DNA of 64,000 bases from an uncultured Bacteroidales bacterium. GTDB taxonomy: Bacteria; Bacteroidota; Bacteroidia; Bacteroidales; FEN-979. Positions 1-64,000 of this stretch are shown piece by piece; position 1 is the first letter of the stretch, and the number at the start of each line of letters is the position of its first letter. The position numbers and the translations under genes are program-made. The stretch spans positions 450 through 64,449 of the forward strand of contig CAIYES010000104.1 of assembly GCA_903925275.1 (NCBI GenBank), given 5' to 3'. The notes beneath the pieces are model-generated. The model saw nothing but the letters and a program-made list of their open reading frames with translations. It searched no databases and was not told the origin of the DNA.

Positions 1-465
1 ATTTTCTGGATGACCCTTGCATTTTTGTTCCTGGTCTTTATCCTTGGGAAATTTGCCTGGAAACCCATACTTCAGATGCTCAAAGAGCGGGAAACCTCAA
101 TCCACGAGGCACTGAATGAAGCAAACAAGGCGAGAGAAGAGATGAAGACGCTGAAGTTTACCAATGAACAACTTCTGCAGGAGGCAAAAAATGAACGGGA
201 TGCTTTGTTGAATGAAGCACGCAAAATCAAGGAGAAACTGATCGAGGATGCACGTATCAAGGCCAACGAAGAGGCCTTGCGGATTGTTGAAGGAGCAAAG
301 GAAAGCATCAACAATGAAAAGATGGCAGCCATGATGGAGCTGAAAAATCAAATTGCCGAGAGTTCGCTTACCCTCGCAAAGTTTATCCTGAAACGTGAAC
401 TTTCTGATCCGAAGAGGCAGGAGGAGTATGTTCAGGAGTTATTAAAAGAAGTTAAATTCAACTAA
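1..465 (+). CDS. atpF: F-type ATP synthase F0 subunit b, 5' end cut by window edge
   Basis: Frame is open from nt 1 (IFW precedes the listed Met at 10). Hydrophobic end FLFLVFILGKFAWKPI is followed by a long charged coiled coil. Lies directly upstream of atpH-atpA-atpG. Confidence 0.85.
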   Translation: MFWMTLAFLFLVFILGKFAWKPILQMLKERETSIHEALNEANKAREEMKTLKFTNEQLLQEAKNERDALLNEARKIKEKLIEDARIKANEEALRIVEGAKESINNEKMAAMMELKNQIAESSLTLAKFILKRELSDPKRQEEYVQELLKEVKFN

Positions 466-470
466 CCGGA

Positions 471-1034
471 ATGAATGTTTCTTTGGTAGCGGAACGATAT
501 GCCACAGCGCTGTTTCATCTTGCGATGGAGCAGAATGCAGTGGAGGAGGTATATCAGGATAGTCTGCTGGTGTCAAAAACCTGTGAAAACAGCAAAGATC
601 TGCGGTTGTTGTTAAATAGCCCGATTGTGAATTCGGGTAAAAAGCTGACCATCCTGCTTGATATTTTTGAAAAGAATGTCCATCCGATATCCATGACCTA
701 TATGCGCATCATGGTGCGGAAAAACAGGGAAAAGTTCATTCCGTTCATTGCCCTGAAAATCGTCGATCTTTACAATGACTATAAAAACATTCTGATCGTT
801 CATTTCAAATCGCCTGTTCTTCCCGATAAGGTAACAACAGAACAGGTTCTGAACCTGATGAAGAGTTACACCCGGTCGGATATTGAGCTTACAACAGAAA
901 TTGACGAATCGCTCATCGGGGGTTTTATTCTATCCTGGAAAGATAAACAGTATGACGCCAGTATCCGCAGGGAAATCGAAGAAATGCGAAATGCTATCGC
1001 AAAGGTGAATTTATATAAAAAGAAAGGGCAGTAA
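471..1034 (+). CDS. atpH: F-type ATP synthase subunit delta (OSCP)
   Basis: 187 aa. N-terminus [13 protein letters not shown] is typical of delta/OSCP. Positioned between subunit b and alpha. Confidence 0.85.
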
Positions 1035-1107
1035 GAAATGTGTGAATCCGCCTCCCGATAACTATCAGGATCGCCATTTCACCATTTCACTATTAAAAAA
1101 TAAAAAT

Positions 1108-2697
1108 ATGGCTGAAATAAAACCCGCAGAAGTTACCGCGATCTTACGCAGGGAACTTGCCGGTTACCAGAATGAAAAGGAGCTTGAAGAAGTAGGTACT
1201 GTGCTTACCGTGGGTGATGGGATTGCCCGCATCTATGGTTTAAACAATGCAGAAAGCGGAGAGCTGATCGAATTTGAAAAAAATGGGGTAAAAGCCATTG
1301 TTTTGAACCTTGAAGCTGATAATGTCGGTGCCGTTTTACTGGGCGAATCCAATGAGATTAAAGAGGGGGATATAGTTAAACGTACCCGCCGCATTGCCTC
1401 CATCGAAGTTGGCGAAGGGTTGCTTGGCCGTGTTGTCAATACACTGGGCGAACCTATCGACGGAAAGGGGAAGATTGAAGGCATCCGCTATGAAATGCCT
1501 TTGGAACGTAAGGCCCCGGGAGTCATTTTCCGGCAACCCGTAAATCAGCCATTGCAAACGGGGATCAAACCCATCGATGCTATGATTCCGATTGGCAGGG
1601 GACAGCGCGAGCTGATTATCGGCGACCGCCAAACCGGAAAAACAGCCATCGCCATTGATGCCATCATCAACCAGAAGGAGTTTTACGCCAAGGGAGAAAC
1701 CGTATACTGCATTTATGTGGCCGTAGGTCAAAAGGGCTCCACAGTTGCAAATATTGTAAAAACGCTCGAAGAAAAGGGAGCAATGGCCTACACAGTTGTG
1801 GTTTCTTCAACTGCCTCCGATCCTGCAGCCATGCAGTATTATGCACCGTTTGCCGGCGCTGCAATCGGCGAATTTTTCAGGGATACCGGACGCCCTGCCC
1901 TGGTGATTTATGACGATCTTTCAAAACAGGCTGTCGCATATCGCGAAGTTTCCCTGTTGCTCCGCCGCCCCCCCGGACGTGAGGCATATCCCGGCGATGT
2001 GTTTTATCTCCATTCACGCTTGCTCGAACGGGCAGCCAGGATTATTTCTTCCGACAAGATTGCCAGCCAGATGAATGATCTTCCTGACATTCTGAAAACC
2101 ATGGTCAAGGGAGGTGGTTCCCTGACCGCGTTGCCGATCATCGAAACGCAGGCCGGCGATGTGTCGGCATACATCCCTACCAACGTGATCTCAATCACCG
2201 ACGGACAGATATTCCTGGAAACCGCCTTGTTCAATGCAGGCATCCGCCCGGCAATCAATGTTGGAATTTCGGTGTCGCGCGTGGGAGGAAATGCACAGAT
2301 CAAATCGATGAAAAAAATTGCCGGCACCCTGAAACTCGACCAGGCCGAATACCGCGAACTGGAAGCCTTTTCGAAGTTTGGATCCGACCTCGATGCCGCT
2401 ACCAAAGCCGTGCTCGATAAAGGCGCCCGCAACGTGGAAATCCTGAAACAGCCCCAATATTCACCCATGCCGGTTGAAAAACAGATCGCAATTATTTTCT
2501 GCGGTACCCGTGGATTGTTGCGAAACATTCCGGTTCGAAGCGTAGGTAATTTTGAGGTTGAATACCTGAATTTTATGGAGGTCAACCACCAGACAGTGCT
2601 GGACAACCTTAAAACGGGAAAACTTCTGGATGAAGATGTTAAAACCATGGAGAAGGTTGCAAAAGATCTGTCAAAAAAGTACGAGGAAAAGAAATAA
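1108..2697 (+). CDS. atpA: F-type ATP synthase subunit alpha
   Basis: Walker A GDRQTGKT plus strong alpha-subunit motifs ([31 protein letters not shown]). Start moved to ATG 1108 (MAEIKPAEV); the 22 codons upstream look non-coding. Confidence 0.97.
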
Positions 2698-2706
2698 ATT
2701 GCAGAA

Positions 2707-3618
2707 ATGGCCGGACTGAAGGAAGTACGTATTCGGATTGCATCGGTTAAATCGACCCAGCAGATCACCAATGCCATGAAAATGGTGGCGGCCTCCAAGC
2801 TGCGTAAAGCACAAACGGCTATTATAAAGCTGCGGCCCTATGCTGCCAAACTGCGGGAAATTTTACAAAACCTGAGCGCAACAATCGACAATTCCGACGA
2901 AAACGTATTTTCCCGCGAACGTAAACCGGAAAAGGTTTTGCTGGTGGTTATTGCTTCCAACCGTGGACTTTGCGGCGCCTTCAACTCCAACATTGTTAAG
3001 ATGGCCTTACATCTTACTGCAACCAAGTATCATCATCAGTTCCTTGGGAACAACGTTAGTTTTATCACCATCGGTCGTAAAGCGTCAGAATATTTCCGGA
3101 AGAGAAAATACAATGTCGTTGAATCGCATGACGACCTTTTTGATCAGCTTACCTTCAGCAACGCATCGGCGCTCGCCGAAAAATTGATGAAGAGCTTTGT
3201 TGGCAAAGAATATGACCGGATCGATTTGATTTATAATCAGTTTAAAAACGCAGCCGTTCAGCGGTTGATCGTTGAGCAGTACCTTCCCATTACACCCTCA
3301 CAGGAAACGACGCCATCGTCCGCGAAAACTACGCCTGTTCCCATTGTCAAAGCAGAAGCGGATTATATATTCGAACCCGACAAGGAGACCATTGTTCGTG
3401 AGCTGATTCCGAAAACCTTGCGCATTCAGCTCTTTAAAGCAGTGCTTGACTCCTTTGCCTCCGAACAGGGCGCCCGGATGACCGCCATGCAGAAAGCCAC
3501 CGAAAATGCCAAAGAGCTCCTCCGCGACCTCAACATCTCCTATAACAAAGCCAGGCAGAATTCCATCACCAACGCCATTCTCGAAATTGTATCCGGGGCT
3601 GAAGCGCTCAAGGGGTAG
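2707..3618 (+). CDS. atpG: F-type ATP synthase subunit gamma
   Basis: N-terminus IRIASVKSTQQITNAMKMVAASKLRKAQ and C-terminus ARQNSITNAILEIVSGAEAL are canonical gamma signatures. Confidence 0.95.
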   Translation: MAGLKEVRIRIASVKSTQQITNAMKMVAASKLRKAQTAIIKLRPYAAKLREILQNLSATIDNSDENVFSRERKPEKVLLVVIASNRGLCGAFNSNIVKMALHLTATKYHHQFLGNNVSFITIGRKASEYFRKRKYNVVESHDDLFDQLTFSNASALAEKLMKSFVGKEYDRIDLIYNQFKNAAVQRLIVEQYLPITPSQETTPSSAKTTPVPIVKAEADYIFEPDKETIVRELIPKTLRIQLFKAVLDSFASEQGARMTAMQKATENAKELLRDLNISYNKARQNSITNAILEIVSGAEALKG

Positions 3619-3835
3619 GTAACCTCACGATCTTATTTTTTTAAATTAGCGGGCTGAAAGTGGTTGATCTGACGGAGTGCCTTTAACTGCTAGATTTTAC
3701 ATTTCCAGGGCAAATTTGTTTTTATATAAAAATGAATTTTTCGCATACTTTTTTTATAGAAAGGCAGATCGAATCCGGCATACGCTTCGGCGGGTCGCTG
3801 CCGGCTGATACTTTCACTGATAAATCCAGGGAATT

Positions 3836-4540
3836 GTGAAAAATAACCTTAAAAATTCGTTTTATTGGTCAGTTGGTTGCGTGGTGTTTTTATTGGTTTT
3901 ATCCGGCTGCATGAAAAAAGATGACAACTACATCTACTTTTATCCAACGGACGAAACAGTTAAAGACGCAGACGGCAATGTTTATCACATGGTGTACATC
4001 CTGGGCCAGACATGGATGGTTGAGAACCTGAAAACGACCCGTTACCACAATGGCGATACCATTCCCAATGTTAAGGATAGCAAGGCCTGGGGAAATCTGA
4101 AAATTGGAGCTTACTGCAATTATGATAACGATACAAACAAGTCGAAAACGTATGGCAGGTTGTACAATTGGTATGCAGTAAATCACGGCAATTTATGCCC
4201 TTACCCCTTTCATGTGCCCTACGATCACGAATGGCAAAAGCTGGTCGACACCCTGGGCGGCTTGTATATTGCCGGTGGTGTCCTGAAAGAAACAGGCACA
4301 TCCCACTGGCAAATTAATTCGGGAACCACCAATCAATATGGATTTACCGCCCTTCCGGGTGGCTTCCTCAGCACCGATGGAACCTTTGGTGAGCTTGGAA
4401 TCCGGGGTTACTGGTGGAGCAATACCACCCCTCAGGACTTTCCCCTGTCGTGGGCCATGAATTACGACAACAATACAATAGTCCGTTCCGAACAGAAAAA
4501 AGAGGCTGGGTTTTCGGTTAGGTGTATCAGGGATTATTGA
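3836..4540 (+). CDS. FISUMP-domain lipoprotein (Fibrobacter succinogenes major paralogous domain)
   Basis: GTG start. Lipoprotein signal LVLSGC. Motifs GRLYNWYAV, GFTALPGG, GYWWS and GFSVRCIRD match the FISUMP family. Confidence 0.8.
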   Translation: MKNNLKNSFYWSVGCVVFLLVLSGCMKKDDNYIYFYPTDETVKDADGNVYHMVYILGQTWMVENLKTTRYHNGDTIPNVKDSKAWGNLKIGAYCNYDNDTNKSKTYGRLYNWYAVNHGNLCPYPFHVPYDHEWQKLVDTLGGLYIAGGVLKETGTSHWQINSGTTNQYGFTALPGGFLSTDGTFGELGIRGYWWSNTTPQDFPLSWAMNYDNNTIVRSEQKKEAGFSVRCIRDY

Positions 4541-4576
4541 GCGGCGAAAGGGCATAACGTATTATTCGCCAAGCAA

Positions 4577-4604
4577 TTAATAATTATTAATTAATAATTA
4601 TTAA
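4577..4604. repeat. Two tandem copies of a perfect 14-bp AT-only palindrome TTAATAATTATTAA
   Basis: Read directly at 4577-4590 and 4591-4604, just upstream of the AT-rich gene at 4653. Confidence 0.9.
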
Positions 4605-4652
4605 TTATTAGGGAGTTGTGCCCAATGTAAAAAAACGATAACATAACTTAAA

Positions 4653-5054
4653 ATGAAAAATTTGCTTATCACAGAAGAAATAAAACTTGTTATTTACAAA
4701 AAGTTGAAAAGCAATTTAGAACTATTTGCTCCACCAATGATATCGAATGAGAACCCAATGAAAAAGTCATTTGAGCTTATCGGTAACACACCAGTTCCGT
4801 ATGGATACAATAAAAAGATTATCCCAGGAATGTTCTTTACATCCATTGAACATTGTAAAGACAGCGTGTCGTTACATTTTTTTCCGTTGTATTTGGATCC
4901 CAGACTCAAAGACATAATACCTTCGCTAAGCAAATATTTAAAAGGAAAAACATGCTTTCATTTTAACAAAGAAGAACAGATAGATGAAAAGGAACTTAAA
5001 GCTCTTTTAAAAATCGGGATAGATAAATGGAAGGAACTTGGCTATTTGAAATGA
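4653..5054 (+). CDS. Hypothetical protein, tentatively DUF1801/YdhG-like
   Basis: 133-aa ORF. KDSVSLHFFPLY and GKTCFHFNK...IDEKELKALL resemble the DUF1801 pattern. Markedly AT-rich compared with neighbours. Confidence 0.55.
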   Translation: MKNLLITEEIKLVIYKKLKSNLELFAPPMISNENPMKKSFELIGNTPVPYGYNKKIIPGMFFTSIEHCKDSVSLHFFPLYLDPRLKDIIPSLSKYLKGKTCFHFNKEEQIDEKELKALLKIGIDKWKELGYLK

Positions 5055-5105
5055 TGTATCTTAATATCCAAGGAAAATAGACACTCGGCATAACAGGAAA
5101 AAGAG

Positions 5106-7061
5106 ATGGAAAAAAGTATCGAAAGGGGTAATGAAAAAGTGGAAGCATTTTCAGAATTAGAGCGAGGGGTTTATGCTGCGCTTGAAACGTATTCCAATGT
5201 TCACCGTGGTAGCGGGCACAACTCGATGGTGACCACTCATTTATTTGAACAGGCCAGGGAAATTGTGCTGGATTACCTGGGTCTGGACAAAGGCAAATAC
5301 AGTGTAATTTTTTGCACGCCACGAAGAGCTGAAGTCCTGAAGGCGCAACTTGAGCCGGAAAGTTATCAGATTGTCTCAAGTCAGGATATAGGTCTGTCGC
5401 TGGGTTTAAGGGCTTTGGTTGTTAAAAGGAAGGCGTTGCCCAAAGGCATTCCTTTCCAGACCGGTGGAGGAACGGCCAGTCTTGTATCTCCCGATTGGGT
5501 CATCTGGGCCGATGCACCCGACAAGTTCGAGGCCGGTACACCAGCTATCGTCAACGTCATCGCATTTGCCAGGGCACTGCAACTTATCCGCCAATCCGAA
5601 AATGACATCTTCCTGGATCCGGTGACCGAAAAACTGACTGCCGGCGAAATTCTTTACCATGACGAACTGGAGAATTACCATGGACGGGAACTGTTGCACG
5701 AATTCAGGAAGACCCGGATTGGTCATGGGATGCTGGTCCCAACAGTGGATGGCGAAAGACCTCATATAAACCTGGACAACGGCGCCAGCACTCCCACATT
5801 TACCCCGGTATGGAACGCAGTATGCCAAACATGGCGCCAGCCCCGAAAAGTACAGCAAGAGATCATTCAGGAGGTCAGGTCTGTTTGTGCCGAAGTATTG
5901 GGAGCGCCCTTGTCTGCCTATGATGTGATCTTTACCTCCAATACCACCGAAGCCATCAATCTGGCGGCTGAAAGCCTGGGCCGTGAACCGACACAGGGCA
6001 TCGAACCCGTTATTCTTGGTACGCTGCTCGAACACTCCTCGAACGATCTCCCCTGGCGATTGGTTCCCGGATTTTCATTGATCAGGCTGTCGGTTGATGC
6101 CGAGGGCTTTGTTGATTTGAAGGAGCTGAACACGGTATTGTGTGCCTATAACAAAAAGGGGCAGTACGGAAAGAAACGGATCAAACTTGTAACGGTTACC
6201 GGCGCGTCAAATGTCCTCGGCGCATACAACAACCTTGGAGAGATCAGCCGGATTGTTCACCAATATGGGGCAAGTCTGATGGTGGATGCAGCACAGGTAA
6301 TCGCTCACCGAAAGGTCGGGATGGAAGCAGACGGAATTGATTATCTCGCCTTCTCTGCCCATAAAATTTACGCACCGTTCGGCTGTGGTGTGCTGGTGGT
6401 AAAAAAGGGATTGCTTGCCTTCAGCCCGGCTGAAATGGAGGTGATCCGATTGTCGGGCGAAGAAAATGCAGGTGGCATCGCTGCATTGGGTAAGGCGCTT
6501 GTGCTTCTGCAACGGATTGGTATGGACCTGATCAGGGAGGAAGAACGGGATCTGACAGGATTGGCTTTGCGCGGCCTCGGGCAGATCGCCGGTCTCAGGA
6601 TTTACGGAGTAAAGGATACCGACTCCCCGGGGTTCGTTCAAAAGGGAGGTGTCATTACTTTTTCTCTGAAGGGCATCCAGCCCAACCGGGTTGCCAGGGA
6701 ACTGGCTGAGCGGGGCGGGATCGGTGTGCGGTACGGTTGTCACTGCGCCCACATTCTGATCAAGCACATGCTTGGCGTTAGTCCCCTGCTGGCGCGTTTC
6801 CAGGGTATAATTGTGACCCTGTTCCCGAAGTTAAGACTGCCTGGCCTCGTCAGGGTGAGCCTGGGCATCGGGAACAGCAAAGAAGATATTGACAACTTGA
6901 TTTACATACTTGACCAAATTGCCGGGAAGACCGGTGCCTTACCGGACAGGAATTCCGTTTCAACCCATCAGGGAACACCGATCCTACCGAAAGAAAAAGT
7001 GCAAAAACGGATAAATGATTTCGTCAGGGCTGCAGTTCTGAGAGTCTATTCCAAAGGTTAA
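5106..7061 (+). CDS. Class-V aminotransferase-fold PLP enzyme (cysteine desulfurase/selenocysteine lyase-like), extended form
   Basis: Motifs NVHRG, LDNGASTP, IFTSNTTEAINL, GASNVLGAYNNL, VDAAQVIAH, PLP-lysine motif FSAHKIYAPFGCGVL, and RYGCHCAH. An extra N-terminal ~190 aa repeats NVHRG and FEAGTP-type motifs. Confidence 0.85.
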   Translation: MEKSIERGNEKVEAFSELERGVYAALETYSNVHRGSGHNSMVTTHLFEQAREIVLDYLGLDKGKYSVIFCTPRRAEVLKAQLEPESYQIVSSQDIGLSLGLRALVVKRKALPKGIPFQTGGGTASLVSPDWVIWADAPDKFEAGTPAIVNVIAFARALQLIRQSENDIFLDPVTEKLTAGEILYHDELENYHGRELLHEFRKTRIGHGMLVPTVDGERPHINLDNGASTPTFTPVWNAVCQTWRQPRKVQQEIIQEVRSVCAEVLGAPLSAYDVIFTSNTTEAINLAAESLGREPTQGIEPVILGTLLEHSSNDLPWRLVPGFSLIRLSVDAEGFVDLKELNTVLCAYNKKGQYGKKRIKLVTVTGASNVLGAYNNLGEISRIVHQYGASLMVDAAQVIAHRKVGMEADGIDYLAFSAHKIYAPFGCGVLVVKKGLLAFSPAEMEVIRLSGEENAGGIAALGKALVLLQRIGMDLIREEERDLTGLALRGLGQIAGLRIYGVKDTDSPGFVQKGGVITFSLKGIQPNRVARELAERGGIGVRYGCHCAHILIKHMLGVSPLLARFQGIIVTLFPKLRLPGLVRVSLGIGNSKEDIDNLIYILDQIAGKTGALPDRNSVSTHQGTPILPKEKVQKRINDFVRAAVLRVYSKG

Positions 7062-7094
7062 CATTAAGGGTATATATAACGCTGAACAACCAGA

Positions 7095-8405
7095 ATGATA
7101 AAAAAAACGCTTGAGAATTTAAAGATCGGGACATTAAACAAGATGCAGCTTGCCGCCATCGCGGCGATAAAAAAATCACCCGATATCCTGCTTCTTTCTC
7201 CTACAGGTTCCGGAAAGACGCTCGCTTTTCTGTTGCCCGTTCTGAGTAGTTTGATTTCCGATACTCCGGGTGTTCAAACCCTGATCCTGGTTCCCTCCCG
7301 TGAACTGGCCCTGCAGATCGAACAGGTTTTCAGGCAGATGAATTCAGGATTTAGGGTGAATTGTTTTTACGGCGGGCATGCAACCAAAACGGAAAGGAAT
7401 AATTTGACCCAGCCGGCGGCAGTGGTTGTCGGGACGCCCGGCCGGATTGCCCATCACCTCAGGAATGATAATTTTGAAACCGCGGGCATTCACACCCTGG
7501 TACTTGATGAATTTGACAAGTCGCTTGAATTCGGGTTCAAAGCGGAAATGTCGTTCATTATTTCCCGACTGAAAATGTTGAAGAAGCGGATTTTGACCTC
7601 TGCAACCAACATGGACGAGATTCCTGCTTTTACAGGGATAAAAAGCCCGCTGGTACTTGATTTCCTGAGCAGCCGCTCTCCGGTAACGGCTGCCATAAAG
7701 GTAAAATCCCTGAGAGCGGAGGATGCCGACAAACTGAAAATTTTATTTGCGTTGATCTGTTTGCTGCAGAACAAGCCGGCCTTGGTTTTTTGCAATCACC
7801 GGGAGGCAGTTGAACGCATAAGCACCCTGCTGGAAGAAAAAGGACTGGAACACGGTGTATTTCATGGGGGAATGGAACAGGAAGAACGCGAGCGTGCCCT
7901 GATAAAATTCAGGAACGGCAGCCATCGGTTGCTGATAACCACCGACCTGGCCTCCCGCGGACTCGACATACCTGAAATAGAGGCTGTGATTCATTATCAG
8001 TTGCCGGTTTCGCAGGATATTTTTACACACAGGAACGGGAGAACCGCCAGGATGAATGCTGCCGGAACATCTTACTTGTTGCTATCGGTCACCGACCACC
8101 TGCCGCCGTTTATTAAGGAAGCGCCTGAGATTGAAAACTTGCCTGAAAAGAACATTCTGCCGGGAAAATCACCGTGGTGTACACTATACATTGCAGCAGG
8201 GAAAAAGGAAAAAATTAACAAGATGGATATTGTCGGCATGCTTCTGCAAAAAGGCAAACTGGCAAAAGAAGAGCTTGGCCTGGTCGAAGTATTGGATCAT
8301 GCTTCTTACGCCTCCGTAAGCAGCACCAAAATTGAAAATGTTGTTAAATTGATCAGAAACGAAAAGATCAAGAATAAAAAAGTCAGAATTGAAATCGCCA
8401 GGTGA
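7095..8405 (+). CDS. DEAD-box ATP-dependent RNA helicase with DbpA-type C-terminal RNA-binding domain
   Basis: Motif I SPTGSGKT, Ia PSRELA, II VLDEFD (DEFD variant), III SAT, VI HRNGRTAR. The C-terminal CTLYIAAGKKEKINKMDIVG is DbpA-like. Confidence 0.9.
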   Translation: MIKKTLENLKIGTLNKMQLAAIAAIKKSPDILLLSPTGSGKTLAFLLPVLSSLISDTPGVQTLILVPSRELALQIEQVFRQMNSGFRVNCFYGGHATKTERNNLTQPAAVVVGTPGRIAHHLRNDNFETAGIHTLVLDEFDKSLEFGFKAEMSFIISRLKMLKKRILTSATNMDEIPAFTGIKSPLVLDFLSSRSPVTAAIKVKSLRAEDADKLKILFALICLLQNKPALVFCNHREAVERISTLLEEKGLEHGVFHGGMEQEERERALIKFRNGSHRLLITTDLASRGLDIPEIEAVIHYQLPVSQDIFTHRNGRTARMNAAGTSYLLLSVTDHLPPFIKEAPEIENLPEKNILPGKSPWCTLYIAAGKKEKINKMDIVGMLLQKGKLAKEELGLVEVLDHASYASVSSTKIENVVKLIRNEKIKNKKVRIEIAR

Positions 8406-8452
8406 ACACGTTGATTTAGTTGGATGATTTTTCCCATCGTGGAAAATAAGAC

Positions 8453-8460
8453 TAACTTTG
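8453..8460 (+). promoter_or_regulatory. Candidate Bacteroidota -7 promoter box TAACTTTG
   Basis: Exact TAnnTTTG match 24 nt upstream of ATG 8484. Supports the shorter ferritin start. Confidence 0.4.
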
Positions 8461-8483
8461 TATTTATTAATCCGAAGTATCCT

Positions 8484-9023
8484 ATGATCGCAAAAAACGT
8501 AGAAAAAGCAGTAAACGAACAGATCAAACGCGAAGAACATTCTTCCCGGATTTACCTGTCGATGGCCTCCTGGGCCGAACGGAACGGCTATCCCGGCGCT
8601 GCAAACTGGCTGTATGTGCAAACTGAAGAGGAACGAATCCACATGCTGAAACTGGTTCATTACCTCAACGATCGTGGCGGAACCGCGGTTATTCCGGCGC
8701 TGGATGCGCCCGAAGCAAAATTCGACTCCCTGCCCGATGTCTTTCAACAGGTGCTGACCCATGAAGAGTACATCTCGGCCTCGATCAACGACCTTTATGC
8801 CACATGCACTTCAGAGAAAGATTTTACTACGGCAAACTACCTGCAATGGTATATTACCGAGCAGATCGAAGAGGAGAGCACTGTTCGCAGTATTCTGGAT
8901 CAGATAAAACTGGCTGGCAGCGACAAGGGCGGTTTGTTCATGATGGATAAGGAATTTGCGGCCATGGCAACTGCCAAACGCGCGGCATTGGCGCTGAGTG
9001 GTGGCGCTAACGCAGTAACTTAA
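8484..9023 (+). CDS. ftn: Ferritin (non-haem, Ftn type)
   Basis: LNEQIKREEHSSRIYLSMASWAE, EEERIHMLKL and QWYITEQIEEE are ferroxidase-centre helices. Start set at ATG 8484. Confidence 0.85.
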   Translation: MIAKNVEKAVNEQIKREEHSSRIYLSMASWAERNGYPGAANWLYVQTEEERIHMLKLVHYLNDRGGTAVIPALDAPEAKFDSLPDVFQQVLTHEEYISASINDLYATCTSEKDFTTANYLQWYITEQIEEESTVRSILDQIKLAGSDKGGLFMMDKEFAAMATAKRAALALSGGANAVT

Positions 9024-9561
9024 CCAGTTTGTTATACCAGGTTCGTCCATACTTGCGGATCAATGCCTCTTCCAGGAATTGGTAAAGGTGTATTTTTTCT
9101 TTATGACCTTTCAGCAAAGCCTTCTGGCAGATCGGCCATTTGTGATAATTCAGCAAATCATTGATTGGGTTTGCTTTTATCCTGATGGGGTAGAGGTGGC
9201 ATGAAATAGGTTTTGCAAATGGAATTTTCTTTTCCTGGAAGGCCTTTTCGATGGCGCATCTCGCTATTCCTGCCTCAAAATAGACATAGGCACACTCCTT
9301 TCCGTGTATCAGTGGAGTGACAAATTTTCCCTCTGCATCATAATCGAACACCCCAAGCATCTCCACCTCCTCTACACCTTCGGGCACCATGAAGGGTTTG
9401 ATCTCATCCACGTAATCTTCAAGCAGGGATATCTCCTCTTCGTCGAGTGGCGCCCCGGCATCACCCTCCACGCAACAGGCCCCTTTGCAACTGGGCATGT
9501 CACAGCAGAAGAAAGTTGACTTGATTTCGTCGGAGAGAAGGGTGCTGTCTAGGTAAATCAT
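9007..9561 (-). CDS. DUF3109 family Cys-rich protein
   Basis: CCDMPSCKGACCVEGDAGAPLDEEEI matches my recollection of the DUF3109 N-terminal motif. Its 3' end overlaps the ferritin 3' end by 17 nt (convergent). Confidence 0.7.
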   Translation of the reverse strand: MIYLDSTLLSDEIKSTFFCCDMPSCKGACCVEGDAGAPLDEEEISLLEDYVDEIKPFMVPEGVEEVEMLGVFDYDAEGKFVTPLIHGKECAYVYFEAGIARCAIEKAFQEKKIPFAKPISCHLYPIRIKANPINDLLNYHKWPICQKALLKGHKEKIHLYQFLEEALIRKYGRTWYNKLVKLLR

Positions 9562-9577
9562 GGCGGTTTAATTAAAT

Positions 9578-9640
9578 AATGCAAACAATGCAGGCAATGC
9601 AAGCAATGCAGAAAATGCAAGCAATGCAGAAAATGCAGAA
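9578..9640 (+). repeat. 9-bp tandem array A, 7 units AATGCA[AG][AG][AC]
   Basis: Units read in register: AATGCAAAC, AATGCAGGC, AATGCAAGC, AATGCAGAA, AATGCAAGC, AATGCAGAA, AATGCAGAA. Confidence 0.95.
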
Positions 9641-9701
9641 AAAATTTTTTTTAACAAGGGTTTGACTTTTTGATTTTTTGCGGATTAAGCGAAAAGTGAA
9701 A

Positions 9702-10061
9702 ATGAAAGATAACGCGATCAAAGATAGAAGTTTTGAACTGGCCGTGGAAGTGGTTTTTGTATATCAGTACCTTATACGAGAAAAACATGAGTATATTCTT
9801 TCAAAACAGGTGTTGAGATCGGGTACTTCGGTAGGAGCGAATATAGAAGAAGGAGTTGTGGCACAGTCGAAAAAGGAGTTTTGTAACCGGTTGTCAATTG
9901 CCTATAAAGAGTCCCGTGAAACCGGATTTTGGCTGAAGTTGCTATTATCAACAGGCTACCTTACAAACGAAAAAGCCTCTGCTGCAATTGAAAAATGTGA
10001 AGAAGTCACCAGAATATTATATTCCATTCTGAAAACATCCTCTCAACCAAAGAACGAATAA
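9702..10061 (+). CDS. Four-helix-bundle protein (23S rRNA intervening-sequence protein / Avd-like family)
   Basis: SFELAVEV, LRSGTSVGANIEEG and AYKESRETGFWLKLL are hallmark motifs of the TIGR02436/PF05635-type family. ATG 9702 is preferred over TTG 9678. Confidence 0.85.
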   Translation: MKDNAIKDRSFELAVEVVFVYQYLIREKHEYILSKQVLRSGTSVGANIEEGVVAQSKKEFCNRLSIAYKESRETGFWLKLLLSTGYLTNEKASAAIEKCEEVTRILYSILKTSSQPKNE

Positions 10062-10070
10062 TCACCCATT

Positions 10071-10151
10071 ATCTGCATTATCTGCATTGTCTGCATTGCC
10101 TGCATTGCCTGCATTGCTTGCATTGCTTGCATTGCTTGCATTGCTTGCATT
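10071..10151 (+). repeat. 9-bp tandem array B, 9 units NNYTGCATT (reverse complement of array A units)
   Basis: ATCTGCATT x2, GTCTGCATT, GCCTGCATT x2, GCTTGCATT x4. Starts 9 nt after the four-helix-bundle stop. Confidence 0.95.
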
Positions 10152-10167
10152 CATCCACTTGAAACCG

Positions 10168-10902
10168 TTAGTAAACTTTCACCTTCTGTTCCCCGTTCTT
10201 TTTAAAGGTTACGGTCTTAACGATTTTATTGTCCCTGTATTCGTCCTGTTTGGTGATCTCTTTTCTGCCGTTGTAAAAAAATGAAATTCTGTATTCACTT
10301 CCATGCAGGTAACTGTATTTTCTTCTGACGGTTTTATCATCGTTGTAGATTAAAAGATCCCCGTTGAATTTAGCTGAAATCAGCACTGTTGCGATCTCAA
10401 CAACAGCCAGGAACGGATCCATCCGGTATGTTGTAGTGCCCTGGTAAACAGCACCGTTATTCACCACATGTTGTGAAGTTAAAACTGTTTTTTCGTCATC
10501 AAACATGTTGTTTTCAAAGCTGTTTAAATGAAGTACCGTTTCCTCCGGAATGGGTTCTTTGGCACTTACTTCGGCCAGTTTCATTTTATTCCTGTACAGG
10601 GTCCACTTCAAGATACCTGTATCGGAATATTCTGTCAAACGACGCGGACTCCCATCCGGGTTATTGAATCTCCAAGTCCCAACCGGCCTTCCGGTACTGT
10701 CATACCAACTTTCAGCATAGATGGTTCCATTTGGAGAAAGGTCCACCCATTTGCCGGTTTTAACACCATTACTATAGTTTCCTGCACTTCTGAATTCTTT
10801 ATAGAACATTGTAGTATCCTGGTATAAAACAGCCTGAGAAAAAAGATTTTTTTCAGGAACAAACAGAACTGAAATTAAAAAAACCAGAAAAACATTTTTC
10901 AT
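10168..10902 (-). CDS. Secreted MORN-variant repeat protein (YwqK-like)
   Basis: Signal peptide MKNVFLVFLISVLFV. GKWVDLSPNGTIYAESWYDSTGRPVGTWRFNNPDG is MORN/YwqK-like. Start set at ATG 10902, because the listed MQTMQT extension is a translation of array C. Confidence 0.65.
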   Translation of the reverse strand: MKNVFLVFLISVLFVPEKNLFSQAVLYQDTTMFYKEFRSAGNYSNGVKTGKWVDLSPNGTIYAESWYDSTGRPVGTWRFNNPDGSPRRLTEYSDTGILKWTLYRNKMKLAEVSAKEPIPEETVLHLNSFENNMFDDEKTVLTSQHVVNNGAVYQGTTTYRMDPFLAVVEIATVLISAKFNGDLLIYNDDKTVRRKYSYLHGSEYRISFFYNGRKEITKQDEYRDNKIVKTVTFKKNGEQKVKVY

Positions 10903-10945
10903 AAAAAACCTCCTACATCTCTTGTATTTCCTGCATTCAATAATT

Positions 10946-11035
10946 TTCTGCATTTTCTGCATTGTCTGCATTGTTTGCATTGTCTGCATTGTCTGCATTG
11001 TCTGCATTGTCTGCATTGTCTGCATTGTCTGCATT
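10946..11035 (+). repeat. 9-bp tandem array C, 10 units (TTCTGCATT x2, GTCTGCATT, GTTTGCATT, GTCTGCATT x6)
   Basis: Read in register. Ends 2 nt from the stop codon of the 11038-12105 gene and lies upstream of the MORN gene start. Confidence 0.95.
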
Positions 11036-11037
11036 GG

Positions 11038-12105
11038 TTAATTCCCGGGTAATTGCGATATCATTTTCCGTGAAGGTTTATAGCGCCGCCAGAATTTATA
11101 TCGTGTAATGGAAGTAAAGTAAAAAAGTTGCCTGACGCCGGGAATCCGCAGCAAATAATGATAGATGCGGTAAGATACGACCATCACCACAAAAGTCAGT
11201 CCCCACCGGATAATTGTCAACACTACCTCCACCCAGCCATTGCCCGCCGGGATGGTGATGAACCTGTCGACAAATTGCCAGAACCACATCAGAAGCCAGA
11301 TGTTAAGCAGGCACATGATGCCGATGATGTACCCATGGGAAGTTTCAATGGCTCTTTTCGGGCAGTCGTTCATGCATCGCATGCAGCTTTCACATCGGTA
11401 TGACCAGAAAGGGCGGTTGTCAACAGTCAGAATAGCCTTTACCGGGCAGTTGTTGATGCAGAGGTCGCATTTGTCGCAGGCATTTGTCGCATAAAACGAT
11501 TTAGCCAGGATGAACCGCCCTACGAAAAAATAGCCGATGCTCACCGGCGAAACAAGTATATCCTGAATAATATCGCGGAACGCCGTGTAAACTTTTTTCC
11601 CACTGAGGATTTTTCCTGCAAAAGCAATGGTGATGCTTTTACAATGACTGTAAATTGATTCAACCACTTTTTCCTTCACCCCTGGATGGAAGGATATCCA
11701 GTTCGACGGCAGGTCGATGGAACGCAGTCCCACAATGCGGTATCCTTTCAGCAGGAGTATCAGCGATGAAAGCCAAAGGGCAAGCCCGCTCAATCCGGGA
11801 ACGAACCATTTTGATAGTTTAAGCCCGGCGCGGGTATTCATCAGGAAGACCCGGTTCCCCTTCGACCGCGGGAAACGGAAGATGAAGTACATCATGGCCG
11901 GTGGGTAGTTAAACCCGTGGGTGGGAGAGATAAAACCAACCAGCGAATTTGTCGGAGGTGGCTGGATATTTTTCCGGTCGATTTTCGCGATATCGATTGT
12001 TTCGGCCGTAATGTCGCGTTCCAGCGCAGTTTCGGCAAACCAGCGGGCCACGTTGCGGGCATTGCCGGTGCCGGAAAAGAAATAGATCGTGAGCTGTGAA
12101 GGCAT
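11038..12105 (-). CDS. EFR1-family flavodoxin-like / 2x[4Fe-4S] ferredoxin with C-terminal membrane helices
   Basis: Flavodoxin-like IYFFSGTGNARNVARWFAE. Two CxxCxxCxxxCP motifs (CDKCDLCINNCP, CESCMRCMNDCP). About three hydrophobic helices at the C-terminus. Confidence 0.75.
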   Translation of the reverse strand: MPSQLTIYFFSGTGNARNVARWFAETALERDITAETIDIAKIDRKNIQPPPTNSLVGFISPTHGFNYPPAMMYFIFRFPRSKGNRVFLMNTRAGLKLSKWFVPGLSGLALWLSSLILLLKGYRIVGLRSIDLPSNWISFHPGVKEKVVESIYSHCKSITIAFAGKILSGKKVYTAFRDIIQDILVSPVSIGYFFVGRFILAKSFYATNACDKCDLCINNCPVKAILTVDNRPFWSYRCESCMRCMNDCPKRAIETSHGYIIGIMCLLNIWLLMWFWQFVDRFITIPAGNGWVEVVLTIIRWGLTFVVMVVSYRIYHYLLRIPGVRQLFYFTSITRYKFWRRYKPSRKMISQLPGN

Positions 12106-12486
12106 AATGGAAGATTTTAATGGTTCCCATTTCTTTTTCAGGGAATAAAGGTAGAAAAAAGTTTTTCAATACATCGCATCCCCTGTCCACTTCGCTGCAA
12201 GGAAAAGTGGAATTCATACTCTATGAATGAGGGTTAGATTGTGGTGATTGATGCTTGATCAAAAAAAGGCAATCTGATCATCTCTGAAAGGATCAGAAAG
12301 TTCAAAAGAAGAATCAGAATTATGAATGAACAGCCATTTTTAATTGAAGCACATTCCATGACGTTTAGTAATTGAGCTAATTAACGAGAATTCAGCCAGT
12401 ATGATCTATTCAGAATTACCTTCTGCATTTTAACAATGCCAAATAATCACTTTGCGAGCCCATTTTGTCCCAGCATTCACAGCATT

Positions 12487-12639
12487 GCTTACATTGTCTG
12501 CATTGCCTGCATTTTCTGCATTTTCTGCATTGCCTACATTGCCTACATTGCCTACATTGCCTGCATTGCCTGCATTGCCTGCATTGCTTGCATTGCCTGC
12601 ATTGCTTGCATTGCCTGCATTGCTTGCATTGCCTGCATT
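12487..12639 (+). repeat. 9-bp tandem array D, 17 units G[CT][CT]T[GA]CATT / TTCTGCATT
   Basis: Read in register. Variant units occur in runs (GCCTACATT x3, GCCTGCATT x3, then alternating GCTTGCATT/GCCTGCATT). Lies ~160 nt upstream of nuoA. Confidence 0.95.
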
Positions 12640-12766
12640 GACAAATATCAACTCCACCTATGAGATATTACAGCACCCATATTGTAAGTGGCATTTAATC
12701 AAACAAATAACGATGAGATATATATGTTTTATGCTATATCCGGTTAGGTTATCTCAGATTAATTTT

Positions 12767-12774
12767 TAACTTTG
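12767..12774 (+). promoter_or_regulatory. Candidate -7 promoter box TAACTTTG for the nuo operon
   Basis: Exact TAnnTTTG match 27 nt upstream of the nuoA ATG. Confidence 0.4.
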
Positions 12775-12800
12775 CCGCCACGTCTGTTAAAAGATTCACT

Positions 12801-13151
12801 ATGAGTGCTGAAAGTCTTATACTTTTCTTTATCGTTGGAGCCTTTCTGGTGGGGTTCGCCATTGTGTTTTCCATCCTTGTCGCACCCACTTCGACCAATC
12901 CTTCAAAAGCCGAACCTTACGAATGCGGGATTCCTACCGAGGGGCTTACCTGGCTGCAATTCAACGTGGGGTATTATTTATTCGCCATCATCTTTCTGGT
13001 ATTCGATGTTGAAAGTGTATTTATTTTTCCATGGGCCGTGGTGATGAAAGAACTGGGAATGACTGCCTTTATTGAAATCGTCATTTTCTTTTTCGTTTTG
13101 GGACTTGGCCTGTTATATGCCTGGAAGAAAGGAGCTTTGAAATGGGAATAA
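12801..13151 (+). CDS. nuoA: NADH-quinone oxidoreductase subunit A
   Basis: 116 aa, 3 TM helices, EPYECGIP motif, first gene of the nuo cluster. Confidence 0.93.
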
Positions 13152-13693
13152 AAAACATGAAAGAGTCGGATTTCCGCGACAACGAAACCCTCGACCTGTT
13201 TAAGAAATCCGGTGGAAATATTTTTTTGACCACGGTTGATGCCATGATTGACTGGGGCCGTTCGAACTCCATCTGGCCGCTTACTTTTGCAACCAGTTGT
13301 TGCGGGATCGAAATGATGGCTGCCGGCGCTGCGCGTCACGATTTTGCCCGCTTCGGGATCGAAGTCTACCGTGCCTCTCCCCGGCAGGCCGACGTGATTG
13401 TGGTGGCCGGAACGATTGTAAACAAGATGGCGCCTGTACTCAAGCGGTTGTACGACCAGATGTCGGATCCCAAATATGTGATCGCCATGGGCGCCTGTGC
13501 TGTTTCAGGTGGCCCGTTTTTTTATAACACCTATCATGTGATCCGCGGCGTTGACCATGTGATCCCCGTCGATGTATATGTACCAGGCTGTCCGCCACGC
13601 CCCGAAGCCCTGCTTTACGGTGTGATGCAGCTCCAGCGTAAGATCAGGCTGGAAACAATGGCAAATCCAAGAAAAACCCAAGAATTAAAATAG
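13142..13693 (+). CDS. nuoB: NADH-quinone oxidoreductase subunit B
   Basis: N2-cluster cysteines in [18 protein letters not shown] and GCPPRPEAL. Overlaps nuoA by 10 nt. Confidence 0.96.
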
Positions 13694-13706
13694 ATAATTT
13701 CCCAAG

Positions 13707-14165
13707 ATGGATAATGCAGCATTGAAGGAGCGCATTCTGGGTCTGGTTCCCGACGCAGAATACCAGGAAAACAAGCAATTTCTTACCTTTATCATCCCGC
13801 CGGCAAAAATGTACGATCTGGCTGTCAAACTCAAAAATGAGGCTGACCTTGCATTCGATTTTCTCTTCTGCCTTACAGGCGTCGACATGGTGAAATTTCT
13901 TGAAGTGGTGTACCACCTCGAATCAACCACCCATCATCATCAGATTGAACTGAAAGTGCGTACGGAAGATCGTGAAAACGGCGCCGTCGACACGGTTTGT
14001 GACATCTGGAGAACCGCGGAATTTCTCGAACGGGAAGTTTTCGATCTGCTGGGCATCCGGTTCAGCAACCATCCCGACCTGCGGAGAATCTTTCTGGAAG
14101 ATGGCTGGGTAGGCCACCCGTTGCGCAAAGATTATGTTGATGAAGTTAACATCGTAGAATTTTAA
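13707..14165 (+). CDS. nuoC: NADH-quinone oxidoreductase subunit C
   Basis: EREVFDLLGIRFSNHPDLRRI is the canonical 30-kDa subunit motif. Confidence 0.93.
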   Translation: MDNAALKERILGLVPDAEYQENKQFLTFIIPPAKMYDLAVKLKNEADLAFDFLFCLTGVDMVKFLEVVYHLESTTHHHQIELKVRTEDRENGAVDTVCDIWRTAEFLEREVFDLLGIRFSNHPDLRRIFLEDGWVGHPLRKDYVDEVNIVEF

Positions 14166-14168
14166 GGT

Positions 14169-15296
14169 ATGAAAGAAATCATCAACCTGCCAGTCAAAAA
14201 CGTAGAGGAGGAGGAATACCATATTAATATGGGGCCTCAACACCCTTCCACCCACGGGGTGCTCCGGTTGGTCGTCTCTCTCCAGGGGGAGATCGTAAAA
14301 AGCCTGAAGCCCCATTGCGGCTATATCCACAGGGGTATCGAGAAGATGTGTGAAAAGGATACCTATCCCCAGATTATCCATCTTACCGACCGGATGGATT
14401 ACCTTTCGGCCCATATCAACAACCACGCTGTGTGTATGCTGGTTGAAAAAGCGCTCGAAGTAGAGGTTCCTGAGCGGGTGACATACATCCGCACCATCAT
14501 CGACGAGCTAAACCGCATCGCCTCCCATCAGCTTTGGTGGTGCAGTTTCGGAATGGACATGGGCGGACTGACCTGTTTTTTTTACGGTCTGCGCGACCGC
14601 GAAAAAATTCTCGACATTTTCGAAGAATCCTTCGGATCAAGGTTGCTTCACAGTTATTACACTCCGGGGGGACTGATGATGGACATTCACCCGGATTTCC
14701 AGAAAAACGTCAAGGCTTTCATCAAATATTTCCGCAAGAAAATCAAAGATTATGATGATCTGCTCACAGGCAATATCATCATGCAACTACGCACCAAAGG
14801 TGTTGGAATCCTTACAAAGGAAGACGCCATCAGTTATGGTGTTACGGGCCCTTCAGGCCGTGCCTCCGGTTTTGCCTGTGATGTGCGGAAACATCATCCG
14901 TATGGCGTTTACGATAAAACGGAGTTCAAAGAAATACTGGGAACCAAAGGCGACACCTTTGAACGCTACATGATGAGAATGCATGAAATGCTTGAATCCA
15001 TGAAGATCATCGAGCAACTCATCGACAACATCCCTGCAGGCGATTATAAGGCAAAGATGAAGGCGGTGATCAAACTGCCGGCAGGAGAGTATTTTCAACG
15101 GGTGGAGGCAGCCCGTGGCGAGTTAGGCGTTTATGTAGTGAGCGACGGCAATAAAAGCCCGTACCGCATGAAATTCCGCTCACCGAATTTTTCCAACCTG
15201 AGTGTGCTTGATCATATCAGCCGCGGTTGTAAAATTGCCGACCTGGTAGCCATCGGGGGTTCATTGGACTATGTTATTCCGGATATTGACAGATAA
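14169..15296 (+). CDS. nuoD: NADH-quinone oxidoreductase subunit D
   Basis: NMGPQHPSTHGVLRL; C-terminal IPDIDR. Confidence 0.96.
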   Translation: MKEIINLPVKNVEEEEYHINMGPQHPSTHGVLRLVVSLQGEIVKSLKPHCGYIHRGIEKMCEKDTYPQIIHLTDRMDYLSAHINNHAVCMLVEKALEVEVPERVTYIRTIIDELNRIASHQLWWCSFGMDMGGLTCFFYGLRDREKILDIFEESFGSRLLHSYYTPGGLMMDIHPDFQKNVKAFIKYFRKKIKDYDDLLTGNIIMQLRTKGVGILTKEDAISYGVTGPSGRASGFACDVRKHHPYGVYDKTEFKEILGTKGDTFERYMMRMHEMLESMKIIEQLIDNIPAGDYKAKMKAVIKLPAGEYFQRVEAARGELGVYVVSDGNKSPYRMKFRSPNFSNLSVLDHISRGCKIADLVAIGGSLDYVIPDIDR

Positions 15297-15308
15297 TAAA
15301 ATTTATCT

Positions 15309-16397
15309 ATGAACTTTAGTATTTACGACTTTACGTCATTCAACCAATGGATCGACAAATTCCTGTTCGACAACCTGCCGGCATTTTGGGCCATTGTCGT
15401 GGAAATGACCATTATCGGCCTGGTTGTCCTGCTTTTTTACGCCCTGGTCGGCCTCTTCCTTGTGTATGCCGAACGCAAGGTTTGCGCGTTTATGCAGAAC
15501 CGTGTCGGACCGAACCGTGTAGGGCCGTACGGGTTTTTTCAGACAATTGCCGACCTGTTCAAACTGCTCATGAAGGAACTGGTGTATATCAAGAATGCAG
15601 ACAGACTGCTGTTCAACATAGCACCATTTATCGTGATCATTGCATCATTCATGGCTATCGCGGCCATCCCGTTTGCAAAAGGGCTCCATGCCATTGATTT
15701 TGATATCGGTATCCTTTATGTGATTGCTGTATCCTCGCTGGGTGTTGTCGGAATCCTGCTTGCCGGCTGGTCGAGCAACAACAAATATTCACTCATCGGC
15801 GCCATGCGCTCCGGGGCACAGATCGTGAGTTATGAACTTTCGGTGGGGTTATCGCTCATTACCATCATCATCCTGGCCGGAACCATGCAGTTTTCTGCTA
15901 TCGTGGAAGGACAGGCCAATGGCTGGTTTATTTTCAAAGGACATATCCCGGCCTTTATCGCCTTCATTGTATTTCTCATCTCAAGTACTGCCGAAACCAA
16001 TCGTGGTCCCTTCGACCTGGCTGAAGCCGAATCGGAGTTGACAGCAGGGTTTCATACCGAATATTCAGGGATTAAGTTTGCTTTTTTCTTCCTGGCCGAA
16101 TACATGAATATGTTCATCGTGGCCTCCATTGCAGCTACCGTGTTTTGGGGCGGATGGATGCCATTCCACGTTGGCGGATGGGCAGGTTTCAACCACATCA
16201 TGGATTTCATCCCGCCGCTCGTGTGGTATTTCGGAAAAACCTTTTTTATCATCTGGATCATGATGTGGATTAAATGGACCTTCCCGAGGTTGAGGATCGA
16301 CCAGTTGTTGACCCTGGAATGGAAATACCTGTTGCCCATCAACCTGGTCAATATTCTTATCATGGCATTTATCGTATTAATGGGTTGGCATTTTTAG
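15309..16397 (+). CDS. nuoH: NADH-quinone oxidoreductase subunit H
   Basis: [22 protein letters not shown] and [21 protein letters not shown]. Confidence 0.96.
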
Positions 16398-16403
16398 AAA
16401 ACT

Positions 16404-16886
16404 ATGAACAGCTTTTTCAAATACTTTACAGATATCTTCTACGCGGTTAAATCGCTCCTTACGGGGATGAAGGTGACCGGAAGATATTTCTTCAGCCCCT
16501 GGGAGATCGTAACCCAGCAGTACCCGGAAAACCGGAAGACCCTGAAAATGTACGACCGGTTCAAGGGGGAAGTGATCATGCCGCACAATGAACACAATGA
16601 ACATCGCTGTACCGGGTGCGGGATTTGTGAAACAGCTTGTCCGAATGGCTCTATCGAGATCCTCCAGGCAAAGATCGACATGCCCGACGGTAAAAAGAAA
16701 CGCATCATCGACAAACATATTTATCACCTTGATATGTGCACTTTTTGCGGGTTGTGTATCAAATCATGTCCCTCTGAGGCCATCGTCTGGGGACAGGAGT
16801 TTGAGCACGCCGTTTTCGATCGTTCAAAGCTGACCAAAATATTAAATAAACCCGGATCATCCATCATAAAAGATATTGTAGAATGA
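16404..16886 (+). CDS. nuoI: NADH-quinone oxidoreductase subunit I
   Basis: Two ferredoxin motifs, CTGCGICETACP and CTFCGLCIKSCP. Confidence 0.93.
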   Translation: MNSFFKYFTDIFYAVKSLLTGMKVTGRYFFSPWEIVTQQYPENRKTLKMYDRFKGEVIMPHNEHNEHRCTGCGICETACPNGSIEILQAKIDMPDGKKKRIIDKHIYHLDMCTFCGLCIKSCPSEAIVWGQEFEHAVFDRSKLTKILNKPGSSIIKDIVE

Positions 16887-17395
16887 CACCAAATCAATTG
16901 ATGTTTGCGATCTTTTCGGCAGTCATTATCATTTTTTCAATACTGACTGTGACCAGCCGGCGTATCCTTCGGGCGGCCACCTTCCTGTTGTTTGTGCTGG
17001 TAGCAACCGGCGGCATGTATTTCCTGCTGAGGTTTAACTTCCTGGCAGCCATACAGCTTACGCTATATGCCGGTGGCATTGTGGTACTGATCATCTTTTC
17101 AATCCTGCTTACCAGTCATATCGGGGAAAAACTTGAAAAACCGGGGTTGAAAAAAATAATCCCGGCCTTTGTGGCAGCAGGTGTTGGGGCAGTAGTTACC
17201 ATTTCAACCATTCTGCAGCATAATTTTCCGGTAGAAGTTATCTCAGGCAGTGAACGTACCGACATCCGTTTGATAGCGAAAAGCCTCATCAGTGTTGAGA
17301 AATTCGGATACGCCCTGCCTTTTGAAGTGATCAGCATCCTGTTGCTGGCCGCCATGGTGGGGGCCATCATCCTGGCAAAGAAACGTAAAGATTAA
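16883..17395 (+). CDS. nuoJ: NADH-quinone oxidoreductase subunit J
   Basis: 170-aa polytopic membrane protein in the conserved position. 4-nt overlap with nuoI. Confidence 0.88.
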   Translation: MTPNQLMFAIFSAVIIIFSILTVTSRRILRAATFLLFVLVATGGMYFLLRFNFLAAIQLTLYAGGIVVLIIFSILLTSHIGEKLEKPGLKKIIPAFVAAGVGAVVTISTILQHNFPVEVISGSERTDIRLIAKSLISVEKFGYALPFEVISILLLAAMVGAIILAKKRKD

Positions 17396-17416
17396 TTTAT
17401 TTAACACCAACACGAT

Positions 17417-17734
17417 ATGTTTGAAGGCGTTCCATTAACCTGGTTTTTAATCACCGGCACCATCATGTTCTTTGTCGGTATTTATGGATTTCTGGTCCGG
17501 AAAAACCTGATCACCATCCTCATGTCTACCGAATTGATCCTGAATTCGGTCAACATCAACTTTGTTGCTTTTAACAAAATCCTTTACCCGGATCATCTGG
17601 AGGGGATGTTCTTCAGCATTTTCATCATTGCCGTTGCAGCGGCGGAGGCATCGGTGGCCATTGCCATCATTATCAACATTTACCGCCGCCTCGTGAATAT
17701 CAATGTTGAGAAGATGGATGAAATGAAATATTAG
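17417..17734 (+). CDS. nuoK: NADH-quinone oxidoreductase subunit K
   Basis: 105 aa, 3 TM helices, STELILNSVNINFVAF. Confidence 0.92.
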   Translation: MFEGVPLTWFLITGTIMFFVGIYGFLVRKNLITILMSTELILNSVNINFVAFNKILYPDHLEGMFFSIFIIAVAAAEASVAIAIIINIYRRLVNINVEKMDEMKY

Positions 17735-17911
17735 GCAATAGGCAATAGGCAGTAGGCAATAGTTTGAGAACTAAATGTAATACCATAAGAGAAATGAAAT
17801 GTTAGGCAATAGGCATCAGGCAATAGGCAATAGTTTTTGAACCAAATGTAATACCATAAGAGAAATGAATAACAGTATTTTAAAACCCAATGCCTACTGC
17901 CTACTGCCTCA
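17734..17911. repeat. Composite repeat in the nuoK-nuoL spacer
   Basis: A ~77-bp tandem duplication carries GGCA[AG]TA heptamer arrays, plus an inverted heptamer array. GGCAATA-type x4 at 17734-17762 and x4 at 17805-17833. The block GAAATGAAAT[AG]TTAGGCAATAGG...AAATGTAATACCATAAGAGAAATGAA occurs twice. Inverted TGCCTAC x2-3 at 17891-17911. Confidence 0.9.
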
Positions 17912-17938
17912 TAGTTAAAAATCGTAAATAGTTATCAC

Positions 17939-19864
17939 ATGATCGATTTCAGTTACACCGTTTGGATTCTGTTGATACCCCTGCTCATGTTTTTAGTGGT
18001 CGGTCTCTTCGGGAACCGTTTTAAACCATTGGTCTCCGGAATTGCCGGAACCTCAGGCCTGTTTGTGATGTGGATACTGTCATTAGTCACAGCCTACAAG
18101 TATTTCTTTGTGCTTGAGAAGGCTGCCGACGGAACCTTTCAGAAATTCCTGGCCTTCAACATGCGCTGGCTGAACCTGACCGATACGCTTCACATCGACA
18201 TGGGAGTGCTCCTTGATCCCATCTCGATCATGATGCTGATCGTGATCACAACCGTTTCGTTTATGGTACACGTATATTCCATCGGGTACATGAAGGACGA
18301 AAAAGGGTTCATGCGTTTTTTTGCCATGTTATCGCTCTTCAGTTTTTCGATGCTGGGGCTGGTTGTTGCGACCAACATTTTCCAGATGTATATCTTCTGG
18401 GAACTTGTGGGGGTATCCTCTTATCTGCTTATCGGATTTTATTATACGAAGGATTCGGCTGTATCAGCCTCCAAGAAAGCTTTTATTGTGACCCGTTTTG
18501 CCGACCTGGGATTCCTTATCGGGATACTGATGCTTTCATTTTCCACAGGAACTTTCGACTTTCTGACCCTTACAGGTGCTAACAGCCCTGCGTTTTCTTC
18601 AGGAACCGGGATCATGTTCCTCGGATTGTCAACCATGACATGGTCAATGATCTTTATCTTCATGGGAGGCGCCGGAAAATCGGCTATGTTCCCGCTGCAT
18701 ATATGGTTACCCGATGCCATGGAGGGTCCAACCCCTGTTTCGGCACTTATCCATGCGGCCACCATGGTTGTTGCAGGTGTTTATCTGGTGGCACGTCTTT
18801 TTCCTATTTACGTTTTTGCTGCCCCCGTGGCCCTCGATGTGGTGATGTATGTGGGGGCATTCAGTTCTATTTTTGCTGCCGTGATCGCCTGTACCCAATT
18901 CGACATCAAGCGGGTACTTGCATATTCGACCATGTCGCAGATTGGCATGATGATGTTCGCCCTTGGTGTTTCTGGATACAGCGGACATGAAGGATTAGGT
19001 TATATGGCCTCTATGTTCCATCTTTTTACGCATGCATTTTTTAAATCTCTGTTATTTCTTGGTGCCGGAGCCATTATTCACGCCGTTCACAGCAATGTGA
19101 TGAACGAAATGGGCGGGTTGCGGAAATATCTTCCAATTACACATGCCACCTTCCTGATAGCCTGTTTAGCCATTGCCGGAGTTCCGCCACTGGCAGGGTT
19201 TTTCAGCAAGGACGAGATCCTGGCTGCCGGCCATGAAAAAAGCCTGATGTTATACTGGGTTGAAATGATCGTATCTGGGTTGACCGCATTTTATATGTTC
19301 CGCCTCTATTTCTCAGTTTTCTGGGGAAAAGAAACCCATTACCACCATACGCCGCATGAAGCTTCAAAAACGATGACCATTCCCCTGATGATTCTTGCCG
19401 TTGGCGCACTTCTGGCCGGATTGATCCCATTCTCCATGTTCGTTTCGTCCGACCGTATGCCTTTCCAATCGCACCTTGAGATCGGTATTGCCATTCCGGC
19501 TGTGCTGGTCGGTTTGTCCGGGATTTTGATCGCCATGATTTTCTACAGGAAAGAGACTGACCTGCCCGACAGGATATACAATGCCCTGGGCGGTTTCTCA
19601 AAGGCAGCCTTTCACAAATTTTACATTGATGAAGTCTATCTGTTCATAACCAAAAAAATTATTTTTAACTATGTGTCCCGTCCCATTGCGTGGTTCGACC
19701 GTCACATCGTAGATGGCGCCATGAACGGGGTGGCTTATGTAACAAACGAAGCCTCCGACCGCATTAAAAGATTTCAATCGGGCCAGCTCCAGCAATATGC
19801 ACTTGTTTTTGTATCCGGCGTAGTGTTGCTTACCTTGTTATTCACCTATTTTTGGACAAACTAA
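17939..19864 (+). CDS. nuoL: NADH-quinone oxidoreductase subunit L
   Basis: WLPDAMEGPTPVSALIHAATMV. 641-aa antiporter-like subunit with a C-terminal extension. Confidence 0.96.
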   Translation: MIDFSYTVWILLIPLLMFLVVGLFGNRFKPLVSGIAGTSGLFVMWILSLVTAYKYFFVLEKAADGTFQKFLAFNMRWLNLTDTLHIDMGVLLDPISIMMLIVITTVSFMVHVYSIGYMKDEKGFMRFFAMLSLFSFSMLGLVVATNIFQMYIFWELVGVSSYLLIGFYYTKDSAVSASKKAFIVTRFADLGFLIGILMLSFSTGTFDFLTLTGANSPAFSSGTGIMFLGLSTMTWSMIFIFMGGAGKSAMFPLHIWLPDAMEGPTPVSALIHAATMVVAGVYLVARLFPIYVFAAPVALDVVMYVGAFSSIFAAVIACTQFDIKRVLAYSTMSQIGMMMFALGVSGYSGHEGLGYMASMFHLFTHAFFKSLLFLGAGAIIHAVHSNVMNEMGGLRKYLPITHATFLIACLAIAGVPPLAGFFSKDEILAAGHEKSLMLYWVEMIVSGLTAFYMFRLYFSVFWGKETHYHHTPHEASKTMTIPLMILAVGALLAGLIPFSMFVSSDRMPFQSHLEIGIAIPAVLVGLSGILIAMIFYRKETDLPDRIYNALGGFSKAAFHKFYIDEVYLFITKKIIFNYVSRPIAWFDRHIVDGAMNGVAYVTNEASDRIKRFQSGQLQQYALVFVSGVVLLTLLFTYFWTN

Positions 19865-19876
19865 TACCATAGAAGA

Positions 19877-21391
19877 ATGAGTATTCTGACGCTATTTATC
19901 ATTATACCGGTTCTCACTGTAATTGGTATTTTATTATGCAAAACCCATATGCAGGTGAAGTGGGTCGCCGTAGTGGGAATGAGCCTGCAACTCATAAGCG
20001 CCATCGCGCTGATTCTGCTTTACCTGGCCGAACGGAGGGCGGGTAACATGGCCGAAATTCTCTTCATGCAGGATAATGTGTGGTATCAAACCCTCAACAT
20101 TCATTTTCTCATAGGCGTTGATGGTGTTTCGGTCGCCATGATCGGACTGACATCCCTGGTGGTTTTCGCCGGGATCTTTGCAAGCTGGGATATTGTTGAC
20201 CTGCCGCGCGAATTTTTTACATCACTGATTCTGCTGGCAACCGGAGTGTTCGGTTTCTTTATTTGCCTCGATCTTTTCACCATGTTCCTCTTCTACGAAT
20301 TGGCAGTAATACCGATGTACCTGCTGATTGGTATCTGGGGCAGTGGTCCGCGGCATTATTCAGCCATGAAACTTACCCTGATGCTCATGGGTGGCTCAGC
20401 ACTTATACTGTTGGGAATTATCGGTATCTATTTCAACTCTGCTCCCAACGGTGGTCCGCTGACCTTCGACCTGATCAAGATCTCTAAAGAACACCTTCCC
20501 ATCAATGTTCAGCTTTTCTTATTTCCGTTCCTCTTTGTTGGGTTTGGAGTATTGGGAGCTATGTTTCCTTTCCACACATGGTCTCCCGATGGTCATGCCT
20601 CGGCGCCTACCGCCGTTTCGATGCTTCACGCAGGGGTACTCATGAAACTGGGCGGTTACGGTTGCTACCGTGTTGCAGTTTTTCTCCTTCCTGAAGCAGC
20701 ACACCAATTAGGCTGGATTTTCCTGATCCTTGCCACAATCGGTGTTATTTACGGTGCGCTCGGGGCTGTATGGCAGAAAGACCTGAAATATATCAATGCC
20801 TATTCGTCGGTGAGCCATTGTGCTCTTGTGTTGTTTGCCATTCTCATGTTCAACCAGACCGCCATGAACGGTGCCATCATGCAGATGATCTCTCATGGCA
20901 TCATGACAGCCCTTTTCTTTGCCCTTATCGGGATGATTTACGGGCGAACCCATACCCGATTCATCAATGAAATGGGTGGTTTGATGAAGGTAATGCCCTT
21001 CCTGGCTGTCGCCTATGTCATCGCGGGTCTTGCATCCCTCGGACTTCCCGGATTCAGCGGGTTTGTGGCCGAAATGACCATTTTCGTAGGAGCTTTCCAG
21101 AATGCGGATGTTTTCCACCGCGTGGCTACCATCATTGCTGCCTCTTCAATCGTGGTTACCGCTGTGTATGTTCTCCGGGTAGTTGGTGTTTTATTGCTTG
21201 GAAAAATCAAAAATGAACATTTTGAGACCATTACCGATGCCAAATGGTTTGACAAAATAAGCGTGGTTACCTTAATATTTGGGATCACGCTGATCGGAGT
21301 GGCCCCACTCTGGCTATCGGATATGATCACACAGGGATTGGGACCCATCATGCATAAACTACTTGCCGCTGCGCCGGGAATAATAAATTAA
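19877..21391 (+). CDS. nuoM: NADH-quinone oxidoreductase subunit M
   Basis: HTWSPDGHASAPTAVSMLHAGVLMKLGGYG. Confidence 0.95.
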   Translation: MSILTLFIIIPVLTVIGILLCKTHMQVKWVAVVGMSLQLISAIALILLYLAERRAGNMAEILFMQDNVWYQTLNIHFLIGVDGVSVAMIGLTSLVVFAGIFASWDIVDLPREFFTSLILLATGVFGFFICLDLFTMFLFYELAVIPMYLLIGIWGSGPRHYSAMKLTLMLMGGSALILLGIIGIYFNSAPNGGPLTFDLIKISKEHLPINVQLFLFPFLFVGFGVLGAMFPFHTWSPDGHASAPTAVSMLHAGVLMKLGGYGCYRVAVFLLPEAAHQLGWIFLILATIGVIYGALGAVWQKDLKYINAYSSVSHCALVLFAILMFNQTAMNGAIMQMISHGIMTALFFALIGMIYGRTHTRFINEMGGLMKVMPFLAVAYVIAGLASLGLPGFSGFVAEMTIFVGAFQNADVFHRVATIIAASSIVVTAVYVLRVVGVLLLGKIKNEHFETITDAKWFDKISVVTLIFGITLIGVAPLWLSDMITQGLGPIMHKLLAAAPGIIN

Positions 21392-21468
21392 GCCCATCCG
21401 CTCACGCTCCACTACCACAGGGGGGAGTGTTGGGGAGGGGGTAATACAAACGTAATAAAAGACACACG

Positions 21469-22878
21469 ATGCTGATAATGAGACATGAATTGCTGCTGAT
21501 TGTCATCACAGTAATCCTGCTGATTGTAGAGATTTTTCTGCCCAACACACAGAAACATAAAATCATTTTACCGGCTGTTCTGTTAATGGCGGCCGTCACA
21601 GTTCTGGGATTTTTCCCCGGCGTCCCCGGTATTCTGTTTGGAGGAATGTATCAATCTACCCAACTTACCATGATGCTGAAGAACATTCTGAACATCGGGG
21701 TGCTGATCATTTTTATCCAGTCGGTTGATTGGCTGAAGCAGGAACAGAACAAGGAAAAGATAAGTGAATTCTTTCTGCTGATGCTTTCAACACTGATCGG
21801 GATGAACTACATGATCTCTTCCGGTGATTTTTTGATGTTCTACATCGGACTCGAACTGGCAACGATCCCGATTGCTGCCCTGGCTGCCTATGAGCGGATG
21901 AAGGAAAAATCGGCTGAAGCAGGGGTCAAGTTGATTTTTACATCCGCGCTTTCATCTGGAATTTTACTGTATGGTTTGTCAATGATCTATGGAACCACAG
22001 GAACAATGTATTTTGCCGATGTAGCCCCGCTGATTACAGGCGCTCCGCTGCAGGTTCTCGCGTTCATCTTCTTTTTTGCCGGCATGGCTTTTAAAATCTC
22101 CCTGGTTCCATTCCACCTTTGGACTGCCGACGTTTACGAAGGCGCCCCGGTGAACGTTGCCTCCTATCTTTCGGTAATCTCAAAAGGTGCTGCTGTTTTT
22201 ATTTTCACAATCATCCTGTATACCGTTTTTACCAAGATTGCGGTCATGTGGAGTGAGATCATCTATGTGATCACCATCCTCACCATAACAGTTGGAAATC
22301 TCTTTGCAATGCGTCAGCAGAACCTCAAGCGGTTTCTGGCTTTTTCATCTATTGCCCAGGCCGGTTTCATACTCCTCGGTATCATCGGCCAAAGCCAGCT
22401 TGGTATGACCACCGTCATCTATTTTGCCCTGGTGTATATTTTTTCCAACCTGGGAGCATTCGGCGTGGTGGGCATCATTTCAAACCGCACCGGCAAGGAA
22501 ACCATCAACGATTATGACGGACTTTACCGCACAAATCCCAACCTCAGCCTGGTTATGATGCTTTCGCTCTTTTCTCTTGCAGGCATCCCTCCGCTGGCAG
22601 GTTTTTTCGGAAAGTTTTTCCTCTTTACTGCCGCAGCAAAGCAGGGATATTATATACTCGTCCTGATCGCACTTATCAATACCATCATCTCTTTGTACTA
22701 TTATTTATTGGTGATCAAGGCCATGTTGCTCAACAACAGCGATCGGCCGATAGCGAGATTTAAAAGCGACTGGTACACCCGCCTAGGATTGCTTATGTGC
22801 GTGGCCGGCATGGTGATCATTGGTTTTGCCAGTTCAATTTATGAAGTGGTTTATAATTTAAGTTACGGGTTGTATTGA
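21469..22878 (+). CDS. nuoN: NADH-quinone oxidoreductase subunit N
   Basis: FHLWTADVYEGAPVNVASYLSVISKGAA. Last gene of the cluster. Confidence 0.94.
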   Translation: MLIMRHELLLIVITVILLIVEIFLPNTQKHKIILPAVLLMAAVTVLGFFPGVPGILFGGMYQSTQLTMMLKNILNIGVLIIFIQSVDWLKQEQNKEKISEFFLLMLSTLIGMNYMISSGDFLMFYIGLELATIPIAALAAYERMKEKSAEAGVKLIFTSALSSGILLYGLSMIYGTTGTMYFADVAPLITGAPLQVLAFIFFFAGMAFKISLVPFHLWTADVYEGAPVNVASYLSVISKGAAVFIFTIILYTVFTKIAVMWSEIIYVITILTITVGNLFAMRQQNLKRFLAFSSIAQAGFILLGIIGQSQLGMTTVIYFALVYIFSNLGAFGVVGIISNRTGKETINDYDGLYRTNPNLSLVMMLSLFSLAGIPPLAGFFGKFFLFTAAAKQGYYILVLIALINTIISLYYYLLVIKAMLLNNSDRPIARFKSDWYTRLGLLMCVAGMVIIGFASSIYEVVYNLSYGLY

Positions 22879-23020
22879 TGTTGCATTTCCGTAGAGCCGC
22901 ATCGCAATGCGGCGTACGGGTTGTATTGATGTTGCATTTCCGTAGAGCCGCATCGCAATGCGGCTGTACGGTCCGGCGCATTGCATTTCCGTAGAGCCGC
23001 ATCGCGATGCGGCTCTACGG
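22865..23020 (+). repeat. Three tandem copies (~51 bp) of a hairpin-bearing element that starts inside the last codons of nuoN
   Basis: ACGGGTTGTATTGATGTTGCATTTCCGTAGAGCCGCATCGCAATGCGGC(T)GT x2, then a third partial copy. The third copy forms a perfect 14-bp stem: CCGTAGAGCCGCAT-CGCG-ATGCGGCTCTACGG (22989-23020). Confidence 0.9.
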
Positions 23021-23063
23021 CCAAGGTCGGATATTTCATCACATTGGAATGATAAATAGTATT

Positions 23064-23393
23064 ATGGCAAATTTAAAAGGTAAACACAATATCGCCGCAA
23101 TTGATGATGTGCGTTGCACGGTGATTGAAACAGGTGCAACAACAGCTCGTTCCGGATTTTTAAAAGAGCTGCTTGCTTTTAACAGGTATGATGTGAAAAC
23201 CGAAAATGAAAAAGCAAAGGATGGCAGCATGCTTGAAACTTTTATTATCGGAGTAACTGATACTCTTTTCAATCCGATGATAGCCGTTTACCAGAAAAAA
23301 CTCTTCAGGAAAGACGGAAAAACGGTGACCCCGAATTACTGGAATCAAAAGCCGGAGCAGGATGATATTCCGTACTGGCAGGTTCAACGGTAA
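23064..23393 (+). CDS. Hypothetical protein
   Basis: ORF with no family recognised. Start is uncertain (ATG 23049 or 23064). The listed start at 23007 lies inside the hairpin repeat. Confidence 0.5.
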   Translation: MANLKGKHNIAAIDDVRCTVIETGATTARSGFLKELLAFNRYDVKTENEKAKDGSMLETFIIGVTDTLFNPMIAVYQKKLFRKDGKTVTPNYWNQKPEQDDIPYWQVQR

Positions 23394-23398
23394 CCGCC

Positions 23399-23596
23399 AT
23401 GCAAAAACTTGCCAAATATTTCGCCTGGTTTGTTATTTCCCTTTATTTCATTCTCGGGATATTTGTGCTTGTAAGCCCCCGGTTTCAATATCTTTCTAGA
23501 GAGGTTAAAATCATTTTTGCCGTCTTCCTTTTCCTTTATGGCGGATTCCGTATTGCACGCCTTTGGTCAAAAAACCGGGAACGCAACGAAGAATAA
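23399..23596 (+). CDS. Small membrane protein (2 predicted TM helices)
   Basis: 65 aa with two hydrophobic stretches (FAWFVISLYFILGIFVLV, IIFAVFLFLYGGF). 5 nt after the previous stop. Confidence 0.5.
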   Translation: MQKLAKYFAWFVISLYFILGIFVLVSPRFQYLSREVKIIFAVFLFLYGGFRIARLWSKNRERNEE

Positions 23597-23753
23597 TTTC
23601 AATTGCCGGGGTGTTTTTCTTTAAAGAGAAGCGAAATATCGAAATAGCGAACGATTAACAGTGCTGGTAATAAAGGGATTCCGAGAAATTCGAACGGCAA
23701 AAGGTTTTTGTGAATTATCCGGCAAATTTTTGAAAGTGCAATAATAAATTTCA

Positions 23754-23761
23754 TAAATTTG
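23754..23761 (+). promoter_or_regulatory. Candidate -7 promoter box TAAATTTG
   Basis: Exact TAnnTTTG match. It overlaps the listed GTG start at 23761, which argues for the downstream ATG 23803. Confidence 0.4.
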
Positions 23762-23802
23762 TGTTCTATCATATGAATCAATTGATTTTAAGCGTTAAAG
23801 CG

Positions 23803-24762
23803 ATGAAAATAATCAAAGGGATCAGTGTATATTTTATAAATCTGGCTGGAATATTCTTATTTCTGCTCATAACATCATGTGGAGGTAACAGCAACCAGAA
23901 GAACACAGATACACCTACAAACGGAACAATCAAGGTTGGAGTTGATGATTCTTACCGTTTGCTCATTGAAGCAGAGGCATATACATTCGAGTCGCTATAC
24001 AAATATGCCCACATCGACACACTGTTCAAAACCGAAGCAGATGTGATCAATGATTTTATGAACGATTCCGTGCCACTGATCGTTGTGAACAGGCAACTCT
24101 CAGCCCAACAGGTTGCCTATCTGAAGGAGCGACAATACATTCCAAGAACGACAAAAATCGCCATGGATGCTGTTGCACTTATAGTCAACAACGATAATCC
24201 GGACACCTCCCTGTTTTATCAGACCGTAAAAGAAATTTTCCAGGGAAAGATCAAAACCTGGAAACAGATTGACCCCAAATCGAAATTAAAGGAGTTGCAG
24301 GTTGTGTTTGACAATTTCAAATCAGGAAACCCGCGCTTTTTTAAAGAAAAATTTTCCCTCGATTCATTTCCTTCCAATTGTTTTGCTGCAAAAAGCAATG
24401 CAGAGGTAATCAGCTATGTTGAAAAAAACATAAATGCAATTGGCGTTATCAGTGTGAATTGGATCAGTGATCCGGCAGATTCCGTTTCGCACAACTTCCT
24501 CAAACGGTTTAAAGTGGTCGGCATTGCCATGGAAGGGGATAACAACCCCGGGACAAAATTTTACAGACCGTTTCCAGGTAACATTGCCGAAGGATCCTAT
24601 CCGTTTACCCGTGAAGTGTATTGTATCAACCGCCAGTCGTATACCGGATTGGCGCATGGTTTTTCTTCATTTATCGCCGGCGAAAAAGGGCAGTTTATCG
24701 TCCTTCATTCCGGACTTGTACCCGCTGCCATGCCAGTGCGAATTGTCGAAATCAAACATTAA
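23803..24762 (+). CDS. PstS-like (PBP_like_2) substrate-binding lipoprotein of the TonB-cluster type
   Basis: Lipobox LLITSCGG. GTIKVGVDDSY, AMDAVALIVNNDNP and VKEIFQGKIKTWKQI resemble PstS-family binding proteins. The position upstream of TPR-ExbB-ExbD-ExbD-TonB is conserved. Confidence 0.7.
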   Translation: MKIIKGISVYFINLAGIFLFLLITSCGGNSNQKNTDTPTNGTIKVGVDDSYRLLIEAEAYTFESLYKYAHIDTLFKTEADVINDFMNDSVPLIVVNRQLSAQQVAYLKERQYIPRTTKIAMDAVALIVNNDNPDTSLFYQTVKEIFQGKIKTWKQIDPKSKLKELQVVFDNFKSGNPRFFKEKFSLDSFPSNCFAAKSNAEVISYVEKNINAIGVISVNWISDPADSVSHNFLKRFKVVGIAMEGDNNPGTKFYRPFPGNIAEGSYPFTREVYCINRQSYTGLAHGFSSFIAGEKGQFIVLHSGLVPAAMPVRIVEIKH

Positions 24763-24779
24763 TACTGAGGAGATATACT

Positions 24780-26498
24780 ATGTCAAGATTTACGAAACCG
24801 GTCGTTGTCGTTATTGTTCTGCTGCTCTTTTTCCCGTTCATCACAAAAACCTATTCGCAGGAACTGAAGGATGCTATAAAGCTTTCAAAAAGCGAACAAT
24901 TCAAGAAAGCCAGCTCAATGTTTAAATACCTGATCCAGCAAACACCCTCCAATGGTGATCTTTACTATTTTTATGGGAGGAATTTCCTGGATAAATATTA
25001 TTCTGACACCCTCAACATCTCTTTGTCTGAAATGGCTGATTCAGCCAAAGCGGTATATGAACTGGGGATCCAGCAGGATCCCGCCAACCCTTTGAATTTA
25101 GTGGGTTTGGGCGGCCTTGACCTGATAAAAAAGAAAATCCCCGAGGCACAGGCTGAATTTGCCAAAGCAATGGCGTTATTGCCATCCAAAGCAAACAAGC
25201 AGCTCAAAATGGATCCTGCAAAGCATTCCAGGGTATTGATCGAAATTGCCGAATCGTACGTTACCGCCAATGTGCATGATACGGCCAATGTTTTTGTTTT
25301 GTTGCACCAGGCTGAAAAACTTGACAGCAAGAACCCAAACCTTTACATCGTGAAGGGTGATGTTTATTTTTACCTGCTCAATGATGGATCGAAGGCTATT
25401 TCCAATTACAATGAAGCACAGAGGCTTGACCCGAAATCGCCGGAAGCAAAATTGCGTATCGGCCAGTTGTGGATGCGTGCCCGTAATTATACCGATGCCC
25501 TGAGTTATTACCAGGAGGTGGTTAAAATGGATTCGACCTTCGCCCCGGCATACCGCGAACTTGGATATTTACTTTCGAGAGCCAACAGGAATGCGGAAGC
25601 GCAAAAAAACTACAAAAAATTCCTGGCACTCTCCACCGGAAATACTTCAGCCCGTATAACCTTTGTGAACATTTTACTTGATTTGAAAAATTACTTTGAG
25701 GCGATTTACCAGTTAAACCTGATCATGAATGTGGATTCATCAGAGAATACGCTGAACAGGGCACTGGCCTATTCCTATTACGAAGTTCAGCTTTATGATA
25801 AGGGTTTGTATTATATCCAGAAATTTATAAAAAATGCAAAACCTGAAAAAATCCTTTCGCTGGATTATTCATATTATGGAAAATTATTAACCAAAAACAA
25901 ACAGGACTCACTCGCAGCCGAAATGTACCTGAAGGCATATGATATGGATCAGTCAAAAGTTGATCTGCTGTCTGAACTTGCCGCATCTTACTACAAACAA
26001 AAAAAATATAAAAAGTCGATTGAAATATTTTCAAAAAAAATCGCATTGGGAAAAGCCAGTTCCCAGGACTATTACACCATGGGGAAAGCCTATTTCAATG
26101 ATAAAGATTATATAAACGCAGACACCACACTGGGTACGGTTATTACACTGCAGCCTGAAAATCTGGCGGCCATCCTGTATCGCGCACGAACCAAATCATA
26201 CATGGATTCTGTCGACGTACAGAAGGGCACTAATTTTACGGGATATGCAGTTCCATTTTATAAGTTGTATATTGAGAAGTCGCAAGCAGATTCTGCTAAA
26301 TACATAAAAGAACGGTCGGAAGCACTGGACTATATGGCATTTTATTATTACTGCCAGTACAGCCTGAATCCAAAATCGCTTACCGATGCAGAAAATGCAC
26401 TTAAATACTGGACCCTTATGACTGCCCTAAATCCTAATGAGGAGAAAGCATTAAAGGTAAAACCGGTCATTGAATTGCTGAAACTTAAACTCAAATAA
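24780..26498 (+). CDS. Secreted tetratricopeptide-repeat protein
   Basis: Signal peptide MSRFTKPVVVVIVLLLFFPFITKTYSQ followed by repeated TPR-like helices (ALSYYQEVVKMDSTFAPAYRELGYLL etc). Start set at ATG 24780. Confidence 0.8.
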   Translation: MSRFTKPVVVVIVLLLFFPFITKTYSQELKDAIKLSKSEQFKKASSMFKYLIQQTPSNGDLYYFYGRNFLDKYYSDTLNISLSEMADSAKAVYELGIQQDPANPLNLVGLGGLDLIKKKIPEAQAEFAKAMALLPSKANKQLKMDPAKHSRVLIEIAESYVTANVHDTANVFVLLHQAEKLDSKNPNLYIVKGDVYFYLLNDGSKAISNYNEAQRLDPKSPEAKLRIGQLWMRARNYTDALSYYQEVVKMDSTFAPAYRELGYLLSRANRNAEAQKNYKKFLALSTGNTSARITFVNILLDLKNYFEAIYQLNLIMNVDSSENTLNRALAYSYYEVQLYDKGLYYIQKFIKNAKPEKILSLDYSYYGKLLTKNKQDSLAAEMYLKAYDMDQSKVDLLSELAASYYKQKKYKKSIEIFSKKIALGKASSQDYYTMGKAYFNDKDYINADTTLGTVITLQPENLAAILYRARTKSYMDSVDVQKGTNFTGYAVPFYKLYIEKSQADSAKYIKERSEALDYMAFYYYCQYSLNPKSLTDAENALKYWTLMTALNPNEEKALKVKPVIELLKLKLK

Positions 26499-26527
26499 CA
26501 ACCTTTTGATTTAGGATATTATTTTTC

Positions 26528-26535
26528 TATCTTTG
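26528..26535 (+). promoter_or_regulatory. Candidate -7 promoter box TATCTTTG
   Basis: Exact TAnnTTTG match 63 nt upstream of exbB. Confidence 0.35.
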
Positions 26536-26597
26536 TGGGCCTTTTTAACAAGAAAATCCAATAATTCATTCAATCTAAAATTTAAAACTTTTTAACG

Positions 26598-27419
26598 ATG
26601 AGCAAGACAACTAGCAAAGGCGGATCATTGGGTGAAGCCTTAAGGTCAGTGTTTACAGTGGGCGCTATGATCGTAGCATTCGCCTTTTCCTATTTCCTTT
26701 ACAAGGTCGTGTTTGGAAATCCATTGTTTTTTGAAGGGGGCAACCCTGATGGCCATCCGCTTCCGGGCAATTATCTTGCCATTATCTACAAAGGAGGGGT
26801 GATTGTTCCTTTTCTTATCACCTTGAACCTTATCCTTATCATTTTCGCAGTTGAACGTGGCATTACCTTGTTTCGCGCAAGGGGCAAAGGCCGCATCAAT
26901 GTATTTGTGAAGAACTTGCAAAACGATCTGAACAACAATAAAATCGAAGATGCAATTGTTGCCTGCGATAAGCAAAGAGGTTCATTGGCTAACGTCATGA
27001 AAGCCGGTTTAATTCGTTACCGTGCATTGCAAAACGATCCTACCCTCGAAAAAGACCAGAAGATCCTTGCACTGCAGAAAGAATTTGAAGAAGCTTCAGC
27101 ACTAGAACTGCCGATGCTTTCACGCAACCTGGTTATTCTGTCAACCATTGCTTCCATCTCCGTGTTAACAGGTCTTATGGGAACAGTTATCGGGATGATC
27201 AAGGCCTTTGCCGCCTTGGCTCAAGCCGGCGCCCCCGATGCCCTTGCACTCGCAAACGGTATTTCCGAGGCTCTTATCAACACCGCATTTGGTATCTTTG
27301 GATCATTAATGGCTATCATTTTCTACAACTTTTTCTCAACCCAGATCGATAGCTTTACCTATAAAATTGATGAGGCCGGATTCAGTCTCGTTCAGTCATT
27401 TGCAGCTGCTACCAAATAG
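26598..27419 (+). CDS. exbB: MotA/TolQ/ExbB proton-channel protein
   Basis: LSTIASISVLTGLMGTVIGMIKAF and ISEALINTAFGI are typical ExbB/TolQ helices. Confidence 0.9.
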   Translation: MSKTTSKGGSLGEALRSVFTVGAMIVAFAFSYFLYKVVFGNPLFFEGGNPDGHPLPGNYLAIIYKGGVIVPFLITLNLILIIFAVERGITLFRARGKGRINVFVKNLQNDLNNNKIEDAIVACDKQRGSLANVMKAGLIRYRALQNDPTLEKDQKILALQKEFEEASALELPMLSRNLVILSTIASISVLTGLMGTVIGMIKAFAALAQAGAPDALALANGISEALINTAFGIFGSLMAIIFYNFFSTQIDSFTYKIDEAGFSLVQSFAAATK

Positions 27420-27435
27420 TTAAAAAGAGAATCCT

Positions 27436-28071
27436 ATGCCAAAAATTAAACATCCGGCAAGATCTCCGCACATAGACATGACGCCTATGGTGGATTTGTT
27501 TTCCTTGCTGCTGACCTTTTTCATGTTGACCACCTCGTTCCGCCCGCAGGAAGCTGCGCCGATCGAAACACCCAATTCGGTGTCAGAAAAGCAAGCTCCG
27601 GATAATGATATCATGACGATCTTCATTTCCAAGGAGGGCAAGGTGTTTTTTACGTTCGACAACGGAAAAGATACTTCCACCCATTTCAGGTCTAAACTGC
27701 TTCAGAAAATGGGGGAACAGTACCAGGTTAAATTTACCCCAAAAGAGCTTGATAAATTCAGCAAAATGTCATCCTTCGGGATGCCGTTTAAAAACTTACA
27801 GGCATGGATCAATGCCACCGAACCCAAGGAAAGGGACAAACTTCAGGTGGGGATTCCAACCGACTCAACCGACAACCAGCTTGCCTGGTGGGTCAGGTTA
27901 GCCCGTATAACCAATCTCAACGCCGAAGTAGCCATCAAGGGGGATGCTGAAACCAATTATACCGTGGTGAAGAAGGTAATGGACCTGTTGCAGGAAAACA
28001 AGGTAAATAAATTTAATCTCGTTACCAACCTTCAGAAAGACGAAGTTTCCATGAAGGATGTACCTAAGTGA
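27436..28071 (+). CDS. exbD: ExbD/TolR biopolymer transport protein
   Basis: IDMTPMVDLFSLLLTFFMLT N-terminal motif. Confidence 0.88.
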   Translation: MPKIKHPARSPHIDMTPMVDLFSLLLTFFMLTTSFRPQEAAPIETPNSVSEKQAPDNDIMTIFISKEGKVFFTFDNGKDTSTHFRSKLLQKMGEQYQVKFTPKELDKFSKMSSFGMPFKNLQAWINATEPKERDKLQVGIPTDSTDNQLAWWVRLARITNLNAEVAIKGDAETNYTVVKKVMDLLQENKVNKFNLVTNLQKDEVSMKDVPK

Positions 28072-28108
28072 GGCAACGCGATTTTAATCCCAAAAATAAA
28101 AAACCAGT

Positions 28109-28747
28109 ATGGGTGAAATAATTGTTGAGGAAAAAGGGAAAAAAGGCGGAAAGCGCCAGGCGAAGAAACACAGCACCCGCATCGATATGACCCCCATGGT
28201 CGACCTGATGTGTTTGCTCATCACCTTCTTCATGCTTACTACTGCTTTTAGCAAGCCCAAGGTCATGGTGATTACCATGCCTGAAAAGGATCCTAAGGAT
28301 AAACCAGAAAATCAGCCTCAGATCGCCGCTTTCAGAACACTGAATATTGTTCTGACAGAAGGCAGCAAAGTCTATTATTACATTGGCCTCGCTGATCCGA
28401 AAAAACCACCCTTGCCCGAACTCGTTAAAACAGATTTCAGCAAAGATGGTATCCGCAAAATCCTCCTGTTGAAAAACAAGGATTTGTTTACCAAAATTGC
28501 CGAATACCGTGATAAAAGGGTGACCGGAAAGACGGTTGTGGCCGATACAACAGCAGATGCAGCGATCAAGAAATTCAAAAAGGAAGATAACAAGGGACCG
28601 ATCGTACTAATCAAAGCTGATGATAAAGCAAAGTATAAGGACATTGTGAACATCATCGACGAAATGGCTATCTGCAACATTGCCAGTTATGCTGTTGTGG
28701 ATATGTCGCCAGTCGAAACAGAGATGTTGAAAAATGCCCCGAAATAA
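28109..28747 (+). CDS. exbD: ExbD/TolR biopolymer transport protein (second copy)
   Basis: IDMTPMVDLMCLLITFFMLT. Paralogue of the preceding gene. Confidence 0.88.
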   Translation: MGEIIVEEKGKKGGKRQAKKHSTRIDMTPMVDLMCLLITFFMLTTAFSKPKVMVITMPEKDPKDKPENQPQIAAFRTLNIVLTEGSKVYYYIGLADPKKPPLPELVKTDFSKDGIRKILLLKNKDLFTKIAEYRDKRVTGKTVVADTTADAAIKKFKKEDNKGPIVLIKADDKAKYKDIVNIIDEMAICNIASYAVVDMSPVETEMLKNAPK

Positions 28748-28784
28748 TAAGAGATGTCGAGTATAACACTTAAAAAAATAGTGT

Positions 28785-29567
28785 ATGGCAATTGAAAAAC
28801 AGCATGTAGAATCGCTGGAGGATATTGTTTTCAAGAACAGGAACCATGCGTATGGATCGTATTACCTGCGCAAAAGGTACAGGAAATATGTTACCATCTC
28901 CATGATCTTTGGTTTCGTTCTGATAGGCGCTGTTGTGGCCTATCCCCTGATCAATGCCTATATCAATAAAAGCAGGCTGATCAAGGAAAAGGAAAGAGAA
29001 ATCGGGGTTGAAATGCGGGATGTACGCAAGGAAGAAGCTCCACCTCCACCACCGCCCCCTCCACCACCCGAAGCCATGGTTGAAAAGGTGAAATTTACCG
29101 CCCCTGTAGTCGTGGAAGATTCAACGATTGAAACCGGTCTTACCTCCATGGATGATCTGAATAAAAAAGGCAATGTTGAAGCACCCCCTGAAGAAACTCA
29201 GGTGGAAATTAAAGACGAAGGCCCCAAAGTCATTGAAACACCCGTTCAGGCTGAAATTTTTACAGTGGTTGAAGAACAACCCAGCTATCCGGGAGGCGAA
29301 GAGGCACGTATAGGATACCTTCAGCAAAACATCAAATACCCCGAAGAAGCCAAGGAATTGGGTATCCAGGGTAAAGTGTTCGTAACCTTTGTGGTTGAAG
29401 TCGACGGCTCAATTACCGATGTGCGCGTACTCCGCGGCATTGGCGGGGGTTGCGACGAAGAAGCCATCCGCGTGGTGAAGTCAATGCCCAAATGGGTTCC
29501 TGGCAAACAACGCGGCGTTCCGGTCAGGGTTCAGTTTAACTTACCGATCAAGTTTACCTTACAGTAA
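28785..29567 (+). CDS. tonB: Energy transducer TonB
   Basis: N-terminal TM helix, poly-proline spacer EEAPPPPPPPPPPE, and a C-terminal TonB domain (PSYPGGEEA...GIQGKVFVTFVVEVDGSITDVRVLRG). Confidence 0.9.
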   Translation: MAIEKQHVESLEDIVFKNRNHAYGSYYLRKRYRKYVTISMIFGFVLIGAVVAYPLINAYINKSRLIKEKEREIGVEMRDVRKEEAPPPPPPPPPPEAMVEKVKFTAPVVVEDSTIETGLTSMDDLNKKGNVEAPPEETQVEIKDEGPKVIETPVQAEIFTVVEEQPSYPGGEEARIGYLQQNIKYPEEAKELGIQGKVFVTFVVEVDGSITDVRVLRGIGGGCDEEAIRVVKSMPKWVPGKQRGVPVRVQFNLPIKFTLQ

Positions 29568-29592
29568 ACGCAATACGTCAAACGTGAAAAAA

Positions 29593-29623
29593 GGCGGTTC
29601 CGGTTATCGGGATCGCCTTTTTT
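29593..29623 (+). terminator. Intrinsic terminator after tonB
   Basis: 10-bp stem (GGCGGTTCCG / CGGGATCGCC, two G-U pairs), 5-nt loop, then TTTTTT. An A-run precedes the stem. Confidence 0.6.
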
Positions 29624-29752
29624 GTAGTAACTCATTTGTCTGCAATAAATGGAAGAAATCATCTGATGAAAACTTGGCTTCAAACTTGACATCGGTTAAA
29701 TATTATTCTACCTTCGCATCACTTTATTTTAAAAAACCAAAACGAAAAAGCA

Positions 29753-30448
29753 ATGGATGAAAATGTTGATACCCCGGTTAAGGATGTTAAAGTACCTGCT
29801 TCCCTTGCCGTGATCTCTCTTTCACAGGCTATTCTTGCTCCATTGGATGCACTTTTTAAAGCGCAGGTGCATGCAGCCAGAAGTTTCCTGAACCTGGTGC
29901 TGCAAATCGGATATCCAAACCTCGAATGTGATAAAAACGGAACACCGATTATTACCCCTCATGTCCAGCTTGATGAAAAAGGAAACCCGGTCAGTACCGG
30001 TCCGGAAACAAAGCCAAAGTCGGTTTATACCCAGGATTTTTTCATGACCGACCAGGATGGAAACAGGATGAAGATTTCAATACCCGCGCTTGCATTGGTT
30101 CCCATTATACCACTTACAATCGATAATGCCAGTTTTAAACTCAATTTTAAAGTGGAAAACAATGGGGCTCATACGCAGATGCAGGAGTCAGAAAAAGCAG
30201 TAACCGATCGTGAAAAGCTAAATGGCAGCGGTTGGGACGAAAACAAACGACCATGGTATCTCGTCTCAGAACCTGTATCTTTCAGGGGAAATGTGGCGCC
30301 ACCGGCTTACGATAAAACGGAATCATCCCAAAGTTCCTCAAGCGTAATTAACATCGAAATTAACCTTTGCCGGCAGCCGCTTCCTGCCGGGCTTGATAAA
30401 TTATTGTCAGCCCTTCCGCAAGCAACCAAGATTACACACGAAGAATAG
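29753..30448 (+). CDS. DUF2589-like protein (paralogue 1)
   Basis: SQAILAPLDALFKAQVHAA, ISIPALALVPIIPLTIDNASFKLNFKV, SSQSSSS and PAGLDKLLSAL. All four are shared with the next gene. No signal peptide or TM helix. Confidence 0.6.
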   Translation: MDENVDTPVKDVKVPASLAVISLSQAILAPLDALFKAQVHAARSFLNLVLQIGYPNLECDKNGTPIITPHVQLDEKGNPVSTGPETKPKSVYTQDFFMTDQDGNRMKISIPALALVPIIPLTIDNASFKLNFKVENNGAHTQMQESEKAVTDREKLNGSGWDENKRPWYLVSEPVSFRGNVAPPAYDKTESSQSSSSVINIEINLCRQPLPAGLDKLLSALPQATKITHEE

Positions 30449-30479
30449 TTTTCAATTATAAAATTTAAAAATCGATAGT

Positions 30480-31025
30480 ATGGCAAACGAAATCGTTCCC
30501 GCAGCCGAATTCCAATCTCTTCCATTGGAATTCATTATTTCAGCTCCTTTATTAGGTGTGATCAAGGCACAGGCAGTTGCCGCCCAGGCAACGCTTGATT
30601 TTATCAATGCCTTTAAATCCCAAACAGTTGAATTTGAAAATGTAACGACCTCTACGGCAAAAGGCGACGCCTCGGAACAAAAAATTACGGTGAAGGCCCC
30701 GTTGCTGGCAATGACACCGGTACCCCACATCCGGATTGACTCCTTTACCGCACATTTTAAATATGAGATAAGCCAGGTTGTTTCCGAGAAAAAATCATTG
30801 GATATGGGCGTCAGCCTGGAGGCAGGCACCACCGGTATATTGGCAAGCTTTGTCAAAGCATCGTTGAAAGGAAATGTGTCAAGCCAATCTTCCTCTGAAT
30901 CGGTGATGAACCGCAGCGGTGTTCTGGAAATCACAGTACACGCCAGCGAAGCTCCTATCCCTGAGGGTCTGGCAAGGATACTTAACCTTTTGTCTAAAAC
31001 AATTCCGGCCGAGACCAAAGAATAA
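30480..31025 (+). CDS. DUF2589-like protein (paralogue 2)
   Basis: ISAPLLGVIKAQAVAAQ, VKAPLLAMTPVPHIRIDSFTAHFKYEI, SSQSSSES and PEGLARILNLL. Chosen over the fully overlapping antisense ORF because of the paralogy and the operon context. Confidence 0.6.
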   Translation: MANEIVPAAEFQSLPLEFIISAPLLGVIKAQAVAAQATLDFINAFKSQTVEFENVTTSTAKGDASEQKITVKAPLLAMTPVPHIRIDSFTAHFKYEISQVVSEKKSLDMGVSLEAGTTGILASFVKASLKGNVSSQSSSESVMNRSGVLEITVHASEAPIPEGLARILNLLSKTIPAETKE

Positions 31026-31438
31026 TGCCGTCCTATCTGACACTGCAGAAGATCAGCCAGAACCTGCTTTCTGAGCTTTTACGTTCCAGAACGGATTTTC
31101 TGCTGCATCAATCTGCCATGTGGCAGGAAATAAATGATGCGGCGAAGGTTAACACGGTTTTTGTTAAACCCGAAAGTCTGGATGTTTACCATACAAAATT
31201 TGAGTTTTTCATGGTACAAAAAGTACCTAACCTTTTTATCAGGATAATAAACTGGTTTCGGAAAACCAACAAGTTGGATCCTCGTTTCAGGATATGCAGC
31301 ATGGATGAAAATAACAGGATAAAAGTAACCATAGCCGTCCGGCTTCAATCTGATAAACAGCTTATCCCCGAGATTACCACAGAGCCTGAAATAGCGTTAA
31401 AACCCCCGGAAACTTATGTCACTGGTATTGCTGTCTGA
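31025..31438 (+). CDS. Hypothetical protein (no family recognised)
   Basis: 137-aa ORF. Its start overlaps the upstream stop (TAATG at 31023-31027), implying translational coupling. Confidence 0.5.
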   Translation: MPSYLTLQKISQNLLSELLRSRTDFLLHQSAMWQEINDAAKVNTVFVKPESLDVYHTKFEFFMVQKVPNLFIRIINWFRKTNKLDPRFRICSMDENNRIKVTIAVRLQSDKQLIPEITTEPEIALKPPETYVTGIAV

Positions 31439-32618
31439 TGGTTGGAAACAATTTGGAGAAGGTCGCCGCTGGCGATGCAGTTCTCCTTTGTGGTATTGTG
31501 AGGTCGACCGCGAAAGAAACAGTCCTTCATACATGAATTTAATCCCCTCCGTTAACCTGGTTCGACGGGTAAGGGCATTTTATCAACAAAAGAGTTTTTC
31601 GGCCCTTGCCGATGAACATGGCACCATCCCTGATATTCTCACGGCCAATGCCATGACCGAATCTTTTGGAACCGTTCCTACGCCATTCAGCAAGGGAGAG
31701 TTGATCAATGTTTTCAAAGGATCAAAGCAGACGGACCAGCGTTTGGCCTTGGCCGATGTTGCCGATTACATTGGTTCAAAGGCAAAATTTCTGATAAGAA
31801 AAGAACCAGGCTATTCCGATCCGGTTTCCACACCCGATAAGATATCCGTCGGGGCACATCACATGCTGTTGTCGACCGCCATTGATACATTGAACCTGCC
31901 TGCAGGCAGCGACAAAACAAAAACAGATTCAATCACCCGGCTCATCGTCGATCTGGCCTCCGATTCGGTATTTGCGGCTGAACTGGCGTTGCGATACTTC
32001 CAGAAACGGTATGCAAAACATCAGTTGGAGCCACCGTTAATGGCTGCCATCTACAATGCGGGTTCACTCAGGCCCAGCGCTAAAAGTCCCTGGAATCTTT
32101 ATCAATTCGGGGAACATGTCGACCGGTGGGTAGCATATTACAACACTTCACGAAATATCGCACTTGGGCAGCCCGCCAAGGCCACTGTTTCAGACCTGCC
32201 AGGAACACCTCCGGCGCTTGAGCTGACAGTACTCCGCAAAGAGTTTACCGAGCGCAGTACCATCGGGGAGCTGTTTATTGATGGAGCATCGCATTGTTAT
32301 ACACTTGAAGATAAAGTACGGCCTGACGGAACAAAAATTTATGGTGAAACGGCCATTCCTAATGGAAGATATGAGGTGCTGGTCAATTTTTCTGAGCATT
32401 TTAAAAAAGAGATGCCGTTGCTGGTGAATGTTCCGAATTTCGACGGGGTGAGAATCCATGGTGGCAATACTGCTGCCGATACCCTCGGATGTATTCTGGT
32501 TGGACGCTTAAAAGGGGAAGACAGGATTTCGGATTGCAAAACTGTCTTTAACAGTCTTCTGGAAAAGATAAAAAGTGCCATTCCATCCAAAAAATGCTTT
32601 ATCACCATCAAATCCTGA
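31416..32618 (+). CDS. Peptidoglycan-acting fusion protein
   Basis: N-terminal lytic-transglycosylase-like domain fused to a C-terminal DUF5675-like domain. AMTESFG and AAIYNAGS resemble family-1 lytic transglycosylase motifs. The C-terminal STIGELFIDG...CYTLED...IPNGRYEV...VRIHGGNTAADTLGCILVG matches DUF5675 as I recall it. Alternative start at ATG 31533. Confidence 0.65.
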   Translation: MSLVLLSDGWKQFGEGRRWRCSSPLWYCEVDRERNSPSYMNLIPSVNLVRRVRAFYQQKSFSALADEHGTIPDILTANAMTESFGTVPTPFSKGELINVFKGSKQTDQRLALADVADYIGSKAKFLIRKEPGYSDPVSTPDKISVGAHHMLLSTAIDTLNLPAGSDKTKTDSITRLIVDLASDSVFAAELALRYFQKRYAKHQLEPPLMAAIYNAGSLRPSAKSPWNLYQFGEHVDRWVAYYNTSRNIALGQPAKATVSDLPGTPPALELTVLRKEFTERSTIGELFIDGASHCYTLEDKVRPDGTKIYGETAIPNGRYEVLVNFSEHFKKEMPLLVNVPNFDGVRIHGGNTAADTLGCILVGRLKGEDRISDCKTVFNSLLEKIKSAIPSKKCFITIKS

Positions 32619-32701
32619 CCGTAATTCTACGATGGCTCAATCACCGGCTGCAAGTATTTTTATGGACATAAAACAGCAGAAACGGCAAAAACAATAAATT
32701 G

Positions 32702-33934
32702 TCAGGCAGTAAAAACCGGCAAGGTAAATTTGAACTGACTCCCTTTTCCTGGTTCGCTTTCCACGTGGATAATCCCGCCGTTTTTCTCGATAAACTCTTT
32801 GCAAAGAATCAATCCCAGGCCGGTACCTGATTCTTCGGCCGTACCTTTGGAGTAAACTTTTGTGTCGATCCGGAATAACTTTTCAATGTCTTTCTGTTGA
32901 ATGCCAATACCGTTATCTTCAATTGTAAACTCATGATAACCATCCGTTATTCTTGAATAAACGGAGACAAAGCCACCAGTCTTGGTAAATTTGATAGCAT
33001 TGGAAACAAGGTTTCGGAAAACGGCTGAAACCATGTTGCTATCGGCGAGTACAACACAATCGTTGGGTATTGTGCAGGACATCGTAATATTTTTCTTGGT
33101 GGCTTCTCCCGAGAGTATTATCAGGGTGGAATTGATGATGTCGGATATGTTGATGGCTCCGGGATTAAACTGGATGCTGTTTGTTTGCGACCTGGCCCAA
33201 TCGAGGAGATTGCCCAGCAAGGTATAAGCATTCATTGCGGAATCATAAATGTAACCGATATATTCACTGATCTCCTTGAGTTCGAGTTCGAAAATGTTTT
33301 CACGCAGGACATTGGAAAAACCGATCACGGCATTGAACGGATTGCGGAGGTCGTGGGCAATGATGGAAAAGAACTTATCTTTGGCAGCATTGGCCTCTCT
33401 GAGTTTCGTTTCAGATTCCTGCAAAGCAGTTTCGGCTTTCTTACGATCTTCAATTTCAATGTTAAGTTTCCGGTTGATATTCTGAAGCTCAATTGTGCGC
33501 AACTGAACCTTCTTGTCGAGTTCGCTGTTGATGTTACGTTCACGGCCAAGAAAACGCAGGTACATGTTCAACGTATGAACGATCTGCACATCGTCGATGG
33601 GCTTGGTAAGATAGTCAAGGCCCCCGGCATTAAGGCCTTTTGCCATCAGATTTTTATTGGGATCGAACGCTGTGATAAAAATCACCGGAATATGGGCCGT
33701 TTTCGGCCGCGAACGCACAAGTTTGGCCGTTTCGAAGCCATCCATTTCGGGCATTTGAACATCCATCAGGCAAAGATCGATGGGTTGTTCGTTGATGATG
33801 CGCAAAGCTTCAAAACCAGACGTTGCCTCAATAACCTCAACCGGGAAGTTATCTTTGATCAGCTCGTGCAATGAAAAAAGGTTGTTCGAGTTGTCATCAA
33901 CGATCAGAATCGTGTGTTTTTCTGTTTTTTCCAT
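32702..33934 (-). CDS. Receiver-domain histidine kinase (REC-coiled coil-HisKA-HATPase)
   Basis: REC (ILIVDDNSNN...LMDVQMPEMDG...LTKP), H-box IAHDLRNPFN, N-box NLVSNAIKFT, G-box GTGLGLILC. Confidence 0.9.
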   Translation of the reverse strand: MEKTEKHTILIVDDNSNNLFSLHELIKDNFPVEVIEATSGFEALRIINEQPIDLCLMDVQMPEMDGFETAKLVRSRPKTAHIPVIFITAFDPNKNLMAKGLNAGGLDYLTKPIDDVQIVHTLNMYLRFLGRERNINSELDKKVQLRTIELQNINRKLNIEIEDRKKAETALQESETKLREANAAKDKFFSIIAHDLRNPFNAVIGFSNVLRENIFELELKEISEYIGYIYDSAMNAYTLLGNLLDWARSQTNSIQFNPGAINISDIINSTLIILSGEATKKNITMSCTIPNDCVVLADSNMVSAVFRNLVSNAIKFTKTGGFVSVYSRITDGYHEFTIEDNGIGIQQKDIEKLFRIDTKVYSKGTAEESGTGLGLILCKEFIEKNGGIIHVESEPGKGSQFKFTLPVFTA

Positions 33935-33942
33935 GATGATAG

Positions 33943-35157
33943 TTAGTTGAATAGCGCAGTTTCAGGTATTGAAACGGTAAAGGTACTTCCCACGCCCAGT
34001 TCGCTTTCCACCCGGATCTTCCCTGCATTTTTTTCAACAAACTCTTTGCAGAGGATCAACCCCAGTCCGGTTCCCTGTTCACCTTCGGTGCCATAAGATA
34101 CCACATTGCAATCAATGCAAAATAGTTTTTTAAAAGTTTCAGGACTTATTCCGATGCCATTGTCGGTTACTGAAATTTCAACCACATGGTCGATATTCCT
34201 GGCGGATAATACGATTCTTCCGCCGCTCCTTGTAAATTTAACGGCATTTAAAAGTAAATTCCGGATGACCGTGTTAATCATGTTTTTATCGGCAAAAACA
34301 CGGATATCTGCAGGGACATCCGACTCCAGTAAAATGTTTTTATTGCCTGCCGATATTTTTACCAGGTCAACGATTTCCCGGGTTGTGGATGCGAGCATAA
34401 ATTGCGTTGGTTCAAAATGGATCTTGCCGATTTGGGTTTGTGACCATTCTAGCAGGTTTTGCAATAGCCTGAATGTGTTTTCGGCAGTCGTTTTGATATC
34501 CAGGATGAACTCTTTTTGCTGTTCAACCGGGAAACTGTCAAAATCATCGATAAGCAGACTGCTCAGTCCGATGATGCCGTTGAAGGGATTCTTCAGGTCA
34601 TGCGCGATGATTGAAAAGAATTTATCCTTGGAGGCATTGGTGGCTTTCAATTCATTTTGTGAGATATATAAACTGAGTTCTGTGGCCTTTCGTTCTTCAA
34701 TTTCTTCAATGAGTTTCTGGTTTAGTTCACGGAGATGCATGTTCATCAGGTATTCGTGTTTGATGAATCGCAGGTACATTTTGAGCCTGTAAACCAGTTG
34801 GTTGTCATCGATCGGCTTTGTGAGATAATCGAATCCGCCGGCAGCGATTCCCTTTTCAAGCAGTTTTTGGGTCGGGTCGAAAGCAGAGATAAAAATGATC
34901 GGTATGTTGGTTGTCCTGGGCCTGTTTTTAATAAGGCGTGCTGTTTCAAATCCATCCATGCCAGGCATCATCACATCCATGAGCACCAGATCAATGGTGC
35001 GATCATTTAAAATCCGCAAGACTTGTTCCCCTGATGTGGCCTCAATGATATTGGCTTCAAATTGCGATTCGATCAAACTGCGCAAAGTAAAAATATTATG
35101 TTCAATATCATCAACAATGAGGATATCGGGAATAAAGTTCACTTCCATTTTAATCAT
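33943..35157 (-). CDS. Receiver-domain histidine kinase, paralogue of 32702-33934
   Basis: Same architecture (ILIVDDIEHN...LMDVMMPGMDG, IAHDLKNPFN, NLLLNAVKFT, GTGLGLILC). 4-nt overlap with the upstream CheB-CheR gene. Confidence 0.9.
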   Translation of the reverse strand: MIKMEVNFIPDILIVDDIEHNIFTLRSLIESQFEANIIEATSGEQVLRILNDRTIDLVLMDVMMPGMDGFETARLIKNRPRTTNIPIIFISAFDPTQKLLEKGIAAGGFDYLTKPIDDNQLVYRLKMYLRFIKHEYLMNMHLRELNQKLIEEIEERKATELSLYISQNELKATNASKDKFFSIIAHDLKNPFNGIIGLSSLLIDDFDSFPVEQQKEFILDIKTTAENTFRLLQNLLEWSQTQIGKIHFEPTQFMLASTTREIVDLVKISAGNKNILLESDVPADIRVFADKNMINTVIRNLLLNAVKFTRSGGRIVLSARNIDHVVEISVTDNGIGISPETFKKLFCIDCNVVSYGTEGEQGTGLGLILCKEFVEKNAGKIRVESELGVGSTFTVSIPETALFN

Positions 35158-36860
35158 ATTATTTTCTTGAAAATTTTATTTGATTTATCAAAAACCTGAA
35201 ATCCGATAGGATAGGAGCCAATGCTTTCGCTTTCGCCCAGCACCAGAAATCCATTCATGTCAAGCGACCGGAAAAAGAGGTCGAGAACGGCGCTTTGCAG
35301 GCTCTGATCGAAGTAAATAAGCACATTGCGGCAAAGAATCAGGTGAAATTCATTAAATGCACCTTTGTTAAGCAAACTATGCTGGAAGAAAAGGATTTTA
35401 TCCTTCAGGTGATTTCTGATCTGTGCATAACCGTCTTTAATGATGAAATAACTGTCAAAATCCTTGGTACCACCCGAAAGTATATAATTCGCACGGCTGT
35501 TTTCAATCATTTCAACAGAATACAGACCGTTTTGGGCTTCCTCCACAACGAATGGGTTAATATCCGAAGCGTAGATTTGCGACTTGTGCAATATCCCCAG
35601 TTCATCGAGGAGGATGGTTAATGTTATTGCTTCCTGCCCCGTTGAGCAACCGGCGCTCCATATTTTTATATGAGGGAATGAATCAAGGTAGGTAAGCACT
35701 TTTTCACGAATCGAAAGAAATGTCAGCGGGTTCCTGAAGAATTCGGTAATGTTGATGGAACATTCAAGAAACAGGTTCTCGAAAAGATCCTGATCCTGAA
35801 GAACCAATTCGCTGAAGCGCCGGAATGAGTATAAATGATGATCGGTCATGACCCGCGTGATTCGCCGTACGGCACTCTGGACACTATAATGACGGTAGTC
35901 GTACCCATAGTGCTCATTCAAATCAGCAAGAAAATGTTTCAGTTCGGTTTCGTCAATTTTAAGTTCTTCGGGCTCGATGATCCGTGCCAGAAAGGAGACC
36001 AGCTCCGGGAGTGGGAATTTATAATCAACCAAACCGGTTTTCCAGGCGCTGAGGGGAAGATCCTTGGCATCACAATCGTAAGGATCTTCAATAATCGTGA
36101 TCGCCTCCACCTGTTTAAGCAGCGGGAAAGCATTGGCGCCGTCTTCGCCATAACCGCATAGAAGCACCGCAATCAGTCCGCTTTTATATTCATGCGCCAG
36201 GGTTTCAAAGGTGATCTGAATGGAGGGCCTGGCAAAATTAACCTTCGCCTCCGCTGTAAGCCTGATCCTGCCATGGTCAATTTTCATGTGATGGGCCGGA
36301 GGCGCAATGTAGACACAACCGGGCTTGATGTGGATCTTATCGGTAACAGGAACCACTTTGAACTCGGTGTTTCGTTGCAGAATCTCTCCAAGATAATTGG
36401 GCTCATTTTCCAAGACATGCTGTATGATGAAGACACTGATATCCCTGGCAGGTAATTTTGCCATGATCTGCATGATTTTGTCAAGGCTCCCCGCCGAACC
36501 ACCCAGGGCAATGGCCCGGATCTTTTTCGATTCCCTCCCGTCGAGTGAATGCGAGTGCATCACATGACAGTGTATGCCAAGCCGGTAGAGGTATGAACCT
36601 AAATAGCGATGGAATACATTGATTTTTACTTTGATGTTTTTGTTAGCAGCAATGAATGATTTGATATAGGTCAAAACATCGGCAGGCAGAATTCTTGCAT
36701 CAAAAAAAGTCAATTCCACCTCCGTGTGGGGTGTCGGTTTTAATTCTGCAAAAAACGCATCCTTGTCAGTCTGAAACTGCATGTTTCCCTGGACTGAAAT
36801 ATGACGTGATTTAGCCGTTTCTACCGCATGTATATTCATCGCTATCCTTTTTTCTGACAC
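35154..36860 (-). CDS. CheB methylesterase/deamidase - CheR methyltransferase fusion protein
   Basis: CheB-like IALGGSAGSLDKI...VFIIQHV...YIAPPAHHM, followed by CheR-like INITEFFRNP and SAM-binding IWSAGCSTGQEAITL. The N-terminal ~110 aa are unassigned and there is no receiver domain. Overlaps the upstream kinase gene by 19 nt (alternative ATG at 36839). Confidence 0.85.
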   Translation of the reverse strand: MSEKRIAMNIHAVETAKSRHISVQGNMQFQTDKDAFFAELKPTPHTEVELTFFDARILPADVLTYIKSFIAANKNIKVKINVFHRYLGSYLYRLGIHCHVMHSHSLDGRESKKIRAIALGGSAGSLDKIMQIMAKLPARDISVFIIQHVLENEPNYLGEILQRNTEFKVVPVTDKIHIKPGCVYIAPPAHHMKIDHGRIRLTAEAKVNFARPSIQITFETLAHEYKSGLIAVLLCGYGEDGANAFPLLKQVEAITIIEDPYDCDAKDLPLSAWKTGLVDYKFPLPELVSFLARIIEPEELKIDETELKHFLADLNEHYGYDYRHYSVQSAVRRITRVMTDHHLYSFRRFSELVLQDQDLFENLFLECSINITEFFRNPLTFLSIREKVLTYLDSFPHIKIWSAGCSTGQEAITLTILLDELGILHKSQIYASDINPFVVEEAQNGLYSVEMIENSRANYILSGGTKDFDSYFIIKDGYAQIRNHLKDKILFFQHSLLNKGAFNEFHLILCRNVLIYFDQSLQSAVLDLFFRSLDMNGFLVLGESESIGSYPIGFQVFDKSNKIFKKII

Positions 36861-39800
36861 CAGGCTTCGGCTAACCCGATCAGCATGTCATAATCAACTG
36901 GTTTGGCAAGATAATCATTCGCTCCGGCAGCAATACATTTCTCCCGGTCTTCTTTAAGTGCCTTTGCGGTCAATGCAATCATCGGAATGGATTTTATTCT
37001 TTGATCCGACCTGATTAACTTCATGGCAGTATAACCATCCATGACCGGCATCATAATATCCATTAAAACAAGATCGACAGGTTTGGTCTGAAGAAGATTC
37101 ACTGCTTCAAACCCGTTTTGTGCGTCGATTACGGTCGCTCCATGTTCTTCAAGTGCCGTGCTCAGGACGAATACATTTTTTATATCATCATCCACCACCA
37201 GGATTGTTTTCCCGGCAAGTCGTTTCAACTGCAAATGGGAATCTTTTACCTTCGTGCTCTGATCAGTATTCTCCATCTGGGTTTGATGCAGGAAGAGCAT
37301 CAGTTCGTCGAGCAACCGGTTTTCAGAATGAACGGTTTTTATAATAATACGATCCGCAACTTTCTTCAGGTTTTTTTCTTCCTCCTGACTGAGTTGTTTC
37401 CCGGTGTAAACGATCACAGGTACTTTTAACTGCGTTTCGCGGACAAATTTACAGATGTTCAATCCGCTGCCTGATTTCAGCCCCAGGTCAATGATTACGG
37501 CATCATAGATACCCTTGGTCAGCTCTTCAATCGCCTCTTCCTCCGTTCCCACGCCTTTAACACGAACATCCTGGCTTGCAATGAGTTCGGTAAGGGCTTC
37601 GCGGTGGGTATCGTCATCTTCAACAATCAGCAGGTCCTTAGGATGTTTTTGGCTGAAATTCAGGATCCCCTGAATAGCGTTTTGTATCTGATCCTGGTCT
37701 ACTGGTTTTTGCAGAAAATCCAATGCTCCCATCCGCAGAAGTTCGGGATTTTTTTCATGACCCGAGATAATCTGGACCGGGATGTGACGTAATTCCTTGA
37801 GACTTTTAAGCCTGCGCATAAAATCCACCCCGTTCATGTCGGGCAATTTGAGATCCAGCACAATCCCACTGATTTTGAATTGTTGTGCCATACGCAATCC
37901 CTCTTCGGCAGTGGCGGCATGCAACACCTTCATGTTCATGTTGTGAATGACCATGGCCACGAAGTCGGCAAAGAGGTAATCGTCTTCCACGATCAGAATG
38001 ATTTTATCACTGGCTGTTATTGTTTTCCGGTCGTCAACGAAGGCCTGGTTGACGGGAAAGGACGACACGCTGGCAGGTGTCAGGCTTTCGTTATCCCGGT
38101 TTCTGGGTTTGGTATATTCGGCATCATCACCCTCCAGCGGAATCAGCACTTTGGGCAATAACAGCGAAAATTCGCTGCCCTTGCCTTCCTCACTTTTCAG
38201 GCTGATTTCACCCTGCAGCAGGGTCGTGAGTTTTTGCGAAATGGTAAGTCCCAATCCGGTACCGCCAAATTCACGTGAAATGGAACTATCTACCTGCTGA
38301 AAAGCATCAAAGATCAATTTATGCTTATCCCGGGCGATGCCAATTCCGGTATCCCTGACACTGATTTTCACGGGTTTTTCAAGAATTCCACTCTCTTCAA
38401 CACTGATGGTAATGGTGCCGGTTTTGGTGAACTTCATGGCATTTGAAATAAAATTGCGCAGGATTTGCGAAACCTTGTCTTTATCTGTGGTCAGGGTGGT
38501 TTTCAGTGTATCATCTACGACAAGCGACAGTCCTTTGTTTTTTGCGGCGGAAGAAAAGAAATGGCTCAGGTCATTTGCCAATGTTTCGGTTGAAAATTCG
38601 CTGATGGATAACGTTGTTTTACCGGCGTCGATCTTTGAAATATCCAGAATGTCGTTGATAAGCCTGAGCAGTTCTTCACCGGCAGAATGGACCACTTGTG
38701 CACGTTTAATGTCGTCGGCTCTGAAATTGCCCCGTTCATTTTTCTGCATCATTTTGGAGAGCAGGATAATGGAGTTGAGCGGTGTCCGCAATTCATGCGA
38801 CATGGTGGCCAGAAAATCACTCTTGTATTTGTTTGACATTTCCAGGTCGCCTGCCTTGATATCCAGATCTTCTTTTGCCTGCCTGAGCTGGTCGTTGCCC
38901 TGGCGGAGTTCTTCGGTTTGCTGCATCAACTGCTGCTGTTGTTCTTCGAGTTGAGCATTGGTTTGCTGCAACTCTTCCGACTGCTGCTGGAGTTGTTGCT
39001 GCTGTTCCTCCAACTGCGAATTGGTTTGCTGCAACTCCTCCGATTGCTGCTGAATTTGTTGTTGCTGTTCCTCTAATCGGGCATTGGCTTCCTGCACCTG
39101 CATGGTCTTCTCTTCTGCGTCCCGCTGAGCAATTTGTGATTTGCCAAGCAACTCCTCAATTTTTTGCCTTTGAATGGCCAGATAGATGCCCGATGCAATG
39201 ATCTGGTTCGATTCGTCCAGAAATGCAGTTTGAACAGAGGTAAATGGCATCAGAGAGGCAAGTTCGATAACCCCCAGCAGTTCATCTTCATAAACCAGGG
39301 GATAGGTATAGGTGTTGGATGGTGCCGACTGGCTCGTTCCTGTGCTGATGGGCGCTTCGTTTTTTGGCACATTTCGTAAAAAGATGGCTTTCTTTTCCAG
39401 TGCAACCTGGCCAACCACCCCTGAACCAAATTCATATTCGTTTGAGAGATGATCGCGTTCGGTAAAAGCGAATGAACTGACAAGATGCAACTTCTTGTTC
39501 TCTTCATCAGTCATATAAATCACTGCGCGTCCGGCTTCGACATACCGGCTGATAAAGCTGATAGAGGCTGATGTGATCCGGTCAAGTCCCATTTCCCCGG
39601 AAAGTTCCAGGCTGAGTTTATTTAATCCGTCCTTAAGCCAGTTTTGATCCTTGTTGTGTTTTTCATTTTTCTCAAGGTTAAGGCTCATGCTGTTGATCGA
39701 TTTGGAAACCAGATCGTTTTCACCCCGTACTTCAAGACGCTTGTCAAAATTTCCCCGTGAAATTTCTTCGGTCACGGTTCCTAAAGCACTCAGCGTGCGG

Positions 39801-40690
39801 GTCATTTTGGCCAGAGAATTACCCAGCTGATCGGTTTCCGACTGGGGAATGATTTCGACCGAAAAATCACCACTGGCAATGTTTTCGGCTTTATTGGCCA
39901 CAAGAAGTAACGTTTGCTGAAGAAGTTTTATGGAATTGAATATCCCTTTTGTTTCCTGAGGAAATTTCGCACTAAGGTCTCCTTCAGTGATTTTTCCGGT
40001 CATCTCTTTGATTACACCTGGTTCGCCGCCAACAATGCTGTAAACAAACCATAAAATAGAGAAAAGAACAACCAGGCCAAATAAAAAGAGAATTACGATA
40101 AAAATGATAATCAGGGATTTTTGAAAGGAGATCGATTCGTTTGCCTGATTCCCGGCAATGCTGACATCCGAATTTTTATGTTCTTCCAATTGAAAAAGCA
40201 GGTCTACAAGTTTTTTTGAAGCATCCTGCGTTAATTGGCTTTCCTCTTCCTCTTTCTGGCTTAAAACAGTATTTCCTTTCTGCGCTTTTTCGTATGACCA
40301 CAGGTATTCTTTATTTATCAGGCTTTTGTATTCAGAAAAACTTTGTTTTACTTTTTCAAGAATCGCTTTTCCTTCGGGATCTTCCATCCGTAAAAGTTCA
40401 GCTAATTTCAAATCGGCGTCGTTGTAAGCCAGGATATAGGTTTCCTTAATGTCGCGTTTCCTTTCGGGCGATGAAGTGAGCATCATTTCCCGCTCAAAAC
40501 CGGCTATGATTTTTTGATCCCGGAGAATATCCCCAACCATGATCGATTTGGTAAACTCATGATCAATGATCCCGTTTGCCCGTTTATTGATGGTTTCAAG
40601 AGATCTTAAACCAAGGTAAAGCGAAACGACTAACATGATCAAAAAGAAGGTAAAAAGAGAGAAAAGCAGCAGTTTAATTGTAAGTTTCAT
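36842..40690 (-). CDS. Hybrid sensor histidine kinase
   Basis: Order is TM, helical sensor, TM, 3 HAMP-like segments, GAF, E/Q-rich repeats, HisKA, HATPase, 3 REC domains. Two TM helices flank a ~170-aa helical region. HAMP-like EGDLSAKF, SGDFSVEI, RGNFDKRL. H-box SHELRTPLNSI and G-box GGTGLGLTIS. Three receiver domains (LDLKLPDMNG, IIDLGLKSGSG, LMDIMMPVMDG). Confidence 0.9.
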   Translation of the reverse strand: MKLTIKLLLFSLFTFFLIMLVVSLYLGLRSLETINKRANGIIDHEFTKSIMVGDILRDQKIIAGFEREMMLTSSPERKRDIKETYILAYNDADLKLAELLRMEDPEGKAILEKVKQSFSEYKSLINKEYLWSYEKAQKGNTVLSQKEEEESQLTQDASKKLVDLLFQLEEHKNSDVSIAGNQANESISFQKSLIIIFIVILFLFGLVVLFSILWFVYSIVGGEPGVIKEMTGKITEGDLSAKFPQETKGIFNSIKLLQQTLLLVANKAENIASGDFSVEIIPQSETDQLGNSLAKMTRTLSALGTVTEEISRGNFDKRLEVRGENDLVSKSINSMSLNLEKNEKHNKDQNWLKDGLNKLSLELSGEMGLDRITSASISFISRYVEAGRAVIYMTDEENKKLHLVSSFAFTERDHLSNEYEFGSGVVGQVALEKKAIFLRNVPKNEAPISTGTSQSAPSNTYTYPLVYEDELLGVIELASLMPFTSVQTAFLDESNQIIASGIYLAIQRQKIEELLGKSQIAQRDAEEKTMQVQEANARLEEQQQQIQQQSEELQQTNSQLEEQQQQLQQQSEELQQTNAQLEEQQQQLMQQTEELRQGNDQLRQAKEDLDIKAGDLEMSNKYKSDFLATMSHELRTPLNSIILLSKMMQKNERGNFRADDIKRAQVVHSAGEELLRLINDILDISKIDAGKTTLSISEFSTETLANDLSHFFSSAAKNKGLSLVVDDTLKTTLTTDKDKVSQILRNFISNAMKFTKTGTITISVEESGILEKPVKISVRDTGIGIARDKHKLIFDAFQQVDSSISREFGGTGLGLTISQKLTTLLQGEISLKSEEGKGSEFSLLLPKVLIPLEGDDAEYTKPRNRDNESLTPASVSSFPVNQAFVDDRKTITASDKIILIVEDDYLFADFVAMVIHNMNMKVLHAATAEEGLRMAQQFKISGIVLDLKLPDMNGVDFMRRLKSLKELRHIPVQIISGHEKNPELLRMGALDFLQKPVDQDQIQNAIQGILNFSQKHPKDLLIVEDDDTHREALTELIASQDVRVKGVGTEEEAIEELTKGIYDAVIIDLGLKSGSGLNICKFVRETQLKVPVIVYTGKQLSQEEEKNLKKVADRIIIKTVHSENRLLDELMLFLHQTQMENTDQSTKVKDSHLQLKRLAGKTILVVDDDIKNVFVLSTALEEHGATVIDAQNGFEAVNLLQTKPVDLVLMDIMMPVMDGYTAMKLIRSDQRIKSIPMIALTAKALKEDREKCIAAGANDYLAKPVDYDMLIGLAEAWCQKKG
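38900..39080 (-). repeat. In-frame tandem 57-bp repeat inside the hybrid kinase
   Basis: About three copies encode LEEQQQQ[IL]QQQSEELQQTN[SA]Q. Protein reads ARLEEQQQQIQQQSEELQQTNSQLEEQQQQLQQQSEELQQTNAQLEEQQQQLMQQTEELRQGN. The DNA periodicity is visible on the + strand. Confidence 0.85.
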
Positions 40691-41135
40691 AGGTTGCCGG
40701 GATTAAATCATTCGTCAAATTTAGCAAATAATATTGATTTTTTACTGTAAGGCAAATTCGGATAAGTCACGACGCTGTAAATTCTTTTTCACGGAGAAGG
40801 CCCCAAGACATAAAACGTATGTACCCCAATGTGAAATGTTTGCATCATTGGGTCTAAACGGGTTAATATGTTTTTGACTTTTCGAAGCATGCCCAAAATC
40901 AAATGTAAATTTATTTTATGCCTGGTGGATAAGGAAAAGAAAACTTTACTATTTTTATACGAGTTATCCTTGATATAAAATCCTGTGATGATTCATTAGC
41001 CAAATAAAATGCTGAATAACGCAGTTGTATGAAACATTTATTCTTATAACATACTATTAGTCAGGTCATTAAAAAAACTTAGTTTTAATCTCTTGGTTCA
41101 TATTCTTATACAATATCAATATTAAAAAAGAAGTT

Positions 41136-44100
41136 ATGAAGACATTTATCCTGCAAATGATCATCACATGCCTGACCGTTTTGGCTTTAAACAATCAGCT
41201 TTTCGCGACCGACCAGATCGTTACAACCAACAGCGATGCCGGAGCAGGATCGCTTCGCCAGGCCATTGCCGATGTAAGTGATGACGGAACCATCACCTTC
41301 AATCTTTCTACCGGCCAAGAAACAATTGTCCTCTTGACCGAACTGCTGATTACCGGCAAAGGAGTATCCATCAATGGTGCAAATACAGCCGGAAGCGGCA
41401 CCCAGGTTACGGTACAGGTAACGACGCCCGGAACTTCCCCCTACCGGGTGTTTCATGTTAATGCACTTGATAAAACATGCAATATCAGCAATATGTATAT
41501 TAAAGGAGGATACTTTTCGGGCACCGGGGGGTACGGAGGTGGAATATATCAGAAACAAGGCATTCTGAACCTGTCGCGCATCACTGTTTCGGACTCAAAA
41601 GCAACGAATGGTGGTGGAATTTGTATGACTGCACAATCAACCTGTACCTTCGATTGGGTAACCATCACCAACTGTGTGGGCAGTATCGGTGGCGGGCTAT
41701 ATTGTGGATCGGTGAACAACCTTACCCTCAACAACTGTCTTTTTACTGGAAATACTATAATGGAAACGATAGCCTCAAAAGCCCCCACCGCAGGGGGTGG
41801 GTACGGAGGCGGAATTTTCAATTTAGGGACCATGACGGTCAATAATTGTGAAATCAGCGACAACCATGGCGGTGGTGATCATGATCTTAGTGGTCTTGGT
41901 TTAAGCAACGGTGGGAATATTCAGATCAACCATTCGGTGATTAAAAATAACATCTATTCAGGAACGTTGGGCATGATGGGTGGAGGTATCTACTGTGACG
42001 ATGGTACCTTCGTGATGATGAACTCCACCATCAGCGGCAACGTAATCAACACATCGGGGGCTTCTGCTATTGGAGCGGGCATTGCTTTTTTGGGTTCAGG
42101 TCTTACAGGGTCTATCACCAATTGCACCATTTCGGAAAATTCAGCAACGGGCCCTTCCTATGCCTTTGGGGGAGGCATTTGTAATTTGGGGGCTACGCTT
42201 ACCATCACCAACACGACCATTGCCAACAACACTGCTTCCGTTGAGGGGGCTGGCGTTTATGTTACGTATAATGGAACACTTGTATTCAAAAACAGTATTT
42301 TAGCACAAAACACTGATAACAGCATAAAATTCGATTTTGTAGGCTCTACGCTCATGGGGTCTTACACCCTTACCGACAACGGCAACAACATCGTGCAATA
42401 CCAGAATGTGTCTGCTGATGCAGGAAACAGCTTCAACGCGGCCACAGATCTTTTGTTTAACACCAGTTACAACGCACCGGGAACAGACTTTACCAGTTGG
42501 ACCAAGGGTGGCGATGCGAACGCCGGAAGCCTGAACCTGGCCTCCGCAGTGGCTGCCAATGGCGGTCCGACGGAAACACTTGCCATCACCCCTGGCAGCA
42601 TCGCGATCCATTCGGGCGTCTGGGATGCCGCCGTCACCCTTGATCAGCGGGGCACGAACCGGCACGAGGGTTCTCCGGCCATCGGTGCCTTTGAACTCCG
42701 CCCGGCGCCGGGCTACTTTTATACAACGGATCCTCCTCCATCTTGGGACGATGAAGGTAACTGGGAGGATGGTCATGTGCCTGGCGCCACGGATAATGTG
42801 TCAATATCGCCGAATGGTGCTTTTGCACCAAAGATTTACAGCAGTGCCGTTTGCAACGATCTGAACATTCCAGTCGGCATGAATGTTACTGTGTATCCCG
42901 GCTACAGCCTCACAGTGAACGGAACCTTAGTCAACAACAATGGGAATTCAGGGGTTGTTATTAGAAGCAATGTCCCCGGTGACGGTTCGCTTATCCATCA
43001 TACCGCCAATGTGCCGGGCACGGTATTCCGGTACATCCCCGGTGCCTCCCGGGCCTGGCATTTTCTCGCTTCCCCGGTGGCAAATCAGCCCATCAGCCCT
43101 GATTTTACAGCCGACCCGGCAGATTACGATTTTTTTACCTGGTACGAAACTGATGGCCTTTGGGTTAATTTTAAAAATACAACGATTGACCCAACCTGGG
43201 AAACTGTAAACGGGGACAATAATTTTGCACCAGGTACGGGGTATCTGGTTGAATATACCGGTACAGAGCTTACCAAAACATTCGCCGGCAACCTGAACAG
43301 CGGAGCGATAGGTTTCAGTCTTTCAAGAGCAGGAACAGGCGCTTATGCAAGATATAATCTGGCAGGAAATCCTTATCCGTCGGCCATTGACTGGAAAGCT
43401 TCCAGCGGCTGGCAAAGAATAAATCTGGAACCGGATGGTGGTGGTTATACCATGAGCATCTGGAACAGTGCGGATGGCAATTATGGAGCCTTCAACAGTA
43501 CAGGATCAAGCGGGACCCACGGTGTAACACAATATATTGCCATTGGCCAGGGTTTTATGGTAAAAGCAAAAGCTGTTAAAAATGGGGATTCTCCGGGAAA
43601 AGCGCCATTGAAATTTGGCATTGAGATGGATGACAGAATAAGAGTAAACAATTCCCAGCCCTACCTGAAAACGGCTGATGCTATTGACAATAGCCTTCGC
43701 CTGAAAGTTGCAGGTGATGCCAATACATATTCCGATGAAATCATTATTGAATTCGGGCATCCAACTGCTGATGGTGGCGCCGAAAAGATATTCAGTTTCT
43801 ATGAAACTGCGCCCAGCCTTTACACCGTAAAGCCTGAAGGGAACTATTCGATCGACTTCAGGGGCGAACCCGGCGCAGTTACCATTCCGGTGAGTTTTAA
43901 AGCAGGCGCCGATGGTAACTATACGATTACCGCAAGCCAGCTTGAATCGTTTACATCATCCATGGCCATTACGCTTGAAGATTTGAAGAGTTCCAAAACC
44001 CAAAACCTCAGGCAAAACCAGGTTTATGCTTTTCCCGCAACCGCAACTGATGCTGAAGCCCGTTTCCTGCTTCATTTTGGCGGAACTTACAGTATTGACG

Positions 44101-44345
44101 ACCAGGGAAACAGGCAGCCTTTCAACGTTTATGCTTCCGGCAGTTCGGTTTACATTGCCAACAATTCGGGTGTAATGTTAAAGGGCGAGGTGATCGTTTA
44201 CAACATGATCGGTCAACCCATGTTGCGGCAGCCGCTTGGCGACAATGCATTGACGAAAATCTGCCTTACCGGATGCACAGGGTATTACCTGGTAAAGGTG
44301 TTGACCGGTGAAAATGTTTACTCAGTGAAGGTTTTTATTAACTAA
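41136..44345 (+). CDS. Large secreted right-handed beta-helix protein with T9SS C-terminal sorting domain
   Basis: Signal peptide. Many GGGIY / NxxxxNxA-type beta-helix repeats (GGYGGGIY, GGGLYCG, GGGIFNLG, GGGIYCDD, GGGICNLG). C-terminal VIVYNMIGQPM...GYYLVKVLTGENVYSVKVFIN is a T9SS-CTD-like tail. Confidence 0.85.
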   Translation: MKTFILQMIITCLTVLALNNQLFATDQIVTTNSDAGAGSLRQAIADVSDDGTITFNLSTGQETIVLLTELLITGKGVSINGANTAGSGTQVTVQVTTPGTSPYRVFHVNALDKTCNISNMYIKGGYFSGTGGYGGGIYQKQGILNLSRITVSDSKATNGGGICMTAQSTCTFDWVTITNCVGSIGGGLYCGSVNNLTLNNCLFTGNTIMETIASKAPTAGGGYGGGIFNLGTMTVNNCEISDNHGGGDHDLSGLGLSNGGNIQINHSVIKNNIYSGTLGMMGGGIYCDDGTFVMMNSTISGNVINTSGASAIGAGIAFLGSGLTGSITNCTISENSATGPSYAFGGGICNLGATLTITNTTIANNTASVEGAGVYVTYNGTLVFKNSILAQNTDNSIKFDFVGSTLMGSYTLTDNGNNIVQYQNVSADAGNSFNAATDLLFNTSYNAPGTDFTSWTKGGDANAGSLNLASAVAANGGPTETLAITPGSIAIHSGVWDAAVTLDQRGTNRHEGSPAIGAFELRPAPGYFYTTDPPPSWDDEGNWEDGHVPGATDNVSISPNGAFAPKIYSSAVCNDLNIPVGMNVTVYPGYSLTVNGTLVNNNGNSGVVIRSNVPGDGSLIHHTANVPGTVFRYIPGASRAWHFLASPVANQPISPDFTADPADYDFFTWYETDGLWVNFKNTTIDPTWETVNGDNNFAPGTGYLVEYTGTELTKTFAGNLNSGAIGFSLSRAGTGAYARYNLAGNPYPSAIDWKASSGWQRINLEPDGGGYTMSIWNSADGNYGAFNSTGSSGTHGVTQYIAIGQGFMVKAKAVKNGDSPGKAPLKFGIEMDDRIRVNNSQPYLKTADAIDNSLRLKVAGDANTYSDEIIIEFGHPTADGGAEKIFSFYETAPSLYTVKPEGNYSIDFRGEPGAVTIPVSFKAGADGNYTITASQLESFTSSMAITLEDLKSSKTQNLRQNQVYAFPATATDAEARFLLHFGGTYSIDDQGNRQPFNVYASGSSVYIANNSGVMLKGEVIVYNMIGQPMLRQPLGDNALTKICLTGCTGYYLVKVLTGENVYSVKVFIN

Positions 44346-44365
44346 TTATCGAAACAACAGGAAGG
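43732..44365 (+). repeat. Direct repeat copy 1 (colinear with 47613-48246)
   Basis: Same length, no indels, roughly 90% identity by eye. The match extends ~20 nt past the stop codons (TAATTATC[GA]AAACAACA). Confidence 0.9.
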
Positions 44366-44442
44366 TACTCGCAACCAAAGATGCGGTTACTATCGATTAC
44401 TTTATTCAAACAGATTAGTTTGGAAAAACCAATTAGGAAAGA

Positions 44443-44450
44443 TATCTTTG
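44443..44450 (+). promoter_or_regulatory. Candidate -7 promoter box TATCTTTG
   Basis: Exact TAnnTTTG match 60 nt upstream of ATG 44510. Confidence 0.35.
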
Positions 44451-44509
44451 TGGTATAAAGATGGGGAGTAGTATAGAATATCTATAATATCAATGGCAAC
44501 TGTTTTGGG

Positions 44510-46042
44510 ATGAAATTTATAGAAAGAAACTTTTTTAAATTCAGAATGGTATTGGCGGTATTGTCCGGTATTTTAATTTCCTGGTCATTTGTTAATGTTA
44601 ATTGGGTTTTAATTTGGATTAGCTTTATTCCCCTGATTTTTGCATTAGGTGACATCAATGCACCAAAGGCAACGCTAATTGGATTCATTTTCGGGATTAC
44701 TACATTCTGCATTTCTTATTCCTTTATCCCACTGACAATTTTTAACTATTCAGGGAAAATAAGTATGGCAGGAATGTTAATAATAGTTTTCGGTGCTTTA
44801 TTCTTCTCTCTGTTTTACGCCATTGCTTGTGGGGTATATCGCTTTATTATTTCCCGTAAAAATTACACAGCTACATGGTGTAAAAACGCATTATTATTTA
44901 CTTCGTTAATTTTATTGGTGGAAGCAGCAAGAATGTTTTGGTTTCCAGGATTTTCATTACTTGCTTTTCAATCGGGTTATGCCCTGGCTTCCAATTTATT
45001 TGCCATTCAGCCGGTTGCAGTTTTTGGATATAGCATTATGTCTTTTGCAATTATTATTGGCAACTTACTTTTAGCCAAAACAATCCGTGAAAAAAGCCTA
45101 AGACATTTACTCTATTTTTTTATTTTTATTGGCATCTATTTCCTTTCAGGTTATCTCATTTTTGAAATTTTTCAAAACAACAATAACAGGAAAAACACCA
45201 GTGAGGTAGTACTGGCAACCCATAATTTCGGATCCGCATTAATATGGGATGAAAAAAACGGGGACTCCCTTGCTTCTATCCTTATTAATCTGAATAAACA
45301 AGCTGTAGCGCTTAACCCAAAAATCATTCTTTGGACAGAAACCACCATTCCGTGGACAATTGATGAAAATGACGATTTACTCTTAAAGATGGGTTCGGAA
45401 CTTGTTGGAAAAAATTCCGAAATGATAATCGGAACGTATTATGCCATGCCTGATAAAAGAATTTACAATACCGCTTTAATAGTCAGCCCCGATGGAAACA
45501 GTCAAACTTATTTTAAGCAAAACCTACTATCTATAATTGAAAAACCAATTGGAGGCAAGGCTGTTAACCTAATGCTCCCTTTTATGGCAAATAGTTCCGA
45601 AATGTCGGAAGGTGAAAACCAACAACCTTTAACTACTTCTATTGGTAAAGCCGGAATGATGATATGTAACGAAGCAGGTTTGCCATGCTATGATCTGACG
45701 AAGCAAGGAAGTCAGTTTTTAATTAACATGGGAAACGACAGTTGGTTTCCAAATACATGGGTTACCAGGGGGCATTATTATATTTGCAGGATCAGGGCTG
45801 TTGAAAACAGAAAAGATTTAATCGTAAATTTAAACGGTGGGTATTCGGGATTGATTGAAGCAAGCGGTTTGCCACAAAACATGGGTTACAATAACAAAAT
45901 GGGGCTTAAACAAGTAAAAGTCAGCCCAAATCGAAAAAACAACCAATTCATAGTGCTTTCTAAAACACCTCTTTTGTTTTCTCTGTTTTGGGTGCTTGGG
46001 AGTTTCGTTACCATAATTTTTAAAGAACTAATTGATCTTTAG
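44510..46042 (+). CDS. Apolipoprotein N-acyltransferase (Lnt)-like protein
   Basis: Polytopic N-terminal domain plus a C-terminal CN-hydrolase domain. About seven or eight N-terminal hydrophobic helices. Candidate Glu-Lys-Cys triad: ILWTETTIPW, YFKQNLLSIIEKP, MMICNEAG. The gene is strongly AT-rich (about 30% G+C in the lines I counted). Confidence 0.7.
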   Translation: MKFIERNFFKFRMVLAVLSGILISWSFVNVNWVLIWISFIPLIFALGDINAPKATLIGFIFGITTFCISYSFIPLTIFNYSGKISMAGMLIIVFGALFFSLFYAIACGVYRFIISRKNYTATWCKNALLFTSLILLVEAARMFWFPGFSLLAFQSGYALASNLFAIQPVAVFGYSIMSFAIIIGNLLLAKTIREKSLRHLLYFFIFIGIYFLSGYLIFEIFQNNNNRKNTSEVVLATHNFGSALIWDEKNGDSLASILINLNKQAVALNPKIILWTETTIPWTIDENDDLLLKMGSELVGKNSEMIIGTYYAMPDKRIYNTALIVSPDGNSQTYFKQNLLSIIEKPIGGKAVNLMLPFMANSSEMSEGENQQPLTTSIGKAGMMICNEAGLPCYDLTKQGSQFLINMGNDSWFPNTWVTRGHYYICRIRAVENRKDLIVNLNGGYSGLIEASGLPQNMGYNNKMGLKQVKVSPNRKNNQFIVLSKTPLLFSLFWVLGSFVTIIFKELIDL

Positions 46043-46066
46043 TTGAAAACAAATAAATGATCAGCC

Positions 46067-48226
46067 ATGAAAAACAAACTGATTCTTTTTCCTTTAACAA
46101 AAGATAGCTTTAAGGGATCAAATTTCCTTAAAAGTTTAGTTTTTATTTTATTCTCCATGATAATTTTTACCGCTGATGTTTTTGGCTCTGGAGGCAATAT
46201 AATGCATATTTACCGTTGGAGAAATGATGATGGGTCTGAATCTGCTGCAACCTGGAAAGCGGCAGAAAACACCGTTGCAACAGTAAGTGCAGCAAATACC
46301 AATTTCAGGTTAAGGATTGCACATTCCGCAGTTAATTTTGACCCGGGGTCTCCTGGTGGGTATTCCTTACAATATTCGATAGACCAAATTGACTGGACTA
46401 CCATAACTACAGACCGAACTACCAATGCATTTGCATTGTCCCCTACTACTTATTTTAATGACGGAGATGCTACTACAAATCAATTATTTACTTTAGATTT
46501 TACACCATGGTATTGCATTTCGTCTTCTGAACCATCTCCGGCTCCAGTTAGTACTACTGCCGGAAACGAATTGGAATGGTGCTTGCAAGCCACCACCAAC
46601 GCAATTGCAGGTACACCGTATTATTTTAGGACTATAAATGCTAATTCGGCAGTTACCTATGATGTAATTGCATCCCTTTATTTCGGAATCACCACCTGGG
46701 ACGGATCCGAAAGCAGCGACTGGAATACGCCAGGTAACTGGAGCAGCAATGCTGTGCCGACTTCGGCAGATGATATATTAATTCCCAATTCGGTTTCTAA
46801 TTATCCAACGCTTACTGCAGCCGGCGCCTGCAATAATATTACCATGCAAAGCGGCGCTTCGCTCCTTGGCAATGCCTTTTTAACGGTAAGCGGTGCAGCT
46901 ACGGTTGATCGTGCTATCCCGGGCACAAGCCACGCATGGCATTTTCTATCTTCGCCAGTGGCAACGCAGGCCATCAGCCCTGCTTTTACGACTGACCCTC
47001 CAAACTCATACGACTTCTTTGCATGGTATGAGCCGACAGGTATATGGGTTAATTTTAAAAACACCACAACTGCTCCAACGTGGACTACTGCGAATGGGAA
47101 TACCAATTTTACAACATGCAAGGGTTATCTGGTTGAATATACAGGCACAGGGCTTACCAAACAATTTACAGGTAGCCTTAACTCCGGAAGCAAAACGCTT
47201 ACGATATCAAAAGCAGGTTCAGGTACGTATGCCGGGTACAACCTTGCAGGAAACCCTTATCCTTCGGCCATCGACTGGAAAGCTGCAAGTGGCTGGACAA
47301 GAACAGCATTGGTGTCAAGTGGCGGCGGTTATGATATAAGCATCTGGAATGATGCTGACGGACAATATGGTTCATATAACAGCGCCTCGTTGAGCGACAA
47401 CGGATCACACAACGTTACACGATATATTGCCGTTGGTCAGGGTTTTATGGTAAAAGCAGCGCTTCTGAAAAATGTTGACTTTCCGAACCCCCCTCTATTT
47501 ATAGCTATGAATGACGCAGTAAGGGTACACAATACCCAGCCTTACCTTAAATCAACCGAAGCAATCGCAAATATTCTTCGCCTGAACGTTACGGGAGAAG
47601 TAAATACCTGGTCCGATGAAATCATTATTGAATTCGGGCACCAAACTGCTGATGGCGGCGCCGAAAAAATGTTCAGCTTTTACGAAACTGCACCCAGCCT
47701 TTACACCGTAAAGCCTGAAGGGAACTATTCGATCGACTTCAGGGGCGAACCCGGCGCAGTTACCATCCCGGTCAGTTTCAAGGCAGGCGCCGATGGCAAC
47801 TATACGATTACGGCAAGCCAGCTTGAATCGTTTACTTCGTCCGCTGCCATTACGCTTGAAGATTTGAAATTGGCCAAAACCCAAAACCTCATGCAAAATC
47901 CGGTTTATGCTTTTTCCGCAACCGCAACTGATGCTGAAGCCCGTTTCCTGCTGCATTTTGGCGGAACTTTCAGTGTTGACGATCATGGAAACAGGCAGCC
48001 GTTCAACATTTATGCTTCCGGCAGTTCGGTTTACATTGCCAATCATTCGGGTGTAATGTTAAAAGGCGAGGTGATCGTTTACAACATGATCGGTCAACCC
48101 ATGTTGCGGCAGCCGCTTGGCGAAAACGCATTAACGAAAATCAGCCTCAGCGGATGCACCGGATATTATCTGGTCAAGGTGTTGACCGGTGAAAATGTTT
48201 ATTCAGTTAAGATTTTTATTAATTAA
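46067..48226 (+). CDS. Secreted T9SS cargo protein, C-terminal ~430 aa paralogous to 41136-44345
   Basis: Signal/anchor segment. Shared block from AWHFLSSPVATQAISP through the identical-type T9SS tail VIVYNMIGQPM...GYYLVKVLTGENVYSVKIFIN. Confidence 0.85.
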   Translation: MKNKLILFPLTKDSFKGSNFLKSLVFILFSMIIFTADVFGSGGNIMHIYRWRNDDGSESAATWKAAENTVATVSAANTNFRLRIAHSAVNFDPGSPGGYSLQYSIDQIDWTTITTDRTTNAFALSPTTYFNDGDATTNQLFTLDFTPWYCISSSEPSPAPVSTTAGNELEWCLQATTNAIAGTPYYFRTINANSAVTYDVIASLYFGITTWDGSESSDWNTPGNWSSNAVPTSADDILIPNSVSNYPTLTAAGACNNITMQSGASLLGNAFLTVSGAATVDRAIPGTSHAWHFLSSPVATQAISPAFTTDPPNSYDFFAWYEPTGIWVNFKNTTTAPTWTTANGNTNFTTCKGYLVEYTGTGLTKQFTGSLNSGSKTLTISKAGSGTYAGYNLAGNPYPSAIDWKAASGWTRTALVSSGGGYDISIWNDADGQYGSYNSASLSDNGSHNVTRYIAVGQGFMVKAALLKNVDFPNPPLFIAMNDAVRVHNTQPYLKSTEAIANILRLNVTGEVNTWSDEIIIEFGHQTADGGAEKMFSFYETAPSLYTVKPEGNYSIDFRGEPGAVTIPVSFKAGADGNYTITASQLESFTSSAAITLEDLKLAKTQNLMQNPVYAFSATATDAEARFLLHFGGTFSVDDHGNRQPFNIYASGSSVYIANHSGVMLKGEVIVYNMIGQPMLRQPLGENALTKISLSGCTGYYLVKVLTGENVYSVKIFIN

Positions 48227-48246
48227 TTATCAAAACAACATGTCAT
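47613..48246 (+). repeat. Direct repeat copy 2 (colinear with 43732-44365)
   Basis: See copy 1. Confidence 0.9.
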
Positions 48247-48472
48247 GAAAAAACTACACAAACCCCTCATGTTCTCGCTGCTGATGCTCTTTTTCCTCTT
48301 GTCTGCCCAAACCGGCATTACCCAGCCTCCCCCGCCGGCTGATCAAGGCTCCAATAGCAACAAAGCCCCCAGCGGTGGCGGCGCGCCCGTCGACGGAGGG
48401 TTGTACATTGCATTGGCCATGGTGGCAGGTTTTGGCGCCTGGAAGTGGGTTAAGGCAGAAAAACTTCGGTAA
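48245..48472 (+). CDS. Mini secreted protein with C-terminal sorting-signal-like tail
   Basis: 75 aa: Sec signal peptide (LMFSLLMLFFLLSAQ), P/G/S-rich linker, motif APVDGG, one hydrophobic helix (LYIALAMVAGFGAW), and basic tail KWVKAEKLR. Starts 19 nt after the upstream stop. Its 3' end overlaps the convergent Uma2 gene by 23 nt. Confidence 0.45.
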   Translation: MKKLHKPLMFSLLMLFFLLSAQTGITQPPPPADQGSNSNKAPSGGGAPVDGGLYIALAMVAGFGAWKWVKAEKLR

Positions 48473-49049
48473 GGTCAATTTCAAGATCGCCATTGAAGAT
48501 ATTTACCGGGATTTTATCATCGCCGGCGTAGAGACCTTTAAATTGGAATTTACCGTTTTCATCTAAAACAAAAACGTTCACAGTTTCATCGTTGGGACTT
48601 ACTATCCAGTATTCGCGAACGCCGTTTTCCTCGTAGATGTCAAATTTATCCCGGGTATCTCGTTTTGAATCTTTTGCCGATATAATTTCGATAATCATAT
48701 CAGGTGCACCCAGACAACCGCGCGCATCAATTTTCGACAGATCGCAAACAATATATAAATCGGGTTGAAGAACTGTGTAAACCTGCTTATCGCTTTTTGA
48801 ATCTTTGTTTTTTGGAAACCGGACATCAGAAGGAGCTGCAAATCCCTTACAATGTTTTTTAAAAAGATAATTGCCAAACAATCTCGAAAGATTAAATGAA
48901 ATTTCCTGATGCTTTGCCGACGGCGACGGGGTCATCAGTTTGATAAAGCCATCGAATAATTCCCGCCTCACATTATCCATCCAAGTAAGGTAATCGGCGT
49001 AAGAATAACGTTTGCTGTGGTCTAAATTGAGGGTGTCCATGATTTTCAA
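48450..49049 (-). CDS. Uma2-family (DUF820) putative endonuclease
   Basis: YSYADYLTW, ELFDGFIKLMTPSPSAKHQ, PDLYIVCD, APDMIIEIIS and YEENGVREYWIV match the Uma2 pattern. Confidence 0.8.
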   Translation of the reverse strand: MKIMDTLNLDHSKRYSYADYLTWMDNVRRELFDGFIKLMTPSPSAKHQEISFNLSRLFGNYLFKKHCKGFAAPSDVRFPKNKDSKSDKQVYTVLQPDLYIVCDLSKIDARGCLGAPDMIIEIISAKDSKRDTRDKFDIYEENGVREYWIVSPNDETVNVFVLDENGKFQFKGLYAGDDKIPVNIFNGDLEIDLTEVFLP

Positions 49050-49267
49050 TATTACGTTTCACAAAGATATAATTTTGGTATGTATTGTTGATCTGAAAAG
49101 ATAGCGGAATATGAAAAACCGATTGGATATTCCAGGAATATCGCCGGTATCGTGACTCCTATCACCTGTTACGCATCACCCTTCACGTTTTTATTTAGGA
49201 AACCGGTAATTATCTTTCAGAATATCAGACGGTAATAATTTAGAATATTTCCAAAAGAATCTTTTAT

Positions 49268-49275
49268 TAACTTTG
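49268..49275 (+). promoter_or_regulatory. Candidate -7 promoter box TAACTTTG for the hdr-flx cluster
   Basis: Exact TAnnTTTG match 35 nt upstream of the hdrC ATG. Confidence 0.4.
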
Positions 49276-49309
49276 TGCTGTTAATTCATTAACAATACAA
49301 ACAAGTATT

Positions 49310-49879
49310 ATGATAACACTTGGAACACAGGGAAAAAACACATTTCTGGAAGCCGTAAACGTTAAGAGCGGCGCCAATGTGCTGGAATGTTATCAATGCG
49401 GCAAGTGTGTTTCTACCTGCCCGGTTTCACAATACATGGATTTTCCGCCCCGCGAGATTATGCAGATGATCAAGCTGGGGCTGCGAAATGAGTGTTACAT
49501 GGCCAACTCACACTGGTTCTGTCTCACCTGTTCGGCCTGCTCAGGGCGGTGCCCGCGTGAAATCGACATTCCGGCGGTAATGGAAGCCGTGCGCCACCTG
49601 GCCATTGAGGAGAACACTATCAACACGTCAACAAAGGTGAAGGAGATCCGCAAATTCCATCAGATCTTCCTGGAAATGATCAAACGGTATGGCCGCAATT
49701 ATGAGCTCCGCATGATGGCCGAGTTCAACATCCGTACCCGGAACCTCTTCAAGGATATGCACCTGGCGCCCAAAGCCTTGTTGAAAGGCAAAATCCCACT
49801 GGGGGTTAAACCGCTTAAGAGCGCCAAAGCCATCAAGCGCATGTATGAAATTGCCGAAAAACTGGAAAAGAAAAAATAA
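49310..49879 (+). CDS. hdrC: Heterodisulfide reductase subunit C-like 2x[4Fe-4S] protein
   Basis: CYQCGKCVSTCP and CLTCSACSGRCP. Confidence 0.85.
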   Translation: MITLGTQGKNTFLEAVNVKSGANVLECYQCGKCVSTCPVSQYMDFPPREIMQMIKLGLRNECYMANSHWFCLTCSACSGRCPREIDIPAVMEAVRHLAIEENTINTSTKVKEIRKFHQIFLEMIKRYGRNYELRMMAEFNIRTRNLFKDMHLAPKALLKGKIPLGVKPLKSAKAIKRMYEIAEKLEKKK

Positions 49880-49890
49880 CCTGACCTACA

Positions 49891-50835
49891 ATGAAGAAAT
49901 TAACCTATTTCCCGGGTTGTTCAGCACATGGTACCAGTGAGGAATTTGACAGTACCCTCAAGCTGGTACTCAAAACCTTAGATGTGGAACTGGAGGATAT
50001 TCCCGATTGGAATTGCTGCGGCGCCACTTCTGCCCATGTGATGACCGAAAACCTGGCTTTAGCGCTTCCGCTGCGCAACCTGGTGCTGGCCGAAAAACTG
50101 GAAAACACCACCATGGGAATTGCCTGTGCATCCTGCTATCAGCGTATGAAGGTAACCAAGGTGCACATGGATGAAAATCCCGAGTTGGCCAAACGGATCA
50201 ACACCACTGTGGTAGAAGAGGGAACCTATCAGGGAAAGGTCGATGTGAAATCGATGCTGCAGTACGCCTACGAAGATATCGGCCTTGAAATCATCAAAAG
50301 CAAAGTAACCAAACCGCTTACCGGGTTGAAAGTGGCCTGCTACTATGGTTGTCTGCTCACCCGTCCTAAAAATATCACCCAATTCGATTCCCCTGAATAT
50401 CCGGTCAGCATGGATCAGATTTGTGAGGCATTGGGCGCCACGGCTACCGAATTTGATTACAAGACCGAATGTTGCGGCGCCTCTTTCTCCATTTCAAACA
50501 CCGAGGTGGTGGTGAACCTGAGCGGTCAGATCCTGGCGATGGCCAAAGAGAGCGGGGCACATGCCATTGTGGTTGCCTGCCCGCTTTGCCAGTCGAACCT
50601 CGATATGCGTCAGCCCGACATTGAAAAACTGCAAGGTATTAAATACGACATCCCTGTCTTTTATTTCACGCAACTCATGGCGCTTGCTTTCGGATATCCG
50701 ATTGACCAGTTGAAGTTTCCAAAACACATCGTTCCGGTTGAAGGCGCCTTGGCCAACATCGGTAAGGTTGTCCCCGTGCCTGAGAAAATTAAGAAACCCA
50801 TCAAAGCTGTTGAAGCAGAAAGCGAGGTTAAATAA
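49891..50835 (+). CDS. hdrB: Heterodisulfide reductase subunit B-like protein (two CCG domains)
   Basis: PGCS...NCCGA and YYGCLL...ECCGA...CPLCQSNLD. Confidence 0.88.
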   Translation: MKKLTYFPGCSAHGTSEEFDSTLKLVLKTLDVELEDIPDWNCCGATSAHVMTENLALALPLRNLVLAEKLENTTMGIACASCYQRMKVTKVHMDENPELAKRINTTVVEEGTYQGKVDVKSMLQYAYEDIGLEIIKSKVTKPLTGLKVACYYGCLLTRPKNITQFDSPEYPVSMDQICEALGATATEFDYKTECCGASFSISNTEVVVNLSGQILAMAKESGAHAIVVACPLCQSNLDMRQPDIEKLQGIKYDIPVFYFTQLMALAFGYPIDQLKFPKHIVPVEGALANIGKVVPVPEKIKKPIKAVEAESEVK

Positions 50836-52808
50836 TGGCAAGAGTAGGAGTATTCGTTTGTTTTTGCGGCGCCAACATTGCCGATTATGTTGATGTTCCC
50901 CAGGTTGTTGAAGAGGTAAAACGCATCAGGGATGTCAAATATGCCATTGAATATAAGTACATGTGTTCCGATCCGGGGCAGGGGATGATCCGTGATGCCA
51001 TCGTGCAGTACAAACTCACCTCCATCGTGGTAGCGGCCTGTTCGCCTCGCATGCATGAAAAGACCTTCCGCAAGGCCCTGTCAGATGCCGGCATGAACCC
51101 TTATCTTCTGGAGGTTGCCAACATCCGGGAACACTCATCCTGGGTTCATCAAAAGGATAAAAAAGCTGCCACGGAAAAGGCCATGGACCTTTGCCGCATG
51201 GCTGTTGCCAAATCAATTGCCAACGAACAATTGCATGAAATTTCGGTACCGGTAACCAAACGCGCCCTGGTGATCGGAGGCGGGATTGCCGGTATTCAGG
51301 CAGCGCTCGACATTGCCGATGCCCGCATTCCGGTTGTTTTAGTTGAGAAAAGTCCATCCATCGGGGGGAAAATGGCTCAGCTTGATGAGACCTTTCCAAC
51401 CCTCGACTGCTCGCAATGCATTCTTACCCCGAAAATGGTTGATGTAGCTTCCCATCCTTACATTGAACTCATTCCTTACGCAGAGGTACTTGAATTGCAG
51501 GGGTTTGTCGGCAACTACAAGGTCAAGATCAAAAAGAAGGCATCCTATGTGAACTTCAAAACCTGCACCGGTTGCGGCGCCTGCTGGCAGAAATGTCCCG
51601 TAAAGGTTCCCAACGAATACAACATGGGCATTGATAAACGGAAAGCGATTTATACGCCATTTCCACAGGCAGTACCGAACAAACCGGTAATTGATGCCGA
51701 ACACTGCACCATGCTGTTAAAAGGAAAATGCGGCATCTGTGCCAAGGTATGCCTGCCGGGAGCAATCGACTACAAGATGGAGGATGAGATTATCGAACGC
51801 GAGATCGGTGCTGTCGTTGTGGCAACAGGTTACGATATGTGGGATCCCAAACCTTATGAAGAATATGGTGTGGGCCGTTTCAAGGATATTATCACTTCGC
51901 TCGAATTCGAACGCATGGTGTCGGCCAACGGCCCGACCAACGGTGTGCCTGTTCGTCCATCCGACGGTAAAGTGCCAAAGAACGTGGTCTTTATCAAGTG
52001 CATCGGATCGCGCGACGAAGCCAAAGGCATTGAGTACTGCTCAAAGATTTGCTGCATGTATACCACCAAACATACCATATTGCTGCACCATAAAGTACAC
52101 GATTCCCATTCCTATGTCTTCTACATGGATATCCGTGCAGCCGGCAAGGGCTACGAGGAATTTGTCAAAAAGGCGCAGGTTGACACTGGTGCCACCTATC
52201 TCCGGGGCCGTGTTTCAAAGATATACAAGAAGGGTGATAAACTGATGGTTCGGGGTGAGGATGCCCAGATCGGTCAGGTAGTGGAGGTGGAGGCCGACCT
52301 TGTTGTGCTGGCCACTGCCGTGATCGCTCCCAAGGACAATCCGGATCTCGCCCGTTTGCTAGGCATCTCCTACGATAAATATGGTTATCTGTCGGAAGCA
52401 CATCCCAAACTTCGGCCAGTTGAAACAGCGAAGGCAGGGATTTTCCTGGCCGGTTGCACCCAGGCGCCCAAAGATATTCCCGACACCGTTTCACAAGCTT
52501 CGGCCTGTGCGGCCAAGGTTTGCGGTCTATTTTCCGGCGACACCATGAAGAAGGATCCGATGGTATCCACCATCTCTAACGAATATTGTTCGGGGTGTCA
52601 GAACTGTGTGAAAGTTTGTCCTTACGGCGCCATCGTAACAGATGAAGTTCCCGTCGGACACGGTTCAAAGGAACTGCGTACCGTTGCCAAAATCAATGAA
52701 GGCGTTTGCCAGGGTTGCGGATCCTGTGTGGCGATATGCCGCAGTATGGCCATCACACTGGCCGGATTTACTGATCCTCAAATCATTAACGAGATAGTTT
52801 CAATCTAA
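50835..52808 (+). CDS. hdrA: Heterodisulfide reductase subunit A-like flavoprotein
   Basis: VGVFVCFCGANI, FAD fold VIGGGIAGIQAALD, GGKMAQLDETFPTLDCSQCILTPKM, and several ferredoxin CxxCxxCxxxCP motifs. Confidence 0.92.
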   Translation: MARVGVFVCFCGANIADYVDVPQVVEEVKRIRDVKYAIEYKYMCSDPGQGMIRDAIVQYKLTSIVVAACSPRMHEKTFRKALSDAGMNPYLLEVANIREHSSWVHQKDKKAATEKAMDLCRMAVAKSIANEQLHEISVPVTKRALVIGGGIAGIQAALDIADARIPVVLVEKSPSIGGKMAQLDETFPTLDCSQCILTPKMVDVASHPYIELIPYAEVLELQGFVGNYKVKIKKKASYVNFKTCTGCGACWQKCPVKVPNEYNMGIDKRKAIYTPFPQAVPNKPVIDAEHCTMLLKGKCGICAKVCLPGAIDYKMEDEIIEREIGAVVVATGYDMWDPKPYEEYGVGRFKDIITSLEFERMVSANGPTNGVPVRPSDGKVPKNVVFIKCIGSRDEAKGIEYCSKICCMYTTKHTILLHHKVHDSHSYVFYMDIRAAGKGYEEFVKKAQVDTGATYLRGRVSKIYKKGDKLMVRGEDAQIGQVVEVEADLVVLATAVIAPKDNPDLARLLGISYDKYGYLSEAHPKLRPVETAKAGIFLAGCTQAPKDIPDTVSQASACAAKVCGLFSGDTMKKDPMVSTISNEYCSGCQNCVKVCPYGAIVTDEVPVGHGSKELRTVAKINEGVCQGCGSCVAICRSMAITLAGFTDPQIINEIVSI

Positions 52809-53296
52809 TGGAAGCAGAAGTAAAAGATCAACTTGTAAGCATTGAAAAGCCCGGATTGATTGCACCTCCCAACTGGGAACCGGTAATCATGGGCATTCTG
52901 TGTAACTGGTGTTCCTATGCAGGATCAGACCTCACCGGAACCTCCCGGATCCAGTATCCGCCCAACATCCGCATCATCCGTGTTCCCTGTTCGTCGCGTG
53001 TTGACCCGTGGTTTCTGATAAAATCGCTGCAAACCACAGCCGATGGCGTGCTTGTTTCGGGATGTCACCCGGGCGACTGTCACTACATCAGCGGGAATTA
53101 TTATGCCCGCCGCCGCTTCTTAGTCACGAAAAAACTGCTGAATTTCGTGGGTTTTCACGAAAACAGAATACAGTTTTCCTGGGTTTCTGCCGCCGAAGGC
53201 CCCAAGTTCGCCAAGGTGGTTGCTAAGGTTACCGATGACATCAAAAAGCTCGGACCGCTTCATTTGTATAAAAAAGAAAATTTCGAAAAGAAATGA
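52808..53296 (+). CDS. flxD: MvhD/FlxD-type [2Fe-2S] protein
   Basis: LCNWCSYAGSD...IRVPCSSRV...VSGCHPGDCHY is the MvhD delta-subunit signature. Confidence 0.88.
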   Translation: MEAEVKDQLVSIEKPGLIAPPNWEPVIMGILCNWCSYAGSDLTGTSRIQYPPNIRIIRVPCSSRVDPWFLIKSLQTTADGVLVSGCHPGDCHYISGNYYARRRFLVTKKLLNFVGFHENRIQFSWVSAAEGPKFAKVVAKVTDDIKKLGPLHLYKKENFEKK

Positions 53297-54165
53297 ACTA
53301 CACGAAACAGATCCAGGACATTGCGGCGAAGCTTTTTGCTGAAGGAAAGATCGACGTGTTCGTTGGTTACCGCATGAACGGTTTCGACGACAACCAGGTT
53401 CCGGTGCTAATCACCGATCCGCAGGATGTTTCCAAACTGGTGTTCACCGATAAATCGGTTTTCAACCTGGTGAACTACCTCAAAAGCGATCACACCCGCA
53501 GAAAACGGGTAGGATTGGTGGTAAAGGGATGCGACAGCCGTTCACTGAACCTGATGCTGACCGAAAGCCAGGTGAAACGGCAGAATCTCTACATAATCGG
53601 TATAGCATGTGAAGGCGTTGTGGATGATGCCGGGCAAAAGATGCAAAATTGCACCGAATGCGTGGTTCCCGATGCAGTGGTATTTGATGAATTGTTGGGT
53701 GGCACCCTGTCAGGGTCCCTGACCCTGACAGGGTCTAAACCCTACCAGGTTAATGCCGACGTCACCGCCCTGGCTGCCATGCCACTGACGGAACGTGCCG
53801 CCTATTTCGAAGAGGTGTTCGAAAACTGCATCCGGTGCAATGCCTGCCGTCATTCATGCCCGCTTTGTTATTGCGCCAAATGCTGCATCGATCAGGAAAC
53901 CGCCACCCTGTACAATGGCGCCAATACCACCTCCAGCGCTTTTCATGCGCTGATGACATGGTCGCTTCATCTGGCAGGCCGTTGTGTCGATTGCCGCAAC
54001 TGTGAAAAGGCCTGTCCGAGCCATCTGCCGTTGCATCTGCTGCACAAGCAGAACGAAAGTGTGATCTATGAGAACTTCCAGGAGCACTTGGCCGGGGTAA
54101 TTCCGGAAGACCGTGGTGCATTCTACAAATACAGTCTGAAAGATCCCGACGATTTTATCATGTAA
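53293..54165 (+). CDS. flxC: FeS protein, FlxC-like (4Fe-4S dicluster)
   Basis: CIRCNACRHSCPLCYC and CVDCRNCEKACP. Position follows mvhD as in hdr-flx clusters. Confidence 0.6.
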   Translation: MNYTKQIQDIAAKLFAEGKIDVFVGYRMNGFDDNQVPVLITDPQDVSKLVFTDKSVFNLVNYLKSDHTRRKRVGLVVKGCDSRSLNLMLTESQVKRQNLYIIGIACEGVVDDAGQKMQNCTECVVPDAVVFDELLGGTLSGSLTLTGSKPYQVNADVTALAAMPLTERAAYFEEVFENCIRCNACRHSCPLCYCAKCCIDQETATLYNGANTTSSAFHALMTWSLHLAGRCVDCRNCEKACPSHLPLHLLHKQNESVIYENFQEHLAGVIPEDRGAFYKYSLKDPDDFIM

Positions 54166-54180
54166 ACCGAATTATAACTT

Positions 54181-55254
54181 ATGAACTTTTCAACCTTTGT
54201 TACCGATAAAGCCGGCTTGCACAAATTCTATGAAGACATCATGGCCAGCCATGAAACTTTTGCACCGGTAGAAAAATTCGGCAAATTTGATTTTAAAAAG
54301 GTGACCAGTCTTTCGGAATGTGATCCCGAATCACCCATCGCGAAAACCCTGAGCATCAAGCCTCTGTTCTTTCCACGGTCGGCCAAAGTAATGAAATATG
54401 TTGCCACCAGCAGCGGAACTGACGTTAGTGAAACAGATGAAGATCACCTGGCCGGCAATCGCGTAATCCTTGGGGTTAAACATTGCGATGCCCGCAGCCT
54501 CCAGGTTCTCGACAAGGTGTATAACTGGGATTATATCGATACCGATTATCAGAAACGCCGTGAGAATACCGTGATCGTCTCGACCCGTTGCGACAAAGCC
54601 GAAACCCATTGTTTCTGCACCTCGCTCGATTACGATGTTGAAAATCTCGATGCCCTCGATGTGGTTGTCGTTAATGGAACTGAAGGGAAGATTTACATCA
54701 AGGCAAGAACCGAAAAAGGGGAGACCTTTATTAGCGGAATGAACATCGACAACCGGCTATCGAAAAATGAGTGGCGAAAGGCGGATGACAAGACAGCCGG
54801 AGAGATTAAGACACAATATGAATCTTTTGCAGGTTCGTTCCGCCTGAAGATGGATTACAAGGAGGTAAATGAGAAACTTTCAAAAATATTTGACACCCCC
54901 GAATTTGAAAATGTTTCGGGAAACTGCATAAGTTGCAATACCTGTGCATTTGTTTGTCCCACCTGTCATTGCTTTAAGATCTCAGACGAAAAGGTGAAAG
55001 ACACCGGCGTGCGCTACAAAAGCTATGACTCATGCAACAATGGATATTTCACCCTGATGGCCGGTGGGCATAATCCCCGCCCGGTGAAGTACCGGAGGTG
55101 GAGGCAGCGTGCCATGCATAAATTTGTATATTACAAAGAACGCTTTGGTGTGAACCTGTGCGTGGGATGCGGCAAATGCACCATTTCCTGTCCTGTGAAC
55201 ATCAGCATCTTTGAGGTGGTGAACCAGGTCTCTGCAGCTTCAATGCAGGAATGA
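54181..55254 (+). CDS. flxB: FeS protein, FlxB / AsrA / HydB-like
   Basis: CISCNTCAFVCPTCHCF and CVGCGKCTISCP. Its size and partner gene resemble sulfhydrogenase beta / anaerobic sulfite reductase A. Confidence 0.65.
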   Translation: MNFSTFVTDKAGLHKFYEDIMASHETFAPVEKFGKFDFKKVTSLSECDPESPIAKTLSIKPLFFPRSAKVMKYVATSSGTDVSETDEDHLAGNRVILGVKHCDARSLQVLDKVYNWDYIDTDYQKRRENTVIVSTRCDKAETHCFCTSLDYDVENLDALDVVVVNGTEGKIYIKARTEKGETFISGMNIDNRLSKNEWRKADDKTAGEIKTQYESFAGSFRLKMDYKEVNEKLSKIFDTPEFENVSGNCISCNTCAFVCPTCHCFKISDEKVKDTGVRYKSYDSCNNGYFTLMAGGHNPRPVKYRRWRQRAMHKFVYYKERFGVNLCVGCGKCTISCPVNISIFEVVNQVSAASMQE

Positions 55255-55258
55255 AAAC

Positions 55259-55321
55259 AATGCAAACAATGCAAACAATGCAAACAATTTTCACCATTTC
55301 ACCATTTCACCATTTCACCAT
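55259..55321 (+). repeat. Two adjoining tandem arrays in the flxB-flxA spacer: AATGCAAAC x3 (55259-55285) and TTCACCAT x4 (55290-55321)
   Basis: Read in register. Degenerate units (AATGCAGGA, ATGAAAAC) extend back over the flxB stop codon. Confidence 0.95.
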
Positions 55322-55330
55322 TTAATTCCT

Positions 55331-56164
55331 ATGGAAAAGTTACTGGTCCCAACGATCTGCAAGGTTGACAAAGTCATCCAGGAAACACCCGACATCCGCA
55401 CTTACCGCCTGAAATTCAGGGAGGAGGGGCTGATGGAAAAATTCACTTTTCTCCCCGGGCAGTTTGTGGAATTCTCACTGCTTGGCTCCGGTGAGTGTAC
55501 CTTTTGCATCGCCTCTTCCGCTACCCGGAAGGGTTATTTCGACTGTTCAATCAAAAAGGCTGGTGTTGTAACCGCCGACATTCAAAACAGCATCGAAGAG
55601 GGTGATGAAGTAGGAATCCGCGGACCCTTCGGAAATTGGTTCCCGCTCGACGATATCAAAGGAAAGAACCTGCTGTTCGTGGGTGGCGGAATCGGTCTGG
55701 CGCCGTTGCGTTCGCTGATCCAGTACTGCATCGACAATCGCAGCGATTATAAAGATTTTACGATCCTTTACGGGGCTCGCACCTCAGCCGATCTGTGTTA
55801 CAAAGATGAGATCAAAGAATGGCAGGACAACAAAAGCCTGAAGATTATGCTCACCATCGACAAACCGGAGGATACCTGGAAAGACAACGTGGGTGTTGTA
55901 CCTAAAATTCTTGAAGAAGTCGTAAAACCGGTGATTGAAAACACCAAGGTAATCACCTGCGGCCCCCCGATCATGATCAAATATACCATACAGTCGTTGA
56001 TAAAGCTCGGTTTTGCTGATAAGGACATTATCACCACCCTGGAGATGAAGATGCAGTGCGGCCTCGGAAAATGCGGCCGGTGCAACATCGGGTCAACTTA
56101 TGTATGCAAGGACGGGCCGGTGTTTACCAATGAGCAGTTGAAGATGTTGCCAGACGAATTCTGA
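55331..56164 (+). CDS. flxA: FAD/NAD(P)H-binding oxidoreductase with C-terminal [2Fe-2S], FlxA / AsrB / HydG-like
   Basis: FNR-like fold (FLPGQFVEF, LLFVGGGIGLAPLRS) and C-terminal CGLGKCGRCNIG...VCKDGPVF. Confidence 0.8.
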   Translation: MEKLLVPTICKVDKVIQETPDIRTYRLKFREEGLMEKFTFLPGQFVEFSLLGSGECTFCIASSATRKGYFDCSIKKAGVVTADIQNSIEEGDEVGIRGPFGNWFPLDDIKGKNLLFVGGGIGLAPLRSLIQYCIDNRSDYKDFTILYGARTSADLCYKDEIKEWQDNKSLKIMLTIDKPEDTWKDNVGVVPKILEEVVKPVIENTKVITCGPPIMIKYTIQSLIKLGFADKDIITTLEMKMQCGLGKCGRCNIGSTYVCKDGPVFTNEQLKMLPDEF

Positions 56165-56230
56165 AACCATTTTTTGGTTATATTCGCAAGAAACACCAAC
56201 GGGCTCAATTCCCGCTAAAAACAATGCCGC

Positions 56231-58333
56231 ATGAAAAAAGGATTTTTTTTGCTGGCCTTTGTTCTTCTGTATGCTTATGGTCAGTCACAATGGATCCAGG
56301 TAAATGGTCCCGCAGATCCTTTCATGGTTCAGGACATCATTGCCAAAGATTCCCTGCTGCTCATTTCCGCTTCCCACGCCTCTTTTTCTTCGTCCGACGG
56401 TGGCTCCACCTGGAACCCCGCCATGCCGGAAACCTTTGTTGCATCTGTCCTGTTTCATGACACCATCTATACCGGAGGGGAAAGTTATCCCTATTCCGGG
56501 CCAAGCAATTTGATCCGTAAGATGACCTTTTACAACGGCACCTGGCAATCGGCCAGTGCGCTTGAGTATCCGGGTCTGGTCAACGACATGTTTGCAGACG
56601 AGGATAAAATTTTAATAGCATGTTCCATTGATGACGGATACAGCGGTACAGGGGCGGGGTTTTCATATTCGGCCGATGGAAAAAACTGGTTCAAAAACAA
56701 CACCGGACTTCCCAAAGACTCGGTTCTCACATGGACCGGATATTTTTATACCTATAATTTGTTTGCTGTAAGCGCAAATCATCAGTATATTTTCACCGGT
56801 ACGAAAAAAGGCATTTACCGTTCCCCGGGAACCGGCTTTGACTGGTCGGCAAAAAACAATGGATTGCCTGTAGAAAAAGTGAATGCGATATTCTGCAACG
56901 ACACAGTGCTGATCATCGCCATTCAGCATAAATTATACAAATCCTCCGACCAGGGCGAATCCTGGGCAGCCATATATACCTTTTCTGCCGGCAATGCCGT
57001 TAACCGGATCCGGTTGATCAACGATACGCTGTTCGCCCTTACCCAAACCCAGGGATTGTACCTTTCGGTTGATGGGGGCTCTTCATGGTCGACTGCCAAT
57101 ACCGGATTAACCAGTCTTCAGGTCAATTGCATTGTAAAACAGGGACCAACCTGGTTTCTGGGTGGTGGTTCAGGCATTTCGAAGGGACTTGATCATTGGG
57201 AAACCTGCAACAACAACATCATTTGTTCCGATATCCGTGACCTTGAACAAACCGGTACATGCATCGCTGCCAGTGAAATGGATGGCGTCTTCATTTCAAA
57301 AGATGAGGGGTTGACCTGGGATCAGCGCACCCCTTTTCAATTGCCCGGGGTCATGTATTCGATCGTCAATTTGGATGGTTGTCTCTTTATCTCTTTTAAC
57401 CCGGGATGGCCGGTCGATTGCATCAATTATCTTTCCTGCGACAACGGCGACACCTGGTCACAAACGGCGCCGCTTGTGAACATTGGTGATCCTTTTGCTT
57501 TGCGGAGCAATGGCAGCAAGATGATCGCGACCGACGACAACGTAATTTACTTCTCAGCCGACAAGGGCTCAACCTGGACTGACATCACGCCTCCAGCCGG
57601 GCTGATCGTCAATGGTTTCAGCGATGTGGTATTTACGGGGAACGACCTTTATCTTTCCGCCGAATACAACACGGCACAGGTGATTCACAGTAATGATTTT
57701 GGCGCTACCTGGAATCACTGTGATGCCGGTTTGGGCGATAACAATATTTATAAACTCGGGTATGCCTCCGGGACGCTGTTTGCCTTCAATCAAACCCATC
57801 TGTTCAAAAGCGCCGATCAGGGACAAACATGGCTGGAATGCAGTGCATTAGGCGATGCAGTCGTGGATTTTACCAATGACGGCGACATGATTTTTGCCTG
57901 TAAGAATACCCGGGTTTATTTTTCCCGTGATATGGGCCTCCACTGGACCGACATCAGCGCCGGCTTGCCTCCCCTGCCGCAACTTTGGGCCGGAACCCTG
58001 ATGGTCAGGGATCATTATCTCTATTTCGGTACATTCACTTTTGGGATATGGAAGATCAGTACGCAAAACCTTCCTTCTTCGGTGAATGAATTACCTGCCA
58101 CCAGTGAGTTTGAAGTGTACCCGAATCCGGCAGATAATGAGATAAACATCGTTTCAAGGGGAGACAAGCATATTAAAAAGGTTGATATCCTTGATTTGTC
58201 GGGCAGGGTGATTAACCGGTGCAATTTCAACGAAAATAAAATCTCCATTGACTTCCTCAGTCCCAACCTCTATATTTTGCAAATTGAAACCAAGGATAAC
58301 ATGCGTTACCATGAAAAATTTGTCAAACATTGA
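56231..58333 (+). CDS. Secreted beta-propeller protein with BNR/Asp-box-like repeats and T9SS C-terminal sorting domain
   Basis: Signal peptide. Repeated S-x-D-x-G-x-[ST]-W motifs (SSDGGSTW, SSDQGESW, SVDGGSSW, SKDEGLTW, SCDNGDTW, SADKGSTW, SNDFGATW, SADQGQTW, SRDMGLHW). C-terminal VYPNPADNEINI...LYILQIET tail. Confidence 0.85.
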   Translation: MKKGFFLLAFVLLYAYGQSQWIQVNGPADPFMVQDIIAKDSLLLISASHASFSSSDGGSTWNPAMPETFVASVLFHDTIYTGGESYPYSGPSNLIRKMTFYNGTWQSASALEYPGLVNDMFADEDKILIACSIDDGYSGTGAGFSYSADGKNWFKNNTGLPKDSVLTWTGYFYTYNLFAVSANHQYIFTGTKKGIYRSPGTGFDWSAKNNGLPVEKVNAIFCNDTVLIIAIQHKLYKSSDQGESWAAIYTFSAGNAVNRIRLINDTLFALTQTQGLYLSVDGGSSWSTANTGLTSLQVNCIVKQGPTWFLGGGSGISKGLDHWETCNNNIICSDIRDLEQTGTCIAASEMDGVFISKDEGLTWDQRTPFQLPGVMYSIVNLDGCLFISFNPGWPVDCINYLSCDNGDTWSQTAPLVNIGDPFALRSNGSKMIATDDNVIYFSADKGSTWTDITPPAGLIVNGFSDVVFTGNDLYLSAEYNTAQVIHSNDFGATWNHCDAGLGDNNIYKLGYASGTLFAFNQTHLFKSADQGQTWLECSALGDAVVDFTNDGDMIFACKNTRVYFSRDMGLHWTDISAGLPPLPQLWAGTLMVRDHYLYFGTFTFGIWKISTQNLPSSVNELPATSEFEVYPNPADNEINIVSRGDKHIKKVDILDLSGRVINRCNFNENKISIDFLSPNLYILQIETKDNMRYHEKFVKH

Positions 58334-58351
58334 TGGTATAACCGATAATAT

Positions 58352-58602
58352 GGATCAAGCGGAATTTCATGGGAGAAGGTTGCAAAGCAAAAATTTCAGA
58401 TTTCAGATTTCAGATTTCAGATTTCAGATTTCACATCTTAAATTTGATTGATTTGTCCTGATTTTCCATTGTGTCCGTACTTTTTTATGGTTAATCAGTG
58501 TTGTGGCATAAAAGCTAAGGGTGTGTTGGTGATATCTGAAATCTTATATCTGAAATCTGATATCCGAAATTCCCTTCCCACCCCGGAAATTCCTCTTGAT
58601 CC
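58352..58602. mobile_element. MITE-like element 1
   Basis: ~22-bp terminal inverted repeats enclose inverted heptamer arrays. Left GGATCAAGCGGAATTTCATGGG versus the reverse complement of the right end GGATCAAGAGGAATTTCCGGGG (19/22 by hand). Interior has ATTTCAG x5 (58393-58427) and inverted CTGAAAT copies (58535-58570). No ORF. Confidence 0.55.
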
Positions 58603-58683
58603 GATAATATTATCCTTTTACCCTTTCCCCACAGGATCCCTCCGCCCCAACGAATGATTCCATGGTTTTTTTCCAGAAAGAAA

Positions 58684-59088
58684 TTATCTCAGGATAAACG
58701 GAACAATCGTTGCAATGATACCCGTACATACAACCACCAGGATGAAAAGGTTGTACCTTACATTGTAATTCCCAAGCAGCGATTCGTCGTAATATTTTGC
58801 AACATCCTGATCCTTGTACATTCTGAGCAAACCGTCCACAAGCTTGGTGCGGGTTTGCCGGCCCTTGATCAGCCCGATAATCACCACGATATTGACCAGC
58901 ACGATCAGGCTCACAAAAACGAACATCACGGCAAGGGTCGAACTTTCTGTCCGCGATTTTTCAACCAGGCCGGAGTTAATGGCAAGCGTAATCAGGTTCA
59001 GGACGATGGACGTCAGGATGAAAATAATATCCGTCTTTGTGTTTTGTTCCAGCTCCTTTGTAATATGGTTATGAACATATTCAATCAT
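58684..59088 (-). CDS. Membrane protein (3 TM helices), unknown function
   Basis: Three strongly hydrophobic helices. Preferred over the overlapping + strand ORF, which has no membrane or family features. Same strand as, and 43 nt downstream of, the 59132-59713 gene. Confidence 0.6.
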   Translation of the reverse strand: MIEYVHNHITKELEQNTKTDIIFILTSIVLNLITLAINSGLVEKSRTESSTLAVMFVFVSLIVLVNIVVIIGLIKGRQTRTKLVDGLLRMYKDQDVAKYYDESLLGNYNVRYNLFILVVVCTGIIATIVPFILR

Positions 59089-59131
59089 AATATACCTCCT
59101 TTATTTTTAGTTTATATTTACAAAGTTAACA

Positions 59132-59713
59132 CTATTTTTTAGCAGACATCTTACAGTAACCGTCCAGCATTTCTGTTTCTATGGTCATCTCTTCAATTGG
59201 CAGGGGAGGCTGACCAGCTATATCTGCAGCCATCTTGTCGATATTCTCCTTTGGCTGGAACAGCGCGGCCACCTGTTTTGTAAGATCAACGACTTCGAAC
59301 GAAGGGTCGCTGTAATTGAGTTCCCATTTGCTGACAATTACACTTACACCTGTGGTTTTAGCCAGTTCAGGAAGCTTATCCTTCACAATTTCCATGAAAG
59401 ATGATATGGATCCGTTGCTGAAGATGATCTGGTGCAGCAAGTGCTGAAATGATATCGCCTTTATGGCCAGTTCGTTTATCCTGGCAGTATCATGGGCTTT
59501 CTGGGCAGAATCATTCTGCTGGCTGAATCTAATCAGATGTTGTTTTAACAGGTCACTCCTTGACCAGGCAAAAATCACGGTCCGGGAATCATAGGTGCCG
59601 ATCTTAATGGCAGAAGATTTTTTCTGGGCCATTCCTTCGGATGAAACCAGTGATGTTAATAATAATGTAACTGCAACTACTGCTGAAAAAATTGAAATGG
59701 TTTTTTGTTTCAT
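59132..59713 (-). CDS. Secreted hypothetical protein
   Basis: Signal peptide MKQKTISIFSAVVAVTLLLTSLV. A canonical AGGAGG lies 8 nt upstream of the ATG. Confidence 0.6.
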   Translation of the reverse strand: MKQKTISIFSAVVAVTLLLTSLVSSEGMAQKKSSAIKIGTYDSRTVIFAWSRSDLLKQHLIRFSQQNDSAQKAHDTARINELAIKAISFQHLLHQIIFSNGSISSFMEIVKDKLPELAKTTGVSVIVSKWELNYSDPSFEVVDLTKQVAALFQPKENIDKMAADIAGQPPLPIEEMTIETEMLDGYCKMSAKK

Positions 59714-59730
59714 TGTCTGTTCCTCCTTTT

Positions 59731-59792
59731 TTATTGATGGTTAAATTTGATTCAGTTATTTGTCTTTCATATTTTTGGTTTTGCAAAACCGG
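59731..59792 (-). promoter_or_regulatory. 62-bp upstream element copy 1, containing perfect 14-bp palindrome GGTTTTGCAAAACC (59777-59790)
   Basis: Near-identical to 60287-60348. Located just upstream of the 59713 start. Confidence 0.6.
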
Positions 59793-59829
59793 ATGCTTTT
59801 CAGCCGAGAAATTAAACTTGATTTGCAAT

Positions 59830-60219
59830 TTATTTTTCTTTGTTTGACCAAATAAGGATGCCTATGATACCCGCTACGATCCCGGGAATACAAATGAGAC
59901 CGATGAAGCCCATGACAATGCCTTCACTTATATATTCAGTTTTGTGTAGAGACGAAAGAATAAAAATCACCAGAAAAGTCAGCGCAATAAGTCCCGCGGA
60001 TACTCCGATCAGTATGGCATAATTTTTCGATTTTCTCCAGGGGTTTAACAGGGCAAAGAAGAAGCAGATCATCCCGCCGAGAAGCATTGCAATCCCGGGC
60101 AGATTGTCAGTAGTGCCCACTATTTGGGAACCAATGATCAACAGGGCAGAAGTGAGTAAAAAAGATATTGTCCACCAGCGATGGGCAGGATCGAACAGGG
60201 AAATGACATGTTTTCTCAT
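59830..60219 (-). CDS. Membrane protein (4 TM helices), unknown function
   Basis: Start set at ATG 60219 (MRKHVISLFDP). The listed N-terminal extension is a translation of the repeated upstream element. Confidence 0.6.
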   Translation of the reverse strand: MRKHVISLFDPAHRWWTISFLLTSALLIIGSQIVGTTDNLPGIAMLLGGMICFFFALLNPWRKSKNYAILIGVSAGLIALTFLVIFILSSLHKTEYISEGIVMGFIGLICIPGIVAGIIGILIWSNKEK

Positions 60220-60286
60220 AAGAATCAGTGTTTTAATGTAGGAACAATGGATTTGATTTTTTTGTTTATTGTTTGTTTCTCTTTTA

Positions 60287-60348
60287 TAATTGATGGTTAA
60301 ATTTGATTCAGTAATTTCTTTTTCATATTTTTGGTTTTGCAAAACCGG
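60287..60348 (-). promoter_or_regulatory. 62-bp upstream element copy 2, containing palindrome GGTTTTGCAAAACC (60333-60346)
   Basis: Near-identical to 59731-59792. Located upstream of the 60219 start. Confidence 0.6.
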
Positions 60349-60398
60349 GTCTTAATTCACGGCGAAATTAATTCCGGGTTGCATAATGGTTCAGAAAT

Positions 60399-60435
60399 AC
60401 GCTTGTAAAATAGTTGTAAACCGTTTTACAAGCGT
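60399..60435. promoter_or_regulatory. Perfect 12-bp inverted repeat ACGCTTGTAAAA-N13-TTTTACAAGCGT in a divergent intergenic region
   Basis: Arms at 60399-60410 and 60424-60435 are exact reverse complements. TTGTAAA recurs in the loop. Confidence 0.5.
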
Positions 60436-60468
60436 TCTGCATACAGCATAATTTAAATTACAGGAAAT

Positions 60469-61416
60469 TTGTCCCGGAACGATAAAGCATATTTTGAAGT
60501 GCTGAAAACCAAGATTGTAGCCATGATGCAACAATCCTATCCGGGAATTAATCCGTCAATTTCAGACTGGAAAGGCCAGGAGATAACCGATTTTCAGGAA
60601 GATCTGCGCATACGTGCTAAGGCAAATCTCAGCGAGAAGTGGTTTTATACCCACATGAAATCAAGTAATCTGTCCATTCCCCGGATCGACATGCTGAATC
60701 TGTTGAGCCGTTATGCCGGTTATGCAAACTGGGATGACTTCGTGTTTAAAAACAGGGAAATAATCAGCAATGAACCACCGCCAGTTTATTCACGTACACA
60801 TGCAAACCGGTTATTCATTCTGGTCCCTTTACTGGCACTTGTCATTGTATGCATGTTTTATGGTTTGTTCAGGCTTTTCAATACCCGTGAATACCGTTTC
60901 TGTTTTTATGATGCCGATACGAAGGAACCAATCACCAACAGCCGGATAGAAGTTGTTTTAATGCTGGAAGGGGAGTCGCCCGTTTACAGCATCGTTTTCC
61001 CCGACAACTGTTTTCTGCTGAAAACCGATAAGAGCCTGATCAGGATGGTTGTTAAGGCGCCCTATTACCGTTCGGATACGATCAAACGTATTGTTCGGAA
61101 AATGAACCGGGATGAAATGGTGATGCTTCACGCAGATGATTACGCGTTAATGATCCACTATTTTTCGATGATGAAAGTGGATGACTGGGAAAAACGGAAA
61201 AAACATCTGGAAGCCATGATCGACAATGAGGCCATGATATACCAGGTGGTGAATAACCGGGAGGCAACCGGAATGGCGCTATACAATAAGCAGGAATTTA
61301 TAGATAAAATGACCATGCCGACGGGTAGCCTGAGGAACATTGAGATATTTGGATCCCAATTCAGGAACGGGAAGATTATGGTGCTGAGGTTTCGGATCAA
61401 TGACCAAAAAAAATGA
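60469..61416 (+). CDS. Hypothetical single-pass membrane protein
   Basis: 315-aa ORF with TTG start as listed (alternative ATG 60523). One TM helix (LFILVPLLALVIVCMFYGLF). No family recognised. Confidence 0.55.
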   Translation: MSRNDKAYFEVLKTKIVAMMQQSYPGINPSISDWKGQEITDFQEDLRIRAKANLSEKWFYTHMKSSNLSIPRIDMLNLLSRYAGYANWDDFVFKNREIISNEPPPVYSRTHANRLFILVPLLALVIVCMFYGLFRLFNTREYRFCFYDADTKEPITNSRIEVVLMLEGESPVYSIVFPDNCFLLKTDKSLIRMVVKAPYYRSDTIKRIVRKMNRDEMVMLHADDYALMIHYFSMMKVDDWEKRKKHLEAMIDNEAMIYQVVNNREATGMALYNKQEFIDKMTMPTGSLRNIEIFGSQFRNGKIMVLRFRINDQKK

Positions 61417-62054
61417 GAAGGATTTTTTACATACCGGCCCTGTTGCTGATTTACCTTCTGACCACTGCCAAAAGCTGCGATCACCAGGAGCAGTTTGACG
61501 AATCCGTCGATCAGTTCAACGTAAAACGTGCCCAGGACAGTATCAAATCCATCTTTGAATCGGATACCTTATCAATGGTCTCCCTGCACGCATTCGAAGC
61601 TACTGCAAAAATCAGGTTTGCTGATTTCAGTGATTACCTTGTCATCGCTGAGGACACTTCAGCTGCAGAAACATTCCGGGAAAAAGCAAAGAAAATGATC
61701 CGCGGGCTTTTCATTTCCGAAAATTCTGTCATTCGGTGTAAGAATCCGGATAACCATGGAAGTGAAGAAATCCCGATCCTGCAATTGCTGAAGGAAGGTA
61801 AAGAGCCCCGGACCTACTTTGAAAGGATTATAAAGGATTCGATCAGGATAAAAGATCCGTTGAAAATGGCAGGTGATTCAAACTACATTGGAAAACTCAG
61901 CTTTTCATTTGTCGCTCCCCGCCAGAAAACTTCAAAAAATTTGAAACAGCCAATAGGGGGTGGTACCATCGATTTCCTTGTAACCAGGCATGAAAAAATG
62001 TTCGGAAAAGATACACTGATTATCTGGGATGTTTTTTTAGGGAGTATCAAGTGA
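61413..62054 (+). CDS. Hypothetical lipoprotein
   Basis: Lipobox-like LLTTAKSCD after a hydrophobic signal. 4-nt overlap with the upstream gene. Confidence 0.6.
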   Translation: MRRIFYIPALLLIYLLTTAKSCDHQEQFDESVDQFNVKRAQDSIKSIFESDTLSMVSLHAFEATAKIRFADFSDYLVIAEDTSAAETFREKAKKMIRGLFISENSVIRCKNPDNHGSEEIPILQLLKEGKEPRTYFERIIKDSIRIKDPLKMAGDSNYIGKLSFSFVAPRQKTSKNLKQPIGGGTIDFLVTRHEKMFGKDTLIIWDVFLGSIK

Positions 62055-62093
62055 TCATTGCCAAAATCCATCCGGAAGATGAAGTTTGCAAAA

Positions 62094-62439
62094 GGATCCG
62101 GATCAAGAGGAAAATCAGGGGGATTAGGTTTGAAATTGAAATCGACTTGGTGAAAAAGAATCTGGAAAAATCACTGCAATATTAGAACCCCATTGGGGTG
62201 ATATCTTTGTAGCAAAAGAAAAACGGAACATTTCAAGAGCCCCATCGGGGTGACATGGTTGTTGAACCTGTCAAATCAAAGCTGTTTAGTTATCAAACAC
62301 TAAGACGAATAATCTATTTCGCAGCTACGCTGCTTTGTTAATCACAACCTGTTATTACTACTACAAAGATTAGGCAGCTACGCTGCCAATTTGGGAGCAA
62401 GTGTAAAACCCCCAGAAATTCCTCTTGATCCACGGATCC
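62094..62439. mobile_element. MITE-like element 2
   Basis: Its terminal inverted repeats are related to those of element 1, and its interior has convergent hairpin-plus-TCTTTGTAG motifs. Left GGATCCGGATCAAGAGGAAAATCAGGGGG versus the reverse complement of the right end GGATCCGTGGATCAAGAGGAATTTCTGGGGG. Interior hairpins are CCCCATTGGGG, CCCCATCGGGG, GCAGCTACGCTGC and GGCAGCTACGCTGCC. No ORF. Confidence 0.5.
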
Positions 62440-62446
62440 CGGAAAT

Positions 62447-62971
62447 TTATGGCTCAATTATCGAATAAATAAATTCATCCAGATACAGGCCATTCTTGAT
62501 AATCGATTTTTCGAGTTTTGCTTCCAGCTTCATTCCGGCTTTCTCCAGCACACGTTGCGATGCCAGGTTTGTTGAAAACGAACGTGCAAAAATACGGCTG
62601 ATATCAAAAGTCTTAAAGCCGTATTCGATGGTCCGTTTGACGGCCTCGGTCATGATTCCTCTCCCCCAGTACTCTTCTGCAAGCCAATAGCCCATTTCGG
62701 CGTTTTTCCGGTAAACATCAGTTTGCGGAAATATTCCGATGGAACCGCAGGCGATGCCATCCGTTTCGACGGCAAACACACTGCCTGGTTGATGTAAACT
62801 GTCGGGGTTCCAGGCCGTAATATAGGCGATGCCATCTTCTCTTGAATAGGGATGCGGAAAAGCGTCGGTGAGGTTGTCGGCAATCTTTTTGTTGTTGGCG
62901 AATTTTACCAGGTTATCCAGATCGTCCAGGTTCCAGGGACGAAGTGTGAAATTGACTTTGTGCGTATTCAT
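62447..62971 (-). CDS. GNAT-family N-acetyltransferase (RimJ/RimL-like)
   Basis: LRPWNLDDLDNLVKFANN and GYWLAEEYWGRGIMTEAV...ASQRVLEKAGMKLE. Start set at ATG 62971. Confidence 0.85.
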   Translation of the reverse strand: MNTHKVNFTLRPWNLDDLDNLVKFANNKKIADNLTDAFPHPYSREDGIAYITAWNPDSLHQPGSVFAVETDGIACGSIGIFPQTDVYRKNAEMGYWLAEEYWGRGIMTEAVKRTIEYGFKTFDISRIFARSFSTNLASQRVLEKAGMKLEAKLEKSIIKNGLYLDEFIYSIIEP

Positions 62972-62990
62972 TCGATGCAGATCGATTAAA

Positions 62991-63338
62991 TTACTTTGCC
63001 TTTTTCTTACTGGATTTTGCCAGTGGATTATACGCCATTGCCAGCCTGATGAAATATTCAAGATCCTGATCCTGATCTATTCCTTCGGGTTCCACAAAGA
63101 TAAAACCTTTCATGGGCCGGTGGGTGAAATCCATCTCATGGCAACCCGGTTTCAGAAAGGCCTCTTCAGTTTTTCCGGGATCGATGCGCGCCATCATCTT
63201 ATTGTTGACAATGCCTACACACATTTTATCGTTTACCAGGAAGCAAATGCCACCCATCATTTTTTTATCCTCAAAGGAAATTTCAAGTTCCTGAAACTTA
63301 TGCCGGATACGGTCGGCAAGGAATTCGTCGTAGGCCAT
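62991..63338 (-). CDS. TfoX/Sxy N-terminal-domain protein
   Basis: DEFLADRIR...EDKKMMGGICFLVNDKMCVGI...MARIDP matches the TfoX_N pattern. Confidence 0.75.
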   Translation of the reverse strand: MAYDEFLADRIRHKFQELEISFEDKKMMGGICFLVNDKMCVGIVNNKMMARIDPGKTEEAFLKPGCHEMDFTHRPMKGFIFVEPEGIDQDQDLEYFIRLAMAYNPLAKSSKKKAK

Positions 63339-63513
63339 GGCGCAATGGTTGAAATGGTTAATACCTGCAAAAATATTTAAAATTTCAAAGAGTTCTTAAT
63401 ATCTTCGCACGCACAATCCTTTTTTTTGAACAACAGATTTCCAGCAGGCAGGCATAAATGACCAGCCGGATCATACCTTAAGAAAACAACCCAACCAACC
63501 AAAACCCAATACA

Positions 63514-64000
63514 ATGAACTGGAAAAAAATCATCGTGATTACCGTGATCATCCTGGTGGTGATCGCCGGATCGGCTGCCATTGTCTTTTACCCGGTGTAC
63601 CGGTTTATGTTCCAGGAAAACACCCAGGTTGTTGATAAAGAGCTGACGGTCGTGCAAGGGGGAGGGGGAAACAGCGGGGTGCTCGTCACCGACAGTGCTG
63701 TGGTAGTAATCGACACCAAGATGGGCGGCGATGCAGAGAAGCTTTACAATCTTGCCAAATCAAAGGCAGGAGCCAAAAAGATCATCGTAATCAATACCCA
63801 TTATCATGGCGATCATGTAAAGGGAAACAAATTTTTTAAAGGATCAGATATTTACATCGGCGCCTATGATCCGAAATTCCTGTCGGAGAATATCGGATCT
63901 GAAAACATGCCGGATAAATTTGTAAAAGACAGCCTGATCTTAAATCTTGGGAACGAAATAATCTGCCTCTACAACCTGGGTCAGGCGCATACCATGAACG
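63514..64000 (+). CDS. MBL-fold metallo-hydrolase, 3' end cut by window edge
   Basis: My own translation from ATG 63514 gives an N-terminal TM/signal (IIVITVIILVVIAGSAAIVF), then VVVIDTKMGGD and the HxHxDH motif INTHYHGDHVKGN. Open to the window end. Confidence 0.8.
   Translation, partial: MNWKKIIVITVIILVVIAGSAAIVFYPVYRFMFQENTQVVDKELTVVQGGGGNSGVLVTDSAVVVIDTKMGGDAEKLYNLAKSKAGAKKIIVINTHYHGDHVKGNKFFKGSDIYIGAYDPKFLSENIGSENMPDKFVKDSLILNLGNEIICLYNLGQAHTMN

Follow-up and report, generated by a model that had tools for sequence, protein, structure and literature searches.

Genes and tandem arrays at the locus

The window, by which we mean the whole 64,000-nt stretch of DNA from an uncultured Bacteroidales bacterium analysed here, contains a small gene of the four-helix-bundle family (23S rRNA intervening-sequence protein, S23p) in a slot between the host genes for a DUF3109 protein and an EFR1-family ferredoxin. 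The closest solved structure for its product is PDB 2RLD (3e-33), and 2GSC was also matched. Together with short tandem arrays on both sides the gene forms a cassette, whose immediate neighbours are EFR1, DUF3109, ferritin and nuoA. The gene labels of an initial annotation agree with ours for DUF3109, the four-helix bundle, EFR1 ferredoxin and nuoA (PF00507), while the label "MORN" for a further gene was not confirmed, since this orphan has no Pfam or NCBIfam match; it has only 2 homologues among 5.8 billion proteins.

Table 1 Coordinates of genes, tandem arrays and inverted-array hairpins in the window
Feature	Position	Strand	Description
DUF3109 gene	9007..9561	-	Host gene flanking the slot; PF11307
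Array A	9578..9639		AATGCA-RRM on + strand; 6.9 units (~7); outer end 16 nt from DUF3109 start codon
Spacer, upstream arm to ATG	9640..9701	+	~60 nt
Four-helix-bundle gene (S23p family)	9702..10061	+	PF05635 4.6e-26; TIGR02436 5.6e-29
Array B	10067-10151		NNN-TGCATT on + strand; 9.4 units; 10062..10151 with leading degenerate unit
Orphan "MORN-like" lipoprotein-type gene	10168..10905	-	Inside the downstream arm, dividing B from C
Array C	10943..11036		10.4 units; ends 2 nt from EFR1 stop codon
EFR1-family ferredoxin gene	11038..12105	-	Host gene at the opposite end of the slot; NF038196
Array D	12482-12640		~17-17.7 units; degenerate units at left end from 12465
ORF-less inverted-array hairpin, nuoK-nuoL gap	17732..17909		(TAGGCAA)x4 twice, then inverted (TGCCTAC)x2.7; RNA fold z = -2.2
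Array E	55250-55288		4.3 units, (AATGCAAAC)x4; then directly (TTTCACCA)x4.4; whole tract 55241..55323
Second ORF-less inverted-array hairpin	58393..58570		(ATTTCAG)x6, ~95 nt, then (CTGAAAT)-type units

The four arrays of a TGCATT-containing 9-mer that had been described around these genes, and a fifth one far away, were all located (arrays A to E). The sequence TGCATTN3TGCATT occurs 36 times in the window compared with 0.08 expected from dinucleotide shuffles, and all 36 matches fall within the five arrays, each of which lies in a gap between genes, as had been noted for A to D. The unit has 9 nt (8 nt in some relatives) and consists of a 6-nt core and 3 variable bases, and variant units are grouped in runs, e.g. 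GCCTACATT x3, then GCCTGCATT x3. The same arrays are present in corresponding positions in independent ENA, JGI and GTDB assemblies and thus do not result from faulty assembly. The unit counts are best taken as lower bounds because short-read assemblies can collapse long arrays; assembly ERZ1426828 has a different junction at array D. CRISPR (24-48 nt repeats with unique spacers) and REP/REPIN sequences (imperfect palindromes of ~20-40 nt with RAYT) are ruled out, as in the initial annotation, by contiguous 9-nt units with only 3 variable bases and with the 4-nt TGCA as their only palindrome.

The distances reported earlier from array C to the EFR1 stop codon (Table 1) and from the stop codon of the four-helix-bundle gene to array B (9 nt) are both exact, and the latter 9 nt represent one degenerate unit. 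At array E, the upstream gene takes its TGA stop codon from the first degenerate unit, AATGAAAAC; in L046 the orthologous array, of 6 units, overlaps the stop codon in the same way. Array D has a sharp end towards nuoA, whose -7 box (TAACTTTG at 12767) follows ~127 nt downstream and is the only strict -7 box found in our promoter search. The position of array D is conserved with 5-10 units in Kiruna bin L096, L116 and L118. D and E are solo arrays of the TGCATT family. In the first of the two ORF-less hairpins the nuoK stop codon is the first TAG of the (TAGGCAA) units, and for the second the RNA fold reaches -59 kcal/mol compared with -35.2 for shuffles (z = -6.8).

A four-helix-bundle gene between inverted arms

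The initial annotation regarded arrays A to D as four equivalent separators of unrelated genes. This view is not supported. A and B/C are two inverted arms of one element: A is the upstream, purine-rich arm and B/C the downstream, pyrimidine-rich arm, centred on the four-helix-bundle gene. This gene is the single outlier of the window for flanking inverted repeats, with a score of 47.5 compared with 14 for the next gene and a median of 8.5. In the predicted RNA fold of 9570-10160, array A is paired to array B in a stem of ~65 bp with -181.6 kcal/mol compared with -139 for shuffles (z = -6.5). The variable triplets show no unit-by-unit co-variation between the two arms, and the arm-duplex energies of sense and antisense strands are without asymmetry (p = 0.9). 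Given this symmetry, nothing favours selection on the RNA over an origin of the inverted repeats at the level of DNA. The spacer between upstream arm and start codon, which is visibly similar in L143, L111, L112 and L191, presumably holds the cassette's own promoter and leader; the promoter search demonstrated none in 9640..9701.

The division of the downstream arm into B and C is explained by comparison with a strain of 95-97% nucleotide identity. In this strain, L143, a single arm stands in place of C, orphan gene and B: the left flank and first units of C match its start, and the last units and right flank of B match its end. The orphan gene is therefore located inside an arm and is bordered by direct copies of one array. 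It is also missing in L111 (likewise 95-97% identical) and in bin-2482, where one array joins these flanks, and it is present in L191. The EFR1-DUF3109 slot as a whole is hypervariable. In relatives it is either empty, with EFR1 directly followed by DUF3109, or occupied by a DUF1801-like gene, or by the cassette, which is found in both orientations while the polarity of the arms relative to their own gene is constant. At the position of array A we counted 7, 8, 13, 18, 9, 20, 5 and 6 units in relatives whose EFR1 is 82-99% identical to that of the window, and the array-less relative L114 has a single TGCATT at the homologous place. This range of 5 to 20 units, together with the runs of identical variants, bears out local expansion, as had been proposed, and also contraction. 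Among the three roles suggested in the initial annotation, scars or substrates of cassette shuffling came closest, with an orphan gene in an array and a slot holding different genes in either orientation.

The repeat-armed layout is found around related genes in at least five phyla. We selected 16 plasmid homologues before their flanks were inspected (from Nostocales, Planktothrix, Euhalothece, Gloeocapsa, Pseudanabaena, Bernardetia, Chondrinema, Treponema, Monoglobus and Chlorohelix), and in at least 15 of this small sample, biased to plasmids and cyanobacteria, the gene is flanked by inverted tandem arrays of unrelated 7-mers. Three further loci are bracketed in the same way, namely a second gene in L323, one in the Bacteroidales MAG L054 and one in the gammaproteobacterial MAG L103; in L103 the AATGCA core appears again, beside a homologue of only 33% identity. 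When 101 annotated genes were ranked by flanking inverted-repeat score, the seven four-helix-bundle genes came out ahead of all others (p = 5e-6). Of 34 short-period arrays across 138 kb, 21 are found no more than 330 nt from one of these seven genes, a zone that makes up 3.3% of the sequence. Purines predominate in the upstream arm of 18 out of 22 cassettes (p = 0.004); this arm is a median of 65 nt away from the ATG, and the downstream arm a median of 16 nt from the stop codon. Cassettes interrupt operons in many taxa (cas2|cas1, cas6|cas4, hsdS|hsdR, drmD|MmeI, RND adaptor|permease), and the outer ends of the arrays touch both flanking genes. A and B/C of the window are probably the arms of a general four-helix-bundle cassette layout. 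Outside the lineage of the window, no pair of filled and empty sites was found that delimits the cassette ends or a target-site duplication; the cassette copies of Nostoc flagelliforme are parts of larger duplications.

The TGCATT family and the origin of the layout

Only one lineage of freshwater Bacteroidales carries the 9-mer family, which is confined to the clade with EFR1 at least 78% identical; in other clades, other motifs occupy the same post-stop position. Two related MAGs each have the motif at no fewer than 10 loci. In related MAGs, ~65 arrays are non-coding, with no four-helix-bundle gene or detectable remnant nearby, and ~25 are coding (Asn-Ala-X), an indication of a process acting on the DNA. 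The related genomes also harbour numerous other families of 7- and 8-mers. The stop-codon bias suspected at the outset was recovered there: the fixed (AATGCA 5') end lies ≤26 nt from a CDS boundary in 33 of 58 arrays, compared with 7 of 54 for the other end. After stop codons, 28 of 37 arrays begin within 26 nt, and the degenerate first unit often contains the stop codon.

The arrays belong to the described class of dispersed short tandem repeats (STRR/LSSR), having units within the 5-11 nt range, 4-18 units per array and many loci, mostly intergenic. Long simple sequence repeats of 5-11 nt are known from Mrazek 2007, as summarised in PMC4679880, and TAACTGA heptamers were found in Beggiatoaceae, Cyanobacteria and Bacteroidetes (PMC4679880). 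The TGCATT arrays follow the placement rule published for the GGGAATC/GGGGAYT heptamers of Xanthomonas and Nostoc (PMC4692102), with one fixed end beside a stop or start codon. The obedience of a 9-mer without G-quadruplex capacity argues against quadruplexes as the reason for this rule. The earlier statement that no function is described for such arrays holds as far as function is concerned; the class and the placement rule (PMC4692102) are published, and tandem heptamers were already noted in the Coxiella intervening sequence (IVS; PMC4990558).

We propose, at about even confidence, that the locus carries an IVS-like selfish cassette with A and B+C as its arms, RNA pairing and RNase III cutting. 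A small selfish cassette with a PF05635/TIGR02436 gene, of the S23p family originally discovered within 23S rRNA intervening sequences, would occupy the EFR1-DUF3109 slot; the cassette may be mobile and its protein may have a role. Arms made of tandem 9-mers would be prone to slippage and unequal exchange, which would lead to runs of identical variant units and to different unit counts in related strains and species. The same arms could serve as substrates of homologous recombination, by which the orphan gene would have come to lie within one of them, giving B and C. In a read-through transcript of either strand the arms might pair, so that the ~65 bp stem loops out the cassette, and RNase III might cut the stem as in rRNA intervening sequences, whereby the insertion would be tolerated inside operons. 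This RNA-stem and RNase III mechanism is drawn by analogy and we put it forward only tentatively, at less than even confidence. As most arrays of the family are solo, the cassette model leaves the whole TGCATT family not fully explained.

The solo arrays without nearby four-helix-bundle remnants would fit ordinary dispersed simple-sequence repeats (STRR/LSSR) without a dedicated role, which arise by slippage from chance seeds, are kept only where tolerated (beside a stop or start codon or within permissive protein loops) and promote recombination as a side effect. The four-helix-bundle link would then be secondary, for example if such genes land or survive in array-rich spacers. The abundance of other 7- and 8-mer families, the restriction of TGCATT to one EFR1 clade with other motifs at the same post-stop position elsewhere, the lone TGCATT of L114, the coding Asn-Ala-X arrays and the same placement rule in seemingly unrelated heptamers (PMC4692102) all point in this direction. 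However, we consider this explanation unlikely, because it does not account for the reverse-complement downstream array of unrelated motifs in at least 15 of 16 plasmid cassettes, for four-helix-bundle genes alone standing out among 101 neighbouring genes, for the conserved arm polarity or for one core motif at dozens of loci. Somewhat less unlikely is a DNA-level mobile element, in which the inverted arrays would be terminal inverted repeats for a mobility machinery, the four-helix-bundle protein an element-encoded factor or accessory, and solo arrays and ORF-less hairpins MITE-like derivatives or footprints spread in trans. It would suit both cassette orientations in one slot with constant internal polarity, the interrupted operons, the contact of outer array ends with both neighbouring genes, the ORF-less inverted-array hairpins in the window and in L010, and one motif family at many loci. 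Against it stand that neither target-site duplication nor clean ends were found, that no recombinase is linked to the cassette, that the ~120-aa helical bundle has no known catalytic motif, that no identical copies at different sites were found outside segmental duplications, and that solo arrays lack four-helix-bundle remnants.

Every cassette has its own motif, as would be expected if the arrays bound the protein encoded between them, one unit forming one putative site and the motif co-evolving with the protein. The DGR protein Avd, which is related to the four-helix-bundle protein, binds nucleic acid. A pentameric four-helix-bundle protein is the obvious candidate for such a binding array: PDB 2RLD and 2GSC list 5 chains each, relatives assemble into homopentameric toroids (X. 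campestris S23p, as cited in PMC4990558), and the AATGCA core recurs beside the 33% identical gammaproteobacterial homologue. Nevertheless, this is very unlikely, given that likeness of motifs does not follow likeness of proteins (homologues of 45% identity have unrelated motifs), that most arrays are far from any four-helix-bundle gene and that a 9-nt spacing does not match the helical repeat of DNA. Even less probable are contingency loci, suggested in the initial annotation as copy-number-variable promoter spacers, in which changing unit numbers would switch or tune adjacent genes through promoter spacing or leader length. Unit counts do vary among related strains and species, and A and D lie in divergent promoter regions. 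However, the only strict -7 box found is that of nuoA, and D ends upstream of this box and does not separate elements of the promoter. Array B is placed between convergent genes, C and E follow stop codons, and the neighbours have housekeeping functions (nuo, ferredoxin) and are neither surface nor variable genes. This argument was also raised against phase variation of the Xanthomonas and Nostoc heptamers (PMC4692102).

Two genome features have remained unexplained for decades: tandem repeats of 7-9 nt at many loci (STRR/LSSR), a puzzle since 1990, and the small "four helix bundle"/S23p genes, which turn up in rRNA intervening sequences, CRISPR-cas loci and restriction operons. Our locus and the sampled homologues join both in one anatomy of purine-rich array, gene and inverted array, and this shared layout may link the two. 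We speculate, while regarding it as rather doubtful, that STRR, the Xanthomonas/Nostoc heptamers and the families of the window represent the arms, the footprints and the derivatives without ORF of a single class of IVS-like elements, widespread but so far unrecognised and tied to four-helix-bundle (S23p/Avd-like) genes whose protein, with equal doubt, might help to form, spread or process the arrays. If true, this would explain the placement rule, with elements sitting in very short spacers and touching both neighbours by their outer ends, the recurrence of one motif at many loci, and why array-rich taxa (Nostocales, Xanthomonas, Bernardetia) are those with four-helix-bundle genes. In practical terms, the arms break short-read assemblies, and arms and related arrays mark sites of gene-content difference among related strains and species.

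Comparison with known systems

REP/REPIN sequences and MITEs resemble the arrays as short non-coding intergenic repeats with inverted pairs that form hairpins and with proposed mobilisation in trans, but the units in the window are tandem, not individually palindromic, and change copy number by slippage, and no transposase was identified for them. With integron cassettes the locus shares small promoter-poor genes in a variable slot and a recombination-prone sequence directly after a stop codon. It differs in that no attC structure is present at the locus, no integrase was found among the genes scanned, and the inserted orphan gene has direct tandem arrays on both sides, as homologous exchange predicts. 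Dispersed repeats (STRR/LSSR) are closer, given one motif at many loci, an intergenic bias, the occurrence of inverted pairs, and a position that is kept while unit number varies between relatives. Distinctive of the window are the 9-nt unit (8 nt in some relatives) of 6-nt core and 3 variable bases, which cannot form G-quadruplexes, its specificity for freshwater Bacteroidales MAGs, and its association with genes being inserted, deleted or inverted, in contrast to the unusual stability reported for the loci of the Xanthomonas arrays; the link to four-helix-bundle genes is absent from PMC4692102 and PMC4679880.

IVS with an S23p/PF05635 ORF are described in the rRNA of Leptospira, Coxiella, Brucella and Xanthomonas (PMC4990558). 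The 23S IVS of Coxiella is a selfish element with an S23p ORF and a 28-bp terminal inverted-repeat stem that is cut by RNase III; on the upstream side of the ORF it has tandem GACAGAT heptamers, whose number (2-3) varies between strains (PMC4990558). Unlike these, the cassette lies between the protein-coding genes EFR1 and DUF3109 and not in an rRNA helix (Rfam detected no rRNA in 8500-24500), its arms are wholly tandem (7-20 units, each of 9 nt or, in some relatives, 8 nt) instead of a unique 28-bp inverted repeat, an additional gene sits in one arm, and its excision by RNase III is presumed. Common to both are the same protein family inside (PF05635/TIGR02436), terminal inverted repeats able to form a long stem around the ORF (predicted in the case of the cassette), purine-rich short tandem repeats of strain-variable number upstream of the ORF, and a dispensable insertion of which ORF-less versions occur.

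Anatomy of the cassette between EFR1 and DUF3109

The tandem arrays of the 9-mer (NNN)TGCATT, or AATGCA in the other reading, were confirmed as real by Tandem Repeats Finder and by direct reading of the sequence. The two-unit pattern TGCATTN3TGCATT is found 36 times in the window versus 0.08 expected, and no copy lies outside the five arrays. Outside the arrays, single TGCATT copies show no enrichment (49, at the 84th percentile among hexamers), and thus a common regulatory motif as array seed is unsupported. An assembly artefact was rejected, because the same array positions are present in independent ENA, JGI and GTDB assemblies. Logan contigs show breaks or jumps within arrays A and B, as expected of multi-copy repeats, and an Rfam search of positions 8500-24500 gave no match on the arrays. 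Family and structure matches bore out the labels DUF3109, four-helix-bundle (4HB; PF05635, TIGR02436, PDB 2RLD), EFR1 ferredoxin and nuoA. For the gene between B and C, initially labelled MORN, a family match was absent and just two homologues were found among 5.8 billion proteins; we call it the orphan gene.

Repeat features of the window and the two genes enclosed by arrays; unit counts of arrays A to E are from Tandem Repeats Finder and direct reading
Feature	Position	Strand	Units or copies	Remark
Array A	9578-9639	AATGCA on +	6.9	
4HB gene	9702-10061	+		
Array B	10067-10151		9.4	
Orphan gene	10168-10905	-		
Array C	10943-11036		10.4	
Array D	12482-12640		17.7	decayed units from 12465
nuoK-nuoL spacer	17720-17909			in nuo operon
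51-nt repeat	22864-23020		~3	after nuoN
63-nt period repeat	38934-39096		2.6	within 1282-aa hybrid histidine kinase gene; presumably coding
Array E (fifth array)	55250-55288		4.3	
8-mer array (TTTCACCA)	55289-55323		4.4	directly adjoins E
Predicted hairpin	58393-58570			between T9SS-tailed BNR/sortilin protein gene and next gene

The initial annotation regarded arrays A to D as four equivalent separators of unrelated genes. This view had to be given up, since A is the reverse complement of B, and A and B/C are the arms of one element around the 4HB gene. In the predicted RNA fold of 9570-10160, A pairs with B in a stem of ~65 bp (-181.6 vs -139 kcal/mol for shuffles, z = -6.5). When flank inverted repeats were scored for 55 genes of the window, the 4HB gene was the sole outlier with 47.5, the next gene reaching 14 and the median being 8.5.

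The EFR1-DUF3109 slot varies among the comparison loci from related genomes and metagenomes. It is empty, with EFR1 abutting DUF3109, in L114, L115, L117, L121 and L124, and it is filled by a DUF1801-like gene, with its start and the stop of EFR1 overlapping as ATGA, in L113, L122, L123, L135 and L137. In L111, L112, L119, L120, L143, L150, L153 and the related MAG bin-2482 it contains an AATGCA array, a 4HB gene on the opposite strand and a TGCATT array, and in L116 and L118 it contains the cassette in the other orientation with the 8-mer arms AATGCAGG/TGCATTCC. Relative to the 4HB gene, the arms have the same polarity in both cassette orientations. The proposal that the arrays are promoter spacers has little support: a search with the Bacteroidetes promoter patterns TTTG / TAnnTTTG found the nuoA promoter alone and none for 4HB, DUF3109 or EFR1.

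Each unit of the 51-nt repeat carries a GC-rich hairpin GCCGCATCGCAATGCGGC plus TTGCATT; two weak Rfam miRNA-family matches on this repeat (22.9 kb), under the gathering threshold, were dismissed as chance. In arrays with GGC/AGC or 8-mer units (A, B and D of the window; L116 and L088), units such as GGCAATGCA and GGAATGCA contain GCAATG and GAATGC, candidate recognition sequences of BsrDI and BsmI, both nicking-type IIS enzymes.

Inverted arms around 4HB genes elsewhere

A tblastn search of PLSDB with the 4HB protein of the window returned 32 plasmid records, mainly from Nostocales, Planktothrix, Bernardetia and Chondrinema, from which 16 loci were selected blind to the flanking sequence. Inverted short tandem arrays bracket the gene in at least 15 of these, the Pseudanabaena plasmid locus being ambiguous. 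The motifs are unrelated (upstream GATTAGT, ACCAGTG, AATTCAA, GTAAAAA, CAGTGAA, AGGTCGG, GATTTAC, GAAAGYG, AATTAGG, AAGTAAA, GTAATTC, CAGGTGA and ATTTTAG), and in the plasmid cassettes the downstream array is each time the reverse complement of the upstream motif. The same bracketing was found around the second 4HB copy of L323 (GGGTGTG/ACACCCT), in L054, a Bacteroidales MAG, and in L103, a gammaproteobacterial MAG, where (GGAAATGCA)x5 runs from the ndk stop and two decayed inverted units lie past the 4HB stop. Nostoc flagelliforme copies on three plasmids lie within larger shared segments and are uninformative on the element ends.

As a control, 138 kb around seven 4HB genes were searched, and 21 of 34 short-period arrays were located within 330 nt of these genes, that is, in 3.3% of the sequence. 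By flank inverted-repeat score the seven 4HB genes occupy ranks 1 to 7 among 101 genes (lowest score 17.5 vs at most 14.0 for any other gene, p = 5e-6). Of 22 cassettes, 18 have a purine-rich upstream arm (p = 0.004); the median spacing is 65 nt between arm and ATG and 16 nt between stop and downstream arm. The operons split by cassettes are cas2/cas1, cas6/cas4, hsdS/hsdR, drmD/MmeI, RND adaptor/permease and DUF1156/Swt1-HEPN, which fits earlier notes of the 4HB family inside cas loci (PMC3936711) and inside rRNA insertions. The 4HB genes in defence operons, which are all of these pairs except RND adaptor/permease (plasmid loci L315, L330, L333, L334, L329, L318, L335, L336), are always small insertions with their own repeat arms.

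The window also contains two inverted-array hairpins that lack an ORF, in line with the existence of ORF-less rRNA intervening sequences (IVSs). The hairpin at 58 kb combines (ATTTCAG)x6 with inverted CTGAAAT-type units ~95 nt apart and is predicted to be strong (z = -6.8); it is an ORF-less counterpart of the cassette arms. The nuoK-nuoL spacer has a 71-bp duplication with (TAGGCAA)x4 in either copy, followed by inverted (TGCCTAC)x2.7, and is likewise predicted to form a hairpin (17732-17909, z = -2.2); the TAGGCAA array supplies, with its first TAG, the stop codon of nuoK.

Spread and placement of the TGCATT family

One genome per species was scanned for runs of four units, which gave at least 108 loci. 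Freshwater Bacteroidales MAGs, often with many loci per genome, predominate among the matches listed (AM-2014_bin-2482, Kiruna_bin-02728, ELA284/494/214, LacPavin, and Prolixibacteraceae and Draconibacterium bins). The listed matches outside Bacteroidales were set aside as a different phenomenon, being mostly single, perfect, coding Asn-Ala-X repeats. The four-unit pattern is also present in at least 119 IMG/VR viral contigs, many of giant-virus bins. In a set of 80 metagenomic loci retrieved by way of EFR1, the family is confined to those with an EFR1 at least 78% identical to that of the window, and more distant EFR1 clades have other 7-mers at the same post-stop position. Related genomes carry many further 7- and 8-mer families besides TGCATT, and the window's own other motifs include TAGGCAA, TTTCACCA and ATTTCAG. 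Array E and the TTTCACCA array are different families side by side in one spacer, and the latter is missing from the orthologous spacer of L046. The TGCATT arrays belong to the class of cyanobacterial STRR or long simple sequence repeats (LSSR) of 5-11 nt (summarised in PMC4679880) and are themselves new members of it.

When 65 non-coding arrays were all put in the AATGCA orientation, a coding-sequence boundary was no more than 26 nt from the 5' end in 33 of 58 cases, versus 7 of 54 for the opposite end. A same-strand neighbour abuts by its stop codon (28 of 37 within 26 nt, median ~7), and an opposite-strand neighbour by its start codon instead. In 19 of these 28 cases the distance from stop codon to first unit is 1 modulo 3, and the stop often coincides with the TGA in a degenerate first unit, AATGAAAAC. 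At the far end the units decay gradually. An identical placement rule was described for GGGAATC/GGGGAYT heptamers in Xanthomonas and Nostoc (Rehm et al., PMC4692102); as the 9-mers are unable to form G-quadruplexes, the rule cannot depend on these. A purine-rich sense strand failed as a general rule for array families (13 vs 16 among non-TGCATT families), and ribosome re-initiation at in-frame AUGs was dropped, since the array reading frames end at inconsistent distances from the next start codon. In L122, a 15-mer array, (CCCGGCGGATTGGAT)x8 at 7684-7802, lies between the DUF1801-like gene and DUF3109; it begins 23 nt past a stop (TGA 7659-7661) and ends ~20 nt short of the following ATG.

Some 25 members of the family are coding arrays (AAT-GCA-NNN). 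They are located in a loop of a repeated domain of 90 aa that occurs in giant secreted proteins, and in a linker of a PQQ-propeller protein. In the related MAGs L016, L061, L058, L024, L034, L062 and L080, some copies of the 90-aa domain carry a four-unit, in-frame AATGCANNN array (NAxNAxNAxNA) in one loop; other copies have a non-repetitive VNGxxxGxN in that loop. The repeat family seems to overwrite coding sequence in this loop.

Probable exchange within or between arrays and a proposed relation to intervening sequences

L143, whose nucleotides are 95-97% identical to the window, has just one arm separating the EFR1 stop codon from that of 4HB. The left flank and first units of this arm are those of the start of C (ttaacc AATGCAgac ...) and its last units and right flank those of the end of B (... 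AATGCAgat aatgggtgattattcg); therefore, the window equals L143 plus the rest of C, the orphan gene and the start of B. A gene between direct array copies is the mark that exchange inside one array or between arrays would leave. L191, with an orphan protein 89% identical, has the layout of the window; of the two homologues in all, one lies at this same locus and the other beside an IS element without arrays. Unit numbers vary at the position of A (7 in the window; 8, 13, 18, 9, 20, 5 and 6 in relatives) and in the other arm (10, 5, 11, 6, 16 and 3). Slippage and cassette shuffling, the latter seen in the orphan gene and the slot variants, are the parts of the initial annotation that stood; equivalent separators did not stand, and promoter spacers found little support. 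In the independent ENA assembly ERZ1426828, a 1197-aa SNF2/DUF3670 helicase gene lies 215 nt from the EFR1 start in place of array D and nuoA (window ~12105-12800); either this strain is rearranged here or the assembly has joined sequences across array D.

The cassette model proposed below leaves three things unexplained, namely the solo arrays, the coding arrays and the lack of strand asymmetry in arm-duplex energy. Solo arrays are the majority of the TGCATT family (D, E and ~60 in relatives). They may be footprints or trans-mobilised derivatives of 4HB cassettes; a profile of 19 four-helix-bundle proteins found no 4HB remnants beside them in six-frame ORFs of roughly 1.4 Mb of loci. The 4HB cassettes may also settle in pre-existing array hairpins, or both may reflect a shared slippage-prone context. 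The coding arrays point to a process at the DNA level. Arm-duplex energy, by which selection at the RNA level was tested, revealed no strand asymmetry (p = 0.9), in a measure inflated by 230-nt flanks.

The 4HB protein family was defined from ORFs inside IVSs of 23S rRNA. The IVS of Coxiella is described as a selfish element with two or three tandem GACAGAT heptamers, strain-variable in number, upstream of its S23p ORF (PMC4990558). Because the cassette described here has the same parts, we propose that A-4HB-B/C is most likely a selfish cassette of the IVS type. Whichever strand is transcribed through the cassette, its arms would pair in vivo with the insert as a loop, and the arm stem would be an expected target of RNase III, so that insertions in operon spacers would be tolerable. 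Mobility of the cassette and a role of its protein we infer likewise, while its anatomy, generality and variability and the gene within an arm are seen in the sequences. Tandem arms would allow slippage, giving variable unit numbers and runs of identical variants, as well as recombination, giving an orphan gene within an arm and the cassette in either orientation. In the literature, of which our coverage is incomplete so that an earlier description is possible, we found no link between the 4HB gene family and flanking tandem arrays beyond the remark on Coxiella. Unlike the Coxiella IVS, the cassette lies between protein-coding genes and its arms consist wholly of tandem repeats. The repeat-armed 4HB cassette outside rRNA is the IVS kind in a new form, and it may connect this kind to the STRR/LSSR puzzle.

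Follow-up and report, generated by a model that had tools for sequence, protein, structure and literature searches.

The question raised by this locus is why a gene for a four-helix-bundle (4HB) protein, of the family carried by 23S rRNA intervening sequences (IVSs), should lie in a protein-coding neighbourhood, enclosed by a pair of short-period tandem arrays in inverted orientation. The locus belongs to a 64,000-nucleotide stretch of DNA from an uncultured Bacteroidales bacterium, the whole of which is referred to here as the window. Its features are listed in Table 1.

Table 1. Coordinates of the 4HB cassette, its surroundings and related repeat arrays in the window.
Feature	Position	Strand	Basis or remark
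5' arm, (AATGCANNC) x about 7	9578..9642	+	tandem-repeat and inverted-repeat searches
5' leader between arm and ATG	9643..9701	+	motif common to related lake-metagenome copies
4HB protein gene, 119 aa, PF05635/TIGR02436	ATG 9702 to stop 10061	+	profile matches
3' arm, (CATTGNNTG) x 9.4, reverse complement of 5' arm	10067..10151	+	
Strain-specific insert within 3' array, 791 nt	10152..10942	-	absent from L081/L082
Insert gene, 244 aa, predicted secreted or lipoprotein-like	CDS 10168-10902	-	
Distal 3' array continuation, (GCATTGTCT) x 10.4	10943..11036	+	orientation as 10067-10151
EFR1-family ferredoxin gene	11038-12105	-	
Solo array, 9-mer family, 17.7 units, upstream of nuoA, without 4HB gene	12482..12640	+	
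Solo 9-mer-family array, (AATGCAAAC) x 4.3, operon spacer, without 4HB gene	55250..55288	+	
8-mer array, (TTTCACCA) x 4.4	55289-55323		directly after 55250-55288 array

Both arrays were assigned a period of 9 by Tandem Repeats Finder, with 6.9 copies at 9578-9639 and 9.4 copies at 10067-10151. An inverted-repeat search paired 9578-9642 with 10078-10142 over 65 nt at 89% complementarity, and two alternative registers reached 86%. The initial annotation was therefore correct in describing the arrays as reverse complements that enclose the 4HB gene only, the ORF at 9702-10061 being the sole gene between the arms; its hand alignment, in which 54 of 63 positions paired, had identified the inverted arms but put their complementarity slightly below the computed value. 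Its proposal of a long imperfect stem with the ORF in the loop agrees with in silico folding, in which RNA 9565-10165 is predicted to form a terminal stem of about 70 bp (MFE of -183.8 kcal/mol, z = -7.4 versus shuffled sequences). Purines predominate in the 5' arm when it is read on the sense strand of the 4HB gene. This arm starts at a distance of 17 nt from the start codon (9561) of a divergent DUF3109 gene, and the 3' arm starts 5 nt past the 4HB stop codon. From about 4.6 kb upstream to 3 kb downstream, the neighbourhood comprises an unassigned 651-aa ORF (5106-7061), a DEAD-box helicase gene that was called by sequence inspection, and the genes for ferritin, DUF3109, the EFR1 ferredoxin and nuoA. 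Neither rRNA nor any other Rfam family was detected in the 64-kb window, which confirms that an IVS-type 4HB gene is present here outside rRNA.

The leader between the 5' arm and the ATG contains the motif ..AACA..GG.TTGACTTT..GGATTAAsCG.AAAAGT.ATG, which was read by eye from the copies L081, L082, L083, L089, L093, L096, L098 and L100 placed side by side. It is a candidate promoter of the 4HB gene or a candidate translation signal. A scan of the locus for sigma-70 promoters and terminators gave nothing that exceeded chance. Since the window 4HB gene is antisense to both of its neighbours, it probably uses a promoter within this conserved leader of about 60 nt.

The encoded protein matched PF05635 with 91.5 bits (cut-off 33.8) over profile positions 1-105 of 106, and TIGR02436 with 100.6 bits (cut-off 24). 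It is thus a full-length member within the size range of about 110-130 aa that is typical of the family. The conserved family motif is G-x2-R-x3-S-x3-N-x2-E (PMC3936711). R39, S43, N47 and E50 of this motif are found in LRSGTSVGANIEEG; S43, N47 and E50 do not vary in alignment A1, and in the window subfamily an invariant Q36 occupies the position of the leading G. PDB entry 2RLD from Bacteroides thetaiotaomicron aligned across the whole window protein (E 3e-47), and entry 2GSC, which represents Xanthomonas XCC0516, was matched with an E of 1e-5. Each entry contains five chains, and from the close homologue 2RLD we infer that the window protein would be a pentamer of four-helix bundles. Comparison with orthologues gave dN/dS values of 0.06-0.16, showing that the protein is under purifying selection. 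A profile built from the window subfamily alone retrieved 18,627 clusters at 50% identity. Most of the close homologues are located on contigs of 1-3 kb. No PADLOC defence-system model was found for the 4HB protein. PF05635 members are located inside CRISPR-cas, restriction-modification, acc, tRNA and rRNA operons, and we know of no function that has been assigned to them since the IVS ORF was described in 1993, nor of a nuclease or recombinase motif in the family.

The window arrays are not exclusive to the 4HB gene, but are members of an abundant dispersed family. The solo array upstream of nuoA shows that the arms belong to such a family, and GCATT-N4-GCATT-N4-GCATT was counted 30 times across the window, as compared to 0.00 occurrences expected from shuffled sequences. 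In the source metagenome, bins containing the array reached about 100 times the depth of single-copy sequence. Further 7- and 8-mer arrays occupy operon spacers at 17728-17910, 55289-55323 and 58384-58570. When the gene-less arrays of the window were examined for leftover cassette leader sequence, only matches at chance level were obtained, and we do not claim these arrays as decayed cassettes. The 3' arm itself is part of a longer structure. The distal array abuts the EFR1 stop codon, and in L081/L082 a single unbroken array fills the space between the stop codons of 4HB and EFR1; the 3' arm in the window is therefore half of a longer array, which the insert has split. The depth of the insert was lower or nil in other sequencing runs. 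Its 244-aa protein had no match in Pfam, NCBIfam or PADLOC and no homologue among loci L001-L160.

Comparison of orthologous sites in relatives revealed the gene and the arrays together, or neither. The site was filled with a 4HB gene plus arrays in L081/L082 and empty in L087/L088/L092, where the EFR1 stop lies 8 nt from the DUF3109 start and no arrays are present. The recurrence of the gene-plus-arrays package across many phyla, described below, suggests that it comes and goes as a unit. At the orthologous spacer in L083, L093, L097, L109 and L126 a different 4HB gene was present in the opposite orientation. The latter proteins are 66-75% identical to the window protein, as compared to 74-90% for the host gene, and they therefore represent replacements rather than recent flips. 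Array lengths vary even between 98%-related strains. No transposase, target-site duplication or transfer mechanism was found for the cassette; the neighbour protein is 86% identical between the filled L081 and the empty L087, which are too diverged for a target-site duplication to be read. None of the three observations that the initial annotation had named as refuting it was made, and its suggestion of a self-contained module, which we consider probable, is supported.

We then considered whether this architecture is a property of the family, using 80 4HB loci from more than 10 phyla, 78 of which were used for array counts. A tandem array was present just upstream of the 4HB gene in 61 of the 78 loci and just downstream in 49, as compared to 9 of 137 control windows. 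The period was 7 in 60 of the 61 upstream and 47 of the 49 downstream arrays. Across 4HB loci the two arrays mirror each other, the downstream one being the reverse complement of its upstream counterpart: flank-to-flank scores of at least 35 were obtained in inverted orientation at 46 of 75 loci versus 10 of 75 in direct orientation, so that the inverted flanks anticipated for other family members were indeed found. The median gap between array and ORF was 18.5 nt upstream and 12 nt downstream. Each copy's arms match one another better than the arms of other copies; the own right arm was the best partner of the left arm at 20 of 76 loci (1 expected) and among the top 10% of partners at 42 of 76. 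The upstream arm was purine-rich at 51 of 59 loci (p = 9e-9). The cassette is normally co-oriented with, and placed just behind, a host gene within an operon, as shown by an upstream neighbour in the same orientation at 67 of 73 loci (median gap 59 nt). Some of the sampled copies are located in tRNA operons, and 23S-embedded relatives, which were sought among the 80 loci, were not found, only neighbouring tRNAs. The architecture is not universal, as a detectable upstream array was missing at about a fifth of the loci. Inverted arrays were also seen by eye in about 9 of 16 4HB copies on viral contigs, and in two viral copies the polarity was swapped.

The flanking units themselves are unrelated, the heptamers including AATTACG, GGGAATC, GTCGGAG (Nostoc), GAAAGTG (Treponema), GTAAAAA and GACAGAT (Coxiella). 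In Xanthomonas, Dyella and Lysobacter the 4HB gene is placed between accB and accC and flanked by GGGAATN arrays; the XCC0516 orthologues occupy this position with inverted GGGAATC-type arrays. Compared to the period of 7 in 60 of the 61 upstream arrays, the window copy is a 9-nt-period variant that is atypical in both its period and its antisense placement. No conserved partner gene and no reverse transcriptase were found in 78 loci, the largest clusters of non-4HB neighbours being response regulators and type I restriction-modification subunits with 7 loci each. The ORF of one homologous cassette (L028) is transcribed, as judged from assembled contigs of rumen and sheep-gut metatranscriptomes, which are contigs without molecule ends. 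RNA runs retrieved for the window organism shared only about 5% of the sequence words, all of them chance hits to the repeats.

The 23S IVSs of Leptospira and Coxiella and the window cassette are alike in that a PF05635 ORF is located in the loop of an inverted-repeat stem, and terminal inverted repeats (65-nt arms, 89%) are thus shared by both. IVSs are inserted in helix 9, 25 or 45 of the 23S rRNA, whereas the window cassette is flanked by the DUF3109 and EFR1 ferredoxin genes. In the S23p IVS of Coxiella burnetii, purine-rich GACAGAT heptamers are repeated 2-4 times upstream of the ORF in strain-variable numbers, the terminal stem is 28 bp long, RNase III makes its 5' cut at the first heptamer, and the ORF has been reported as decaying (PMC4990558). 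In the window, both arms are tandem arrays with a period of 9, and the ORF is under purifying selection. Cutting by RNase III has been demonstrated in Coxiella, and excision is a prediction for the window cassette.

A separate body of work concerns heptamer arrays. Xanthomonas genomes contain about 186 GGGAATC arrays each, with 70-75 convergent inverted array pairs per genome, which were published without a link to 4HB genes; these and the GGGGAYT heptamer arrays of Nostoc have been treated as G-quadruplex or slippage features (PMC4692102). The window 9-mer arrays resemble the Xanthomonas and Nostoc heptamers and the cyanobacterial STRR in being dispersed, intergenic and of strain-variable length. 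They differ in that an inverted pair encloses a 4HB gene, both in the window and at the XCC0516 locus, and in that STRR and GGGAATC units are exactly 7 nt long. RAYT genes, for their part, are typically flanked by inverted copies of a genome-dispersed short repeat, and the window gene is likewise located between inverted copies of a dispersed repeat. However, the 4HB protein lacks a Y1-transposase or other catalytic motif, its family matches being limited to PF05635/TIGR02436, and the window repeats are tandem arrays rather than single palindromes as in REP/REPIN. Structural entries 2RLD and 2GSC originate from structural genomics, and their genomic flanks were previously undiscussed. Literature searches, including literal repeat strings, returned no description of a general association between 4HB genes and arrays: the IVS ORF family and the heptamer arrays are each known separately, and no publication on their general association was found.

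On balance, we consider it probable that the window element is a non-rRNA form of the ORF-bearing 23S IVS, in other words a cassette of 4HB gene and hairpin that rides in operons. Such a cassette would depend for its transcription mainly on read-through of the host operon. Pairing of its arms would give an extended stem of double-stranded RNA, closed by a loop that contains the ORF, and this stem would be cut by RNase III as in the Coxiella IVS. Cleavage would release the 4HB message, and the cassette would be tolerated at low cost in rRNA, tRNA and mRNA operons. Slippage may lengthen the tandem arms, intrastrand template switching or gene conversion may keep both sides alike, and a repeat array would be able to pair in any register. 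The repeat unit, dispersed about 100-fold in the source community, would supply portable homology through which cassettes could be gained, lost or rearranged, as is suggested by the extra gene that sits inside the window 3' array. For the non-rRNA cassette, both RNase III processing and the mechanism of transfer are inferred. This model leaves unexplained the regular period of 7 with unrelated units, because RNase III would require no more than a simple inverted repeat. In addition, given the antisense placement and the conserved leader of the window copy, transcription of its own mRNA may be initiated within the left arm, and this mRNA would then never form the stem.

A tentative alternative, which we regard as possible but less likely, is that the tandem units are recognized as RNA or single-stranded DNA by the 4HB pentamer, with one unit per subunit, and that the protein thereby autoregulates its translation or creates and propagates the arrays. 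Analogues would be the TRAP ring on its repeat array and the RAYT transposases that act on REP/REPIN, and such binding is compatible with RNase III cleavage of the stem. A period fixed at 7 with unrelated unit sequences would be in line with this view, although heptamer excess has also been ascribed to polymerase slippage in general (PMC4692102), and the window lineage has periods of 9 and, in the L083/L093 arrays, 8 with a protein of ordinary length. The same applies to the median array lengths of 5.3 units upstream and 5.7 downstream, which recall the five chains of both crystal entries but are inflated by a detection floor of 4 units. Also consistent with binding are the several upstream arrays that extend into the start codon, the identity of the flanking unit with the dispersed unit of the genome in both the window and Xanthomonas, and the paralogues L002 and L022 from one MAG, which have different units that are each matched between their own arms. 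Against this alternative stands that no nuclease or recombinase motif is known in the family. A wider version of this proposal, which we judge to be rather unlikely, is that 4HB proteins are the trans-acting partner of the short-period arrays (heptamer SSRs, STRR, GGGAATC) that are over-represented in many bacterial genomes: the pentamer would bind about 5 units, the gene with its two inverted arrays would be the autonomous form of a new type of mobile repeat system for which no nuclease is known, solo and hairpin arrays would be its non-autonomous offspring, rRNA IVSs its landed copies, and the Avd protein of diversity-generating retroelements (DGRs) a domesticated descendant.

A further question is whether the RNA stem is relevant at all. 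The arm mismatches were G.U-compatible in 37 versus 38 cases, with 102 transversions, and thus without a G.U bias on the sense strand. Maintenance of arm complementarity could thus be purely a matter of DNA, and the mismatches do not demonstrate selection on an RNA stem via strict covariation. The covariation that the initial annotation had looked to for support is present in the matching of own arms, but not in the mismatch spectrum. This symmetry would fit inverted arrays that extrude as a cruciform or recombine with each other, rendering the segment invertible or deletable and thus a site of phase variation or a recombination hotspot. Both 4HB orientations at one orthologous spacer, the different array lengths in 98%-related strains, and the gene between two direct array halves that is variable in the population would fit such behaviour, as would one contig that joins 9612 to 10991 on opposite strands. 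However, this joint may be an assembly artefact at the repeat, the oppositely oriented copies are replacements to judge from their identities, and a pure switch predicts neither the co-orientation with the upstream gene nor the purine-rich-upstream polarity. We consider it decidedly unlikely that DNA-level events alone account for the cassette.

That a gene came to lie by chance between two arrays in a genome rich in intergenic short tandem repeats is very improbable: the 9-mer array does occur at three other window sites without a 4HB gene, as do the 7- and 8-mer arrays in the three operon spacers, but coincidence accounts neither for the pattern across 78 loci of many phyla as opposed to 9 of 137 control windows, nor for the co-variation of the arms, the fixed polarity and the array-free empty sites. 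Least credible is a DGR remnant, i.e. an Avd gene left behind after loss of the reverse transcriptase and the template/variable repeats. Avd shares the homologous pentameric four-helix-bundle fold with PF05635 (PMC10053308), and both are small basic proteins, but the window gene stands alone with its own flanking arrays of short tandem units instead of a template/variable repeat pair, the 78 loci lack a conserved neighbour, and no entry for Avd was among the results of the PDB profile search, although matches with an E of up to 10 were admitted. The absence of a reverse transcriptase noted in the initial annotation thus extends to the family, and none was found among the scanned or read ORFs of 5106-13151 other than the 651-aa ORF at 5106-7061. 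A CRISPR reading was also rejected, as CRISPR arrays consist of direct repeats of about 24-48 nt that are separated by unique spacers, whereas the units here are contiguous 9-mers. An IS or MITE is not supported, in that the cassette contains no transposase, while L081 and L087 are too diverged for a target-site duplication to be read.

As a non-rRNA relative of the IVS, the fixed three-part cassette of purine-rich array, ORF and complementary array would provide a single account of the scattered placements of PF05635 genes. It would also link two separate literatures, one on rRNA intervening sequences and one on the excess of heptamer repeats in Xanthomonas, cyanobacteria and other bacteria. 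The function of the 4HB protein is testable in organisms for which both genetics and crystal structures are available, such as Xanthomonas (XCC0516) and Bacteroides thetaiotaomicron (2RLD). On the practical side, the arrays break short-read assemblies and yield spurious ORFs, as exemplified in the window by a MQTMQT... extension at 10903-11034 and by ORFs at 12430-12769.

The product of the gene between the two arms (Table) belongs to the four-helix-bundle (4HB) family, matching PF05635 with 91.5 bits (cut-off 33.8) and TIGR02436 with 100.6 bits (cut-off 24). Its nearest solved structure is 2RLD of Bacteroides thetaiotaomicron (E 3e-47), XCC0516 (2GSC) being a remoter relative, and both PDB entries contain five chains. 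The arms pair over 65 nt at 89% in the best register and at 86% in two adjacent registers, and the window holds 30 occurrences of the three-unit motif where shuffles predict none. In the predicted fold of the RNA from 9565 to 10165 the arms form a terminal stem of ~70 bp, and the ORF occupies the loop (MFE -183.8 kcal/mol, z = -7.4). The arm pairing and the PF05635 match, together with the absence of any Rfam family, including rRNA, from the whole 64-kb window, confirm the initial annotation of a 4HB gene bracketed by inverted arms outside rRNA, and the predicted fold agrees with the stem-loop that it had proposed. The window copy is antisense to its neighbouring genes and shares a conserved 60-nt leader with its lake relatives; its transcription may therefore begin within the left arm.

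Features of the cassette, its surroundings and related loci (window coordinates unless a comparison locus, L, is named)
Feature	Position	Strand	Description
5' arm	9578-9642		~7 units of 9 nt, AATGCANNC
4HB gene	ATG 9702 to stop 10061		119 aa; sole gene between the arms
3' arm	10067-10151		9.4 units, CATTGNNTG, reverse complement of the 5' arm unit
DUF3109 gene	9007-9561	minus	neighbour
244-aa gene	10168-10902	minus	neighbour
EFR1-family ferredoxin gene	11038-12105	minus	neighbour
Ferritin gene; nuoA			further protein-coding neighbours
Gene-less inverted pair (TAGGCAA)n ... (TGCCTAC)n	17728-17910		inside the nuo operon
Gene-less inverted pair (ATTTCAG)n ... (CTGAAAT)n	58384-58570		downstream of a 700-aa gene
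XCC0516 (structural-genomics target, PDB 2GSC) and orthologues in Xanthomonas, Dyella and Lysobacter	L161/L165 1424-1872; L169, L172	same	inserted between accB and accC, on their strand

The 4HB family is large, a profile search finding 18,627 clusters at 50% identity. We aligned 32 homologues and took 80 loci from species-representative genomes, among them those of Bacteroidota, Ignavibacteria, KSB1, Cloacimonadota, Planctomycetota, Lentisphaerota, Acidobacteriota, Gemmatimonadota, Pseudomonadota, Firmicutes and CPR. The inverted score, obtained from the best local alignment between the upstream flank and the reverse-complemented downstream flank, reached 35 or more in 46 of 75 loci, versus 10 of 75 for direct alignments and scores of ~20 for shuffles; inverted flanks are thus present in other members of the family as well. 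Tandem arrays of at least 28 nt within 200 nt of the 4HB gene were found upstream in 61 and downstream in 49 of 78 loci, as compared to 9 of 137 control windows 1.5 kb away. The period was 7 in nearly all of these arrays (60 of 61 upstream, 47 of 49 downstream), the window being the sole period-9 case among the surveyed loci. A typical array has ~5 units and is separated by a median of 18.5 nt from the start codon or 12 nt from the stop codon, and several upstream arrays extend into the ATG (e.g. ...AATTAGGAATG). The arms of a cassette evolve in concert; their units vary by locus (AATTACG, AATTAGG, AATTACT, AATGCAG, AATGCTG, AATGAGT and others) and are alike in both arms of one locus, and the right arm of the same locus was the single best partner of the left arm in 20 of 76 loci (1 expected) and ranked in the top tenth in 42 of 76. 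In 51 of the 59 loci with clear arms, purines predominate on the sense strand of the upstream arm (p = 9e-9). As the arms are mutually complementary, inversion of the gene cannot yield this polarity, which is therefore genuinely constrained. This is probably because a leader rich in purines or in A does not stand in the way of translation initiation; GGAG or AGGA is present in many units. Two viral-contig copies, L182 and L187, which are distant family members, are exceptions to this rule, their polarity being swapped, so that (CGTAATT)n lies upstream and (AATTACG)n downstream. Lastly, an acidobacterial locus (L054) and a CPR locus of Shapirobacteria (L059) have the identical arm sequence AATTACGAATTTCAAATTACGA, including its odd middle unit, a hint that whole cassettes move from one phylum to another.

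Cassettes with unrelated units were found in independent lineages. The orthologues of XCC0516 are preceded by GGGAATCGGGAGTGGAGAATCGGGAATCGG and followed by CCCATTCCCCATTCTCGACTCCCTATTCCC, which runs directly into the accC start codon, and their arms are complementary at 26 of 30 positions in our alignment. Dyella and Lysobacter have the same accB-4HB-accC arrangement with arrays as in Xanthomonas. In Xanthomonas and Dyella, no more than a few nt lie between the end of the downstream GGGAATN-type array and the accC start codon, and in Lysobacter ~15 nt do. GGGAATC arrays have been described as a striking feature of the Xanthomonas genome, with ~186 arrays of which 70-75 form convergent inverted pairs, in a paper that nowhere mentions the 4HB gene family (PMC4692102). 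A plasmid copy of Nostoc punctiforme lies between (GTCGGAG)n and (CTCCGAC)n, arrays of the (GAAAGTG)n type bracket a copy in Treponema saccharophilum, and an Anabaena cylindrica copy with (GTAAAAA)n arrays is located between cas2 and cas1. By eye, roughly 9 of 16 viral-contig copies have inverted arrays, the two with swapped polarity among them.

The cassettes lie co-oriented in operon spacers. The nearest upstream ORF has the orientation of the 4HB gene in 67 of 73 loci, with a median end-to-start gap of 59 nt, and the downstream ORF has this orientation in 55 of 74. None of the 80 sampled loci is located in rRNA. Six cassettes (L009, L037, L060, L074, L076 and L080) lie within ~100 nt of same-strand tRNA genes, and the one in L009 is flanked by a tRNA on either side and is thus inside a stable-RNA operon other than rRNA. 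We found no recurrent partner gene beside the 4HB gene across the loci, the largest real neighbour clusters being response regulators and type I restriction-modification subunits with 7 loci each, and no PADLOC model matched the 4HB protein. A role as the Avd accessory protein of a diversity-generating retroelement was rejected, because no reverse transcriptase was seen among the ORFs scanned or read between 5106 and 13151, in line with the initial annotation, and none recurs beside the 4HB genes of the surveyed loci.

The orthologous site was compared in 80 metagenome loci with DUF3109 orthologues of 55-98% identity. The two closest relatives (98%) have, after the EFR1 stop, a single unbroken array, the 4HB gene, an array and DUF3109, and the outer ends of the unbroken array match the outer ends of 10067-10151 and 10943-11036 in the window. 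It follows that the segment 10152-10942, together with the 244-aa gene, was inserted into the array and lies between two direct halves of the 3' array. The insert gene encodes a signal peptide and had neither a family match nor a homologue in any fetched locus, including the 98%-related strains, and the depth of the segment in other runs was lower or zero. This suggests that arrays mediate the gain or loss of passenger genes. The ORF listed at 10168-11034 is extended by MQTMQT... because of read-through of the array. In three relatives (86-87%) the EFR1 stop is 8 nt from the DUF3109 start without arrays or a 4HB gene, and two more have array-free gaps of 50-70 nt. The gene and its arrays are one evolutionary unit, gained and lost together; the sites of relatives were either filled with both or cleanly empty of both, in line with the self-contained module that the initial annotation had envisaged. 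Five other relatives have a 4HB gene that points the other way, with units of 8 nt (AATGCAGG / CCTGCATT). One of these proteins is 70% identical to the window copy with a host gene that is 90% identical, and these identities indicate replacement rather than a recent flip. Truncated 4HB genes occurred in two lineages. Along the vertically inherited series, dN/dS was 0.06-0.16, so the protein is functional and under selection. Array length and unit composition differ even among the 98%-related strains. Five loci (L086, L091, L093, L094 and L129) have a different gene of ~200 aa between EFR1 and DUF3109, and L086 has a 15-nt tandem array, (GGATCCCGGCGGATT)x7, at 3330-3490 in the same spacer. Insertions and arrays have a hotspot in this spacer in general.

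The arrays of the cassette are not private to the 4HB gene. The 9-mer array of the arms recurs at 10943-11036, 12482-12640 and 55250-55288. In a metagenome run holding 92% of the region, word depth was ~1,000-1,260 in array bins versus 8-19, mostly 10-13, in flanking unique sequence, and many different sequences run on from the arrays. The unit is therefore part of a repeat family, which is dispersed on the order of hundredfold in the source community.

In Coxiella burnetii, the intervening sequence (IVS) of the 23S rRNA encodes the PF05635 protein S23p, carries terminal inverted repeats that form a 28-bp stem, undergoes excision by RNase III, and has two to four tandem heptamers GACAGAT, strain-variable in copy number, directly upstream of the ORF (PMC4990558). 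Its layout of purine-rich heptamers, ORF and complementary arm is that of the cassette, and it is the sole member with experimental RNA data. Our findings support the core of the initial interpretation, an IVS-type 4HB gene between inverted arms outside rRNA, and we consider it fairly probable that the cassette is a non-rRNA form of the ORF-bearing 23S rRNA IVS, with a processing step that we infer by analogy. Read-through transcripts would hold both arms, which would pair, and RNase III would cut the duplex and release the 4HB message as a hairpin-ended RNA, so that insertion would be tolerated in rRNA, tRNA and mRNA operons. Slippage would lengthen the arrays, template switching or gene conversion would homogenise the two arms, and dispersed arrays of the same unit would provide homology for acquiring, losing and exchanging cassettes and passenger genes. 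A sheep-gut metatranscriptome contig with a homologous cassette comprises the left-array end, the ORF and the right-array start at a higher depth than the neighbours. Less in favour of this account, the arm mismatches showed no sense-strand G.U bias (37 vs 38 transitions; 102 transversions). An RNase III stem leaves the near-universal period of 7 with unrelated units unexplained. Such regularity suggests a physical ruler, and either polymerase slippage or the pentameric protein could serve as one.

The PF05635 family, the IVS stem and its excision by RNase III, the Coxiella heptamers and the heptamer arrays of Xanthomonas and Nostoc were already known. In the searchable literature we found no report of stand-alone PF05635 genes across phyla being bracketed by inverted short-period arrays with fixed polarity, of such genes riding co-oriented in operons, or of a flanking unit being the dispersed array unit of the genome. 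In the window, the cassette has a period of 9 nt, is inserted antisense and shows a passenger gene inside an array.

Several further arrays were observed in the window. The gene-less pair of the nuo operon consists of a block, (TAGGCAA)x4 with a 43-nt unique segment, that is present twice and is followed by inverted (TGCCTAC)x3, directly upstream of a 641-aa nuoL-like ORF (17939-19864); in this hairpin of heptamer arrays the purine-rich arm comes first. The second pair consists of (ATTTCAG)x6, an 85-nt loop and a (GATATCTGAAATC)-type array that includes the reverse complement, and no similarity was found between this region and the 4HB cassette leader. At 55250-55323, (AATGCAAAC)x4.3 abuts (TTTCACCA)x4.4 in a 76-nt spacer of co-oriented genes. 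Three tandem copies of a ~50-nt unit, each containing the near-perfect palindrome CCGTAGAGCCGCATCGCAATGCGGC(TC)TACGG, follow the last nuo gene at 22864-23020 and look like a REP-like or terminator-like hairpin array. Lastly, a 159-nt solo array gives rise to four overlapping spurious ORFs of 58-105 aa at 12430-12769 (e.g. GNASNAGNA..., CIACIACIA..., LPALPALLA...), which may be reported by gene callers.
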